A stretch of 53,286 nucleotides of DNA from a virus. Taxonomy: Duplodnaviria > Caudoviricetes. The notes under the pieces were generated by a model. It was not told where the DNA came from. It worked only from the letters and a program-made list of their open reading frames with translations, and made no database searches. This document shows, piece by piece, positions 1 to 53,286 of this stretch; position 1 is the stretch's first letter, and every line of letters starts with the position of its first letter. The position numbers were made by a program, and so were the translations under genes. The stretch lies in the IMG/VR virus record IMGVR_UViG_3300023181_000036, positions 1 to 53,286 of that record; one strand, 5' to 3'.

Positions 1-134
1 GATTGTGGCGGTTGGTGAGTACGTCGGCGTACAGGCGTTTCTTATCTATGCTGGCGCTGCGCTTGTCGGCGGTGCAGTCGCACGGAACAAACAGAAGCGC
101 GCAAACGAGTCGGCAAAGAATGCCTACAACGATT
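1..134 (+). repeat. Terminal direct repeat, left copy (circular overlap)
   Basis: 1-126 is identical to 53155-53280; the right copy then lacks 2 nt (gccta-CA-acgatt vs gccta-acgatt). Confidence 0.95.
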
Positions 135-3028
135 CGCTGACCGCGAAGAATCAAACGTTCCTGTCGTCGGAAGCGCCTTGGCAGATTATCTACGGCGAAC
201 CGCCTCCGGTTGGCGGTGCTATCGTAGCGCACATGGTGAGCGGTGATAGGGACCAATACCAACACGTAGTTATCGTACTTGCTGCGACAGCATTGGAAGA
301 AATTGGCGAAATCTATCTAGACGGCGAGCCTGTTGGTCAGCTTGACAACGACGGCTTTCCGCTCAGTGGTCCTTTCGTTGACAACGTAGATACGAACTAT
401 CGTCAGATTGATGTGACGTTTGACGCAGGCGGCGTTGTTGCTTTGCCGGGTGTGCAGATCACAGGTAACTGCACTATGACCACGATAGACAGTTTCGGAC
501 AACAAACCGTAACTGTGTTGCATTTCTTTTACGAAACGAATGCCAACATTACGCTAGTGTATGGCCCGCCGAATCTGCACACGCTCATTACCTGCAACGC
601 ACGTAACCGTGTGCCGCGTGTTCGTATCTATAAGCACAATAACGCTGACGGTGTAGCGGATACACGCCTGATTGCTGACTGCCCTGGCGAGTGGACTTCA
701 GACCACAAGCTACACGGACGTAGCTACCTTATCATGCGGTTTGATCTGGACTTCAATCGGTTCCAGCAAGGCATGCCGAACGTAACGGCGAAGTGCAAAG
801 GTAAGAAGGGTATCTACGATCCGCGTGACGGGCTGTTGAAGTACACGCGCAACCCTGCGCTGTGCTGGGCAGACTTTGTTTGCAACAAGTATGGCTTTGG
901 CGCAGCATACAGCCAACTCGATATGCCAGCGCTTATCGCAGCGGCGAACGCATGCGACGTAGTTGCGTACCCGGACCTGTCAGGCGATGCGTACTCGTAT
1001 CTGTATAACCTGGGTAACAGCCGCGCGCTGTACACGTGCGATGGCGTATTCAATACAGGTGAGGGCCGCGACAACACGCGCACCGCGCTTGAGCGCAGCA
1101 TGGGCGGCGTAAGCTTTGAATCGGGTGGAGTGTGGGTACTTCGTGCAGGCACATGGTCTACCCCGCTATTCACGCTCAATCCGACCGACCTTCGCGCACC
1201 TGTTGAAATCGTGCAGAGTAGCTACGGGCCGAACGAGCGTGTAAACGGTGCACGCGGACGCTATCTGAACGCGGCTGGCTTGGGGGTGCCTGAAGACGTG
1301 ACGCCGTATCAGAACGCCGTATTCCTTGCCGCTGACGTGAAGGCGAAATGGGCAGACGTGCAAGTTGGTTTCACGACCGGAGCGGTGCGCGCAATTCAAA
1401 TGTTGCGTATGGCTGTTGAAATGTCACGCGGCGGGCAAATCATTCTTGTGTCGCCTCGCATGCTGCATTGGAAAGCGCAACCCGGCGACAGGTTCATTCT
1501 GAATGAGCCAGCGATAAATGTTGCCGCAAAGGTGTACCGTATTCAGGATTGGGCGCATGCACGCGGCAACCCATGCGCGTTCACCGCAATCGAAGACGTG
1601 CCCACAATCTATGACCTGACGAACGAAACAGCGCAAGACCCCGCACCGAACGTTACGCCTGTCAATCCGCGCGACGTAGAAAATCTGCTGTTCGACGGCG
1701 AGCCACAGAGCGGCACCAATTACCTGACGATTCAGGCTGACGGAACTATTGTCACGAACGTGTTCATTCCTATCAAGCCTGCGACACGCCGTAACGTGTT
1801 CAACGGCGGTAACGTCGAAGTCGTATGGCGGCGTACGGATTCTGAAGGTGACGGATGGGTGAACGCGCCAGAAGCGCCCGGTAACGCAACTAGCGTCATG
1901 CTGTCCAACGTACCGGAAGTACCTATCACTATCGGTGCGCGGTTCTCCAACGACCTGAACCTGAAGGGGCACTTCAACTACATCACGCATCAGGTCATCG
2001 GCAAGACCGCGCCGCCGTCTGACATGACGGTGTTGAACATCGACGGCGATACACTGTCCTGGCCCCCGATTACCGACGCCGACCGCGCGGGCTATGTCTT
2101 CCGGTTCCACTACGGACAGAACACCGATTGGGGCACGGCGGCACCCCTGCATACCGAACAGATCGTTTCATCGCCCTACCGCATGATTCAGCGCCCCAGC
2201 GGGCCTGTCACGATCTTGGGCAAGGCCATCGACACGACGGAGCATGTCTCCCTCAACGCCATCCCTGTCTTTACGGACCTGGGAGACGCGCCCGTGGCGA
2301 ACGTGGTAGAGGTCTTCGATTTTGAGGCGATGGGCTGGCCTGGAGTTATCACAGGCGGCTCCATTGTGGGCACGGATATCGTTGCGAACGCGACAGACTC
2401 TTTTTACGGTGCGGATGCGGCGTCGTTCTACGATTCTGACGATACCGCTTCGTTGTATGAAACCGGCACGTATACGCCACTTGTGTACGTGACATCGCAG
2501 GTACTAATCAACAGCGCGCTTGCAGGTTCTTACCTTACCGTGATGCTTGAATCGCTCGGCGCGAACGCTACGGTTGAGTACCAGAAGTCCGGTCCTGAAC
2601 CTTTCTACGGTACAGGTAGCGCGCCCTTCTACGGCGTTGGTCCTGACTCGTTCTACGGCCCTCCTGGCGATTGGTTGCCGTTGCCTGGACAACTACTCGT
2701 TGAGAATGTCGGCTACGCGTTCCGTATCACGATTGGCCCTGGCGCTGTGCAGGGTGTTATCGACAAGTTCTCATTGACGGTTGACGCGCCTGACATCATT
2801 GAAGATATTAGCGATCTGCCGTTGGTTGCGGCAGGTACCGTCGTCCCGTATACGAAACCGTTCACGGTCATCAAGTACGTGTACCCGGCGCTACAGGCAA
2901 ATGGTAGCGGAGCAACACGATTGGGCATCGTCAAAGTAGGCCCCCTGACAACCGTTCTCACCCCTTACAATGCTGCCAACGTCGGCGTGAATGGCGCGAC
3001 CGCAGACGTTCAACTTAAAGGCTACTGA
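5..3028 (+). CDS. Tail tip / central tail hub (lambda J-like host-specificity protein); true start at 53075 across the circular junction
   Basis: Motifs WQIIYGE, KGKKGIYDPR, YTRNPALCWADF and an FN3-like C-terminal part; follows the NlpC-like gene. Confidence 0.85.
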   Translation: MAVGEYVGVQAFLIYAGAALVGGAVARNKQKRANESAKNAYNDSLTAKNQTFLSSEAPWQIIYGEPPPVGGAIVAHMVSGDRDQYQHVVIVLAATALEEIGEIYLDGEPVGQLDNDGFPLSGPFVDNVDTNYRQIDVTFDAGGVVALPGVQITGNCTMTTIDSFGQQTVTVLHFFYETNANITLVYGPPNLHTLITCNARNRVPRVRIYKHNNADGVADTRLIADCPGEWTSDHKLHGRSYLIMRFDLDFNRFQQGMPNVTAKCKGKKGIYDPRDGLLKYTRNPALCWADFVCNKYGFGAAYSQLDMPALIAAANACDVVAYPDLSGDAYSYLYNLGNSRALYTCDGVFNTGEGRDNTRTALERSMGGVSFESGGVWVLRAGTWSTPLFTLNPTDLRAPVEIVQSSYGPNERVNGARGRYLNAAGLGVPEDVTPYQNAVFLAADVKAKWADVQVGFTTGAVRAIQMLRMAVEMSRGGQIILVSPRMLHWKAQPGDRFILNEPAINVAAKVYRIQDWAHARGNPCAFTAIEDVPTIYDLTNETAQDPAPNVTPVNPRDVENLLFDGEPQSGTNYLTIQADGTIVTNVFIPIKPATRRNVFNGGNVEVVWRRTDSEGDGWVNAPEAPGNATSVMLSNVPEVPITIGARFSNDLNLKGHFNYITHQVIGKTAPPSDMTVLNIDGDTLSWPPITDADRAGYVFRFHYGQNTDWGTAAPLHTEQIVSSPYRMIQRPSGPVTILGKAIDTTEHVSLNAIPVFTDLGDAPVANVVEVFDFEAMGWPGVITGGSIVGTDIVANATDSFYGADAASFYDSDDTASLYETGTYTPLVYVTSQVLINSALAGSYLTVMLESLGANATVEYQKSGPEPFYGTGSAPFYGVGPDSFYGPPGDWLPLPGQLLVENVGYAFRITIGPGAVQGVIDKFSLTVDAPDIIEDISDLPLVAAGTVVPYTKPFTVIKYVYPALQANGSGATRLGIVKVGPLTTVLTPYNAANVGVNGATADVQLKGY

Positions 3029-3029
3029 C

Positions 3030-4010
3030 ATGGCTGCACCCCCCAATAGAAACGAGATTTCCGATACCTACCCGAACCCCACGGATGCCGTCGCCCGCGC
3101 CGGATTCGGCAAGCTGTGGGATTACGTCACGGGCCTGTTGGGCGCGACCGGCAACGCTGTCGAAGCACGTGCCGCCTTGGGCGTTGACGATCCGATGGCG
3201 AATGGTTTCCGTCTCACGCTTACAAGTAACGTGCCGGTAACTCCAACCGATGTGGTAGGTGGAACCATCTACGCGTGTCCGATGACGGGCAATGTCATTT
3301 CGCTATACGATGCTACGTTAGCTAAATGGGTTAAGCGTACCTCAGCACAATTTTCTCTTGCGCTTGGTACGCTAACAAGCAACCTGCCGCATGATGTTTT
3401 CTGTTACTCAAACGCTGGCGTGCCTACACTGGAGTTTACGCCCTGGACCAATTTGGTAACACGAGCTACGGCGCTTGTGCGCCTAGACGGTGTGCTTGTT
3501 AAATCCGGTGCACCGACGCGGCGGTATTTGGGCACGTTCCGCACCAACGGTACAACGACAACCGTTGATTCGGATGCGTTCCGCTATCTGTGGAACTACT
3601 ACAACCGCGTTGATCGTCGTATCCTTGTCCTGGGGCTCAGTTCGACTTGGACCTACGCGACGAACGCATGGCGGCAGGCGCAAGGCGCGACACAGAACCA
3701 ATTCAATTGCGTCATCGGCGTTGCGGAAGACATAACGATGGCGATGGTGCGTACGTCTGCCTTGGGCAGTTCCGGCACGTACGCAAACTGCATGGTTGCG
3801 ATGGGCCTTGATAGCACCACAGCGCCTACGTCGAACACGGTGCTTGCCGCGACAGCAAACGTCGCGTACGTCGCCTACAACGCTGACTATCCGGTGCTGA
3901 TCCCCGAAGGTGGTCATTACATCGCATGGCTTGAAATTGCTACGTCTGGTATCAGCGTTACGTTCCAAGGTGGCGGCGGTGGCGCGATCCTCGGCACGAT
4001 GCGAGCATAA
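3030..4010 (+). CDS. Tail fibre / receptor-binding protein 1
   Basis: T/G/A-rich; follows the tail tip gene; N-terminal ~52 aa are paralogous to the next ORF. Confidence 0.65.
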   Translation: MAAPPNRNEISDTYPNPTDAVARAGFGKLWDYVTGLLGATGNAVEARAALGVDDPMANGFRLTLTSNVPVTPTDVVGGTIYACPMTGNVISLYDATLAKWVKRTSAQFSLALGTLTSNLPHDVFCYSNAGVPTLEFTPWTNLVTRATALVRLDGVLVKSGAPTRRYLGTFRTNGTTTTVDSDAFRYLWNYYNRVDRRILVLGLSSTWTYATNAWRQAQGATQNQFNCVIGVAEDITMAMVRTSALGSSGTYANCMVAMGLDSTTAPTSNTVLAATANVAYVAYNADYPVLIPEGGHYIAWLEIATSGISVTFQGGGGGAILGTMRA

Positions 4011-4019
4011 GGAAACATC

Positions 4020-4502
4020 ATGGCAGCACCCCCGTTACGCACTGACCTAGCGAATACATACCCCAATCCGAGCAACGGCGTGTTCCGCATCGGCATCGGA
4101 GCATTGTGGGATTACCTTACGGGCCTGCTCGGTGCGACCGGCAATCCGAAAGAAGCGTTGCTTGCGCTTGGCGTGCAGAACAAGAATGTGTCGAAGCCTG
4201 CGCACAGTGCAACGCCTGTATTCGACTGCGCCTTGTTCGCTACATTCAAGCCTGGAGTCGTTACGGCAAACATTTCATCCATGACGTTTCAAAACATGGT
4301 TGAGGGCGAGTGGTACACGGTGCGCCTCAAGATGAACGCGACAGGCGGCTATACGGTTGCCGTTCCGAGCATCGCGGGCGGCAATACGCCGAAGATCACA
4401 GGTACGTACGGTAACTTGCCGAATCAAGTCAGTATGCTGACGGTGTGCTACGACGCCACAGACAATCGCGTTGAAGGCGCTTGGACCGTACTTGCCCCAT
4501 GA
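4020..4502 (+). CDS. Short tail fibre / RBP 2 sharing its N-terminal anchor with RBP 1
   Basis: RBS AAGGA; MAAPP..TYPNP..LWDY.TGLLGATGN motif. Confidence 0.6.
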   Translation: MAAPPLRTDLANTYPNPSNGVFRIGIGALWDYLTGLLGATGNPKEALLALGVQNKNVSKPAHSATPVFDCALFATFKPGVVTANISSMTFQNMVEGEWYTVRLKMNATGGYTVAVPSIAGGNTPKITGTYGNLPNQVSMLTVCYDATDNRVEGAWTVLAP

Positions 4503-4900
4503 CGTTACTTGTATCCAATAATAGCCGCGCGGTAATGGTCACAGGCGACTACGGTTTCGTTTTTTATCAAGCGCGCGGCTATGTGCTTGGTGGCGGTGCG
4601 GGAGACAGCCTCAGCAATACGCAAGGGGTAGACCAAATAATAATTAACCAACTACTTACGACGTACGAAGGCAGTGAAGGTTATCGCGTAGTGCTGCATG
4701 TCACTACGACCTTATTGCGCGTATACGGCGCACTCTTAGCACAAACAGCGTTGAGTTACCTAAAGCTCGGTAATCGCGTGTACCTTACAGCTACGGCTTC
4801 GTTCTTTTCACAGAGCGGCGATGCAACTTGGACGTGGACCGGGCTATCCGCCGCTGATTTGCTGGCTGTGGGCGTAGTAGTTGACGTTGAGATAGGTTGA
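4499..4900 (+). CDS. Hypothetical tail-associated protein
   Basis: ATGA overlap with the upstream stop; beta-rich sequence. Confidence 0.55.
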   Translation: MTLLVSNNSRAVMVTGDYGFVFYQARGYVLGGGAGDSLSNTQGVDQIIINQLLTTYEGSEGYRVVLHVTTTLLRVYGALLAQTALSYLKLGNRVYLTATASFFSQSGDATWTWTGLSAADLLAVGVVVDVEIG

Positions 4901-4953
4901 CCCGGCAATCGCGCCTATAATCCCCCTGGCTCCCCGCCCTCAAAGGACGCCCA

Positions 4954-5355
4954 ATGACCGTCGCCTACGACCTTCTTATCATCGCAGGACAAGACCTGAC
5001 GAACGCTACGTTCCGTTGGAAGATCAACGACGCGCCTGTTGACCTGACATCCTTCAAAGCCCGTGCCCACATTCGTAGGGCGCTTGACGTTGAGGAAGAC
5101 CCAACGGTGATCTTCACGACGGAGAACGGCGGCATCGTGCTTGGCGGCGTGACTGGAACAATCGAAATGCTCATGGATGCGGTAGCGAGTGCGGCACTGT
5201 GGAGCGATGACCTACCGGCTTCACCTACGTCGTACAAGGGCCGTCGTTGCTACGACCTGGGCTATTGGGATATTGAAATCCTGAACGCTATCAACGAACC
5301 AATTGAACGCCTACTGCAAGGCCGCGTTGCCATCTGCCCGGAGGCTACCCGATGA
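4954..5355 (+). CDS. BppU-like fibre adaptor protein
   Basis: PVDLT..ARAHIR, GTIEM and RLLQGRV pattern typical of adaptors upstream of fibres; RBS AAGGA. Confidence 0.55.
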   Translation: MTVAYDLLIIAGQDLTNATFRWKINDAPVDLTSFKARAHIRRALDVEEDPTVIFTTENGGIVLGGVTGTIEMLMDAVASAALWSDDLPASPTSYKGRRCYDLGYWDIEILNAINEPIERLLQGRVAICPEATR

Positions 5356-7907
5356 TTGAAGTTATCGAAAGTCCGTCAACGCAAACGCTTGAGGTCATCA
5401 AGGATGACGGCACGGTAAAGCTGCTTGAGGTCGTTGCGCGTGGTCCCCAGGGCATCGCCGGTCAGGCTGTCGAACCAGTGTGGGGAAACATCACAGGTGC
5501 GCTGCTTGACCAACTCGATTTGAAGACTGCGCTTGACGGTAAGTTGTCGTTGGGCGGCGGTACGATGACCGGCAACATTGGGTTTGGTGGCATCACGAAT
5601 GCGTTCCCGATGCTGAAGCGGAATGGGGTAGGTATTGACATTCGTTTAGCTGACGATAGCGCCTATGGGACACTGCGCGCCAATGCTGTTGAGTTTGATG
5701 TCGATGGGCGTTCAAAACTTACGCGCAATATTAATACTGACGGTCTTGACTTCTGGGGCGGCGCTACTCGTATCGGTGGGACATGGAATGCTGGCATTCT
5801 CTTTGATGCAACGAAGTCAGTGTCATGGTCTTCTGGGGCGTTTGGCACTACCTCACCTGACCTCTACCTGCGCCGTGGCGGCGCTGGTGTGCTTGAGCAG
5901 TACAACGGCGCGAACGCTCAGGCCCAGAACGTATACAACACGCGCACCGACGCGAGCAACTATGAGCGTGGTGTGTTTGCGTGGTCTGGTGGAGTTCTAA
6001 ATATTGGGGCTGAAAAGGCCGGTACGGGGGTTGATCGTGGGGTGGTTATTAAGAGCGCTGGTGTAGCTGCTGTTGTCATCAACACAAACGGCTCGAATCG
6101 TTGGCGCTTTGATGAAGGTGGGGTGTTCCATCCCATTACTGATAACACCAATGACATTGGTGGCAGCGCCAATCGGATGCGTAATGCCTACGTAGGCACA
6201 AGCCTTGTTGTCGGCGGCGATGGTACGACTGGCAATCCACGCGGTGTGATTTCCTGGGACACGAATCAACTAATGATCCAGTCCCTTGAGAGCGGGTCGT
6301 TTCGTGCGATCTCCTTCAAGGTTGGTGCGCAATCGGTTATTGCACAGATTGACCAAACAGGGTTGATGTTCCCTACGGACAACAGCTACGATATTGGGGC
6401 AAGCGCAGCAAAGCGCCCGCGTAGCATCTACACCTCTGCCAATGTGTTTGTTGGCTCTCGTCTGGAACTTGGCAATAACCTTGGCCTAGGAAGCGGTAAC
6501 GCGCTGTTCATGAACAGCTTAGGAATGATGATGAGTTCCGCCATGTACTTGGCATGGAGTAGCGGTGGTAACGCGACATCAGGAATTGATACGTTTATGT
6601 ATCGCGGTATTGCGGGGCGGATTGACCAACGGTTTGGAGTCAACGCCCAAGGCCAGCGCATCTACAACACCTACACCGACGCCTCCAACGGCGAATGGGC
6701 AAGCCTCGGTTGGCAGGACAACGCCAATATTCTGACGCTGGCGACGGGGGCGAACGGTACTGGTACTGTACGGAATCTCCGACTTAGTGCGCCCAGAATC
6801 ATAGTCAATACCCAATCGCAGATATTCAACGTTGCGGATACTGCCGGTATCTATTTTGCTGACGGCGATTTGCGTTTCTACGAAAACAGCCTTGCGTCTA
6901 GTCTCCGCTTACAAAAAAGTACGTTCAGTGGTGGTCAAGGCGTAAAGCTGGGAGCGAATGCCGGACTGATGTGGGCTACGACAGGGGATGTCGGTATCGA
7001 CGCCGTTGACACGGGTATCCGTCGCAACGCAGCCGGTGTCGTTGAAATCAACAACGGCACGGCGGGTACGTTGGCTGGTTTGACGCTTGCTTCACTCACT
7101 ACAGCATCTGCGAAAGTCATTATTGATGCGTTGGCCGGTGCTGGCCGTCTGACGTTGACACGCGCATCTGATGGGTACGGCTGGCGGTTGACGCCCAATT
7201 CAGCGAATGTGCTTGAGTTCCGTTCGGGCTCCGGTGCATCGGATACCGTCTACGGCAGTCTGACAGACGCGGGCGCACTCAGTGTGGCAGCTAATGGAAC
7301 CTTCGGACGTTACGAAATCGACCAGACTTACGGCCTGCGTCCGACATCAGGTAGCGGTGCGCTGTCCATTGGCACCAGTGCACAGCTAATCTGGGCAGCA
7401 AGTTACGGTGTTGCCCTCAATGGTCTTGTGATCGGCACTGCCAACCAAGACGCACGCCTGTCCTACGACGGCACCGGAACCATTGCACAGCGTAATGCCG
7501 CTGTCGCGCAGAACTGGAACACATACGGCACCTACACCGATGCGTCCAATTACCGCCGCCTGCGTTTCGGCAGCACGACGGCAGGTGCGTTCAGCATCAC
7601 GGCGGAAGGGCTGGGGACTGGTGCGAGTGGCAATACGTTGACGTTGAACGGTGGCAGTGGCTGGAACATTGATGCAGCGGGAAATGCACTTCTACGCGCA
7701 ATAACAACTAATGTAGCGGCCGGTTTTTCGGCTGTCCCGCAACTGACTTCGTTAGTTGTCATTGGCGCATCGACAACAACAGCGTCCCATCTTCGACTGA
7801 CGGCAGGCGCAAACGTTGCAGGTCCTGTCAACGGCGACATCTGGTTCGACGGCACGGACATCAAAATGCGTATTGGCGGCGTTACCAAAACATTCACACT
7901 TACCTAA
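5352..7907 (+). CDS. Long modular tail fibre protein (851 aa)
   Basis: GPQG collagen-like start, GGTMTG motif, internal repeats, followed by a chaperone-like gene. Confidence 0.8.
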   Translation: MIEVIESPSTQTLEVIKDDGTVKLLEVVARGPQGIAGQAVEPVWGNITGALLDQLDLKTALDGKLSLGGGTMTGNIGFGGITNAFPMLKRNGVGIDIRLADDSAYGTLRANAVEFDVDGRSKLTRNINTDGLDFWGGATRIGGTWNAGILFDATKSVSWSSGAFGTTSPDLYLRRGGAGVLEQYNGANAQAQNVYNTRTDASNYERGVFAWSGGVLNIGAEKAGTGVDRGVVIKSAGVAAVVINTNGSNRWRFDEGGVFHPITDNTNDIGGSANRMRNAYVGTSLVVGGDGTTGNPRGVISWDTNQLMIQSLESGSFRAISFKVGAQSVIAQIDQTGLMFPTDNSYDIGASAAKRPRSIYTSANVFVGSRLELGNNLGLGSGNALFMNSLGMMMSSAMYLAWSSGGNATSGIDTFMYRGIAGRIDQRFGVNAQGQRIYNTYTDASNGEWASLGWQDNANILTLATGANGTGTVRNLRLSAPRIIVNTQSQIFNVADTAGIYFADGDLRFYENSLASSLRLQKSTFSGGQGVKLGANAGLMWATTGDVGIDAVDTGIRRNAAGVVEINNGTAGTLAGLTLASLTTASAKVIIDALAGAGRLTLTRASDGYGWRLTPNSANVLEFRSGSGASDTVYGSLTDAGALSVAANGTFGRYEIDQTYGLRPTSGSGALSIGTSAQLIWAASYGVALNGLVIGTANQDARLSYDGTGTIAQRNAAVAQNWNTYGTYTDASNYRRLRFGSTTAGAFSITAEGLGTGASGNTLTLNGGSGWNIDAAGNALLRAITTNVAAGFSAVPQLTSLVVIGASTTTASHLRLTAGANVAGPVNGDIWFDGTDIKMRIGGVTKTFTLT

Positions 7908-7918
7908 AGGAGCTACAC

Positions 7919-8452
7919 ATGAAAACCCTCACCCTCGTTGTTTCTGATCCTGATTTGCTCGCGGGCCTGCAAGCTGCGCTTGACCGCTACAACGCCGACT
8001 TGCCGCAGACGATCCAAGTTGACGGCATCGACGTGCCAAACCCGAAGCTGATCGCCACGGTTGAAGCCTACTTCGAGAAGAACGCAATCGGCTGGCTGCA
8101 AAGCTACGCCGGTCAGTACGTCGAAGGCTACGTTCGGCCTAGCGACGAAGCACAACGCGAGCCGACGCCGGAAGAACTGGTTGCCATCGGTACCGGCGCG
8201 GTACAGCTTCAGCTTGACGCCTTCGCCAAGACGCGCGGCTACGACAACATCCTGTCGGCCTGCACGTACGCTACGTCCGGCGTGCCCAAGTTCGCGGCAG
8301 AAGGCCAGTACTGCGTTGACCTCCGCGACAACGTGTGGGCAGCATGCTATGCTATCCTCGCCGACGTACAAGCTGGGAACCGTCCCATGCCTACACTGCC
8401 TGAACTCCTGGCTGAACTGCCGGATGCTGAATGGCCCAACACCGAGGAATGA
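7919..8452 (+). CDS. Tail fibre assembly protein
   Basis: LDAFAKTRGYDNILSACTYATS...LLAELP motif; RBS AAGGAG. Confidence 0.7.
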   Translation: MKTLTLVVSDPDLLAGLQAALDRYNADLPQTIQVDGIDVPNPKLIATVEAYFEKNAIGWLQSYAGQYVEGYVRPSDEAQREPTPEELVAIGTGAVQLQLDAFAKTRGYDNILSACTYATSGVPKFAAEGQYCVDLRDNVWAACYAILADVQAGNRPMPTLPELLAELPDAEWPNTEE

Positions 8453-8727
8453 CCGTGAAACCCATCAAGACTGCCGTTGCCCGCGCCGCCCAGACAGGCC
8501 CCGTGGCAGCGCAACCGCCTGTAGCACCCTTCACGCTGAAAGAACTCCAGTTCATCGCGGAGTCGCTTGACGCCTTCAACCGGGCCAACGGCTTGCGCGT
8601 GGCTGTGGCCTGCCTCACGGTCATGCAAAAGGTCGAAGCCCTCGCCCAGGCCCAGGGCGGAGAAGAAAACGCCGGGAAGGGGCCGTCTGACACGCCGCAG
8701 GCACCTTCCGGCACGCCCCAAGCCTAG
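8449..8727 (+). CDS. Hypothetical protein (possible fibre chaperone)
   Basis: RBS GAGG, ATGA coupling, last gene of the late operon. Confidence 0.55.
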   Translation: MTVKPIKTAVARAAQTGPVAAQPPVAPFTLKELQFIAESLDAFNRANGLRVAVACLTVMQKVEALAQAQGGEENAGKGPSDTPQAPSGTPQA

Positions 8728-10799
8728 TCAATCGCTCCCCAATTTGCACCCCGGCCAAAATCGACCAAGACCGGGATTTTTATAGAAACGGCGTGTGTCA
8801 TAACATGACGCATATAAGCAAACGCTTCGTTCATTGCAGGATCGTTGCGCATCACACTAAAGACTAATTCATCGTGTACTGTCAGCCGTGGTACACCGAT
8901 GTAGTCAAACACCCCTTCTTTCCAGCACTGCCACATACCGCGTTTCATGTGGTCGCCTTCGGCCATCTGAAGCTTGCGGTTCAGTGCTTTGTGCCCGTAG
9001 GCGCGTTGAATACGCGTACCGTACATCGCCAAAGCACGTTCGTACGGCAAGGCGATCTTGCGTTCTTCCCGGCTGTTGCGCTCGCGGATTGGTTCCCACA
9101 GGTTGAACCGGCTCTTGCGCCCCAGCATGCTCACGATCTGACCGTCCTCCAGGGCCATGCGCGCAAACAGCTTCGTCGTCTCCCGCACGTACGGCGCGCC
9201 CATGTGGTACGCCTTCATGATTTCACGGGCAACGCTCAGTTCTACGCCAAGTTGCCGCGCTAGCTTGTCTTCGCCCATTCCGAAGGCAAGTCCGAAGTTA
9301 ATGTTCTTAATCGGCTTACGTTCAATGTAGCGGCCTGACACATCGTTAACTAACTTCTGTACGATGTCGTGGTAGTCCGTATTGGGGTCTAGGTTGTAAG
9401 CATCGGCCACGGCCTGCGCCCCGTCGCCTACTGCATCGTGTACGAGATAGCGATACTGAATCTGGCTGAAGTCGATCTTCTCGATTTCAACGTCGCCGAA
9501 GTCGTGACGAAAGCACGAACGCATACGCTTGCCCAGGGGTACGTATGTGGGATCGTACAACGGATTGGGCTTGCCTTCTTTCGGCTTGGTCAGTAGTGGT
9601 TCTTCGGTGAATCCAGGTCGCACCGGAATGTTTTGCAGGTTCGGGTCACTGCTTGAATAGCGACCTACGATAGTGCCGCCGTCATCACTGCGTAATTGAT
9701 TGAATGACGCATGAATCTTTCCGTTGGTGTGCCGTTCAAGCAGGTACGACCGTATGAACGTGTTGCGAATCTTTTCGTACATCCGCAGTTCGATAATCTG
9801 CTTACCGATAGGATGCTCTACCTGCTTTAGAAAGTCCTTTGTGAAACTTGGCTTACCTGCGGCAGTCCTCATGTACGGTACGCCGTAATAGTCGAATGCC
9901 TTTGCTACGCTATCACCTGCGTTAACGTTCAGTTCAAAGCCAAGCTGATTCTTTAGCAGCGTATGGAACTTCATAATGTCAAGGCCAAGCTGTGCGTACA
10001 ACTGTTCGACCATCGGCAGATCAATCGTTACGCCCTTGCGCCGCATCGCAACCATGAGACTGATTAGATCACACTCCATACGGTAGATGTTCAATACACC
10101 TTCACGCTCCATCGCAGGCCACTGGTGACGCAGGATGCGGAGTGGCAGATCAACGTCACCTTCACCATAGTGCCCGACAAGGCGGGGTGACGTACGGTAG
10201 ATATTCGCGCGCTGATTGCTATTGGCGGAACCGCCGTAGGCTTCGGCCTGCCAACGGTACATGTCGTCGCTTGTTTTGTTTTCATTGAGGTACTTAACTC
10301 CAAGATGACCAAGGTTAACTTCAGTGTCCTCCGACAACAGGGCTTCGGCAAACTGTACGTCGTGAAGCTCACCCTTGACGTGAATGTTTTCTTCTCCGAG
10401 CCAGCCCACATCGTATGTCAGGTTCGCGCCGACTTTCGGAATGTTCGGTGTGCGCTCCAACGTATCCCGCACGTAGTTGAACACGTGTATTGGGTCAAGG
10501 TTGTACTGTGGTTCGACTTCATGCCGGACAGGAAAGTACCACTTGCCATAGTTGCCGTTGCCGTCGTCAGCGCCGATACCAACGCCTACGATATGGCCCT
10601 TACCGCGCGCCCATCCTGGCCCGTGGTCAAAGTCCGGTTCCCAGGTTTCGCAGTCGAAGCTCAGGAGCTTTGCGGCACTCAGGTTCGGGAAGTGTGTGGG
10701 CGGCAACCATCCCGTATTCGGTGTCGGCGGTAGCTGCTTGAGAACTGCTTTACGACGCAGCGTCAGTGGTTCGTCATCGAAGAATAGAATGTCACTCAC
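8724..10799 (-). CDS. polA: DNA polymerase family A with 3'-5' exonuclease
   Basis: ExoI DCET, ExoII NLTYD, ExoIII YGEGD; SSSDPNLQNIP; motif A DFSQIQYR, motif B KNINFGLAFG, motif C VHDEL. Confidence 0.95.
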   Translation of the reverse strand: MSDILFFDDEPLTLRRKAVLKQLPPTPNTGWLPPTHFPNLSAAKLLSFDCETWEPDFDHGPGWARGKGHIVGVGIGADDGNGNYGKWYFPVRHEVEPQYNLDPIHVFNYVRDTLERTPNIPKVGANLTYDVGWLGEENIHVKGELHDVQFAEALLSEDTEVNLGHLGVKYLNENKTSDDMYRWQAEAYGGSANSNQRANIYRTSPRLVGHYGEGDVDLPLRILRHQWPAMEREGVLNIYRMECDLISLMVAMRRKGVTIDLPMVEQLYAQLGLDIMKFHTLLKNQLGFELNVNAGDSVAKAFDYYGVPYMRTAAGKPSFTKDFLKQVEHPIGKQIIELRMYEKIRNTFIRSYLLERHTNGKIHASFNQLRSDDGGTIVGRYSSSDPNLQNIPVRPGFTEEPLLTKPKEGKPNPLYDPTYVPLGKRMRSCFRHDFGDVEIEKIDFSQIQYRYLVHDAVGDGAQAVADAYNLDPNTDYHDIVQKLVNDVSGRYIERKPIKNINFGLAFGMGEDKLARQLGVELSVAREIMKAYHMGAPYVRETTKLFARMALEDGQIVSMLGRKSRFNLWEPIRERNSREERKIALPYERALAMYGTRIQRAYGHKALNRKLQMAEGDHMKRGMWQCWKEGVFDYIGVPRLTVHDELVFSVMRNDPAMNEAFAYMRHVMTHAVSIKIPVLVDFGRGANWGAID

Positions 10800-11805
10800 C
10801 AGGAATCCTCATGCCAGATACTGCGCCGCGAACGTTCTCGCCGAAGAACAACAAGGGGCTATCGCCCTTGGCGTAGTCGATGGTTTTTGCGATACCTTCA
10901 AGCATCAGCAGATACTCTAGGTTGAATGCTCGCCCCTCCGGTATGCCTTCAAGCTCGTAGCTACCGCCTTCGGTGTTGTTCGTCCTGCTTGTGTGCAACA
11001 GATTACGCGAGAACATAACACACTTGCTGTCTTCGGTAAACGGTTTCAGTACGCGCAACGCGTCGTAGAGTCCGGGTGTTACGGGCCATTGGTCCGATGG
11101 CTTATCTAGGACACGACCAATATCCGGGTACTTGTCAGCGTAAAGCTGCGTCTTGAGCCAGCTACCGTCGCTAAAGTAGAACGTAGCTGTGTTGCCGGAG
11201 TAACCGAACTGCGTCAACGGTTTCTTGATGCCTTCGATAGCCTTGAGCGCGGTCTTAGGGACCAAGATCACCGGCAAATCGATGCCGTGCCAATACTCGA
11301 TCACCACATGCCGGTTGGTCGCGCAGATCGTCTGCGGCCCCAGGCGCGCACAGGCCGTGATGACCGTCTGCGCGTTGTCCGATACCAGGGGCGCGACAGC
11401 CGCCATTCCGGCCCGCAGGCGGTCGTCTATGACGGCCACGGGCGGGTCAGGGAACACCGGGGGCATATCGTTCAGCACATGGCAGGGTACGACGGCCTTG
11501 AACCGCCCCGCCTTGACGCTCAAACCAGATTGCAACTGCGTCATAGCCATCTGGCCTTCGCAGCGTTCTAGGGCCTGGATCAGCCGCTGCGTGTGGGGAG
11601 CAACCGAAATGTCTTCTTCAATCCGATGTCCGGCAGACAGAATGCCGTTGAACGCATACAGCCATGTGCCGTACATGATGCAGTGCCGATGCTGCGGCGG
11701 TCCCGCATCCAACTGTGCTATCTTCACGAACTTCAACGCGTCGAGTAGGTTCAGTTCGTTGCTTGTCGGCTCCGGTTCCGTTTTCTTCGTGCGTTTCGTC
11801 GCCAT
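10792..11805 (-). CDS. Sliding clamp (DNA Pol III beta)-like processivity factor
   Basis: ~337 aa next to the polymerase; ATNRH, KYPDIGRVL, AFNLEYLL and SPLLF...GMR segments resemble beta-clamp motifs. Confidence 0.55.
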   Translation of the reverse strand: MATKRTKKTEPEPTSNELNLLDALKFVKIAQLDAGPPQHRHCIMYGTWLYAFNGILSAGHRIEEDISVAPHTQRLIQALERCEGQMAMTQLQSGLSVKAGRFKAVVPCHVLNDMPPVFPDPPVAVIDDRLRAGMAAVAPLVSDNAQTVITACARLGPQTICATNRHVVIEYWHGIDLPVILVPKTALKAIEGIKKPLTQFGYSGNTATFYFSDGSWLKTQLYADKYPDIGRVLDKPSDQWPVTPGLYDALRVLKPFTEDSKCVMFSRNLLHTSRTNNTEGGSYELEGIPEGRAFNLEYLLMLEGIAKTIDYAKGDSPLLFFGENVRGAVSGMRIPGE

Positions 11806-12061
11806 CGTCTACCCCTTCAATTGGGTTAATGATTGCAAGGGTTAGTTCCTTGTTTACGGTGATCTTCTTCGCTTGGAATTCGTTGCTGTCAGGCTGCGCA
11901 CCGCCACAAGCAGGGCAGAAAACGAGATAACGAATAGGTTCCATCGGAACTTCTGCCCACACTTGGCGGTCAAGGTCGATGTACGCGAGCATGCGGACAA
12001 CGCGGCACTGTTCGGCGTGCCATACTTTTAGGTTTGGTGCTGTACCTTCGCAGAGTATCAT
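11618..12061 (-). CDS. Hypothetical protein with CxxC
   Basis: RBS AGGA before ATG 12061; its 3' end overlaps the clamp-like gene by ~190 nt. Confidence 0.45.
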   Translation of the reverse strand: MILCEGTAPNLKVWHAEQCRVVRMLAYIDLDRQVWAEVPMEPIRYLVFCPACGGAQPDSNEFQAKKITVNKELTLAIINPIEGVDDGDETHEENGTGADKQRTEPTRRVEVREDSTVGCGTAAASALHHVRHMAVCVQRHSVCRTSD

Positions 12062-12069
12062 TTTAGTTC

Positions 12070-12441
12070 CTATGCTGGGTAGACAGGGCACTGCACGCGC
12101 TCTGCCTCTTTTATCATGTTCGCGGTTCCGATACCGCCAGGGAATGCTAACACAAAATCCGGCGCGCAAATGTCGATCATCCATTTATTGCGTACGCTAC
12201 CTGCGCGCTTTTCGTAATAGTCCCATGCAGCATCCATCGTGATACATGGTACACCATTCTTCAACGCCCAATCCTTTGCGATACGATCCGCGCCCTTTGC
12301 GCCGCCTTGGATGATGACGATACCTTCTTTATAGTAGGCGTTGATTTGTTCCAGTACGCCGTGTGCGTACGTGACATTCACGTAATCGCGCCCGCCAGTC
12401 ACGAGAATGCGCGTACGCTTAGAACGGCACTGCATCATCAC
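12070..12441 (-). CDS. YspA/SLOG family (DUF2493) protein
   Basis: ILVTGGRDY, QGGAKGAD, AGSVRN, LAFPGGIGTANM. Confidence 0.85.
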   Translation of the reverse strand: MMMQCRSKRTRILVTGGRDYVNVTYAHGVLEQINAYYKEGIVIIQGGAKGADRIAKDWALKNGVPCITMDAAWDYYEKRAGSVRNKWMIDICAPDFVLAFPGGIGTANMIKEAERVQCPVYPA

Positions 12442-12640
12442 ACCATGACGGGCAACCGAATACGACGACTTTCGCAGGAGGATACGCGTTGTACAGCAAG
12501 CAAAAAGAACGGTCGCCGCGTAGCTCGCCCTTGTCGCAGTTCAAGCATGTGGGCAAGGCTCCCGTCCGTACCATTTCTTCATGCAGCATGATCCGCACCG
12601 GCACAGGGGTTGTCCAGAAAAATGCCTTAGTCATACTCAT
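12419..12640 (-). CDS. Small Cys-rich protein with an SSB-like acidic tail (DDAVPF)
   Basis: CxxC..C..C pattern; coupled to the helicase stop. Confidence 0.7.
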   Translation of the reverse strand: MSMTKAFFWTTPVPVRIMLHEEMVRTGALPTCLNCDKGELRGDRSFCLLYNAYPPAKVVVFGCPSWCDDAVPF

Positions 12641-14267
12641 AGCTGATAATCTCAGGGTATTTGCGGTTGACGATCACATTGATACGCTTCGGTATGCGCA
12701 ACGCACTTTGATACGTCAATGCTTCATCGACGGTAGCTGGCGGTTCCGTGCTGTGACGTTCACGCCACCAATCACGGGCTTGTTTTGCGAGTAGCGAACC
12801 GTGCGGTTGCTCAATATTAATCCATTCAACGAACTGTTGAATGCCTGTAATGTACGCTACCTTCATGCACGGGGTACCGCGTCCGTTCTTAGCTATATGT
12901 TTCGTGTACAGCACACGTTTGACGGGTACGTTTTCAATCTGCGGTAGGTCAGACGTTTCGGTACGCAAGATCGTATCGGTTGACGCCGTGCCTGCGATCT
13001 TCGGTGTGAAGTCGAATTCAAAGGCGCAGCACTCGCACGTGCGGCGGCTGGCGTGGTTGTAGGTGCCGCAGACCTCGCACAGGCGCACGGGCGCGTCTCC
13101 GCCGCCCTTGCCCTTCTTCCGGGGGATCACGGGGTCGTTGATAGGCCCCAGGCGGCGCGTGTTGCCTGCGAAGTCCAGCACAAGGCAGTTCTTCTTTCCC
13201 GTCTCCGGTGACACGCGGGTGCCACGGCCAATCATCTGCACCCATAGCCCAGGCGACAGGGTAGGACGCAACATGGCGATACAGTCAACCGGACGATGGT
13301 TGAATCCGGTCGTCAGAATGTTGTTCGATACGAGACAGCGATACTTGAACTGCTTGAAATCTTCGATAGCTTCGTCACGCTGCGAGTCCGATAGCTTGGA
13401 ATGCACTGCGGCAGTCGGAATGCCGTAGGAGTTAAGCAGGTTCGCTATTGCAATCGAGTTGCCGATACCAGGGGCGAATACGATCCATGAGATACGATCC
13501 TGCGCAAGCATGACTAGCTCTTGACACGCGCGCTCCGTTACCTTGCTCACTTCCTTTTCAAGCTGACCTTCGTTGAACTTGCCCATTGCAACAGAGATAG
13601 TACTTGTGTCAACTTCGACAGCAGTACGCTTCGTCGTAGGCGGGCACAGGTAGCCTTCTTCCACGAGACGGTTAAACGCGTGCATCGTCGTCATGTCGTA
13701 CGCTACGTGCGTAAATAGGCCATCGTCCGTAAGCAGGCCCTGTCCAAGCCGATACTTCGTTGCGGTAAGGCCGATGACCTTCAACGCCGGATTGACTTTC
13801 TTCAGTTCCGAAATGATCGTCTGATACATCGACTTCTCGTTAGGACTGAGCAGGTGACATTCATCAATCAGGATAAGATCACGCCATCCGAACGCATGGA
13901 TGCGGCTAATCACGCTCGCTACGCCAGCGAAGATGATAGGCATGACGGTATCGCGTTGTTTGAGCGCGGCAGAATATATGCCCACAGGTGCCTCAGGCCA
14001 GATACCCTGCAATTCGGCCGCGTTCTGCGCGATCAGTTCCTTAACGTGCGTCAGGCACAGCACGCGAGTACGGGGCCAGGACTCTAGTGCATGCTTCAGG
14101 AAGAATGCGATAACGACTGACTTGCCCGTACCTGTTGGTAGCGCAATGAGGGGGTTATGCTCCTTCTTCGCTTCTTCAGGATCATTCGCGGACAAGGCCC
14201 CGAAATAGCTGAAGTAGTCGAACGTCGCTTTGACTGCCTCTTTCTGAAACCACCACGGTTCGATCAT
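12627..14267 (-). CDS. SF2 DEAD/DEAH helicase (YejH/RadD-like) with Zn finger
   Basis: PTGTGKS, DECH, TAT, QMIGRGTR, CEVC..CECC. Confidence 0.92.
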   Translation of the reverse strand: MIEPWWFQKEAVKATFDYFSYFGALSANDPEEAKKEHNPLIALPTGTGKSVVIAFFLKHALESWPRTRVLCLTHVKELIAQNAAELQGIWPEAPVGIYSAALKQRDTVMPIIFAGVASVISRIHAFGWRDLILIDECHLLSPNEKSMYQTIISELKKVNPALKVIGLTATKYRLGQGLLTDDGLFTHVAYDMTTMHAFNRLVEEGYLCPPTTKRTAVEVDTSTISVAMGKFNEGQLEKEVSKVTERACQELVMLAQDRISWIVFAPGIGNSIAIANLLNSYGIPTAAVHSKLSDSQRDEAIEDFKQFKYRCLVSNNILTTGFNHRPVDCIAMLRPTLSPGLWVQMIGRGTRVSPETGKKNCLVLDFAGNTRRLGPINDPVIPRKKGKGGGDAPVRLCEVCGTYNHASRRTCECCAFEFDFTPKIAGTASTDTILRTETSDLPQIENVPVKRVLYTKHIAKNGRGTPCMKVAYITGIQQFVEWINIEQPHGSLLAKQARDWWRERHSTEPPATVDEALTYQSALRIPKRINVIVNRKYPEIISYEYD

Positions 14268-14353
14268 AGGTCGCTCACCAGAAAGTAAAGCAACCACAAC
14301 AGCGCGAGCAGCAACACGACGCGCCCTAGCATCGCTTCAAACGATTGTTTCAT
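14264..14353 (-). CDS. 29-aa single-TM microprotein MKQSFEAMLGRVVLLLALLWLLYFLVSDL
   Basis: Absent from the ORF track; ATGA-coupled to both the nuclease stop and the helicase start. Confidence 0.6.
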   Translation of the reverse strand: MKQSFEAMLGRVVLLLALLWLLYFLVSDL

Positions 14354-15363
14354 ACGGCAGGCGTCCAGCTATTGCAGCCAGTAGGGATGAACGTCGCCGG
14401 GATGACCTGACCATGCAGATTGCACCCCCACTGCTTGCCGGGGATCGCCTGGGCATGCGCGCAGCTACGGCAATTCTTCTCGTACGGCTTGGCCTGATGG
14501 CAGACCTCTTTCATGTCACAGTATTGGCACGTACTGTGGGCAAGGGATTCCGACAGCTTCTGCGGCGGCGTGCGTGAGAAGATGATGCGGTGAGCCTTCG
14601 CTTCCATGCGTTGCGCAAGTTCCCAATCCAGTTCAACGACTTCGACATGCAGCGAATCGTCATTCTTGTTCGCCGCCATGTAGACGCCGTACTTGTGGCC
14701 TTTCTTCCAGCCATAGATACACATTTGCGTGTAGTGGTCCGGTTTCTCTTTTTGCACGCCATCGCGCATTAGTGCGGTGAACTTCGCGCCGGTAGCCTGC
14801 GTCTTGAATTCGTTAATGAACATAACGAACAGGTTGTACTGTTTCGGCAGTTCAAGCAGGTTGTCGATAGACCCGCCAAAGTGGCCTTCACAGCCCGATA
14901 CGCGGTGTTGCGGATAGTCAGGGTATACGCCTTGTGATTCGGCTTCTGTTACGCCGTGTTCTGTGTTCGCTTCAACGATAACTTTACCGTCACCTTTGAA
15001 CGTTGTTTCGTAATGGTAAAGGCCGGTAACGGTGTTGTAGTGCAGCACGTTCGGCGCTTCATAGTCAACCGGCGACACGTTGCAGCCGATGCCCTCAAGC
15101 ATCTTGAGCATGAATTCTTCTTCTCTATGCCCACGTTGGAACAGCCGCTGCATGCGACCGTCAAATTCTTTGTTGTACACCCAGCGGAAGACGTACCACA
15201 GATACCGCGAACACTCGCGGTTAATCAACGACGCGCCCAGGTGCGTACGATGACCGTCATTGAACGCGGTACGACAGTACGTATCGATGTCTGCAAGCAG
15301 ACGCTTCGACAGCTTGTTACGGTCTTCTCTGTTCGCCAAATCGAATTCAGGTGTTGTCATCAT
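14350..15363 (-). CDS. Cas4/RecB-like PD-(D/E)xK exonuclease
   Basis: LGAS..C.R, GH..E, GSID, EFKT, Q..Y, CQYC..C. Confidence 0.85.
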   Translation of the reverse strand: MMTTPEFDLANREDRNKLSKRLLADIDTYCRTAFNDGHRTHLGASLINRECSRYLWYVFRWVYNKEFDGRMQRLFQRGHREEEFMLKMLEGIGCNVSPVDYEAPNVLHYNTVTGLYHYETTFKGDGKVIVEANTEHGVTEAESQGVYPDYPQHRVSGCEGHFGGSIDNLLELPKQYNLFVMFINEFKTQATGAKFTALMRDGVQKEKPDHYTQMCIYGWKKGHKYGVYMAANKNDDSLHVEVVELDWELAQRMEAKAHRIIFSRTPPQKLSESLAHSTCQYCDMKEVCHQAKPYEKNCRSCAHAQAIPGKQWGCNLHGQVIPATFIPTGCNSWTPAV

Positions 15364-15370
15364 GATCCTA

Positions 15371-15398
15371 TTGAAAAACAGGGGCCGAAGCCCCTGTT
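15371..15398 (-). terminator. Rho-independent terminator after the SSB gene
   Basis: On - strand: AACAGGGGC-TTCG-GCCCCTGTT followed by TTT. Confidence 0.85.
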
Positions 15399-15417
15399 CT
15401 CGTTCACGCCGGAAAGC

Positions 15418-16224
15418 TTACTTCGTAGCCCAGGGAGCCGTGTTGCCGCCAGCCTGCGCGGGCTGTTGCTGCGCCCAGGGAGCGCCGCCACCGGCAGGGG
15501 CTTGCGCGGCCTGTTGCGGGGCCTGGGGTGCCGCTGCACCGTTCGCCCAGGGAGCGCCGCCTTGCGGCTGCTGTGCGGCCTGTTGCGCAGGCTGCTGGAA
15601 CTGCTGTGCCGGTTGCTGGGCAGGCTGTTGGAACGTCTGCGCGGGCTGCTGGGCCTGGGCAGGCTGTTGCCATGCGCCTTGCGCGGGCTGTTGCGGGGCC
15701 GCAGCCGCACCGAAGGGGTTGCCTTGCGCGGCGGGCTGCTGGAACTGCTGGGCAGGCTGTTGCTGCGCCGGAGGGGCCTGGAACTGCTGGGTCTGCGGGG
15801 CCGCTGCGCCGCCCGTCTTGCCGGGGTCGTTGCCCTGCATGTCCTTGTAGCCCTTGATGACGTTGCGATTGCCGTCGATGACGAACTTCGCTTGGAACGG
15901 CACGCCCTTGAGTTGCGCGGTGTCCTGGATCACGTGACGGCCCGTGACATGGCAGATTGCCGACAGTTCGCGCTGTGCGATTTCGACAGCCTGAATGTTG
16001 TCGTTTCCGAGGTTCAGGTTCACGTAGCCTTTGCGCCCCTTGAACTGCGGATTGCCGTCTGCGGCTGCGATGACTTCCAACGTCAACGCCAGATACCACG
16101 ATTGCGGCTTGTTCGCAACCGCTTTCGGTTCTTCGTCAACGATCATGACTTGGTACCAGCCTTCCGGTACCGGCTCCATCGGCTGCATCGGTGCAATACC
16201 TTGCGTGCTAAAGTTGATTTGCAT
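15418..16224 (-). CDS. DUF669-type ssDNA-binding protein with a long Q/P/A-rich tail
   Basis: PVPEGWY, NLNL...AVEIAQRELSAICH; low-complexity C-terminus. Confidence 0.8.
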   Translation of the reverse strand: MQINFSTQGIAPMQPMEPVPEGWYQVMIVDEEPKAVANKPQSWYLALTLEVIAAADGNPQFKGRKGYVNLNLGNDNIQAVEIAQRELSAICHVTGRHVIQDTAQLKGVPFQAKFVIDGNRNVIKGYKDMQGNDPGKTGGAAAPQTQQFQAPPAQQQPAQQFQQPAAQGNPFGAAAAPQQPAQGAWQQPAQAQQPAQTFQQPAQQPAQQFQQPAQQAAQQPQGGAPWANGAAAPQAPQQAAQAPAGGGAPWAQQQPAQAGGNTAPWATK

Positions 16225-16275
16225 TTTCCTGTTTCTCCGTTACGTTATGGCGCTTGAGGCTACGCCGTCGCCTTG

Positions 16276-16515
16276 TTACTCTTTTACTGCCGAAACTTCC
16301 ATCATTACAGGCGCATGCGTACGCCCTGCAACCGTTAGGATAATTGCGTGCCCTTCGTTAAGCGCCGCCAATTCGTTAGGTTCTGGTTTCCAGAACGACT
16401 GAACAACTTCAATACCTTGAATAGCGGAACGACGAATAGGCAAATCGATTACTTTGTCCTCGCCTTCTGCGGCGTACAACGTAGTATTTGTTTCTGAATG
16501 CTTTACTGGAAACAT
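16276..16515 (-). CDS. Conserved phage hypothetical protein
   Basis: DLP..S.WKP...ELAALN.G...L.V.G.HAPV pattern. Confidence 0.7.
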   Translation of the reverse strand: MFPVKHSETNTTLYAAEGEDKVIDLPIRRSAIQGIEVVQSFWKPEPNELAALNEGHAIILTVAGRTHAPVMMEVSAVKE

Positions 16516-17357
16516 TACGCAGCCTCCCTATTCCATACGTCAATCCCTGCGGCCTGATGCAGGTTGCCTGCGAGTTGGTTCCACGCACACGCCGGGGGTG
16601 CCGGTAGCGCAATGGTACCACGCATACCGTATCGATTTCCGGCAACGTACGACGGCGTGCGTTCAACACCTAAAACGCGGCCTTGACCGAGACTGATCGC
16701 CCGCGCCATATTGGAGTTTGCGTCTTTCGATACCGTAATCGGGTCGTGCAGGTAGCCGATAACATCGGCCCATTGCGTGAGCATTTCGCGCTTGCCGTAG
16801 GTCTTCTGATCCTTCGGGCTGTGAAGCTGGACATCCCAGGTGTTGTACTCGCCGTTCTGCGGGTCGAGTACCTTCGCGCTGAACACGTGGGCAGTCAGTA
16901 CGATGGTCATGCGTGCATTGATAACGAGCATGTCGCACCATGCCAGGAAGTCACCGAACAACTTGTTCGCAACACCATATGCCTTGCCGTAGCCACCGTG
17001 CGCAGTCTCCATCGACAGCGACTTGTCGGTTTTGCTTTTCGGATCAAGCGTAATGACGTACGTGTGAATCAGTCGCTCCAACGCCGTAGCCGAATCGAAC
17101 ACGAGCGTACGGAATTGGAACTGCCCACGCTGTGCCGCCTGGGTGATTTCGTTCTGAAGCTGAAGCAACTGCGTGTAGTCCGTCAGCATCGGCACGTAGT
17201 TCGTCTTCACGCCTGCGTAGCCTTGCTCCAGCGGGATCAGCAGCGCGCCGGGTGCGCCGGTCGCAAACGTCGTCTTGCCTTGCTTCTCCGCTCCGGCGAT
17301 GACAATGCGCGTGCCCATGTGGGCAGTAGACGTTTGTACGTTTTGAAGAATGCTCAT
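16515..17357 (-). CDS. AAA_24 / Sak4-like ATPase (recombination)
   Basis: GAEKQGKTT Walker A, TLVFDS Walker B, GGYGKAY, WADVIGY. Confidence 0.85.
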   Translation of the reverse strand: MSILQNVQTSTAHMGTRIVIAGAEKQGKTTFATGAPGALLIPLEQGYAGVKTNYVPMLTDYTQLLQLQNEITQAAQRGQFQFRTLVFDSATALERLIHTYVITLDPKSKTDKSLSMETAHGGYGKAYGVANKLFGDFLAWCDMLVINARMTIVLTAHVFSAKVLDPQNGEYNTWDVQLHSPKDQKTYGKREMLTQWADVIGYLHDPITVSKDANSNMARAISLGQGRVLGVERTPSYVAGNRYGMRGTIALPAPPACAWNQLAGNLHQAAGIDVWNREAA

Positions 17358-17623
17358 TGGTAACTTCCCATGTGATGCCGTACCCATAGCCTTCGGTTTG
17401 CGTTGGCTACTGCGATGTTAAGCGCACGCGCAAGGCGTTTCCTTGCTTCTTCGCACGCTGCGTCGATGTTGAATGGTACACGATTTTCACGTTCCGGTAC
17501 GTATGTTACGCGGACTTGTGGCAAACGTTCGACGGTACAACGAACAACGACGCCTGTGACGTTTCGTGTACGATAGTCAATCCCCAGGAAGTCAAGGATT
17601 TCTTCGTTCGTGCGTAACGTCAT
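17354..17623 (-). CDS. Hypothetical protein
   Basis: Coupled ORF within the operon. Confidence 0.6.
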   Translation of the reverse strand: MTLRTNEEILDFLGIDYRTRNVTGVVVRCTVERLPQVRVTYVPERENRVPFNIDAACEEARKRLARALNIAVANANRRLWVRHHMGSYQ

Positions 17624-18309
17624 TTCGGTTCCTTCGGCGGATTGATTTCCACGGTAGGTGCAGCCGACTTCATTTCAAGCACGGTATCGATGATTTCCTT
17701 GTACCCTGGGTCAAGCATATCGTACGTTGACACGGACAAGTCAGCAGACCACTTCACGAGCGTTGACGCAAACTCACGACCGCGATTCGGGTCGAGGGGA
17801 TTGCCTTGCCGGTCATGCGTTGCGGAACACATTTTCTTGATGGCATCGCTCACGGCATCGTGCATCGATACGGCGGCATCAAACGACTTAAGCGTATAGC
17901 GCAAGCCCTTCTTAACCTTGAGTTGCCAGCCTGCGCCAAGCGCGACGTTCTCCGTACCCTTCTTCTTGTCCGGGTCGGTGAACGACGCGACGACTTTGCC
18001 GCGCAAATCCATTTCTTGTGCTTTCCAGAAATCAAGTTGCTGTTGCGCATGTTGCCAGTCAAGCAGCATTTGATCCCGGTCATACGGTACTTTGGTTCCG
18101 TCAGCCAGTTCTTTGTAGAACACTTCGCCCGTGTCTTGGTCGATAGCTGTGCCTGTGGGAACGACGACAGGCGGAACGTGCACAGCACCGGGGGTTGCCC
18201 ACACTTCGGGGTTGGTCGTCGCGCCGAAGGGGGACACACCGGCAGGAGGCGCGAAGGGGTTCGCGGGCGCAGGGGCCGGTGTATTGAACGGGTTGAAAGG
18301 GTTGATCAT
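17620..18309 (-). CDS. Hypothetical replication-module protein with NPF-repeat N-terminus
   Basis: EMDLR, KGTENVALGAGWQLK and VKW.ADLSVS.Y patterns; coupled ORF. Confidence 0.75.
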   Translation of the reverse strand: MINPFNPFNTPAPAPANPFAPPAGVSPFGATTNPEVWATPGAVHVPPVVVPTGTAIDQDTGEVFYKELADGTKVPYDRDQMLLDWQHAQQQLDFWKAQEMDLRGKVVASFTDPDKKKGTENVALGAGWQLKVKKGLRYTLKSFDAAVSMHDAVSDAIKKMCSATHDRQGNPLDPNRGREFASTLVKWSADLSVSTYDMLDPGYKEIIDTVLEMKSAAPTVEINPPKEPK

Positions 18310-18608
18310 AGCTGGCGCTTCGGTGGCGTGAGCCCGAGGGAGCGGCGCACTGATTCTGCCACAAAGGCAGGGTCCATGCTGGCGTCAATATGCACCGTCA
18401 TTACGTTGTACTGTGGCGGATGCGCGGGCGTGTTGACTATGCGCGCCATCATGTAGACGGTCTCGGGCACAGGTATCGCAGTCACGATACCGTTACCGAT
18501 GCCGTCGAGGTTCTGCACGCGGGCCGCTGCATGGTGAGCAAGGTCAGGTATCGGCTTCTCGTGCGTGACTTCAAGCAGCACGTATGACGTGAGCAATTTA
18601 GACGACAT
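18306..18608 (-). CDS. Hypothetical protein
   Basis: RBS GGAG; coupled ORF. Confidence 0.6.
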   Translation of the reverse strand: MSSKLLTSYVLLEVTHEKPIPDLAHHAAARVQNLDGIGNGIVTAIPVPETVYMMARIVNTPAHPPQYNVMTVHIDASMDPAFVAESVRRSLGLTPPKRQL

Positions 18609-18969
18609 TTGGCTGTTCTCCTGTCGAAACGAAATAGTTGTCAGGCAACCGTTCCATGTTGACGTAATCGACATAGTGACAATACCGCGCGTTCGGCGGA
18701 TTGCCAAATGTCAAGTCCGGTACCGGAAACGCAAACGCCACGCTACAGTCCACGCCGTCATTACACGGGGAACCGTGTTTGTGCACCTTTCCGATAAGGC
18801 CCACCGCCGCAGGACTGTGATGTCCGCGTAGAATGATGACGCGCGTACCCAGGGGCCAACGCTTGTGATCGCGTTTGATCTTGAAGTTATAGACGACGCT
18901 CGCCCACCAATCGCGCAGCCGTCCGAGTTTCGTCGTGCGGTGTTGCCAGTCTTTCATGAAGCCGGTCAT
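18598..18969 (-). CDS. Hypothetical protein
   Basis: ATGA-coupled to the dUTPase gene. Confidence 0.55.
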   Translation of the reverse strand: MTGFMKDWQHRTTKLGRLRDWWASVVYNFKIKRDHKRWPLGTRVIILRGHHSPAAVGLIGKVHKHGSPCNDGVDCSVAFAFPVPDLTFGNPPNARYCHYVDYVNMERLPDNYFVSTGEQPNVV

Positions 18970-19409
18970 CGTCCGGTACTCCCCAGACCACCTGCACCGC
19001 GTTTCGTGGCGGGCAGTTCCGCTGTCCACGCAACGACCACTTTCGGATACGGCATGAGCATGCCTTGCGCGAAACGTTCGCCGTCGTGAACTTCAAACGT
19101 ATCCTGCCCGTCGTTGGTGATGATAAGTTTGATTTCGCCGCGATAGTCGCTGTCGATCACACCGACGCAGTTACCCAGGCGTACGCCGTGCTTCGCACCG
19201 TGACCGCTACGCGAGAACAGGTACAACACATAGCCTTCGGGCACAGCAACAGCGATGCCGGTACCGATTGAGGCACGCTCGCCATGCGCAAGCGAAACCC
19301 AGGAACCGAAAGGAATGCGCGCATAGAAATCAAAACATGCTGCGCCTTCGGTGCCATACTCCGGCAGCTTTGCGTGCGTGTCCAGAGGTTTGCAAGGGAG
19401 CTTCAACAT
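18966..19409 (-). CDS. dut: Trimeric dUTPase
   Basis: AACFD, SRSG, GVIDSDYRGEI, ERFAQ, RGAGGLGSTG. Confidence 0.96.
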   Translation of the reverse strand: MLKLPCKPLDTHAKLPEYGTEGAACFDFYARIPFGSWVSLAHGERASIGTGIAVAVPEGYVLYLFSRSGHGAKHGVRLGNCVGVIDSDYRGEIKLIITNDGQDTFEVHDGERFAQGMLMPYPKVVVAWTAELPATKRGAGGLGSTGR

Positions 19410-19517
19410 AGGCGTTCTTGTCCTTATAAAAAGCGGTTGCGTGTCGTACTGCAAAGACGAGTGAGGCAACAACCCGTCCAACAAAACAGCACGGGGCAAT
19501 CACGCAACCGATGCGAG

Positions 19518-19547
19518 AATGTACCGCATGTAATATTATCCCGTCAA
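19518..19547 (-). promoter_or_regulatory. Sigma70-like promoter for the replication operon
   Basis: TTGACG-18-TACATT on the - strand. Confidence 0.6.
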
Positions 19548-19571
19548 GCCCAATCGGATAAAAATTTTAGT

Positions 19572-19600
19572 TGACCTGTTGTGTGCGTTCGGGCACACTT
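19572..19600 (+). promoter_or_regulatory. Divergent sigma70-like promoter for HTH/primase
   Basis: TTGACC-17-CACACT. Confidence 0.45.
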
Positions 19601-19626
19601 CCGGCCACATTCAAAAAGACCTGACC

Positions 19627-19890
19627 ATGCCGAGTAAAGACCAGCCCTGGCCCCCTAAAGAGTACCCCGACAACAGCGTAAAGCGGCCCTTCCAGCCCAC
19701 ATTACGTAAGCGCACTTATACGGCGCTGCGGGACACTATTGACGGGCGCAAACAGACGTTGCGTGAAATCGCGGATGGGTCCGGCGTTACATGGGGTTGG
19801 CTACGTATGTTTGCACTTGACCGTATTCCTGATCCCTCCTGCGACCGCATAGAACGGCTATACCACTATTTGACCGGCGCGACACTGTAA
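19627..19890 (+). CDS. XRE/Cro-like HTH DNA-binding protein
   Basis: LREIADGSGVTWGWLRMF...PDPSCDRIERLY. Confidence 0.8.
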   Translation: MPSKDQPWPPKEYPDNSVKRPFQPTLRKRTYTALRDTIDGRKQTLREIADGSGVTWGWLRMFALDRIPDPSCDRIERLYHYLTGATL

Positions 19891-19896
19891 GCGCCA

Positions 19897-22302
19897 ATGT
19901 TGTTCGACAACATTCCGAGCGAGTTGCGTGTTCTATCGCAATGGGTGACGTGGCGCTTTGAAGACCACGGCGGTGCGAAGCCGACGAAGGTGCCCTACAA
20001 CCCGATAGGCGGCTACAAAGCTAGTCATTCTGACCCGTTCACGTGGACAAGCTTCGACGCTTGCGTGAACGCGGTACATGCGCGGGCCTATGACGGCATT
20101 GGTTTCGTTCTGGCTGAGTCCGACCCGTATGCGTTCATCGATCTTGACGACGTTCACGAAGACCTTGACGCCCAGGCGCGGCAGGTTCGCATCTTTGAAG
20201 CCTTCGACTCGTACGCCGAGATAAGCCCCAGCGGCAAGGGCCTGCACATCATCATCAAAGGCTCCGTTCCGAGCGGACGTAAGCGTGCCTTCGTTGAGGT
20301 ATACAGCACGCTCCGTTTCATGACGATGACAGGCAACGTCTACCGCGCCAAGCCCATCAGCGGCGACTTTAATCCGCTGCTGAATTCACTGTGGGAACAG
20401 ATGGGCGGCAACGCTATCGTGTCTTCGTACGCGGGCGACGTGTACCAAAAAGAAGAAGACATGGCGATAGTGAACAAGGCGCTGAAGGCTGACAACGGCG
20501 ACAAGTTCAACGACCTGATGTGGGGACGCTGGAACCTGCACTATTCGTCACAGTCTGAAGCCGACCTTGCGCTTATCAACATCCTGGCGTTCTATACACA
20601 GCACAAGCCGCAGATCATTCGCTTGTTCCGTCAATCCGGTTTAGGGCAACGGCCAAAGGCACTACGCAACGATTACGTTGACTACATGGTGGCGAAGTCC
20701 TTCGACAGACTGCTACCGCCCGTTGACATCGATGGCATCCGTAACCAGATTGAAGCGCAGCTTGCAGAGCGCCGCGCCAATCCTCCGCCAAATCCCTTCA
20801 ACACGCCTGCGCCAGCACAGCAGCCAGCACGTGATGTGCCTGCGATGCCAAAGCCTGTTGTCGATCATCAGGCACACATCACGAAGACGGAATACCATGT
20901 GTTCGATAACGTGAAACCGTTGAACATGCGTGCCCTCAAGGTCAAGAAATTCGAGTACGTTAAACCGCCTGGGCTCATTGGTGAGATTGCATCGTTCATC
21001 TACGCCGCTGCGCCACGGCCTGTGCCTGAGATTGCGCTGACGGCTGCCCTCGCGCTCATGAGCGGCATCTGTGGCCGTGCGTACAACGTGAGCAATGCGG
21101 GCCTGAATCAATACATCCTCTTGCTTGCTCCTACAGGCTCCGGCAAAGAGGCAATTGCAAGCGGTATCGACAAGCTCATGGCAAGCGTACGCATGACAGT
21201 GCCTGCGGCGGCTGAGTTCATCGGCCCCGCTGAGATTGCATCGCCTGAAGCGCTGCTTAAGTATATGAACTACGCATCGTGTAGCTTCGTGTCAATGATT
21301 GGTGAGTTTGGTCTGAAGCTTAAACAGATGGCAACGCAGAACGCTTCGCCACAGATGGCGGGGCTAAAGCGCATGTTGCTTGACCTGTACAACAAGTCCG
21401 GTGAAGGCAAGTTGCTCCACCCGATGATCTACTCCGACAAGACGAAGAATACCGACATCATCGAAGCGCCTGCGTTCTCTCTCATGGGCGAGTCCGTACC
21501 AGGGCGCTTTTACGAAGTGCTTGACGAAGCCATGATTAGCGAAGGCTTGTTGCCACGGTTTACCATCATCGAATACAACGGCGACAGGCCACCACTGAAC
21601 GAGCGGCATCACGAAGCGGTTCCAAGCGTCAGCCTGATTGAACAAGTCAGTGCGCTGTGCGGGCATGCGCTCATGTTGAACAAAGCTAAAAAAGCGATCA
21701 CAGTTAATCTCGATCCAAACGCGGAAAAGCTTTTCCGTGACTTCGACAAGTATTGCGATGACCGTATTAACAGTGGTAGCAAGGAAGTCGTCAAGCATCT
21801 GTGGAATCGTGCCCACATGAAATCGATGAAGCTCGCGGCCCTCGTTGCTGTGGGCAATAGCCCTTACGACCCCAGGATCAACGGCGAGACGGCACAGTGG
21901 GCGATTGACCTCGTTGTGCATGATGCGATGTCGCTGCTTGAGCGCTTTGAAACCGGCAAGGTAGGCGCTACTGAAAGTTCGGACACGAAGCAGATTGAGG
22001 ATATGGTTTCTGTTATCGGAGCCTATCTAGAAGACCCGCACGACACACTGAAGAAGTACCACGTACCACTCGCATTGCACAGCGAACGTGTCCTGCCCTG
22101 GGGCTATCTGGCGCGGCGTCTGTCGCCTATGACATCGTTCAAGAATGACCGCTTTGGCGCTACCGCAGCGCTGAAGAAATGCGTTCAAGCGTTGGTTGAT
22201 CGTGGTGATTTGCAAGAGCTATCACGCAACGACACAGCCGCAAAATTTAAGACGACAGCTAAATGCTTTGTCATCAGTAATGTGCATGCCTTCTTATCGT
22301 AA
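19897..22302 (+). CDS. Primase-polymerase (NrS-1-like AEP) fused to a DUF3987-type P-loop/helicase domain
   Basis: QWVTWR, IDLDD, SPSGKGLH, SQSEADLAL, APTGSGKE. Confidence 0.88.
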   Translation: MLFDNIPSELRVLSQWVTWRFEDHGGAKPTKVPYNPIGGYKASHSDPFTWTSFDACVNAVHARAYDGIGFVLAESDPYAFIDLDDVHEDLDAQARQVRIFEAFDSYAEISPSGKGLHIIIKGSVPSGRKRAFVEVYSTLRFMTMTGNVYRAKPISGDFNPLLNSLWEQMGGNAIVSSYAGDVYQKEEDMAIVNKALKADNGDKFNDLMWGRWNLHYSSQSEADLALINILAFYTQHKPQIIRLFRQSGLGQRPKALRNDYVDYMVAKSFDRLLPPVDIDGIRNQIEAQLAERRANPPPNPFNTPAPAQQPARDVPAMPKPVVDHQAHITKTEYHVFDNVKPLNMRALKVKKFEYVKPPGLIGEIASFIYAAAPRPVPEIALTAALALMSGICGRAYNVSNAGLNQYILLLAPTGSGKEAIASGIDKLMASVRMTVPAAAEFIGPAEIASPEALLKYMNYASCSFVSMIGEFGLKLKQMATQNASPQMAGLKRMLLDLYNKSGEGKLLHPMIYSDKTKNTDIIEAPAFSLMGESVPGRFYEVLDEAMISEGLLPRFTIIEYNGDRPPLNERHHEAVPSVSLIEQVSALCGHALMLNKAKKAITVNLDPNAEKLFRDFDKYCDDRINSGSKEVVKHLWNRAHMKSMKLAALVAVGNSPYDPRINGETAQWAIDLVVHDAMSLLERFETGKVGATESSDTKQIEDMVSVIGAYLEDPHDTLKKYHVPLALHSERVLPWGYLARRLSPMTSFKNDRFGATAALKKCVQALVDRGDLQELSRNDTAAKFKTTAKCFVISNVHAFLS

Positions 22303-22569
22303 CGATTTGGCGATTTTGCTTTGCCTTTGCGAAAGCTCCGAAAACGCCGGGTACCATTTTTGACGAAAAACGCCTATTAACGTTTTGGGGTACCCCTCGT
22401 GGTTGTGCGGCGCAGCATGCGAGTGCGTAAAAACCACGCGGAAAGACGAGGGTAGATGGGCTAGAATTCCCAGGCCGGGGAGTGCCTTTCCGCCATGCCG
22501 TGCGCAAGGCTGAGAGCTAAGGGGCTGAACCGCCTACATGCCCCGGCAACCCTCCCCACTCAGAATGGC

Positions 22570-22836
22570 TCACGCCGGGCCGGAATCAACCGTTCCGCGC
22601 AGCATAAAACCGTTTAGGTAGGGGGATAGCCTGGGACTGCCTAAAGCGTTCCATGCGTCTTGAGTGACCGGCGCGAAACCTTCAGGCAGATCACGCGCTC
22701 TGCGCTCTGCGCGTAGCGGCGCACTGGTACGGTAGGCGCGTGCGTGCCATGCAAGCCAAAATCCGCCACGTCCAGGACGTTTAGCAAAGCCGCGCCAGCT
22801 ACGCATTAGCAGGCGCTTGCGGTTACGGTTATTCAT
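22570..22836 (-). CDS. Hypothetical basic protein
   Basis: RBS GGAGT. Confidence 0.55.
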   Translation of the reverse strand: MNNRNRKRLLMRSWRGFAKRPGRGGFWLAWHARAYRTSAPLRAERRARDLPEGFAPVTQDAWNALGSPRLSPYLNGFMLRGTVDSGPA

Positions 22837-22855
22837 ATCGGTTACTCCAGTTCAG

Positions 22856-22897
22856 AAAACGCAAAGGGCCGCGCACTCGATATGAATGCGCGGCCCT
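22856..22897 (-). terminator. Rho-independent terminator of the leftward early transcript
   Basis: 11-bp stem AGGGCCGCGCA/TGCGCGGCCCT, then TTGCGTTTT on the - strand. Confidence 0.7.
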
Positions 22898-22947
22898 AGT
22901 CGCTTTCCCATTTAACGTCAGGGGTTGACGTGATGATTATTATTACG

Positions 22948-23169
22948 TTACAAGCGTGGCGGATGTGCGTTTACCGGAAAGCCGCATTCCTTTAGGAACA
23001 TGCCGCTATCAACAGAAAGCTCGCGGGCGAGTTGCTGCGCCAGGGTAATCAAAGCGTTATGCCCGCCGATAGCCTGCGCGTTATCTACGCGCATCATTGC
23101 AACGGCTTTGTACGCTGCAAGGCTATCGCGGATGACATGCGCTAGTGTGGTGTAGTCTGCTTTACGCAT
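22948..23169 (-). CDS. Hypothetical early protein
   Basis: Coupled to the upstream small ORF. Confidence 0.55.
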   Translation of the reverse strand: MRKADYTTLAHVIRDSLAAYKAVAMMRVDNAQAIGGHNALITLAQQLARELSVDSGMFLKECGFPVNAHPPRL

Positions 23170-23311
23170 TGATGGCTTCCACAGTTTCATTCTGCGCGTA
23201 GTAAAACGTGCGCCCATATTTAACGATTAGTGCGGTACGTGTGCTTTTCTTTACGCACACATTACCGTTACAGTAAAAAGACGCGCCGATAGCTATTTCT
23301 GAAAACATCAT
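23162..23311 (-). CDS. 49-aa hypothetical protein (MMFSEIAIGASFYCNGNVCVKKSTRTA...)
   Basis: RBS AGGAG; absent from the ORF track. Confidence 0.6.
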   Translation of the reverse strand: MMFSEIAIGASFYCNGNVCVKKSTRTALIVKYGRTFYYAQNETVEAINA

Positions 23312-23378
23312 GGCATTCTCCTAATGTGGGAACATTCCCGCAGTAGCGCACGTCCAGGCTGCACTACTACTGGCACGC

Positions 23379-23543
23379 TCACGCATGCGAACGCTTGAGA
23401 CGCGGCGCGTAAATGCTGCGCTTGCCTTCACGTGCCATGATGCACAGTGCCTTATGCGCGAGACGTTCGCGGCGCGCCTTGTCGGTTTCTTTCATGGCTT
23501 GCGCCTCAAGGATTGCGACATGGTTTTGCGTTGCTTGGTTCAT
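23379..23543 (-). CDS. Hypothetical early protein
   Basis: RBS GGAGT. Confidence 0.55.
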   Translation of the reverse strand: MNQATQNHVAILEAQAMKETDKARRERLAHKALCIMAREGKRSIYAPRLKRSHA

Positions 23544-23615
23544 TTGGATAACTCCAGGTAAGGGCGACATTGCCCGACATTGCCCACACTATAGGCAATG
23601 GCTGAAAATGTCTGT

Positions 23616-23954
23616 TTAGCTGGCTTCGGGGGATAGCCAATACTCGATAGCTGTGCGCGCTTTGCCTTCGCCACCACAAGCTAGGATGTAATCGAATTGC
23701 TCTAATGCACGTTGCACACTTCCTGTACCTTCCCATGCGGCGTGCATGCGCTGTGCCAGTGCATGGCATGAGTAACCGTTACTGTGAAGGGCTAACGTTG
23801 ACGTGCCACGCGAATGCGTCAACGTTAGTGCATGGGTGTCTAGTTCAGGAATGGCTTTCACTTGAAAGGTTCCATGCTTGCCGGGCATGGGCAATAAAAT
23901 GAACTGGTCACTTGAAGGCAGTACAGAATTGCCGATACGTTTTTGCGTTGCCAT
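23616..23954 (-). CDS. Hypothetical early protein
   Basis: RBS AAGGAG. Confidence 0.6.
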   Translation of the reverse strand: MATQKRIGNSVLPSSDQFILLPMPGKHGTFQVKAIPELDTHALTLTHSRGTSTLALHSNGYSCHALAQRMHAAWEGTGSVQRALEQFDYILACGGEGKARTAIEYWLSPEAS

Positions 23955-23955
23955 G

Positions 23956-24450
23956 TCATGCTCCTTCGTTATTGATTTTGCCGTCGCATGCGAGCGCATG
24001 AAAAACGCATTCACCCAGCGTCTCAGCAGCTTCGGCGTAGGATAGTCCGACATATGCCGACTGCCCGTAGGTGACGTTAAACAGGCGTTTACCGCCTTTG
24101 TTTTGCGCCATCTTGATAGCGAACTGCGGTAAGGCAAAATCTGCGGTTGACGCGGTAACTTCGGCCTTCATTGCGTCTTGCATGTCGCGCAGCCCTGACA
24201 TGTAAACGCCGATGGCTTCAGACAGTTTTGTGGCGCTCACAAAGCCGATGTTTAGTACGTTGCGTTCGCCTCCACTTGTGCACATCTGCACAAGCTGATA
24301 ACCGTCGTATGCGCTATCGATATGGTAGTTGCCTGGGTTTGCCTTATGCACGCCGTCAACGTTGCTGTACGGCTTCGTAGGCGTTTTCATGAGGCGGTTA
24401 AGGTTCTCCACTTGTGTTTCGAGAAAGGCGCGGGTGATACGCTGTGCCAT
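23956..24450 (-). CDS. Hypothetical early protein
   Basis: RBS GGAGT; 164 aa. Confidence 0.7.
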   Translation of the reverse strand: MAQRITRAFLETQVENLNRLMKTPTKPYSNVDGVHKANPGNYHIDSAYDGYQLVQMCTSGGERNVLNIGFVSATKLSEAIGVYMSGLRDMQDAMKAEVTASTADFALPQFAIKMAQNKGGKRLFNVTYGQSAYVGLSYAEAAETLGECVFHALACDGKINNEGA

Positions 24451-24451
24451 G

Positions 24452-24667
24452 TCAGTTACTCCGGTTAAGTTTATCGGTGAGCGCTAGGTTAACGCGATTG
24501 GATTCGATGATTGCGTTTGCATGCTCGCGCACCATGTACTCATGATGGCGCGCAATTGCTGCGTATTGACGGTACTCAGCTTCGCAGCCGTCGCGTTTCA
24601 TTGCGATGGCATTGCGCCGATGGTGTAAAGCACTTTGCAGGTGCTGTGTGATGCGGTCAACTTGCAT
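24452..24667 (-). CDS. Hypothetical early protein
   Basis: Tightly packed ORF. Confidence 0.5.
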   Translation of the reverse strand: MQVDRITQHLQSALHHRRNAIAMKRDGCEAEYRQYAAIARHHEYMVREHANAIIESNRVNLALTDKLNRSN

Positions 24668-24825
24668 CACTTCCCACACTCCAGAGCAAAGAACCAGCAT
24701 GCGACAGGTTCAAACACGTTACCGGCTGCATAGAGCAATCCGGCGCATGCCATCGCGGTAAGAATGAACATTACCGCGCCGCCGATTGCGACTAGCGCTA
24801 CTGCGATGTTGTCCAGGTCGTTCAT
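24667..24825 (-). CDS. Small membrane protein
   Basis: Long hydrophobic segment IAVALVAIGGAVMFILTAMACAGLLYAAG. Confidence 0.5.
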   Translation of the reverse strand: MNDLDNIAVALVAIGGAVMFILTAMACAGLLYAAGNVFEPVACWFFALECGK

Positions 24826-25055
24826 TTTGTGCCTTGGATGGAAACAGCCACTAAGCAGTCTTCGCCATTGGATGCAACTTCGCCAATCAAAAACATTACG
24901 TCCTGTGCAGGGCCTGTAGCGCGGCAATGACCTGGGGATAACTGTATGCCCATAATTATTGCGTTGCACCGCGAGCCTGTACGCTTTTCCATTGCGTTGC
25001 GCATCTTTGCGATACGCAATGCGTCAGCCTTGAAAATTGCAATAAGCTTGTTCAC
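24822..25055 (-). CDS. Hypothetical early protein
   Basis: RBS GGAGT, GTG start. Confidence 0.5.
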   Translation of the reverse strand: MNKLIAIFKADALRIAKMRNAMEKRTGSRCNAIIMGIQLSPGHCRATGPAQDVMFLIGEVASNGEDCLVAVSIQGTK

Positions 25056-25080
25056 TTCATTTACTCCAGGTTATTCGGGG

Positions 25081-25368
25081 TTACGCCTTTACGATTTCGT
25101 TATGAAATCGTTGCGGGACCTTACGCGTAGCGTTGCCGTATGCGTCAGCAAAATGTGAAGGCAGTTTGCCGTTGTCAACATACGCCCATGCGCGCCCGTT
25201 GTCATCGTCACAAACAAGTACAGGCGCAAAATGATGACCTTTACTGCTTTGTGTCGCCAACACTGCTTTAACGCCGTTGTACGACGTTTGAAACGAATGG
25301 TCTATCACATCACCTGTTTTTGTGTGGATTTCTTCTACATCCCATTCATAAGCTACTGCCGTTGCCAT
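25081..25368 (-). CDS. Hypothetical early protein
   Basis: RBS GGAGT; lies just downstream of a promoter. Confidence 0.65.
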   Translation of the reverse strand: MATAVAYEWDVEEIHTKTGDVIDHSFQTSYNGVKAVLATQSSKGHHFAPVLVCDDDNGRAWAYVDNGKLPSHFADAYGNATRKVPQRFHNEIVKA

Positions 25369-25403
25369 CTTGTTTACTCCGTTACGTTTGCTGATCCGAT
25401 AAC

Positions 25404-25434
25404 GTAATGTAGGACATCAAACTACTTTACGCAA
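25404..25434 (-). promoter_or_regulatory. Early promoter copy 1
   Basis: TTGCGT-17-TACATT; shares ATGTCCTACATTAC with 27046-27077. Confidence 0.65.
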
Positions 25435-25474
25435 CTACTTTATTGTAAAGCTTGTGTAAAGCTACGGCACATGA

Positions 25475-25705
25475 CTACGTTATTTTGCTAACGATGTCAT
25501 TGATCGTTTCTTGCCCGCAGTAGATGCGCCCGCTTTTGTGCCACGATTCGCACACGCCGTTAGGGTATATGCCCCGCGCACGGTACGGCGTTATCGTTGT
25601 GACTTCTACCTGAAGCCCTTCGCGCGTCATGTACAGTCCTGGCGCGTCAACGATGACAGGCAGTAAAGGCGAAAAGTACGGCGGGAGAATTTTGGTTGTT
25701 AGCAT
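25475..25705 (-). CDS. Hypothetical early protein
   Basis: RBS AAGGA. Confidence 0.6.
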   Translation of the reverse strand: MLTTKILPPYFSPLLPVIVDAPGLYMTREGLQVEVTTITPYRARGIYPNGVCESWHKSGRIYCGQETINDIVSKIT

Positions 25706-25731
25706 GGTGATTCCTTTGTGAAGTGACTGCG

Positions 25732-26244
25732 TTACGGGAATGCGTAGCCCTTGCCCTTCAGGTACGTTTTAGCGTCTTCCAGTGTGTAGAAGTGCCGACC
25801 GGCTTCGCCAAGTGAATAGCAAATCCAAGGGAGCGATTCAGAGTAATCGGGCCTGTACGTGATCCGTGCGCCGCCCGTCAGGCTGCGCTCTGTGTAGCCA
25901 ATCGGGTAAACCGGGGCGACGGCTGGAGGATTGACCGATTCCAGGCCCTTTTCTGCCTCGGGCAAGGGGTAGGCGGCGCAAAGGTACTCGCGCAGCTTGT
26001 GGGCTGTGGCTGAATCCAAATTGAGCATGATCCGGCGACGTTGCTCTGCGGTCTTGCCTTCGTACCATTCCATTGCGTCAATGGACAGTGAACCATCCTG
26101 GCACTTTGACACTTCAATGTACGCGCCGCCATTGTTGCGCTTTGTGGACCATGATGGCACGTATTGTTTGTCAAGATGGGTAAACGATACGCCAGTGACC
26201 TGACCGTTATATTTTGTGAAGCCTGCGACAGAATAGATTGACAT
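25732..26244 (-). CDS. Hypothetical early protein
   Basis: RBS AAGGA; 170 aa. Confidence 0.65.
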   Translation of the reverse strand: MSIYSVAGFTKYNGQVTGVSFTHLDKQYVPSWSTKRNNGGAYIEVSKCQDGSLSIDAMEWYEGKTAEQRRRIMLNLDSATAHKLREYLCAAYPLPEAEKGLESVNPPAVAPVYPIGYTERSLTGGARITYRPDYSESLPWICYSLGEAGRHFYTLEDAKTYLKGKGYAFP

Positions 26245-26269
26245 GATGTGGTTCCTTTATGTTGGTTGA

Positions 26270-26428
26270 TTACTTACGAATGCGAACGCGTTGCCCTGGC
26301 AGAGCAACGAAGTAGAGAACAAACTCACCGGGTTCCGTCACGCCGTACATACGCGCGGCTTTGATGGCTTCGGTAAGGCCAGCTTGGCGCATGATGCGCT
26401 GAATGTGTTGGATAGTGCCGTAGTTCAT
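26270..26428 (-). CDS. 52-aa hypothetical protein (MNYGTIQHIQRIMRQAG...)
   Basis: RBS GGAGT, ATGA coupling; absent from the ORF track. Confidence 0.55.
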   Translation of the reverse strand: MNYGTIQHIQRIMRQAGLTEAIKAARMYGVTEPGEFVLYFVALPGQRVRIRK

Positions 26429-26628
26429 GCTGTGTACTCCGTTTCGATAGGTTCAATACGAAGCCATTCAAACGTGCATTGGTTAAACGACTTGTACAGG
26501 CCGCATGATGCCGGGCAATCACGCCGATACTCACGCGCTATTTGTTTGCGTGCGGCACCTTTACTTTCGGCGCGCACTGTGTATGTGCTATCACCGACAC
26601 GCGCTGTAAATTCTTGATAGGTCGCCAT
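26425..26628 (-). CDS. Hypothetical early protein
   Basis: RBS AAGG. Confidence 0.55.
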   Translation of the reverse strand: MATYQEFTARVGDSTYTVRAESKGAARKQIAREYRRDCPASCGLYKSFNQCTFEWLRIEPIETEYTA

Positions 26629-26657
26629 GATGGTTAGCCTTTCGATGTTGCCCACAC

Positions 26658-27008
26658 TTAACCGCGAATGCCTGGGAAGGCAGAGTACGCGGCATTGTGG
26701 TAGTTCGCTGCAATCATTGCCATGTCGCATTGATACACCGCACGTGCGGCTGCATTGTCCATTTTCATTGCGATGCTAATGAACGCACTGTACTGCGCGC
26801 CTTCACGGTATGCAACACACAGCGCTTGCAGGGCTTGATCTGCCGCCGTGCGCACCAAACGGCGCGTAAGTGTGGGCTTGTCGTTGCTGATGGTTTGCTC
26901 GTCATGCTCCACGCTTGCAGTACGGCGTTCTTCCCAGATACGTGCGTGCGCTTCCCAATCGTTAGCATCGCGTGCGGCTTGCAGTTCATTGGTAAAGTTG
27001 CGTGTCAT
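26658..27008 (-). CDS. Hypothetical protein, first gene of the leftward early operon
   Basis: RBS AGGA, directly after a promoter. Confidence 0.65.
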   Translation of the reverse strand: MTRNFTNELQAARDANDWEAHARIWEERRTASVEHDEQTISNDKPTLTRRLVRTAADQALQALCVAYREGAQYSAFISIAMKMDNAAARAVYQCDMAMIAANYHNAAYSAFPGIRG

Positions 27009-27045
27009 GATGTGTTCCTGCTGTGTGGTTGGTGTTGCTATGGAT

Positions 27046-27080
27046 GTAATGTAGGACATGACACTACTTCACGTCAAGTA
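27046..27080 (-). promoter_or_regulatory. Early promoter copy 2 with an operator-like inverted repeat
   Basis: TTGACG-18-TACATT; ACTACTT-cacgtc-AAGTAGT overlaps the -35. Confidence 0.7.
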
Positions 27081-27231
27081 GTTCGTTATACAGTGTTGTC
27101 ATATGAAGTGATGGTCTTATACCGTAGTTGCGTGACGTAGCTGTGCTGGAGTCAGTACGTGATAGAGCGTAGACGTGTCGTTTTTACTAAACATATACAA
27201 ATCTTTGTAATTGGGACTTTCTGTCTTTCGA

Positions 27232-27395
27232 TAAGTTGTTGATTTTGTTGGAGAAAGTGAAATATATGGATATAATTTTTTGTGGACCTGGGTTAGGTGG
27301 ATGGTGCCGTCCCAAAAGTAGTACCTTTATATATATATTATTATTATTATTTATATATATATTTATATAGAATACACTTAGAAATCAAGCACTTA
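27232..27395. other. Putative replication origin: pure A/T tract flanked by inverted IHF consensus sites
   Basis: 44-nt A/T-only run at 27326-27369; WATCAANNNNTTR matches at 27232-27244 (-) and 27383-27395 (+). Confidence 0.55.
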
Positions 27396-27506
27396 GAGAA
27401 AAACAGAGAAACCCGCTCCCCCTTAAACGGACGCAGGTATAACTCAATGGAATCGGTACGTTACTGATACGCTTGTTACATTCTTAACACAAATAGGGGT
27501 AGAAAA

Positions 27507-27830
27507 ATGGCTTTCATTCATACGGCAATGCAACTCTCTACTACGCGACGTGAACGCGCCCTGGCACGTAAGCTAAAGATGATGCTGATTGAACGCGGAT
27601 ATACAGTTAAATGGCGTTCTATCGTTGATTTGTATGGTGCGAGATTGTTACCCCTCGACCTTACGGTTAACGATGTACCTGTCTTGGTGCGGTTAGCGCA
27701 TGACACACACGACAGATGGCAGGACGTTGACTACCTGGAGAAGTACCCGAATGCCTTCATACAGCGCGGCATCACGGACATTGCACCATTGTGTGGGCAC
27801 ATCGCTACGGTAACAGGCGTACCGCAGTGA
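27507..27830 (+). CDS. Hypothetical protein, possibly a degenerate DUF559/Vsr-like fold
   Basis: RBS AGGGGT; T..ERAL..L...GY..LDL pattern. Confidence 0.5.
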   Translation: MAFIHTAMQLSTTRRERALARKLKMMLIERGYTVKWRSIVDLYGARLLPLDLTVNDVPVLVRLAHDTHDRWQDVDYLEKYPNAFIQRGITDIAPLCGHIATVTGVPQ

Positions 27831-27831
27831 G

Positions 27832-27956
27832 TTATCCACAAGCAGTATTACATGGTGCTTAAACAATAGGCATCATGCCGTATTTATGTGTACTATCGTA
27901 TGCTGCGAAGTTAACATAATGGTCATTGTATGATGCACAGAACGTAGTTATCCACA
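27832..27956 (+). promoter_or_regulatory. Two perfect DnaA boxes flanking Fis-like and dif-like sites
   Basis: TTATCCACA at 27832-27840 and 27948-27956. Confidence 0.6.
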
Positions 27957-28193
27957 GTTTGTGGTATTCTGTACTACATATCACGCATCGTATGACGTAG
28001 TTGAATGTTGTAGTGCCGTGCCTGGGGCTGCGAGACGTAGCTATATGACGAAGGGGGTATAGGGATGCCGGGGGAGGGGGTAGGGGGTGCGTCGGAGGCC
28101 AACCATATACTTCCCCAGCCCCTAAAATCCTCCCGTATCACTACACCGCACCCCAGAACCCCCACCCAACCCAAAAATAGTTACCGTACTCTA

Positions 28194-28221
28194 TTGACAC
28201 TAGCTTTAATTGCTGTAATAT
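28194..28221 (+). promoter_or_regulatory. Rightward sigma70-like promoter
   Basis: TTGACA-16-TAATAT. Confidence 0.55.
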
Positions 28222-28521
28222 TGACCGTATTAGAGGAACCATAATGCTCTTTCCGCCAGCAACAACCGTAGTGCATCGCAGTCAACCACATGACGTGTAT
28301 ATTGGCCGTCCGTCCAAATGGGGCAATCCTTTCCTACTGCGTAATGAGGCTGATCGTGCCGCAGTCATCCATCAGTATGAGGAATGGCTGCGCACGCAAC
28401 CGAACCTTCTCGCCGATTTGCACGAACTGAAAGGTAAACGCCTGGGTTGCTGGTGTAAACCTTCCGCATGTCATGGTGATGTACTTGCAAGACTCGCCGA
28501 CATGACGTAATATTGACCGTA
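28215..28521 (+). repeat. 15-bp direct repeat GTAATATTGACCGTA flanking the DUF4326 gene
   Basis: Exact copies at 28215-28229 and 28507-28521. Confidence 0.85.
28244..28510 (+). CDS. DUF4326 domain protein
   Basis: DVYIGRPSKWGNPF...LKGKRLGCWCKP..CHGDVL. Confidence 0.9.
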   Translation: MLFPPATTVVHRSQPHDVYIGRPSKWGNPFLLRNEADRAAVIHQYEEWLRTQPNLLADLHELKGKRLGCWCKPSACHGDVLARLADMT

Positions 28522-28548
28522 CTTACTTGACCATATGAAAGGTTCCAC

Positions 28549-28725
28549 ATGCGCCTTGAACACTACAAAGCCCAAATCGAAATGAACGCCTCACCTATCG
28601 TAGTGCGTACTGACGTTCCTGAAGGCGGCTGCGTACGCTTGCTACTGGACGACGGAACTGTCATACTGTTCAAGGTAAGCGAATGGGGCAGCGTTGAAAT
28701 CCATCCGCATTACAAGACGCTTTGA
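28549..28725 (+). CDS. 58-aa hypothetical protein
   Basis: RBS AAGGT; absent from the ORF track. Confidence 0.55.
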   Translation: MRLEHYKAQIEMNASPIVVRTDVPEGGCVRLLLDDGTVILFKVSEWGSVEIHPHYKTL

Positions 28726-28765
28726 TACACCCCGCCCCACTGTGGGCAACAACTAAGGAGTAGCC

Positions 28766-29032
28766 ATGCTGACACGTAAACAGTTCATTCGTAATTCGAT
28801 TCTTCTCAGCGTTGCGCAAATCGTAACGCTGCCTATCTGGCTTCCTGTGCTGTTTGTCGTTGTGTTAATCGCGTATGTCGTCGCGTTTATCGGAGAAACG
28901 TACAAAAGCTACATGCAGACTGTCAACGACAAGTACGCCATGCAGCAGGCCAAGGTCAACGCGTGGTTGTGGTATACACTGCGCGAGAATCCCCAGGCGT
29001 TCTACAGTGCTTCGGGGATGAAGGGGTCGTAA
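28766..29032 (+). CDS. Membrane protein
   Basis: RBS AAGGAG; long hydrophobic segment. Confidence 0.65.
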   Translation: MLTRKQFIRNSILLSVAQIVTLPIWLPVLFVVVLIAYVVAFIGETYKSYMQTVNDKYAMQQAKVNAWLWYTLRENPQAFYSASGMKGS

Positions 29033-29061
29033 CCATTTTCTTCAACTGTTAAGGAGTAACC

Positions 29062-29328
29062 ATGCCCATTCAACTTCCCCCGTCGGTGTTTCACGATCCC
29101 GAACTGCCCCTGCGCCGTACCGGACGTACAACCGCACTGATGCTTGAGCTTATCGCCAAGTGCATCCGTGAGCCCAATGTGTGGCATCCGGTCGTGGATC
29201 ATCACGACGCGCACATTGCCCGTATCGAAGCATTCGAGTGCGCTAAAATGCTCGTGAACAACTTGAACTTTCAGGGGTTCCAATTCCAACGTAGCACACT
29301 GTCGGTCCGTTTAACTCGTAGGGGATAA
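29062..29328 (+). CDS. Hypothetical protein (RRTGRTT P-loop-like remnant)
   Basis: RBS AAGGAG. Confidence 0.65.
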   Translation: MPIQLPPSVFHDPELPLRRTGRTTALMLELIAKCIREPNVWHPVVDHHDAHIARIEAFECAKMLVNNLNFQGFQFQRSTLSVRLTRRG

Positions 29329-29330
29329 CC

Positions 29331-29978
29331 ATGCACATCATTTCACGCACAGGCAACATTGCCTTGATCGCACCGCCAACCGAAGTCATTGGTTCGGCGA
29401 ACCTGCCGGAGTATCTGAACAAGCTTCAGAACGACAACAACTGTATCGTCCTGGGGGTCAATCCCACAGGTACGTTGGTCCGGTTCCTGCCTCCGGTCCC
29501 GGCGCGCGAACACAAGCCACACCCAGCGACGACGGCGCAGGCCAATCGCGGCGTACCTGACAAAGGCACGATCACAACGTACAGCTTCGCAGGGGGCAAG
29601 TACGTATTTGACCGCAACAGCACCGGCATTATCGAAGACGTGCGGCGCAACGGCGAACCGTGGTTCATCATAAAGACGCAGATCGAACACGCTAACTGGT
29701 TCCATGCTGTGCTTGACGAAATCGACCGGCTGCAAGCGAACTGCGTTACCGACAAGCCGGTTGTTCAGGACGAACCGAAACCCGGTATCCCAGGTAACGT
29801 CATCACGCACCGTAATGCGTGGCGCAAGGCACTGGAGATTGCACGCGACGTGGCCGTAACGCGTAGCCCTGTGCCTGAAGACGACGGCCCTGATGACCGC
29901 GCGTATTGGGAGCATGAACTCGCCGCGTTTGATCGTACGTTTACGCGGCTTTGGGAACTCATAGGCCACAACGAATAA
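29331..29978 (+). CDS. Hypothetical protein
   Basis: RBS AGGGG; 215 aa. Confidence 0.65.
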   Translation: MHIISRTGNIALIAPPTEVIGSANLPEYLNKLQNDNNCIVLGVNPTGTLVRFLPPVPAREHKPHPATTAQANRGVPDKGTITTYSFAGGKYVFDRNSTGIIEDVRRNGEPWFIIKTQIEHANWFHAVLDEIDRLQANCVTDKPVVQDEPKPGIPGNVITHRNAWRKALEIARDVAVTRSPVPEDDGPDDRAYWEHELAAFDRTFTRLWELIGHNE

Positions 29979-30034
29979 ATTCCCACGCCGCCAAAACAGG
30001 CGGTATATAATCTTTGCACACTACTGGAGAACAC

Positions 30035-30250
30035 ATGCCCGCCCCCAAACTGACTCCCTGGATTTCTGCCAGCACGCCGCCTGTCCGCAGGGGCGTCTAC
30101 ATCGCAAGCTGTGGCCGCAACCGTTTCTATCGCTACTGGAACGGCAAGCAGTGGCTGAATGGTTCGTACGGCCTTCGCGACGTACGAAAGGATGCAAAGC
30201 CGTACCGTGGTGAAGTGGCTTGGTGGCGCGGACTGGCGGTGAAGCCATGA
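30035..30250 (+). CDS. Conserved Trp-rich phage hypothetical protein
   Basis: LTPW....PVR.GVY...YWNG.QW..WRGLA. Confidence 0.7.
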   Translation: MPAPKLTPWISASTPPVRRGVYIASCGRNRFYRYWNGKQWLNGSYGLRDVRKDAKPYRGEVAWWRGLAVKP

Positions 30251-30591
30251 CCACTGACCAAAGCATTAACTTCTTTATCCATACGTTCGTAGCCTTCGCG
30301 TCCGGCTGGCTGATCTGCATGGCGTACAACCAATGGGAGCGCAACAAAGAAGCCAAGCAGCCGATGAATCCTGACGTACTGACGTGCCCTGAGTGCAAGG
30401 GCGAAGCTGTCGTCGTGCGTTGGGGACCGGAAGAATACTCTGTTGAGTGTAAAGAACAGGAAGACGCGGACTACAGAAACGATGCGTCAGACTGCATATG
30501 GGGCGGCACGCCGCTTGTAACGACAAAGGCCGACGCAGTATCGTTGTACGTCACACAGGCGAAAACGCAGTCGAGGGCACAGAATGGCTAA
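30247..30591 (+). CDS. Hypothetical protein with TM and Zn-ribbon
   Basis: N-terminal TM; LTCPECKGEA. Confidence 0.55.
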   Translation: MTTDQSINFFIHTFVAFASGWLICMAYNQWERNKEAKQPMNPDVLTCPECKGEAVVVRWGPEEYSVECKEQEDADYRNDASDCIWGGTPLVTTKADAVSLYVTQAKTQSRAQNG

Positions 30592-30886
30592 GGAAGAACT
30601 ATCTCTTACCGAAGTCGCCTACGATGCGAAAGAGCAACGAATCAACATCGCGTTCGGCCCTGTTGTCGTAAGCGTGTTTATCGGAAAGGGCATGGCATGG
30701 AACGTTGTCGCAGCACAACTGCACAGCCTTGCGTTGCTTGTAAAACAGAACGTCGAAGCGCACAACAAATCGCAACGCAAACCCGCAGGCTACCTGCTTG
30801 ACGGAGACTTCGTGCCGCTTCCGCGCAACATTGTGCTAGAAGAACTTGACATACCGGAGTTTGCTACGGTACTATACGCAGACTAA
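30584..30886 (+). CDS. Hypothetical protein
   Basis: RBS GAGG; coupled ORF. Confidence 0.6.
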   Translation: MAKEELSLTEVAYDAKEQRINIAFGPVVVSVFIGKGMAWNVVAAQLHSLALLVKQNVEAHNKSQRKPAGYLLDGDFVPLPRNIVLEELDIPEFATVLYAD

Positions 30887-30901
30887 CTTAAAGGAGCTTA
30901 T

Positions 30902-31477
30902 ATGTACGACTCGGAACAACGTTACCTGAAGATCAGCTTTATGCGGCTTTTCCGTATGTTGCTGCCAATCGTACTCGGATGCCTGCTGGGCTTCTGCGTA
31001 TTCAACGAAGCCAAAGCGCAGGACCGTATCGGCGTGAACCTGCTGAGTTTCCACAGCAAGGAATACGTCGCCTGGGCGGAAAACGATAACGGCGTGTACA
31101 AGGTCATCAAGACGGAGCCGTACAACGTCGTGACGCCTGGGGCCTACGTGCAGTATGAATCCGGCCTGCTGCTGGGCGTGCTGATGTCCAACAGCCTCGG
31201 CAAGCCCGGAGCGTATGTGGGCTGGACCTTCCGAACGCGTGACGACCGCTGGGGCCTGACCTTGGGCGCGATTGGCCCCTACGAACGCCGGATCATGCCC
31301 TTGCTTCAGGCGACGTTCGCGGTTAAGCTGCGCCAAGACCTCGGATTGAATGTCGCAGAAGACTACACTCTGCGCGTCGGATTCATGCCGGGTTTCCGCC
31401 ACAAACTCACCTGGACAGACAAACATACCGTACGTTCGCCGAACGTCGTAACCGTCAGCATTGACAGGAAGTTTTAG
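30902..31477 (+). CDS. Outer-membrane beta-barrel, PagP-like
   Basis: RBS AAGGAG; signal peptide ending AKA/Q; alternating beta strands; C-terminal Phe. Confidence 0.65.
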   Translation: MYDSEQRYLKISFMRLFRMLLPIVLGCLLGFCVFNEAKAQDRIGVNLLSFHSKEYVAWAENDNGVYKVIKTEPYNVVTPGAYVQYESGLLLGVLMSNSLGKPGAYVGWTFRTRDDRWGLTLGAIGPYERRIMPLLQATFAVKLRQDLGLNVAEDYTLRVGFMPGFRHKLTWTDKHTVRSPNVVTVSIDRKF

Positions 31478-31480
31478 CGC

Positions 31481-31696
31481 GTGGCAAATAGCTGGGTTCC
31501 GCCAGGATGGGCACGCGGGGACACAATCGTTGTGCCCACATACGAACCGCGTATCGTAGTGCAGCGCCTTGGGATTACGCCGTTCAACGTGAAGCCTGGG
31601 GCGCTGCTGAAAATAGAATTCGATGACGTAGCCGCGTATAACGCTTGGCTGCGTTGGTGGTTTGCTGATGACGTACCGATAAATCCTTTCGCATGA
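31481..31696 (+). CDS. Hypothetical protein ending DDVPINPFA
   Basis: RBS AGGA, GTG start. Confidence 0.55.
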   Translation: MANSWVPPGWARGDTIVVPTYEPRIVVQRLGITPFNVKPGALLKIEFDDVAAYNAWLRWWFADDVPINPFA

Positions 31697-31887
31697 AAAC
31701 AGAATGGCTTCCCATCTTCGCGGTTTGGTACACCAACAACGGTACCGTGTGGTATCTAGGCGATACGTACCGCGCCAAGACAGCACAGGGCGCAATCAAG
31801 CAGTTTGTCAAAGGCCGCAGTAAGCACAAGCACTACATAGGAGTGAAAGCAAATGAAGTTAATAACAATATCGAGCGTGACGCTTGA
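31693..31887 (+). CDS. Hypothetical protein
   Basis: ATGA-coupled. Confidence 0.5.
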   Translation: MKTEWLPIFAVWYTNNGTVWYLGDTYRAKTAQGAIKQFVKGRSKHKHYIGVKANEVNNNIERDA

Positions 31888-32083
31888 AGGCGTGATTGAT
31901 GAAGTCAACCATCTGAACTACGCAAACGATGTCGTCACTATCCTGCCGCTAGGTAGCGGTGCCGGTTACAGCGCTGTCGTACGTGTGAGCGATATGCGTG
32001 TCGCGCGTATGAAGCGTGTCCAGCAAGACCCGACCGACAGCACGCCGTTGCCGCCCATCGACCCGAAAGGCGGTGCGCAATGA
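31853..32083 (+). CDS. Hypothetical protein
   Basis: RBS AGGAG. Confidence 0.55.
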   Translation: MKLITISSVTLEGVIDEVNHLNYANDVVTILPLGSGAGYSAVVRVSDMRVARMKRVQQDPTDSTPLPPIDPKGGAQ

Positions 32084-32218
32084 AACCGCATATACGTTAC
32101 GTGCCTGGTTACGGCTGGCGCGCCGTACTGGGTATTTTCTGGCCTACGCATGCAGAAGTCTCCTTGCTCAATAAAGCATGGGAATGGTGCCACCATCGCA
32201 ACAAGCTAAAGGATCAAA

Positions 32219-32728
32219 ATGAAGCCCGCTGACCTCGCCAAGTCCGGTACCGAATCCGGCCAACAACGCGCCCTTTTCGCAGCAATCAACGCGGAGCTAT
32301 GGCAACTGAAGTGCCAAGAGGCGCATTCCGCAACGCCAAAGTACCCGATGTCGCAGGAGACTGCCCGCATGATAGGCATGTGGGACCACAAAGACCGTCG
32401 CCACCTTGCGCCGCTGCGCTGGTGCCACGCCATCCCGAACGGCGGCAGTCGCGGTGAGTCTGCCAGGGGCCGCGCCATCGCCGGGGCGGCCATGAAGGCG
32501 GAAGGTGTCATCGCGGGCATCCCTGACGTATTCCTGCCCTTCCCGACCGTGATAGGTTTGAGCCAGTGGGCCGGACTCTACATCGAAATGAAGAAAGCGA
32601 TAGGCGGACGCGTCAGCGAAGAACAAAAGGAATTCGGCACGTACGCGCGCAGTGTGGGCTACGCTTGGCATGTCTGCTACACATGGGAAGAAGCTTTCTC
32701 GGTCTTGATCGCGTATTTGGAAGGGTAG
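32219..32728 (+). CDS. VRR-NUC domain nuclease / Holliday junction resolvase
   Basis: HAIPNGGSR, MKAEGV.AGIPD, LYIEMK, GRVSEEQ. Confidence 0.9.
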   Translation: MKPADLAKSGTESGQQRALFAAINAELWQLKCQEAHSATPKYPMSQETARMIGMWDHKDRRHLAPLRWCHAIPNGGSRGESARGRAIAGAAMKAEGVIAGIPDVFLPFPTVIGLSQWAGLYIEMKKAIGGRVSEEQKEFGTYARSVGYAWHVCYTWEEAFSVLIAYLEG

Positions 32729-32732
32729 TACC

Positions 32733-32957
32733 ATGCCAACAATGAAAGAACGTGGAACCGAAGTCGGTAATGAACTGCTGGGTAGTTGTGGCGCTATAGG
32801 CGATCATGCAACAGACGAAGAACAGAATAACGGTGAATTCTGCGCGGAGCTTGAAGAAGTGACGCAACAATGCGACACCTGCGGTTGGTGGTGCGAACCT
32901 GGTGAAATGAACGATACTGGTGTTTGTGAAGACTGCGCTGAAGAAGAAAGCGAATAA
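32733..32957 (+). CDS. Acidic Zn-finger protein
   Basis: CDTCGWW...CEDC. Confidence 0.65.
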   Translation: MPTMKERGTEVGNELLGSCGAIGDHATDEEQNNGEFCAELEEVTQQCDTCGWWCEPGEMNDTGVCEDCAEEESE

Positions 32958-32962
32958 CGTAG

Positions 32963-32991
32963 TTGACACATCGCAGTAACCACGCTATATT
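32963..32991 (+). promoter_or_regulatory. Sigma70-like promoter
   Basis: TTGACA-17-TATATT. Confidence 0.75.
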
Positions 32992-33016
32992 AACGTATCA
33001 ACTCTGAAAGGCCAAC

Positions 33017-33202
33017 ATGATCCGTCCTAGCTATCGTGACAATCCTTACGCGTGGCACGTCACTCCGCGCTACATGACCGACCGTGCCAAGTATGGCTAT
33101 GCCGGATCGAAGTACAAGCGCCGCGTAACGCCGATGTCGATTGTTTTCTTCATCGTCGCCGTCTTGCTCATGATCGCAACGATCCTGATGGCGCTGTCGT
33201 GA
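33017..33202 (+). CDS. Small membrane protein
   Basis: C-terminal TM. Confidence 0.55.
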   Translation: MIRPSYRDNPYAWHVTPRYMTDRAKYGYAGSKYKRRVTPMSIVFFIVAVLLMIATILMALS

Positions 33203-33417
33203 GCCAGCAAGACCAACGTAACGACGCGAAGGCCCTGCGCATTATTGTTGCGCTATGGGCCGAAGGTGTAAGCGCAGATAACATCGTTCGTCTGCTGAAC
33301 TACCATTTCGAGCCGACTTACGTTGTGTCGGTGCATAACCGTATTCCCTCAATCATGCGCGTGCCGGAAGGGCATAACTACGCGCCTAACGTAACTGTCT
33401 GGAGTCCAACGAAATGA
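33199..33417 (+). CDS. Hypothetical protein
   Basis: GTGA-coupled. Confidence 0.45.
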   Translation: MSQQDQRNDAKALRIIVALWAEGVSADNIVRLLNYHFEPTYVVSVHNRIPSIMRVPEGHNYAPNVTVWSPTK

Positions 33418-33812
33418 GCATCGAAAAACCTGTCAACAGCGCCCAGGCGATCATGTCCGGCGATCAGTACCGCAAGCAGCCGACGATGGCCGAAACGTTC
33501 AACAACGTAGCTAGGGCCGCAGGTAAAGCGACCATCATGCAGAAGCATGAAAACGGCTTCTTCATCTGGGTGACGGAGAACGAAACTGATCCTGTAGCCG
33601 CACTCCTGCACGCGGCTATCGGCATCATGGCGGCGCGAGGCGTCACGTCGAACGGCCACAGTATCGAAATGCGCCGCAGTGAACTGCTTGCAAAAGATTT
33701 GCAGGTGTTCTGGTCCGTGACCGGCGCTGACGGCGAACTGATAGCCAAAGGCTACGCAGCCGACGAAAGAGCGGCAGGCCGCGCGATGCTGCCGCATTTG
33801 ACGCAGGCGTGA
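33414..33812 (+). CDS. Hypothetical protein
   Basis: RBS GGAG; coupled ORF. Confidence 0.6.
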   Translation: MSIEKPVNSAQAIMSGDQYRKQPTMAETFNNVARAAGKATIMQKHENGFFIWVTENETDPVAALLHAAIGIMAARGVTSNGHSIEMRRSELLAKDLQVFWSVTGADGELIAKGYAADERAAGRAMLPHLTQA

Positions 33813-33813
33813 C

Positions 33814-34797
33814 ATGAAACGCGCATTCATGGAGCGGCGCTTTCAGACAAGCGTGCGCGCGATCATCGCAGACGCAAACAAGATCATCGAAAAGTACGCC
33901 GCCCAAGGGCTGACGCTCACGGTGCGGCAACTGTACTACCGGTTCATTGCGTTCGACCTGTTCCCTGCGTCATGGATCGATACGGCGTACAACAAGCGCA
34001 ACGGACTCGACCCGAACACGAAGAACACGCTGAAGAACTACAAACGCCTTGCCGGTATCGTCAACGACGGGCGTGTTGCGGGCTGGATCGATTGGGACGC
34101 AATCGAAGATCGTACGCGCTGGCTGCGCGACTATGCGACGTACGACGACGCAGCGCAACTTATTCGTGAAGCGAATTACCGCTACGCCGAAGCGATTTGG
34201 GAATTGTCCCAGCCCTGCTACGTCGAAGTGTGGGTAGAGAAAGACGCGCTCGTTGGTGTGATCGAAGGCCCGTGTAATGAACTGCGCGTACCGTACTTTC
34301 CCACACGCGGCTATCTGTCGCAGTCTGAAGCGTATAGTACAGGCCAGCGGCTGCGCGACAAGCTTGACAGCGGTAAAGAGGTTGTGATATTCCACCTGGG
34401 CGACCATGACCCTAGCGGCCTAGACATGTCGCGCGATCTTGAAGAACGTATGAAAACGTTCGCATGCACGGAAGACATAAATTTTCAACGTATCGCGTTG
34501 AACATGGATCAAGTCACGAAGTACAACCCACCGCCAAATCCTGCGAAGGAAACAGATAGCCGCTTCGCGCAGTACAACAGCGAGTACGGCGACGAGTCCT
34601 GGGAGCTTGACGCGCTTGAGCCTGAAATCATTCAGGCACTTGTGAAGGACAGCGTTAAAACGCTGATCGACCAATCTGCCTGGGATGCTGCTATCGCAGA
34701 CGAGACACACAACCGGCAGGTACTGAGCGAACTGACGAACCGCTGGCCGCTGATTAAAACGTTCCTTGAACGCCGCATTCCGTCGCAAAGCGAATAA
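33814..34797 (+). CDS. Top6A/Spo11-like WHD+TOPRIM protein (Mini-A-like)
   Basis: TVRQLYY, VEKDA, RGY, GDHDPSG, WELDAL. Confidence 0.8.
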   Translation: MKRAFMERRFQTSVRAIIADANKIIEKYAAQGLTLTVRQLYYRFIAFDLFPASWIDTAYNKRNGLDPNTKNTLKNYKRLAGIVNDGRVAGWIDWDAIEDRTRWLRDYATYDDAAQLIREANYRYAEAIWELSQPCYVEVWVEKDALVGVIEGPCNELRVPYFPTRGYLSQSEAYSTGQRLRDKLDSGKEVVIFHLGDHDPSGLDMSRDLEERMKTFACTEDINFQRIALNMDQVTKYNPPPNPAKETDSRFAQYNSEYGDESWELDALEPEIIQALVKDSVKTLIDQSAWDAAIADETHNRQVLSELTNRWPLIKTFLERRIPSQSE

Positions 34798-34822
34798 ATT
34801 TGTACAGCGCAACAGAAAACGC

Positions 34823-34851
34823 TTGACATGTATCTTTTGCTCGATTACATT
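34823..34851 (+). promoter_or_regulatory. Sigma70-like promoter
   Basis: TTGACA-17-TACATT. Confidence 0.75.
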
Positions 34852-34908
34852 GAATTCTGTCGGATAACTGATACCGATTTTTCATCAACCACTGAAGGAG
34901 TTTCACAA

Positions 34909-35694
34909 ATGGCCCTGACCAAAGCACAACAAGCCGCTGCCGCGAAGAAGGCGAAAGCCGCAGCCGCGAAGTCCGCTGCACCCGCAAATACCGAAGCCAC
35001 CAACGACGGCGGCGCGACCGAAATCAACCTGCAACACCTGACCCACATCGTCACGCAGACGCAGAGCGCCGCAGGCTTCTGCTACTCGCCCGCCGAAGTC
35101 AATGCACCGCTGTTGGCCGCTGGCCTTGTCGCCGTGCGTGAAGACGTGACGGACGAATCCGGCCACATCGCCACCAAGGCCACCGAAGCGGGCATCGCCT
35201 ACGTTGCTTCGCGCGGCAGTCCGTTCGGCGCTGCCGCATCGACCACCGCAGCATCCGGCAACGGCGGCGGTGACGCCAGCACGACCGGCAACGCCAATCA
35301 GCCCACGGGCGATGCCAACGTCGTTGCGCCTGCCAGCCGCGTCAAGGCTGTGGCCCCGGAAGGTGGCTTCAAGCTCGTGTCCGGCGTGCCCATGCCCGAA
35401 GTCACGCGCAAGTTCGGTGCCAAGCCCGCGATCTATCCGTTCGCGGATATGGAAGTCGGCCAATCGTTCTTCGTCGCCGCAACCGAAGCGCGCCCGAACC
35501 CGGCAAAGCAGATGGCATCGACCGTCAACAGCGCAACGCAGCGCTTCACCGTCGAAGACGGCACGCACGTCGTTGACGGGCAGACCGTGGCGAAGTGGAA
35601 GAAGACCCGGACCTTTTCCCTGCGCAACATCGATGACGGCGCGCCCTACGGCTTCCCTGGCGTCAAGGGCGCAGCGGTGTTCCGTACGGCCTAA
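34909..35694 (+). CDS. Putative DNA-binding protein with an A/K-rich N-terminus
   Basis: RBS AAGGAG; C-terminal domain GVPMP..YPFADMEVGQSFFV; strongly biased codons. Confidence 0.7.
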   Translation: MALTKAQQAAAAKKAKAAAAKSAAPANTEATNDGGATEINLQHLTHIVTQTQSAAGFCYSPAEVNAPLLAAGLVAVREDVTDESGHIATKATEAGIAYVASRGSPFGAAASTTAASGNGGGDASTTGNANQPTGDANVVAPASRVKAVAPEGGFKLVSGVPMPEVTRKFGAKPAIYPFADMEVGQSFFVAATEARPNPAKQMASTVNSATQRFTVEDGTHVVDGQTVAKWKKTRTFSLRNIDDGAPYGFPGVKGAAVFRTA

Positions 35695-35711
35695 ACAGCC
35701 GTGAAAAGTGC

Positions 35712-35740
35712 TTGACGGTGCGGCGGTGACGCCGTATCGT
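35712..35740 (+). promoter_or_regulatory. Sigma70-like promoter
   Basis: TTGACG-17-TATCGT. Confidence 0.6.
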
Positions 35741-35774
35741 CAAGGTTCCCTCCCAACCTGAAAAGGAAATCATC

Positions 35775-36110
35775 ATGAAACGTTCCATCTACGGCCTTGC
35801 TGCCGCCCTGGCATTGGCCTGTTGCGCCCTCACTGCCAACGCCACCGAAAATCCGTTTATCGCCTTCGCCTCCGCCTCCGTTTCCAGCCCCGGCGCCTCC
35901 GACTACGCCAAGACCGCGGTTTCGTCCTTCGACGTGCAAGCAACCTACGTGATCGTGCCGGCCGCTCCGACGCCCGCCTACGTCATGCAGCCCGAAGCCA
36001 AGGTCCGCTACGCGTCGTTCTTCGTCGCCCGCGACTCCGGCAAGTCCCCCAGCCTGGGCGGCTACGGTGCCACGCTCCGTTACGACAAGGGCGGCAGTCA
36101 CCGAATGTGA
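35775..36110 (+). CDS. Exported protein (signal peptide)
   Basis: MKR + hydrophobic core + ANA cleavage motif; RBS AAGGA. Confidence 0.7.
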   Translation: MKRSIYGLAAALALACCALTANATENPFIAFASASVSSPGASDYAKTAVSSFDVQATYVIVPAAPTPAYVMQPEAKVRYASFFVARDSGKSPSLGGYGATLRYDKGGSHRM

Positions 36111-36141
36111 CAACGGCCTGACGGCCTACACACTCTGAAGC

Positions 36142-36169
36142 AAAAGGCCCTTTCGGGCCTTTTCTTTTT
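36142..36169 (+). terminator. Rho-independent terminator (possibly bidirectional)
   Basis: AAAAGGCCC-TTTC-GGGCCTTTT-CTTTTT. Confidence 0.88.
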
Positions 36170-36221
36170 GGTGTTACACTTCCGCAAACTCGGCGGTTCC
36201 GAGTACACTCAGGCGAACATC

Positions 36222-36542
36222 ATGCCCAACTCTGCTGCATCTGCAAAGACCCGTTACATGAAATTCAGCCCTGAAATCAATACCGGAACGATCATTCAAA
36301 TTTTGGTCATCATTGCCGGTATCGCACTCGGTTACGGTGATCTGAAGGGCGAGCAACGTGTACAGGCCAATCAGCTTGTTGACATGAAGGCCCAAGCCGC
36401 GACCACTGCCGCAACGCAGAACGGCGCACTGACCGACATCAAGGCCGAACTCAAAGAAATTGCCCGCGCAACGCAAGGCCTGAAAGAAGACGTTGCCGTA
36501 TTGCGTGGCCGTGCTGCTGAAACAACCGGGGTGAAACGATGA
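36222..36542 (+). CDS. Single-TM coiled-coil lysis protein (holin/antiholin or i-spanin-like)
   Basis: TM IIQILVIIAGIALGY plus a coiled coil; directly upstream of the endolysin. Confidence 0.55.
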   Translation: MPNSAASAKTRYMKFSPEINTGTIIQILVIIAGIALGYGDLKGEQRVQANQLVDMKAQAATTAATQNGALTDIKAELKEIARATQGLKEDVAVLRGRAAETTGVKR

Positions 36543-37024
36543 ATGATCCGCTTCTCGAAACCATCGAACGCACAGCCGTGCGTCCGGCGTTTGAACTCCT
36601 GGCGAAGCCCTGGACAAACGAAGCCCGTGTCATGATGCTGACCATTGGCCTGCAAGAAAGCCAGTTCAAGTACCGGCGTCAGATGAACCAGGGTCCGGCT
36701 ACCGGCTTCTGGCAATTCGAGAACGGCGGGGGTGTCCGTGGCGTCATGACGCACGACGCGAGCAAGCTCCTTGCCGAACGCCTGTGCAAGGCCCGTGGCG
36801 TAGCCTTCACTCGCGGGGATGTGTGGGCACGCCTGGAGACGGATGACGTGCTTGCGGCAGGCTTCGCGCGCCTCCTGCTGTTGACGGACCCGAAGCCCCT
36901 GCCGCCTGTGCTGGCTATGCACATGGCATGGGACTACTACGAACGCAACTGGCGTCCTGGCAAGCCGCACCCCGACAAGTGGCCCGCGAACCATCAGCGC
37001 GTCCTGAAGTACCTGGGCCTGTGA
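36539..37024 (+). CDS. Endolysin, lysozyme/transglycosylase-like
   Basis: IGLQES catalytic Glu, GPATGFWQFE, YYERNWRPG. Confidence 0.8.
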   Translation: MNDPLLETIERTAVRPAFELLAKPWTNEARVMMLTIGLQESQFKYRRQMNQGPATGFWQFENGGGVRGVMTHDASKLLAERLCKARGVAFTRGDVWARLETDDVLAAGFARLLLLTDPKPLPPVLAMHMAWDYYERNWRPGKPHPDKWPANHQRVLKYLGL

Positions 37025-37025
37025 C

Positions 37026-37415
37026 GTGATCGAGCCGCCTGCTATTCCGACAGGACGGATTAACCTGCTGATCGCTACGGCATTCGTCATGGTTATTGTC
37101 TGCCTTATCGTCATCGTTTTTGCTGCGTTGGATGATGAATTCTCCAAAGCTACGATTACGCTGATTCTGGGGCGGTTCCTCGGGTACACCGATAATATCT
37201 ACAACTATGACTTCGGTACGACGCGATCCAGTGCAAACAAGGATGCGACGATCAATACCTTGACCAAGACCGCATCTGTTGTTGCCGCAACAGCACAAGC
37301 AACACAAGTCGCAGCGGATAACGTAACGACTACCGAATCACCTACGCAAGTAGATGAAGTGAAGATAGAAGCGAAGACCGCATCTATCGTTGTCGATAAC
37401 CAAACCAAAGGATAA
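37026..37415 (+). CDS. Holin-like membrane protein
   Basis: TM plus an amphipathic segment; Y.FG..SS.NKD motif. Confidence 0.65.
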   Translation: MIEPPAIPTGRINLLIATAFVMVIVCLIVIVFAALDDEFSKATITLILGRFLGYTDNIYNYDFGTTRSSANKDATINTLTKTASVVAATAQATQVAADNVTTTESPTQVDEVKIEAKTASIVVDNQTKG

Positions 37416-37417
37416 GC

Positions 37418-37792
37418 ATGAAACGTCTCTTTCTCATTGTTCTGTTCGCGCTCGCAGCCGTTGGCTGTGCCGCGCCTTCGGCAGGCTCCGGCCCGTCGTA
37501 CCAGCAAGGCGTCTTCCAAGCCAAGACGCAGTACAGCGCCGCGTTGACTGCCGCCGTTGCGTACAAGCGCCTGCCCACGTGCACAGCTACCGTGCCGCTG
37601 CCGTGTTCGCAGCCTGCCGTCATTGCGCAACTGCAAAAAGCCGACAACGTTGCCGCGCAGGCACTCGACGCGGCTGAAGTCGCTGTCAGAACGCCGGGGT
37701 TCGGTGCGTCCGTCGTATCGAGCGCCGTCGCCGCCGCGAATGCCGCCATGCAGGCATTCGTTTCCATCACAACTACCCTGGGGACGAAATGA
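37418..37792 (+). CDS. Lipoprotein (spanin candidate)
   Basis: MKR + hydrophobic core + lipobox AVGC. Confidence 0.75.
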   Translation: MKRLFLIVLFALAAVGCAAPSAGSGPSYQQGVFQAKTQYSAALTAAVAYKRLPTCTATVPLPCSQPAVIAQLQKADNVAAQALDAAEVAVRTPGFGASVVSSAVAAANAAMQAFVSITTTLGTK

Positions 37793-37998
37793 ACGCTACC
37801 GCACTCGCATACGCACTGCAACTGATGACGGCCTTGCCGGGGTTGGTGCAAGCAGGCAAAGACATCAAAGACATCGTTGCCAAGGGCGCAGCGCGGATCG
37901 AAGCCATGCAAGCGGAGGGGCGTGAGCCCACCGCCGCCGAATGGAAAGAACTGCAAGACGACATCGACCCCAAGCGGGCCGAACTGCACGGCAGGTAA
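37789..37998 (+). CDS. Small helical protein at the end of the lysis cassette
   Basis: ATGA-coupled to the lipoprotein gene. Confidence 0.65.
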   Translation: MNATALAYALQLMTALPGLVQAGKDIKDIVAKGAARIEAMQAEGREPTAAEWKELQDDIDPKRAELHGR

Positions 37999-38059
37999 AA
38001 ACGCAGCGGAACGCGCACAGTCTCGTTCCGCTGCCCCCAATGTGGGCTATACTGGCCCC

Positions 38060-38572
38060 ATGTACCCCTCAACGGACCTTATCCCTGCCGCCGACGCACC
38101 GAAGCTGAAAACAGCCTTCGCTGAAGCGTTGCTGCGCAACCCAGATAACGCGTTCCAAGCAGGTACCCAGGTGTTCGGCGCTGAGACGAACAAGGCCCTT
38201 TTCGCGGCTACCCAATGGGTCAATGACGATTTCGTATTGCATGAGAAGGCACGGCTGCTGAAGACAAGTGGTGCCCGCGCGTTCCTGCCGTCGAAGGAGG
38301 ACTACGCGCGTGAAGTGTGGAAGACCGCCACTGACCCCAAATGCCCTATTGAAGATAAGCGCGGCTTGCTGTCGCTGTACGGCGATGTCATGGGGTACAA
38401 AGAAGCTGCCGCCAAGCCCACGGGCGGTATCACGGTCAACAATAACCGTGTGATGATCGTCAAGGATCACGGCACGGATTCGGATTGGGAACGCCGTGCC
38501 ATGCAGCAACAGCATGCCCTCACGCGGGGCAACGCTGACGTTATTGACGCCGAAGTTGTGACGACGCACTGA
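38060..38572 (+). CDS. terS: Terminase small subunit
   Basis: Directly upstream of and overlapping terL; helical, ~170 aa. Confidence 0.7.
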   Translation: MYPSTDLIPAADAPKLKTAFAEALLRNPDNAFQAGTQVFGAETNKALFAATQWVNDDFVLHEKARLLKTSGARAFLPSKEDYAREVWKTATDPKCPIEDKRGLLSLYGDVMGYKEAAAKPTGGITVNNNRVMIVKDHGTDSDWERRAMQQQHALTRGNADVIDAEVVTTH

Positions 38573-40107
38573 TGGCCGTATTCAGCGACATTAGCGCGGT
38601 ATGGACTCCGCTTGAGAATACGAGCCAAGAGATTGCACTCGATACGCGTTGTCATCATACACTATATTGCGGTAGCCGTGGTCCCGGTAAAACGGACGTG
38701 CAGCTTATGCGGTTCCGTAGACGTGTGGGCTTGGGCTACGGATCGTTCTGGCGTGGCATCATCCTTGACCGTGAGCATAAGAACCTTGATGACTTGGTAG
38801 CGAAGTCAAAGCGATGGTTCTACCAATTCAATGACGGTGCTGAATTTCATAGCGCAACGAACGCGTACAAATGGGTGTGGCCTACCGGAGAAGAACTGCT
38901 TTTTCGTACCGCAAAGAAAGAAGAAGACTATTGGAGCTACCACGGGCAGGAGTTTCCTTTTATTGGCTGGAACGAGCTAACGAAGTACCCCACAGAGAAG
39001 ATATATAGTCTTTTCATGTCGTGTAATCGTTCGTCCTGGACACAGGAGAAGGATTCCAAGATAGACGAAGAAACAGGCGAGTATGATCTACCGCCGATTC
39101 CGCTTGAAGTGTTCTCGACAACGAACCCTTGGGGCGCGGGCCATCCCTGGGTCAAAGCGAAGTTCATTGACCCAGTACCGTACGGCCATGTGCTGCGGCA
39201 TACCGTTCGCGTGTTCAACCCGCAGACGCAGGAAGACTTTGACGTTGTGCGTACGCAGGTCACGATCTTCGGTTCGTACAAAGAGAACAAATATCTTGAC
39301 CCGGTGTATATCTCCAACCTTGAATCGGAGAAGGACGAGAACCTGCGTAAAGCATGGCTGACCGGATCATGGGACATCGTAGCAGGCGGCGCGTTCTCGT
39401 CGTACTGGAAAAAGAATGTGCATGAGAAGCAACGCTTTCCGGTGCCCGCGAACTGGCGCATTGATCGTACATTCGATTGGGGGTCATCGCATCCGTTCTG
39501 GGTTGGATGGTGGGCCGAAGCGAACGGCGAAGAAGTCAAGATTCAACATCCTGACGGACACATCGAAACGTTCTGCCCGCCAGCTAAAAGCTACATCCTT
39601 ATTCACGAATGGTACGGTACGCATCGTATCGGCACGAACGAAGGCTTACGTTTAGCCGCAGGCAAAGTAGCTGACGGCATCATTGAACGCGAGAAGGAAT
39701 TGAAGGAACAAGGTTGGATTAGTTCTGACGTACAAGCTGGCCCCGCTGATAACGAAATCCGTAGCGTTAAACAGAGCGACGAAGAAACAATCGAAAAGAA
39801 GATGGCGCGTAAGAAGGTGAAATGGACACATAGCGACAAGTCGAAAGGGTCACGCGTTAACGGTGTCGTACTGATGCAAGAAAGGCTAGAGGCTGCGGTA
39901 GAAAATACCGGCCCTGGTATCTATGTCATGGTGCATAATCGCGCATCTATAGCCATCATTCCTTCCCTTCCCCGTGACTCTGACAAACCCGACGACGTTG
40001 ATACTGAAGCCGAGGATCATCCTTGGGACGGATGGCGCTACAAAATCCTTCAGTCGGTTAAGCGGCTGGCGACCAACATCAAAGTGGGCTTTGCACGCGC
40101 AAAGTAA
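38572..40107 (+). CDS. terL: Terminase large subunit
   Basis: GSRGPGKT, YHGQEFPFIGWNEL, TTNPWG.GH, FDWGS, EDHPWD. Confidence 0.95.
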   Translation: MAVFSDISAVWTPLENTSQEIALDTRCHHTLYCGSRGPGKTDVQLMRFRRRVGLGYGSFWRGIILDREHKNLDDLVAKSKRWFYQFNDGAEFHSATNAYKWVWPTGEELLFRTAKKEEDYWSYHGQEFPFIGWNELTKYPTEKIYSLFMSCNRSSWTQEKDSKIDEETGEYDLPPIPLEVFSTTNPWGAGHPWVKAKFIDPVPYGHVLRHTVRVFNPQTQEDFDVVRTQVTIFGSYKENKYLDPVYISNLESEKDENLRKAWLTGSWDIVAGGAFSSYWKKNVHEKQRFPVPANWRIDRTFDWGSSHPFWVGWWAEANGEEVKIQHPDGHIETFCPPAKSYILIHEWYGTHRIGTNEGLRLAAGKVADGIIEREKELKEQGWISSDVQAGPADNEIRSVKQSDEETIEKKMARKKVKWTHSDKSKGSRVNGVVLMQERLEAAVENTGPGIYVMVHNRASIAIIPSLPRDSDKPDDVDTEAEDHPWDGWRYKILQSVKRLATNIKVGFARAK

Positions 40108-40112
40108 ATACG

Positions 40113-41648
40113 ATGCCTAATCCTGTTACCGCTGTCGATGACGTTACCTATCAACGTGCCGAGCTTACCGCCGCACTGCCACGTTACACGCTTGTACGTG
40201 ACGCGGTAGGTCAACACGTTAAGGACAAGGGCCAAGTCTATTTGCCCAAGCCTTCCCCTGGCGATTTGTCAAGTGATAACGTTCTGCGTTACGCTGCGTA
40301 CGTTGAACGCGCTGTGTTCTACGGCGTCACTGGCCGTACGTTGAACGGCATGGTTGGTCAGGTCTACGCGCGCCCGCCGATGGCGACACTTCCTGCGCTG
40401 CTGTCCGTGATGGAAGCCGATGCAACAGGCTCCGGCTTGAGCATGGAACAGCTATCAAAAGATACAATGGCCGACATCATGAGTTGTGGCCGTGCTGGGC
40501 TCTACGTTGACTATCCGGTGACGAATGCGACGACGACACGCGCGCAACTGCTTGACGGTTCCGTACGTCCTACGCTCACGACCTACGGCCCTGAGAGCGT
40601 CATCAATTGGCGCAGCAAACGACGCGGCTCGAAGCTTGTGCTTGACCTCGTTGTGCTGTACGAGAAGGTTGACGTTCAAGGCGAATTCAGCACGACGCAA
40701 GTTGAACAGTGGCGTGAACTACGGCTTGTGCCGGACGCAGGCGGCAACGACATGTACGTTGTTCGCGTGCACCGCCGCAACACTACGCCTGTAGCAGCGA
40801 CCGGCGCGGTGAAGTCTGTCGCTCCTGAACCTGCGACCAATCCGCAAAGCTGGACCATCACGTCGGCCATTCCGAAAGACGCGGAAGGCTTTCCGTTCAA
40901 CGAGATTCCTTTTACGTTCGTTGGTTCGACCAACAACGATACGGCCATTGACGAAGCGCCGTTGTACGATCTGGCAAACCTGAACATTGCGCACTACCGC
41001 AACAGCGCCGACTACGAAGAAGCCTGTTTCATATGTGGGCAACCTACGCCCTGGTTCTCTGGCCTTACCCAGGAATGGGTGACTGACGTGTTTAAGGGCG
41101 AAGTTCTGCTTGGCTCGCGTGCTGCGATCCCGCTGCCGGAGAACAGTCAAGCAGGGCTCCTGCAAGTCGCTCCGAACAGCATGCCGTTTGAAGCCATGAA
41201 GCACAAGGAAGTGCAGATGGTTGCGCTAGGCGCGCGTCTTGTGGAGAACAGGCAAGTACGGCGTACTGCTTCGGAAGTGACGCAGAGCAATGCGTCAGAG
41301 ACTTCCATTCTTGCGTCCTGCGCTGATAACGTGAGTGCTGCCTACACGAAAATGCTTGGCTTCGCTGCGCGCTTCGTTGGTGCTGCGCCAGAAGAATGCA
41401 AGTACGAACTGAACACCGACTTCGCTATGGTTTCGTTGTCGCCTGAAGATCGTATGCAGCTTATCGCCGACATGCAAGCCGGTGCGCTGTCGTTTACGGA
41501 AGTGCGTACGCAACTGCGGCGTGTGGGCGTGGCGACCCAAGCAGATTCCGAAGCCTTGACCGAGATTAAGGCACGCGCAGAGGCACAAGCAAAGCTTGAA
41601 GCTGATGCCAAACCGCAACCGAACAAAATCGACAACAGAGCGAAGTAA
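40113..41648 (+). CDS. Portal protein (DUF4055-type)
   Basis: YLPKP, RAVFYGVTGRT, IPFTFVGS, PLYDLANLNIAHY. Confidence 0.92.
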   Translation: MPNPVTAVDDVTYQRAELTAALPRYTLVRDAVGQHVKDKGQVYLPKPSPGDLSSDNVLRYAAYVERAVFYGVTGRTLNGMVGQVYARPPMATLPALLSVMEADATGSGLSMEQLSKDTMADIMSCGRAGLYVDYPVTNATTTRAQLLDGSVRPTLTTYGPESVINWRSKRRGSKLVLDLVVLYEKVDVQGEFSTTQVEQWRELRLVPDAGGNDMYVVRVHRRNTTPVAATGAVKSVAPEPATNPQSWTITSAIPKDAEGFPFNEIPFTFVGSTNNDTAIDEAPLYDLANLNIAHYRNSADYEEACFICGQPTPWFSGLTQEWVTDVFKGEVLLGSRAAIPLPENSQAGLLQVAPNSMPFEAMKHKEVQMVALGARLVENRQVRRTASEVTQSNASETSILASCADNVSAAYTKMLGFAARFVGAAPEECKYELNTDFAMVSLSPEDRMQLIADMQAGALSFTEVRTQLRRVGVATQADSEALTEIKARAEAQAKLEADAKPQPNKIDNRAK

Positions 41649-41702
41649 CAAGTTTCTCAACCCGTAGGCGCAGTGCGCCGACTTTTAAACTAGGAAGTTC
41701 CT

Positions 41703-42455
41703 ATGGCTCTCAAAGTAAAAATTACCAAAGCTGAATTCGATAAGCTGTCGGATGTTCTCAAAGCAGAGTACAAAGAGAATGACGCCAAAGACGGCTACAT
41801 TCTCGACGCAGAAGGTGTCGAAGATACCGGCGCATTGAAACGCGCGAAGGATCGTGAAGCGGAAGAAGCAAAGAAGGAAAAGAAGCGTGCAGACGATCTG
41901 CAAGCAGAAATCGACCGACGTGACGCTGCCGATGGCGGTACCGCCGAAGAAAAGGCGCGCAAGGCCGGTGACATCGCAACCCTGGAGAAGTCTTGGACTA
42001 CCAAGATGGACAACGAAGTCAACAAGGTCAAGGGCACGCTGACGCAGCGTGAACAGCATCTGCAAAAGCTGCTGGTGCACGATACCGCGATGCGCCTCGC
42101 GCAGAAGATCAGTACCAAGCCGAACGTGCTGTTGCCGCACATCCTGGCGCGTCTCAGCGCGGACTTGACCGGCGACGAACCGACAACCCGCGTGCTGGAC
42201 AGGGATGGCAAACCGTCAGCGTTGACGATTGCCGAACTCGAAAAAGAATTTGTTGGCAACGACGATTTTGCGGCTATCATCACCGGATCGAAAAGTTCCG
42301 GTGGCGGTGCCCCTGGCGGCAAACAAAACGGTGGCGGTGCCCCGAAGAAGTTTGCGGAAATGACTGGTACAGAGCGGGCGGCGTTGAAAGACAGCGACCC
42401 TGCAACGTATCAGCGAGAAGTTGACGCTGTTCAGAAAAGCAGCGTCAAGTTGTAA
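41703..42455 (+). CDS. Capsid scaffolding protein
   Basis: Charged coiled coil between portal and MCP; SSGGGA tail. Confidence 0.8.
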   Translation: MALKVKITKAEFDKLSDVLKAEYKENDAKDGYILDAEGVEDTGALKRAKDREAEEAKKEKKRADDLQAEIDRRDAADGGTAEEKARKAGDIATLEKSWTTKMDNEVNKVKGTLTQREQHLQKLLVHDTAMRLAQKISTKPNVLLPHILARLSADLTGDEPTTRVLDRDGKPSALTIAELEKEFVGNDDFAAIITGSKSSGGGAPGGKQNGGGAPKKFAEMTGTERAALKDSDPATYQREVDAVQKSSVKL

Positions 42456-42479
42456 CCACCGCTACCTAAGGAGCCCATC

Positions 42480-43493
42480 ATGGCTGTTGTTCGTCTCTCT
42501 GATCTTCAAATCCCCGCCGTATGGAATTCGTACGGTGAAGTCAACTCGCCGGAACTCGTTGCGTTCCTGACGAGCGGTATCGTCACGCAGTCGGCGACGT
42601 TGGACGCCTACGCACGCGGCCCCAGCAAAGACGGTACGCTGACGTACTGGAATGACCTCGACCAAACCATCGAGCCGAACTACAGCAATGATGATCCTGC
42701 GGACATGGCAACGCCGCAGAAGATCAACATGGCCGCGATGGGCTATCGCATTTCCTACCTGAACCAAGGCTGGTCTTCGATGGACCTCGCAGCGGAACTG
42801 CTGGACCAAGACCCCATCGCGCAGATCAAGTCGCGTACCTCAACGTACTGGCTTCGTCGCCTGCAACGTCGCATCGTCGCAATCGGCGTCGGCGTCTGGA
42901 AAAAGAACGTCGCCACAAACTCCAGCGACATGACCATCGACGTTTCGCTGGAAACGACGGTCGGTGTGACGGACGCGAACCGCATCAGTGACGACGTGCT
43001 GATCGACGCGGCCTACACGATGGGCGACCGTACCAACGCGTTCGTTGCCATCGCCATGCACTCCAACGTCATGAAAAAGCTGGTCAAGCAAGACCGCATC
43101 GACTTCGAGAAGGACAGCCAAGGTGCGCTGACGATCCCGTACTACAAGGGTATGTACGTGGTCGTTGACGACGGCATGCCGGTGATCGCCGGTACGACGA
43201 GCGGTTTCCGCTACGTGTCGATGCTGTTCACGCGCGGTTTCATCGGCATGGGCGTCGGTGTTCCCGAAACCCCTGTCGCTGTGCAGCGTGTCGAAGCCGC
43301 AGGACACGGCGGCGGCATGGAGACGTTCTGGGAACGCAAGACGTGGCTGTTGCAGCCCGCAGGCCATACCTGGGTCGAAGGTTCGTTGGCCGAATTCTCC
43401 CCGCGAGATTCGGACCTCGCACTTGCGGCGCACTGGACCCGCGTGTGGGCACGCAAGCAGACGGGGATTGCCTTCCTCGTCACCAACGGCTAA
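42480..43493 (+). CDS. Major capsid protein
   Basis: VRLSD, YWNDLD, EPNYSND, DAAYTMGD, MHS, VVVDDGMP; RBS AAGGAG; terminator follows. Confidence 0.92.
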   Translation: MAVVRLSDLQIPAVWNSYGEVNSPELVAFLTSGIVTQSATLDAYARGPSKDGTLTYWNDLDQTIEPNYSNDDPADMATPQKINMAAMGYRISYLNQGWSSMDLAAELLDQDPIAQIKSRTSTYWLRRLQRRIVAIGVGVWKKNVATNSSDMTIDVSLETTVGVTDANRISDDVLIDAAYTMGDRTNAFVAIAMHSNVMKKLVKQDRIDFEKDSQGALTIPYYKGMYVVVDDGMPVIAGTTSGFRYVSMLFTRGFIGMGVGVPETPVAVQRVEAAGHGGGMETFWERKTWLLQPAGHTWVEGSLAEFSPRDSDLALAAHWTRVWARKQTGIAFLVTNG

Positions 43494-43502
43494 AGCCGCA
43501 TC

Positions 43503-43527
43503 GCAAGGGCCTTCGGGCCTTTGCTTT
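43503..43527 (+). terminator. Terminator after the major capsid gene
   Basis: GCAAGGGCC-TTCG-GGCCTTTGC-TTT. Confidence 0.75.
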
Positions 43528-43556
43528 CATCCCCTTCCACAAACGGAGAATTGAAC

Positions 43557-43961
43557 ATGAAACCTCTTGCCGAACGCATCGTTGAACGCGCCCAGGAAGC
43601 CGCACGCAACGCCGAAAAAGAACAGGCTCCCATCCTGAACACCCAGGCCCAAGCTGAAGCCGATTTGCTCCAGAAGGCCGAACGCGATGGCTGGGCGAAA
43701 ATGCCCACTTTCGAGAAGCGCGTCAAGGGCGCTGCCAAGGACGGCACGATCAAGTCCGAATCCAAGGAAGACCGTGAAGCCCGCGAGCAGGCGGAGAAGG
43801 AAGAAGCTGACGCCCAACGCGCCGAAGACGAAGCCGCCTTGGCCGCTGAAACCGCCGCACGCAAGGCCGGTACCTCCGCCGTGAACCCCTTCGGCGTTGC
43901 TGCCAACGGCGCTCCGGCTGACGCCGTTGTCCAGGCGGCGAAGACCAAGGCAACGAAGTAA
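43557..43961 (+). CDS. Hypothetical A/E/K-rich head-region protein
   Basis: RBS GGAG; contains NPFG. Confidence 0.65.
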   Translation: MKPLAERIVERAQEAARNAEKEQAPILNTQAQAEADLLQKAERDGWAKMPTFEKRVKGAAKDGTIKSESKEDREAREQAEKEEADAQRAEDEAALAAETAARKAGTSAVNPFGVAANGAPADAVVQAAKTKATK

Positions 43962-43964
43962 TCC

Positions 43965-44465
43965 ATGCCGCTGATTGTCGAAGACGGCTCCGGTGTAATT
44001 GGTGCGAATTCCCTCGCATCAATTGCACAGGCGCGCGACTTCGCTTCACTGCGGAATGTGACGCTACCGGGAGACGCGGCCTTGACCGCGTTTCTAGTTA
44101 AGGGAACTGATTACGTAAAGACGTTCTCTTACCTAGGAACCAAGACTTACGCCGGAGTAAGCTATCTTCCTTGGCCGCGTACTGGCCTGACGATTGATGA
44201 TGAAGCATTCGACGGTGATGCGATCCCGCCGGACATCGTTTCCGCAGTCTGCCAACTGTGTATCGAGCAAAAGAATGGTGTCGTTCTTTTCGGCACGTCT
44301 ACCGGCCCTGCGATCCGCCGCGACAAGGTAGGCCCGCTCGAAACAGAATACGCCGTGTCCAATGGCTCCGGCAACGCTGCCAAAGCCTCAATGCCTGCCG
44401 TTGACGCCTACCTGAAGCCCTACCTTGCCGGAGGCGGCTTCTCCCTGCGTACGCGCCGGATTTGA
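43965..44465 (+). CDS. Head-tail adaptor (DnaT-like family)
   Basis: LIVEDGSG..ANS, LPWPR, KVGPLETEY, LKPYL. Confidence 0.85.
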   Translation: MPLIVEDGSGVIGANSLASIAQARDFASLRNVTLPGDAALTAFLVKGTDYVKTFSYLGTKTYAGVSYLPWPRTGLTIDDEAFDGDAIPPDIVSAVCQLCIEQKNGVVLFGTSTGPAIRRDKVGPLETEYAVSNGSGNAAKASMPAVDAYLKPYLAGGGFSLRTRRI

Positions 44466-44466
44466 T

Positions 44467-44850
44467 ATGGGCGTCTACGACCGCCAAATCGCTACCGCCC
44501 TGCGCATGATCCGCGAGAAGGGCGAGCTATGCGTGTGGGCATCATCTACCCAGGCTGAAGCAAACGATAGCGAACCCTGGAACGGTACTCCGTCAGAGTC
44601 GGTGCCATACGAAGATACGCCCATTGTTTTCTTTCCGCTCAATCAGCAGTGGAGCGAGCTTATCCGTTACTTGCGCGGTACGGAAGTACAGTCAGGCAGT
44701 CTATACGGGATCATGCCGCAGGTTGAGTTCAGCCCACAGCTTACCGATTCCGTGACTCGCAGTGACGGTTCCGTGTTGCGTCCTCTTGCTATTGATCCGC
44801 TGTCACCTAACGGTGAAATCATTCTCTACACCATCCGATTCAACAAATGA
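44467..44850 (+). CDS. Head closure / stopper protein
   Basis: Position; YDRQIATALRMI..PNGEIILY. Confidence 0.7.
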   Translation: MGVYDRQIATALRMIREKGELCVWASSTQAEANDSEPWNGTPSESVPYEDTPIVFFPLNQQWSELIRYLRGTEVQSGSLYGIMPQVEFSPQLTDSVTRSDGSVLRPLAIDPLSPNGEIILYTIRFNK

Positions 44851-45299
44851 CTACGTTCGCTGACCCTATCGAAGCTGACGACGACATTAACAGGTCGTTC
44901 AAGACGGCATGGGATACAGGCGCGAAAGTCATTGCGGGGTACGCGCCTGTAGTGCGATGGCAAGGCGTCGTAGAAGCTGTGCCTAATCCGTTGCAGGCAT
45001 GGGTTCGTGTGACGATTGCGCCAGTGATGACGCAGCAAGTAGCGCTTGCGGATGCGAATGGTAAACGCCGTGACGAAACAAGCGGTATCGTTACGGTACA
45101 GGTATTCACGCCGATGTCTCAACAAGACGGCTGGCTGCTTGCGAAGCGGCTTGGTGTTCTCGCACGAAAACCTTTCTTGCGCCGGTCTTTATCTGGCAAA
45201 ATATGGTTTCGTCGTGCGCGCATCATCCCTTTGAATCCTGATGGTGAGTTTCATCGGCTGAACGTCATAGCCGAATACGAATATGACGAATTGAACTAA
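44847..45299 (+). CDS. Tail terminator protein
   Basis: WVRVTI, GIVTVQVFTP, NVIAEYEYD. Confidence 0.75.
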   Translation: MTTFADPIEADDDINRSFKTAWDTGAKVIAGYAPVVRWQGVVEAVPNPLQAWVRVTIAPVMTQQVALADANGKRRDETSGIVTVQVFTPMSQQDGWLLAKRLGVLARKPFLRRSLSGKIWFRRARIIPLNPDGEFHRLNVIAEYEYDELN

Positions 45300-45312
45300 C
45301 GGAGTTTCCATC

Positions 45313-46830
45313 ATGCCGGATAAAATCGACAGTAACATCACAAGCGCCGCATTTGCGGAAGAAGCGACGATTGGCGTGCTGCCCGGTTCTCCGGTGTGGT
45401 ACCGCGTGGAGCCGAACAGTTTCGCTGAAACTGGCGGTGACGTAACGACCGTCGCACGTGCGCCCATCAACCCGTCGCGTCAGCGCCGCAAAGGCACAAT
45501 CGTTGACCTCGATTCGTCGTACGGTATGAATCACGACTTCGTGATGACCGGACTCATGCGCGCGTTGCAAGGATTCTTCTTCGCAGCGGCGCGTGAAAAC
45601 GCCGACTCGCAAAGTCTCGCAATCGCGCCCATCGCACTGACCGCCACGACCGTCACGACGTACACCGCTGCCGCTGGCCTGGGCGCGTTCAAGGCAACCG
45701 ACATCGTATTCGCCTCCGGCTTTGCTACGGCTGCGAACAACGGTATCCGCGTGCTGTCTGCCGCATCGGCGACGACCCTGACGACCACGGGCCTGACCGT
45801 CGAAGCTGCCCCGCCCGCTGCCGCCCGCGTGCAGACTGTGGGCACGCAGTTCGCATCCGCCGACGTGAACGTTGCCAACGTGACCGCAGCGAACTTCGCG
45901 CTGACGTGCACGGCGTTCGACTTCACGACGTTGGGCCTGACTCCGGGCGAGTGGATTTACCTGGGCGACGACATCGCGGGCAACCGCTTCGCAAACAACC
46001 TGGGGTACGCTCGCGTGCTGTCGGCTGCGGCGAAGGTTATCGTTCTGGATCAATCGACCTGGACTCCGGTAAACGAAGTCGGTACCGGCAAGACGATCCG
46101 CATGTACTACGGCACGGTGTTGCGCAACGAGAAAACGCCAAGTCTGATTGTGCGCAAGTCCGTGCAGTGGGAACGCCAGCTTGGCAATGACGGCAACGGT
46201 ACTCAATCCGAATACGTCACCGGCGCTGTCGCTAACGAAATGTCGCTGAACGTGCCGATGACGGACAAGATGAACGTTGACCTGGGGTACATCGGTATCG
46301 GCAACGAACAACGCACCGGCACAACCGGCGTCAAGGCCGGTACGCGCGTCGAACCGCCGTTGGAAGGCGCTGTCAACACGTCTACCGATGTGGTGCGCAA
46401 CCGCCTCGCCATCGTTGACCCCACGACGATGAATAACACCGGCCTTGTCGGCTACTGCCAAGAAATCACGCTGACAATTAACAACGGCGTGACTCCGAAC
46501 AAAGCTATCGGCAAGCTGGGTGCCTTCGACGCTACGGCGGCAGACTTCGCGGTTGACGGTGAACTGACCGCCTATTTCAGCGACATCCGCGCAGTGCAGG
46601 CCATCCGGCAGGTTGCCGATGTGGGCTGGAACTACATCGCGGCACGGGCAAACAAGGGGTTCATTTGGGACTTGCCGCTGCTGACCCTGGGCGGTGGCCG
46701 TGTCAACGTGGAGAAGGACTCCGCGATCACCATTCCGGTGACGGAAATGGGTGCAGAGAACGCGCTGGGCTACACGCTCATGTACGTTGAATTCCCGTAC
46801 TTGCCCACAGTGGCAATGCCGGTTCAGTAA
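45313..46830 (+). CDS. Major tail (tube) protein
   Basis: DSN...AEE..G, PINPSRQRRKG, LTINNG, GELTAYF; RBS GGAG. Confidence 0.88.
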   Translation: MPDKIDSNITSAAFAEEATIGVLPGSPVWYRVEPNSFAETGGDVTTVARAPINPSRQRRKGTIVDLDSSYGMNHDFVMTGLMRALQGFFFAAARENADSQSLAIAPIALTATTVTTYTAAAGLGAFKATDIVFASGFATAANNGIRVLSAASATTLTTTGLTVEAAPPAAARVQTVGTQFASADVNVANVTAANFALTCTAFDFTTLGLTPGEWIYLGDDIAGNRFANNLGYARVLSAAAKVIVLDQSTWTPVNEVGTGKTIRMYYGTVLRNEKTPSLIVRKSVQWERQLGNDGNGTQSEYVTGAVANEMSLNVPMTDKMNVDLGYIGIGNEQRTGTTGVKAGTRVEPPLEGAVNTSTDVVRNRLAIVDPTTMNNTGLVGYCQEITLTINNGVTPNKAIGKLGAFDATAADFAVDGELTAYFSDIRAVQAIRQVADVGWNYIAARANKGFIWDLPLLTLGGGRVNVEKDSAITIPVTEMGAENALGYTLMYVEFPYLPTVAMPVQ

Positions 46831-46867
46831 CCGCAGGGGCTTAGGCCCTTGCATAACGGAGTTTTGA

Positions 46868-47317
46868 ATGTCACTGTCCAAACAGTTCAAGGTTAGCGAT
46901 AAGCTGGAGCAAGACGGCGCACCGATTCGTTTCGACGCCGACGCTAACGGCAAGGTGCCGTGCTTCTGGATTCGCCGTGTCGGCGGGCGCGAGAACGCGT
47001 ATCAAAAAGTCGTTGACCGCATCATGGAACCGCATCGCCGTGCGCAGGAAGTTGGTGCGCTGCCGAAAACGTTGCATGAGCAACTGCGCATCGAAATGTT
47101 CGCTGAAGGCGCGATTGCCGGATGGGAAAACGTGCTGTGGTCGGATGTTCGCGCCCCTGCCAATACGCAAGCGCCTGACAGCTATGCGCCGTACAGCAAG
47201 GAAAACGCAATCGCGCTGCTGAACAACCTGCCGGAACTGTACGGTGAACTCCTGGCGTTCGCGGTGCAGCGTTCTACATTCCTTGAAGTGAATTTGGAGC
47301 AAGACGCAAAAAACTAA
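46868..47317 (+). CDS. Tail assembly chaperone (G-like)
   Basis: Lies between tube and TMP; ends at slippery A AAA AAC. Confidence 0.85.
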   Translation: MSLSKQFKVSDKLEQDGAPIRFDADANGKVPCFWIRRVGGRENAYQKVVDRIMEPHRRAQEVGALPKTLHEQLRIEMFAEGAIAGWENVLWSDVRAPANTQAPDSYAPYSKENAIALLNNLPELYGELLAFAVQRSTFLEVNLEQDAKN

Positions 47318-47670
47318 CCGAAGTCCTTATCTACCGGCTTGACTACCCAGGCAAGCAGGAGTCATCACTAGCCAAGCAGGTTTATAAGGACACAGGGAAG
47401 ATACCGGAGCGGATTGAAAAAGCTCCGAAGTTGCTCGAAGGATTGCAGTTCTACTTCACGGCCTTTTTCGACCTTGACCGCGAAAGAGGTATTGGACTTA
47501 ACGGACGTGAACCGATAAGAGGCAGAGCCATCAGAGAGTACGCGGAGGATGAAGGAATGGACCGCGAACAGTATGAACGGCTTCAGTATCTGATAACGGA
47601 AATGGACGATGCGTTTCTAAAGCGACTTGCAGAGAAAAGACCGTCACCGCCGCAAGGCAAAAGGAAATAA
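47308..47670 (+). CDS. -1 frameshift extension of the tail chaperone (GT-like)
   Basis: Heptamer AAAAAAC at 47308-47314; the -1 frame is open through ORF 47431-47670. Confidence 0.85.
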   Translation, partial: KKLTEVLIYRLDYPGKQESSLAKQVYKDTGKIPERIEKAPKLLEGLQFYFTAFFDLDRERGIGLNGREPIRGRAIREYAEDEGMDREQYERLQYLITEMDDAFLKRLAEKRPSPPQGKRK

Positions 47671-47672
47671 CA

Positions 47673-48098
47673 GTGGCCCGTACGCTCCTAGATTTAGCAA
47701 AGTCGATGGAACGTCGGGCCGCTGCACTTCCGGCAGGACCAAACGCACTCGCCATCGACGTAGCGCGTGCGATCCTCGCGGACTTTGGACGTATCTCGCC
47801 GGTCGATACATCGTTGTTTGTGTCAAACTGGCAGGTAACGTTAGACGGCAAGCCGATGACGTATCGGCCAGCGTATTTTTACGGTGAACTAGGTAGCACG
47901 CGCGGTGCAAGTGTTGGCGCGATGCTCGCAGACGGTGAAGCGGTGCTTGCAACGAAGAAGCCCGGACAACGGATTTACATATCGAACGTTCTGCCCTACG
48001 CGCATGTTCTGGATACCGGACATGCGAAACAAGGCCCAATCGGCTTCAGGGCGCGTGCTGCGCTGATAGGTAGAAAGATGGTGGCTAAGAATGGCTGA
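47673..48098 (+). CDS. HK97 gp10-like tail completion protein
   Basis: SPVDT...SNWQV, IYISN.LPYA..L..G. Confidence 0.8.
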   Translation: MARTLLDLAKSMERRAAALPAGPNALAIDVARAILADFGRISPVDTSLFVSNWQVTLDGKPMTYRPAYFYGELGSTRGASVGAMLADGEAVLATKKPGQRIYISNVLPYAHVLDTGHAKQGPIGFRARAALIGRKMVAKNG

Positions 48099-51000
48099 CG
48101 AAACAATTCATATCGTCGTAGAAGATAAGGTATCCGACGTACCGCGCCAGAAGATTGAAGCGCTCGGCAAAGTCGCGCGTGAAGCCCACACGCAGATCAG
48201 CACGCTAAAGGAGCAACTGCGCAGTATCAACGTAACGTCCGTTCGTAAGCTTCAAGACGAAATGGACAAGCAGACGACGGCCACGACCCGGCAGGCGTCG
48301 GCCCTGGCGCGCATGGAAGCCGCCCAGGGGCGCGCAGAGGCGGCGCAGGCCCGTGCTACCCGCGAACAGGCCCGTGCAGCCACGGAAACCCAGCGTACGG
48401 CCCTTGCAGCCCAACGTGTAGGCACTGAGCTTGAACGCACGAATGCTGTCCTGGCGCGCACTGAAATTGCAAAGGCAAAAGCAACTGCCGCCAGTGAGCG
48501 CGCGACACGTGCGATGGACAAGGAAGGTGACGCCGCCGTAAAGTTGTACCGTACTGTTGAAACTGCACGTGCCAAGCAGGTAGCTGCACAAGCACAGCAA
48601 GACGTAAACGCAGTCTACGCCCCAGGGCTTGTCAATTCTTCACGCGGCACAGCACGTAGCAGCGCTTCAGTGTTTATTGAAGACGCAAACGCGAAAGCAA
48701 AAGCCGCTGCCGAAACGGAAGAACTTGCACGCCGTACTGATCGCTTGAAGTCTGCGATTGATCCGATGTACGCAGCGCAGATGCAGGCGAACCGTACCAT
48801 CGCAGAAGCGACCGCGTTGCGCAAGGCTGGTGCCATTTCAGAGCAGACGTATACGCAAGCCGTGAACATGGCAACGGCTGCGATGAATCAGAATGCCGGT
48901 GCGCAGAAGCGTATGGGCGATGCCGCGAAGCTGAATCGTTTCCAAATCCTCACGTTGCAGTACACGGTCAACGACGTGATTGCCTCCCTGGCGTCCGGCG
49001 CGAGCCCGCTGACAATCCTTCTCCAACAGGGCGGGCAGGTGACGCAGGCATGGGGCGGCGCAGCCAATACCTTCCGCGCCTTGGGTACCGCCCTGGCAAG
49101 CCCGCTGGGGCTGTTCACGGCCCTCACGGCGGCGGTAGCGGGCGGTTTGCTGATCGTTGACCGGGCGACCTCGGAATTCAAGGGCTTTGAGCGTCAGCTT
49201 GCGCTCACGGGCGGCAGTGCTGGCCTGTCGGCAGGGCAGTTCATCCAAATGTCGGACACGATTGCGACTGCCTCTAACAAGTCTATTTCGTCGTCACGTG
49301 ATGTAGCTATGGCGTACGCACGTACAGGTCAACTGCAACGCAATGAAATCGAGCTACTGAGCATCGCAACGCAGAACTTCTCGAAGCTTACAGGCGATAA
49401 GTCTGAAGACATCGTTAAGTCCTGGAGCAAGATGACGGAGGGGCCTGCGAAGTTCGCCCGCGAATTCAATGCGCAGTACAACATCCTCACGACCGCGCAG
49501 TACGAGTACATCCGCGCATTGGAAGAATCAGGCCGTAAGCAGCAAGCCGTAACGGAACTGTCGCGCATCCTGTACAACTACTACGGCAAGGAAGCGCCGA
49601 CGAGCCTCGGCATCCTAGAGCGCGCCTGGAACGCTGTGGGCAGGGCTATCACGAATGCCTATACGAAGACGAAAGACTTTGGCCGTCAACAGACGATCCA
49701 AGAACAACTTGTAGCGGCGCAGGAAGCATTGACGAAAGCGGAGTCAGGTCCGAAGGACATCCGCTCTACGAACCGTAGCGCTGACCCGACAGCCGTGAAG
49801 GACGCGAAAGACCGTATCGCGCTGTTGCAGGAGGCATTGCGACTAGAGACGCGCGTGTCAGAGAACAAGGCGATGCAGGCGCAAACGCAACGTGACGGCG
49901 TTGAGGCGTCTGAAGCGCTTAACAACATGTCGGCAGAGATTGCAGATAACGCAGTCAAAGCCGAACGTGCGGTTGCTGCGTTCCGCGCGAACATTGCGAA
50001 GCTGTCGAAGGCCAACCCAAACAGCGAAGTGCTGAAGTACAACGTTGACAATCAAGCAGCTATCGAAGCGGGTATCCGTAAGAAGTTTATGCCTGATGCA
50101 GCGAAGGCGTCGAAGGATGCTGCCAAGGCGGAAGAAACACGCGCACAGTCAATGGCGATTGTTAACGCAGAATTGAACAAGCAGTTAAACGCGCTTGGTG
50201 TTCTGAAGCATGAGCGTGACATACAAGTCAAGATGGATGAAATCGAAATCAGCTTGCAACGTAAGAAAGTTACGTTGAATGATGCTGAACGCATTGGCAT
50301 TGAAAAGAAGATCAAGACCATCGTAGACAATGCACGTGCGCAAGCCGCAATGGACGCAGCGTATGAAACCGCAGTGGGACCGTTGCGCAACTACGGCGAA
50401 GCGCTTGCAGCGGCTGACGCGCTGTACCAGAAGGGGACAATCTCCCTGGCAGAGAACCTGCGGCAACAGGCGGTTGCGAAAGAAACGTATCTGGACATCA
50501 TCGACCCGTTGCGTGCGATGAATCGCGCACTTGACGAACAGGACCGGCTTCGTGGTAAGTACGGCAAGGCACGCGATGTCGAAACGGAAATGTTGCGTGC
50601 TGAAGGCGCGTTGCGTGCGCGTAACGGCGGCTTGATTACGGCAGAGACTCAAGCGCAACTTGACGCTTACCGTACACGTGTCGAAGGTCAAACCGAAGCG
50701 ATTGCGGTTGACAGGGCACTTAACAGTATCTACGACGATACGGCAGGTAAGCTGGAGACGATCCGCGTCAAGCAAACCGCGCTTACGCAAGCGATGGACC
50801 GTGGCTACATCGGCGCTACGCAATATGCGCTAGGCATGTCCGCGCTGCGCACCGAACTGTTTGACGTGTCTGTGGCGATGGGAACAGACACGTTCAGTGA
50901 CCGCGTTGCCGAAGCGTTTAACAAGAATATCAAGACGATGGAAGACACGCTTGTTGGCTTCGTTTCGACAGGCAAGTTTGAAATCAAGTCGCTCGTTACG

Positions 51001-51471
51001 AGCATGCTTGCCGACTTCGCCCGCCTGGAAATCCAGCGTACCGTTACGGGTCCGATGTCGCAACAACTGAGCGAGGGCGGCGGCTGGGGCGGGCTCCTGA
51101 AAGCTGGCCTTGGCTACCTGATGGGCGGCAATACGGCGAGCGGCTACGGTACCGGCATCGATGCTACGGCACTGCCAACCGGCGATTTCGCGCGTATGGA
51201 TCGCATGAAAAGCTACGATGTGGGCACGCCTTACGTTCCACACGATCAGATCGCAAAGATTCACAAAGGCGAGCGCATCCTGACCGCCCAGGAAAATAAG
51301 CGCGGCAGTGCACGCGGCGGCAATACAATCCACTACGCCCCGACAACGCAAATCACGGTCGATGCGCGTTCCGACCGCGAGGATGTCTACCGTAACGTAG
51401 AAAGCCAGCTTGACGCACGCGATAAACGTCAACGTGAATACTTCCAAAACATAGGTTTGGTAAATGACTAG
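48091..51471 (+). CDS. Tape measure protein
   Basis: 1126 aa, helical; LLQQGGQ; C-terminal YVPHDQIAKIHKGERIL. Confidence 0.93.
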   Translation: MADETIHIVVEDKVSDVPRQKIEALGKVAREAHTQISTLKEQLRSINVTSVRKLQDEMDKQTTATTRQASALARMEAAQGRAEAAQARATREQARAATETQRTALAAQRVGTELERTNAVLARTEIAKAKATAASERATRAMDKEGDAAVKLYRTVETARAKQVAAQAQQDVNAVYAPGLVNSSRGTARSSASVFIEDANAKAKAAAETEELARRTDRLKSAIDPMYAAQMQANRTIAEATALRKAGAISEQTYTQAVNMATAAMNQNAGAQKRMGDAAKLNRFQILTLQYTVNDVIASLASGASPLTILLQQGGQVTQAWGGAANTFRALGTALASPLGLFTALTAAVAGGLLIVDRATSEFKGFERQLALTGGSAGLSAGQFIQMSDTIATASNKSISSSRDVAMAYARTGQLQRNEIELLSIATQNFSKLTGDKSEDIVKSWSKMTEGPAKFAREFNAQYNILTTAQYEYIRALEESGRKQQAVTELSRILYNYYGKEAPTSLGILERAWNAVGRAITNAYTKTKDFGRQQTIQEQLVAAQEALTKAESGPKDIRSTNRSADPTAVKDAKDRIALLQEALRLETRVSENKAMQAQTQRDGVEASEALNNMSAEIADNAVKAERAVAAFRANIAKLSKANPNSEVLKYNVDNQAAIEAGIRKKFMPDAAKASKDAAKAEETRAQSMAIVNAELNKQLNALGVLKHERDIQVKMDEIEISLQRKKVTLNDAERIGIEKKIKTIVDNARAQAAMDAAYETAVGPLRNYGEALAAADALYQKGTISLAENLRQQAVAKETYLDIIDPLRAMNRALDEQDRLRGKYGKARDVETEMLRAEGALRARNGGLITAETQAQLDAYRTRVEGQTEAIAVDRALNSIYDDTAGKLETIRVKQTALTQAMDRGYIGATQYALGMSALRTELFDVSVAMGTDTFSDRVAEAFNKNIKTMEDTLVGFVSTGKFEIKSLVTSMLADFARLEIQRTVTGPMSQQLSEGGGWGGLLKAGLGYLMGGNTASGYGTGIDATALPTGDFARMDRMKSYDVGTPYVPHDQIAKIHKGERILTAQENKRGSARGGNTIHYAPTTQITVDARSDREDVYRNVESQLDARDKRQREYFQNIGLVND

Positions 51472-52111
51472 ACTTGTTATCGTACCGCCCGCAACGTTTG
51501 AAGCCGGAGACATGACATCTGGCGTCATGCGTTCGGACGTGAACTACAACGAAGGTCCGACAGGCGAAAGCGATACCGAAGTCATGGGACCGCCGCGCTG
51601 GACAATGATGCTTGCATCAGAAGCCCGCGTACCGGATTGGCTGTCGGCATTGTGGCAAGCCATGATCCTTGACCTTGATGGCGCAATCAACTACCTTGCA
51701 GTGCACGACATTTATTGTCCTGTGCCGAAGGGTACGTTCAATATCGGCTTGACGACGAAAATGTACGCTACCGCAGCCGCTGGCGCGACGACTTGCGTAA
51801 TCGATGGCACTGCCGGTAACGCAGGCAAGACGCTGTTACGCGGTGATTGGTTCGGCGTCAATCAAGCCACAACAAATCGTCAAGCGTTGTACATCATGGA
51901 AGATGCTGTTGCGGACGGAAATGGACGCATCACAGTACGGTTTAAGAATTACCTTCGTGTTCCCGCTGTAGCAAACAGCGCTGTCGTTTTCGACAAGCCC
52001 ACATGGCTAGGACGTCAGAAGCCGGAATCGGCAAGCTCGGCATGGAAGACGACGAACGGCTACGGCGCACGCGGCGGCTATAGCGTAGACATCGTGGAGG
52101 ATTGGGAATGA
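51464..52111 (+). CDS. Distal tail protein
   Basis: Directly after the TMP. Confidence 0.65.
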   Translation: MTRLVIVPPATFEAGDMTSGVMRSDVNYNEGPTGESDTEVMGPPRWTMMLASEARVPDWLSALWQAMILDLDGAINYLAVHDIYCPVPKGTFNIGLTTKMYATAAAGATTCVIDGTAGNAGKTLLRGDWFGVNQATTNRQALYIMEDAVADGNGRITVRFKNYLRVPAVANSAVVFDKPTWLGRQKPESASSAWKTTNGYGARGGYSVDIVEDWE

Positions 52112-52695
52112 GCGTCGTAACGAACACAGGTTTCGACAACCAAGCCGCAAGCGGTGTGTACACGTCGGTGAATCTGGCGAAATACGAATTCGCAACAGGA
52201 CCGTTGTTCCTTGCCGCCTACCCGTTGAACATCGTAGCGTTCGGCGAGACGTTCCAAGGCGTGAAGAAGTTCAGTATGAGCGGCCTGAAGGAAAGCGAAG
52301 ACGGCGGGCCGCAAAAGCATGAGCATTACCTGAACCCGCTGAAAGAATCGCTGCTTGCATACGCGATGGGTGATCCTTCGGTGTACATGGATCGCCCCGT
52401 AACGGTGTGGCTTGCCATGCTGGACCCCGCGACCGGCCAGCTTGCCGGAGAACCTGTCGTACGCTTCAAAGGCGTCATGGCAACAACGCACATCGAACGC
52501 AAGAAAGACAAAAGCCGTATCAAGCTGATATGCCGTAGCGGCTCCTACGACGAAACGAGTGACCCTGACAGCCTGCGGTACACGAACGCGCAACAGCAAT
52601 TCGAGTACACAGGTGATCGCGGCATGGAACAAGTACCGCAACTTGTGGGCAAGGCTCGTCCCTGGCTCAGTGAACGTTTTCAGCAGCAACGATGA
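52108..52695 (+). CDS. Tail tip / hub protein
   Basis: F.G.M, RYTNAQQQ..Y.GD.G pattern; position. Confidence 0.65.
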   Translation: MSVVTNTGFDNQAASGVYTSVNLAKYEFATGPLFLAAYPLNIVAFGETFQGVKKFSMSGLKESEDGGPQKHEHYLNPLKESLLAYAMGDPSVYMDRPVTVWLAMLDPATGQLAGEPVVRFKGVMATTHIERKKDKSRIKLICRSGSYDETSDPDSLRYTNAQQQFEYTGDRGMEQVPQLVGKARPWLSERFQQQR

Positions 52696-53087
52696 AACAC
52701 CTTGAAGACTACATTGCCGCGCATCGGTACGCCGATTTCAAGTGGCTGGAACACGACTGCATCAGCTTTGGTGGCGATTGGGTCATGGTATGCCGTGGCA
52801 AAGACCCAATCCCCGAATACAGGGGCTACGGCTCGCCTATGGAGGCTTTTCGCGCCCTGCGGGCCATTGGCGGCTTTCGCGGCCTGGGGAATAAGCGCTT
52901 CGGCGCTGAAGTTCGGCCTGCTTTCATGCAGCGCGGAGACGTGGCGCTTGTGCAGAGCGGACGGAAAATCGGTCTAGTCTCCGGTTATACCTTCGGAGTC
53001 TGTACCGGAACGCATATCGCAGTACCTACCGCAAAAGGTGTCGCATTCCTGCTTGTCACTGCGGGGGTAGCGGCATGGCGCGTCTAA
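52692..53087 (+). CDS. NlpC/P60-like tail tip assembly protein (DUF6950-like)
   Basis: FKW.EHDC..F, G.DP...RG, RGDV, GVC.G, AWRV. Confidence 0.8.
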   Translation: MKHLEDYIAAHRYADFKWLEHDCISFGGDWVMVCRGKDPIPEYRGYGSPMEAFRALRAIGGFRGLGNKRFGAEVRPAFMQRGDVALVQSGRKIGLVSGYTFGVCTGTHIAVPTAKGVAFLLVTAGVAAWRV

Positions 53088-53286
53088 TCGCATTACTCTT
53101 GCTGCTGGTGTGCGTCCCGGCGCATGCGGACCCGTTCTCGCTTATCGCAATGGCGATTGTGGCGGTTGGTGAGTACGTCGGCGTACAGGCGTTTCTTATC
53201 TATGCTGGCGCTGCGCTTGTCGGCGGTGCAGTCGCACGGAACAAACAGAAGCGCGCAAACGAGTCGGCAAAGAATGCCTAACGATT
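53075..53286 (+). CDS. N-terminus of the J-like tail tip protein (continues into 5..3028)
   Basis: Translation matches the start of ORF 5..3028; the apparent stop at 53279-53281 is caused by the 2-nt loss in the terminal copy. Confidence 0.85.
53155..53286 (+). repeat. Terminal direct repeat, right copy
   Basis: Same sequence as the window start. Confidence 0.95.

Follow-up and report, generated by a model that had tools for sequence, protein, structure and literature searches.

A linked Gln/Phe/Glu replacement in the nucleotide pocket of phage family A DNA polymerases

Residues E710 and Y766 of the Klenow fragment belong to the textbook picture of the Pol I fidelity checkpoint, and both are called universally conserved in A-family polymerases in the accessible part of PMC3715850. 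The same part describes Klenow E710Q as a mutator with a low incorporation rate and Y766F as similar to the wild type. The hydrogen bond between this Glu and this Tyr is the only contact of E710 with a neighbouring residue described in the available portions of PMC4256020 and PMC12756729, and excerpts of the DpoZ literature term the Tyr at the end of the O-helix 'otherwise strictly conserved'. In the literature searched, no earlier report was found of family A polymerases with Gln or His as a natural gate residue, including in the available text of PMC10201439, PMC8599892 and PMC13697223, the figures and supplements of which may show minor variants. In the phage polymerase described here both residues are replaced naturally, together with recurring partner changes, and the sequences indicate that this linked Gln/Phe/Glu swap has been made several times independently by related phage polymerases.

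The polymerase gene and its pocket residues

The window (the whole stretch of 53,286 bases, a record rated 100% complete) contains an intact family A polymerase gene of 691 amino acids, which begins with a GTG start codon and includes a proofreading domain (Table 1). The protein matches PF00476 (DNA_pol_A) with 157.5 bits against a curated cut-off of 34.3 and PF01612 (DNA_pol_A_exo1) with 28.1 bits against a cut-off of 23.6. The gene start and the stop of the upstream clamp gene share 8 nt, and the two genes are probably translationally coupled. A directly adjoining DnaN-like gene is what defines the PolA-plus-clamp module (phrog_17 with phrog_947) and was found here; a clamp homologue lies near the polymerase in 81 of 81 loci and in 93 of the 116 loci of a larger set. 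Scans of 30 ORFs with Pfam and of 20 with PHROGs gave no second DNA polymerase.

Table 1. Coordinates of the polymerase locus in the window, with Klenow equivalents of the pocket residues
Feature	Position	Strand	Remarks
DnaN-like processivity factor	10792..11805	-	phrog_947, E 6.6e-59; directly upstream of polymerase
Family A DNA polymerase gene	8724..10799	-	PF00476, PF01612, phrog_17; AGGA 6 nt before GTG
3'-5' exonuclease domain	10137..10667	-	D49, E51 (Exo I), D130 (Exo II), Y211, D215 (Exo III)
TGR motif V378-G379-R380	9660..9668	-	Klenow T666-G667-R668; Val for usual Ser/Thr
Codon of V378	9666..9668	-	
Insertion of ~25-28 residues after NIPVR	9534..9617	-	present in own clade; family consensus without insertion
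Motif A DFSQIQYR	9450..9473	-	catalytic D443; Q448 for steric-gate Glu (E710)
Codon of Q448	9456..9458	-	CAG
Motif B (O-helix) RKPIKNINFGLAFG	9279..9320	-	R494, K498, F502 retained; F506 for Y766
Codon of F506	9282..9284	-	TTC
Motif 6 (helix Q start) ALNRKLQMAEGD	8952..8987	-	Q611 (Q849) retained; E614 for A852; G615 for A853
Codon of E614	8958..8960	-	GAA
Motif C VHDE	8868..8879	-	H642, D643, E644; canonical

The HMMER alignment against Klenow fragment chains places 'idfsqiqyr' opposite 'adysqielr', 'rkpikninfglafg' opposite 'rrsakainfgliyg' and 'alnrklqmaegd' opposite 'ainapmqgtaad'. From this alignment, E710 corresponds to Q448, Y766 to F506 and G850-T851-A852-A853 to M612-A613-E614-G615, giving MAEGD for GTAAD. 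Two residues expected of a family A polymerase, the steric-gate Glu and the Tyr at the O-helix end, are replaced by Q448 and F506. The columns of Q448, F506, E614 and G615 are invariant in a nine-sequence alignment of the polymerase's own clade, with members from different metagenomes at 57-74% identity, and M612 in place of G850 is peculiar to that clade.

The catalytic residues D443, D643 and E644 and the O-helix residues R494, K498 and F502 (Klenow D705, D882, E883, R754, K758 and F762) are all present. The exonuclease columns D49, E51, D130, Y211 and D215 reach a conservation of 90% or more in 117 sequences, and the statement of the first-pass annotation that the catalytic Asps and the Exo I-III motifs are intact agrees with the presence of these five residues together with D443 and D643. 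All the motifs it had quoted (IDFSQIQYR, RKPIKNINFGLAFG, ALNRKLQMAEGD and LTVHDELVF) lie in the ORF, and the codon positions of Q448, F506 and E614 bear out the span of 8953-9474 that it had given, from motif A to the AEGD segment.

Covariation and repeated origin of the Gln type

A total of 15,482 matches were returned by the homologue search for family A polymerases. The gate states were compared in a pooled, MAFFT-based table of 492 out of 501 sequences, made up of 268 first aligned and 224 scorable additions. This table was relied on; mapping by blastp could not score 23 of the 501 sequences (inteins, truncations and misalignment), and with it a few of the calls at motif B were displaced.

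In the pooled table, each of the 33 sequences with a Gln gate combines Phe at the Y766 position with Glu at the A852 position, and the same Glu is found in all 35 with a His gate. It therefore occurs in 68 of 68 non-Glu gates as against none of the 424 canonical Glu gates. Among the 268 homologues, Phe766 and Glu852 accompany Gln in 17 of 17 cases and Glu852 accompanies His in four of four, with Glu852 in none of the 247 Glu-gate proteins. The corresponding figures for Glu852 are 20/20 variant gates against 0/60 in 80 IMG/VR loci mapped by tblastn, and 23/23 against 0/89 in the 112 scorable sequences from 115 unique contigs. The Q448/F506/E614 pattern exceeds chance.

The highest mutual information with the gate state among the 691 columns was found for positions 614, 378, 615, 612 and 506. 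Position 378 is a fourth co-varying site, in which the Ser or Thr of the TGR motif is changed to Val, and it lies outside the coordinates of the first-pass annotation. Val was observed here in 16 of 21 variants and in none of the 247 canonical proteins, though not universally, as the P0221 lineage keeps Thr and Thr is found in 10 of the 33 Gln types. The co-evolution that had been proposed for three sites is thus stronger than was supposed, having no exceptions, recurring in independent lineages and extending to V378. Phe at the Y766 position alone, for which near-invariance of the Tyr had been supposed, is not rare and was found in 11 of 247 canonical-gate homologues.

In trees built without the trait columns, the Gln type is distributed over at least five lineages, each of which is nested among canonical sisters. 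The IQ-TREE analysis (72 rows, trait columns removed) joins Gln lineages to canonical sisters with an SH-aLRT of at least 95% in four cases, and six of six independent contrasts on this tree are concordant (p = 0.031, which is the lowest value that a sign test with six pairs can reach). A single Gln clade is rejected by the AU test with an lnL difference of 514 (p = 9e-65); the test used 28 of the 72 rows, with the five Gln lineages all represented alongside their sisters and rows from the backbone, in groups chosen after the first tree was known. The C-terminal 216 columns alone also reject a single clade (difference 115, p = 2e-95), and a recombined palm segment, transferred between lineages, is therefore ruled out as the source of the shared states.

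With 486 rows, FastTree gave eight Gln groups and one His group. Two of the Gln groups have sisters that bear Phe766, which hints that the change from Tyr to Phe came first. Five more Gln-type relatives that have canonical sisters confirmed the P0221 lineage. On the earlier question of whether Q, F and AEGD co-occur as a clade, the states do co-occur without exception, and their single origin is rejected by the AU test. Recurrent convergence on one multi-site state suggests positive selection for some property, and neutral 'compensated drift' alone leaves this convergence unexplained.

A proposed rewiring of the pocket and competing explanations

We consider it probable, at roughly 0.6, that the gene encodes a functional replicative, proofreading polymerase which works with the adjacent clamp and in which the pocket around the sugar of the incoming nucleotide has an alternative, co-evolved wiring. 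The substitutions are best read as a compensated relocation of a buried carboxylate, which would rescue a change that leaves Klenow slow and error-prone. In the canonical pocket, the buried Glu (E710) is understood to take a hydrogen bond from the Tyr766 hydroxyl, and the hydroxyl of the TGR-motif Ser or Thr presumably bonds E710 as well. In the phage enzyme, the Glu has been exchanged for the isosteric, neutral Gln and the two hydroxyl donors for their hydrophobic isosteres Phe and Val. The first turn of helix Q brings in a new carboxylate (A852 to Glu), for which the change of the next residue to Gly would leave space. Net charge and the steric exclusion of a 2'-OH would thus persist, with the carboxylate moved, and the new Glu, Phe and Val would act as built-in suppressors of E710Q.

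Positions 378, 448, 506 and 614 are predicted to touch in space because they covary and because each is 2-4 residues from a known active-site residue (R668, F762 or Q849), and a Gln-Glu pair would replace the Glu-Tyr pair. The steric gate itself probably persists, Gln being an isostere of Glu. The Glu of AEGD, which it had been suggested could replace a lost gate, is indeed an obligatory partner of the variant gates, and it is the carboxylate that would have moved. The enzyme is expected to remain an accurate, dNTP-specific polymerase. Overall, the first-pass interpretation was right about the reality of the changes, their co-evolution and the missing purZ, and went too far on the rarity of Phe at Y766 and on the loss of the steric gate.

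The enzyme may have an altered sugar or base selectivity or an altered fidelity, and an unlikely explanation is that the Gln/Phe/Glu pocket, and the His/Glu-Pro pocket with it, was repeatedly selected for a changed substrate choice. Such a pocket might accept or exclude a non-canonical nucleotide (a modified base or sugar, in the manner of DpoZ with 2-aminoadenine), or it might protect against a host defence based on nucleotide analogues or on skewed nucleotide pools. A three- to four-site state that arose at least five times resembles selection more than drift, and the sole substitution common to both DpoZ clades is Phe at the Y766 position in the accessible text of PMC10201439 and PMC8599892; Czernecki et al., in the part available, held the Tyr to Phe change unlikely to set base specificity. 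Against a changed substrate choice is also the gene content. A six-frame search of the complete record of 53,286 bases gave no match to PF00709 (PurA/PurZ), though it did give one above cut-off in 14 of 14 control genomes, and no base-modification gene is recognisable among the 30 ORFs scanned with Pfam and the 20 scanned with PHROGs, both as had been noted before. The only nucleotide-metabolism enzyme in these scans, which covered ORFs of at least 100 aa outside the structural module, is a dUTPase. Other families in the replication and early regions are a helicase, a Cas4-like nuclease, a DUF669 SSB-like protein, a Sak4-like ATPase, a VRR-NUC protein, DUF7173, DUF7303 and a primase-polymerase; many early ORFs have no family match in Pfam or PHROGs, which leaves room for an unrecognised pathway. 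The tRNA scan found none.

All-against-all clustering of the ORFs in 81 and then 116 loci, about 10 kb on each side, gave no accessory cluster that is common to the variant lineages and rare in the canonical ones, and no protein cluster in this range tracks the Gln/His state across lineages. Two clusters are enriched with the His type (cluster 21, a large protein with lengths of ~630-1290 aa among its listed members, and cluster 19, ~270-320 aa) and neither occurs in any Gln-type locus. The annotation of the His-type Paracoccus phage likewise has only MazG and a small HD protein, and no modification enzyme. It is unlikely, in our estimate, that the Gln/Phe/Val/Glu pocket and its His/Val/Glu-Pro cousin form a repeatedly selected, functionally distinct class of replicase in which the negative charge, shifted from the incoming sugar, changes the nucleotides accepted. 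If true, the class might keep out a host-made chain terminator or a damaged dNTP, or it might use a dNTP with a modified sugar or base from genes still unrecognised, and it would join DpoZ as the second example in nature of a family A polymerase adapted to an unusual nucleotide economy.

Loss of the Glu-Tyr pair could also have left a relaxed, error-prone polymerase with lower fidelity or sugar discrimination, leading to more mutation or to some ribonucleotide incorporation. Klenow E710Q offers a precedent, being a mutator that is seldom closed with the correct dNTP (K2 0.52 against 6.1 for the wild type; Table 1 in the available part of PMC3715850), but the same source gives it no better performance with an rNTP (A-rUTP K2 0.056 against 0.083). 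Partner changes that are free of exceptions and invariant at 57-74% identity resemble compensation more than decay, the enzyme retains an intact proofreading domain, and cultured phages keep genomes of 42-54 kb with such enzymes; we therefore regard a relaxed polymerase as quite improbable. A sequencing or assembly error, or a decaying gene, has a negligible chance of being correct. No evidence for it was found, and it is refuted by the recurrence of the same states across several data sources, in 33 non-identical proteins and five other IMG/VR contigs, by an uninterrupted frame of 691 codons that retains every catalytic residue, and by the status of the gene as the sole DNA polymerase identified among the scanned ORFs of a record rated complete. 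The earlier view that the variant residues are not sequencing errors is upheld by the same recurrence.

The preferred reading, of a compensated and rewired pocket, would provide a natural suppressor set for the E710Q defect (A852E, A853G, Y766F and T666V) that bears on the stabilisation of the closed complex and on sugar selection. The enzymes could serve as new scaffolds for polymerase engineering, and the pairing of a motif A Q or H with a motif 6 E gives a simple sequence signature for sorting metagenomic PolA. If the pocket does alter substrate choice, it would mark phages with unrecognised nucleotide biology.

Comparison with known polymerases

The Klenow fragment has the same fold and motifs as the phage enzyme and is its best sequence match in the PDB (E 6e-35). 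The laboratory substitutions E710Q and Y766F have their natural equivalents in Q448 and F506, whereas the equivalents of A852E, A853G and T666V, which the phage enzyme also has, are absent from Klenow. The phage enzyme also lacks a 5'-nuclease domain, and a clamp gene accompanies it.

DpoZ shares with the phage enzyme the Phe at the Y766 (B4) position, which was directly observed in Vibrio phage VP5. The VP5 enzyme, however, retains the gate Glu (DMASFEVR) where the phage enzyme has Gln. The purZ gene that goes with DpoZ in the same genome is missing here, and the polymerase falls outside the phiVC8-like and Wayne-like DpoZ clusters, with the VP5 polymerase having 24% identity over 58% of the query.

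Sixteen named phages were typed, with Epa38 unaligned at motif A and VP5 unaligned at motif 6; 11 are fully canonical, three are of the His type and none is of the Gln type. For four other Gln lineages, the best matches in the phage database are at 45% identity or less. The His/Val/Glu-Pro version was found in three cultured phages, Paracoccus phage vB_PmaS-R3 and the Sphingomonas phages Birtae and Kimi, and such enzymes therefore replicate genomes. Their polymerases belong to the same subfamily as the phage enzyme, that of R3 at about 45% identity, and the R3 replication module is syntenic with that of the phage (polymerase, clamp, helicase, exonuclease, ATPase and primase). As in the phage enzyme, the gate Glu is replaced, the TGR motif has Val and Glu is present at the A852 position. 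The His-type enzymes differ in having His rather than Gln as the gate, in retaining Tyr766 and in having Pro rather than Gly after the new Glu.

The nearest relatives of the polymerase are canonical polymerases of clamp-bearing phages. P0011 and the polymerase of Variovorax phage VPv64 are canonical sister enzymes, and the latter is the nearest named relative with 47.8% identity over 99% of the query. The polymerases of VPv64, Stenotrophomonas phage ply2008005c and Pseudomonas phage PSASB_03 belong to the same subfamily as the phage enzyme, and a clamp gene lies upstream of the polymerase in both of the annotated records among these three. In contrast to the phage enzyme, all three have the canonical SGR, DYSQIEYR, LIYG and QGSAAD motifs.

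Residue correspondence and genomic setting

An HMMER alignment of the window protein with Klenow fragment chains (E 6e-35) pairs idfsqiqyr with adysqielr in motif A, rkpikninfglafg with rrsakainfgliyg in motif B and alnrklqmaegd with ainapmqgtaad in motif 6. Klenow E710, referred to here as the gate, therefore corresponds to Q448, Y766 to F506, and G850-T851-A852-A853 to M612-A613-E614-G615. The alignment and the codons agree with the first-pass annotation, which had proposed that the E710 and Y766 equivalents are changed. Residues D443, D643, E644, R494, K498, F502, Q611 and H642 are retained, as are the exonuclease residues D49, E51, D130, Y211 and D215. The substitution of L711 by tyrosine is family-wide (the subfamily norm is DYSQIEYR) and lies outside the anomaly; M612 and A505 are specific to the window's clade. 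The window's clade carries an insertion straight after NIPVR that is absent from the family consensus; since it is also absent from the consensus of the P0143 group, the other Gln-gate lineage checked for it, the insertion does not belong to the rewired pocket.

The polymerase ORF begins 6 nt after an AGGA, with an 8-nt overlap between its start and the upstream gene's stop. Its product matches DNA_pol_A (Pfam, 157.5 bits, cut-off 34.3) and a 3'-5' exonuclease domain (28.1 bits, cut-off 23.6), and belongs to phrog_17, DNA polymerase, in PHROGs. Farther on the same strand, Pfam and PHROGs identify an SF2 helicase, a Cas4-like exonuclease, a DUF669 SSB-like protein, a Sak4-like ATPase, DUF7173 and a dUTPase, with an NrS-1-like primase-polymerase on the opposite strand. 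The window spans an entire IMG/VR virus record (53,286 bases, completeness rating 100%), and the domain matches and replication-gene neighbours identify this polymerase as the replicase of a tailed phage.

A cluster homologous to the primase-polymerase is present in 11 loci with a His gate and nine with the canonical Glu gate. No Pfam family matches the phrog_6247 protein at E <= 0.01. A frame runs off the first base, so the record is cut within a large gene of the structural region; the genome is permuted or was opened at an arbitrary point. None of the short early-region ORFs scanned has a Pfam or PHROGs match, and no tRNA genes were found in a scan of the whole window.

Features of the window and their coordinates
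Feature	Position	Strand	Detail
Family A DNA polymerase ORF	8724-10799	minus	691 aa, GTG start
Q448 (Klenow E710)	9456-9458	minus	codon CAG
F506 (Klenow Y766)	9282-9284	minus	codon TTC
E614 (Klenow A852)	8958-8960	minus	codon GAA
Insertion after NIPVR	9534-9617	minus	residues 395-422, ~25-28 residues
DnaN-like processivity factor, directly upstream of polymerase	10792-11805	minus	phrog_947, E 6.6e-59
Primase-polymerase	19897-22302	plus	801 aa, NrS-1-type helix-bundle domain and DUF3987 helicase-like part; phrog_3022, E 4.6e-243
Protein of phrog_6247, labelled 'DNA topoisomerase'	33814-34797	plus	327 aa, E 1.4e-100
Frame running past first base	1-3028	plus	1008 codons
Early region	22300-33000		long series of short ORFs
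Low G+C segment	26001-28000		0.47, against ~0.55 elsewhere in the window

Covariation around the gate

Homologues were scored at the E710, Y766 and A852 positions, given in that order as three-letter states. A MAFFT alignment of 268 homologues contains EYA (202), EYS (19), QFE (17), EFG (6), EYN (5), EFA (3), HYE (3) and HNE (1), and the 12 remaining proteins, in other states, all have a Glu gate. A Gln gate is accompanied by both Phe766 and the new Glu in 17/17 proteins and a His gate by the new Glu in 4/4, while none of the 247 Glu-gate proteins carries Glu852. Further samples gave Glu852 with a non-Glu gate in 20/20 and with a Glu gate in 0/60 (80 IMG/VR loci), in 23/23 and 0/89 (115 de-duplicated contigs, 112 scorable), and in 25/25 and 0/89 (115 proteins, namely 113 matches to the different Gln-type query P0221, that query and P0225, with row P0366 misaligned). 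In the pooled alignment of 492 sequences, Glu852 occurs in 33/33 Gln types, all of them with Phe766, and in 35/35 His types but in 0/424 proteins with a Glu gate; what is counted here is non-identical sequences rather than independent events. Sampling was centred on the window's own subfamily of family A polymerases, so the frequencies found (about eight Gln-type and three His-type proteins within the top 150 representatives of 50%-identity clusters; five Gln and 18 His gates across 115 IMG/VR contigs) are not population estimates.

Loss of the gate Glu was thus always paired, in the samples examined, with a new Glu three residues past the motif 6 minor-groove Gln, and proteins with a Gln gate also lack the Tyr hydroxyl and, in most cases, the Ser/Thr hydroxyl that stands two positions ahead of the minor-groove Arg in the TGR motif. 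The first-pass annotation had suggested that the changed sites co-evolve, a view strongly supported by this covariation without exception and extended to a fourth site. It had also considered sequencing error unlikely; an artefact is excluded, as Q448, F506, E614 and G615 are invariant in nine window-clade proteins (57-74% identical) from several sources.

When six variant lineages were compared with their canonical sisters, five of 691 columns were altered in all six, and only 448 and 614 received the same kind of replacement residue. Ranked by mutual information with the gate state, the leading columns are 614, 378, 615, 612 and 506. Position 378, which is the Thr of Klenow T666-G667-R668 and lies outside the region first annotated, is Ser (162), Thr (70) or another residue (15) in canonical proteins and Val in 16/21 variants. 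Val378 was never found with a Glu gate among the 268 homologues and once among 410 by blastp mapping. Because the P0221 lineage retains Thr, Val378 is a frequent, not an obligatory, partner of the variant gate. By blastp mapping, the A853 position is Gly in 30/33 Gln types and Pro in 34/35 His types.

Two rare states were also observed: ENN, in P0154 and its kin, sister of the Gln-type P0128, and HNE, with Asn at the Y766 position, in P0077.

Repeated origin of the Gln type

A FastTree of the 268 sequences, trait columns kept in, places the Gln type at five positions, each beside canonical sisters. With the motif A, B and 6 segments taken out, an IQ-TREE tree (LG+C20 PMSF, 72 rows, 604 columns) pairs four Gln lineages with canonical sisters at SH-aLRT support of 99-100, namely the window's clade with P0011 (99), P0128 with P0154 (99), P0186 with P0211 and P0215 (99) and P0221 with P0225 (100), and the P0143 Gln group falls within an eight-row set including canonical members (90). 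Of six independent contrasts, five involving Gln and one His, every one agrees on the new Glu, with a sign-test p of 0.031, the lowest value attainable with six pairs; Gln and Phe are concordant in essentially all of five. The AU test rejects a single Gln clade, a grouping named after a tree had been seen (28 of 72 rows; lnL difference 514, p = 9e-65). The C-terminal 216 columns alone reject it again (difference 115, p = 2e-95), which rules out a recombined palm-fingers segment common to the Gln lineages as the explanation. A larger FastTree of 486 rows, with the TGR segment also taken out, shows eight Gln groups (10, 1, 3, 2, 6, 1, 1 and 9 members), some of which may merge in a better tree, one His group (35) and nine Fitch changes. 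We claim, judging by these trees, that the Gln type arose at least five times.

Two Gln groups have sisters already bearing Phe766 (one EFA; the other a group of EFG, EFC and EYS), and Phe766 occurs in 11/247 canonical proteins, so the Tyr to Phe change may be a permissive first step. Proteins with QGSGGD (P0121, P0076, P0070, P0091 and P0119) have a canonical gate, yet Phe766 and Gly-Gly at A852/A853. A set similar to them is sister to one Gln lineage, and such proteins may be intermediates towards the Gln/Phe/Glu state.

The variant pocket and its known counterparts

We favour, at a probability of about 0.6, a reading in which the buried carboxylate has been moved and the E710Q-type defect suppressed. 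Positions 378, 448, 506 and 614 probably sit together behind the incoming nucleotide's sugar, because each lies 2-4 residues from a known primer-terminus or dNTP contact (R668, F762, Q849). In the canonical pocket two hydroxyls would satisfy the buried carboxylate. In the variant, the neutral, isosteric Gln would preserve the steric block to the 2'-OH, Phe and Val would take the place of both hydroxyls, and Glu on helix Q would bring the charge, probably paired with the Gln amide (or His ring), with the adjacent Gly or Pro tuning the helix start. The relocated set would suppress the defect seen with E710Q alone in Klenow, which, according to passages of Hohlbein et al. (PMC3715850), is a mutator with a low incorporation rate that binds correct dNTP poorly (Kd1 120 vs 5.1 µM; K2 0.52 vs 6.1), Y766F being like wild type. 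Those passages also describe E710 and Y766 as conserved universally across the A family.

That phenotype is what a relaxed or mutator enzyme would display, but such an enzyme is quite improbable here given the conserved partner changes and the intact proofreading domain, and the same passages (PMC3715850) report no rNTP gain for Klenow E710Q. A bolder proposal, that the pocket was selected for altered substrate choice, draws on the repeated convergence, which favours some selective advantage. We consider it unlikely, as no PurA/PurZ homologue is encoded in the complete genome, in keeping with the purZ absence noted at first pass, and dUTPase is the sole nucleotide-metabolism enzyme among 30 scanned ORFs. 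Moreover, no accessory protein cluster follows the variant across lineages within ~10 kb, and an annotated His-type phage genome shows no modification genes. In an ordinary enzyme family, the variant pocket wires two textbook residues in an alternative way that recurs and has apparently not been described before. In the body text of the literature consulted, no family A polymerase is described as having a natural Gln or His gate.

Many homologues are 840-1280 aa long (P0060, P0121, P0125, P0132, P0148, P0149, P0317, P0347 and others), the query match being interrupted near q382-395, just ahead of DPNLQNIP, or within motif B. Intein Pfam domains (PF14890) were found in some of them; the subfamily is a frequent intein host. 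Vibrio phage VpKK5, of the 7-deazaguanine-associated Queuovirinae, has a canonical-pocket polymerase of the same clamp-linked subfamily; membership by itself does not predict DNA modification.

Among sixteen named phages typed, 11 are fully canonical and none is of the Gln type (motif A of Epa38 and motif 6 of VP5 could not be aligned). For four other Gln lineages, the best phage-database matches are at most 45% identical. The nearest named relative of the window polymerase, that of Variovorax phage VPv64 (47.8% identity), has a canonical pocket. The cultured phages Paracoccus vB_PmaS-R3 and Sphingomonas Birtae and Kimi have a His/Val/Tyr/Glu-Pro pocket, and the vB_PmaS-R3 genome shows synteny with the replication module of the window. 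In DpoZ, the polymerase of 2-aminoadenine phages, Phe at this Tyr is the sole substitution common to both clades and is judged unlikely to set base specificity, according to passages of Czernecki et al. (2021, 2023; PMC8599892, PMC10201439). The DpoZ of Vibrio phage VP5 combines this Phe with a retained gate Glu.
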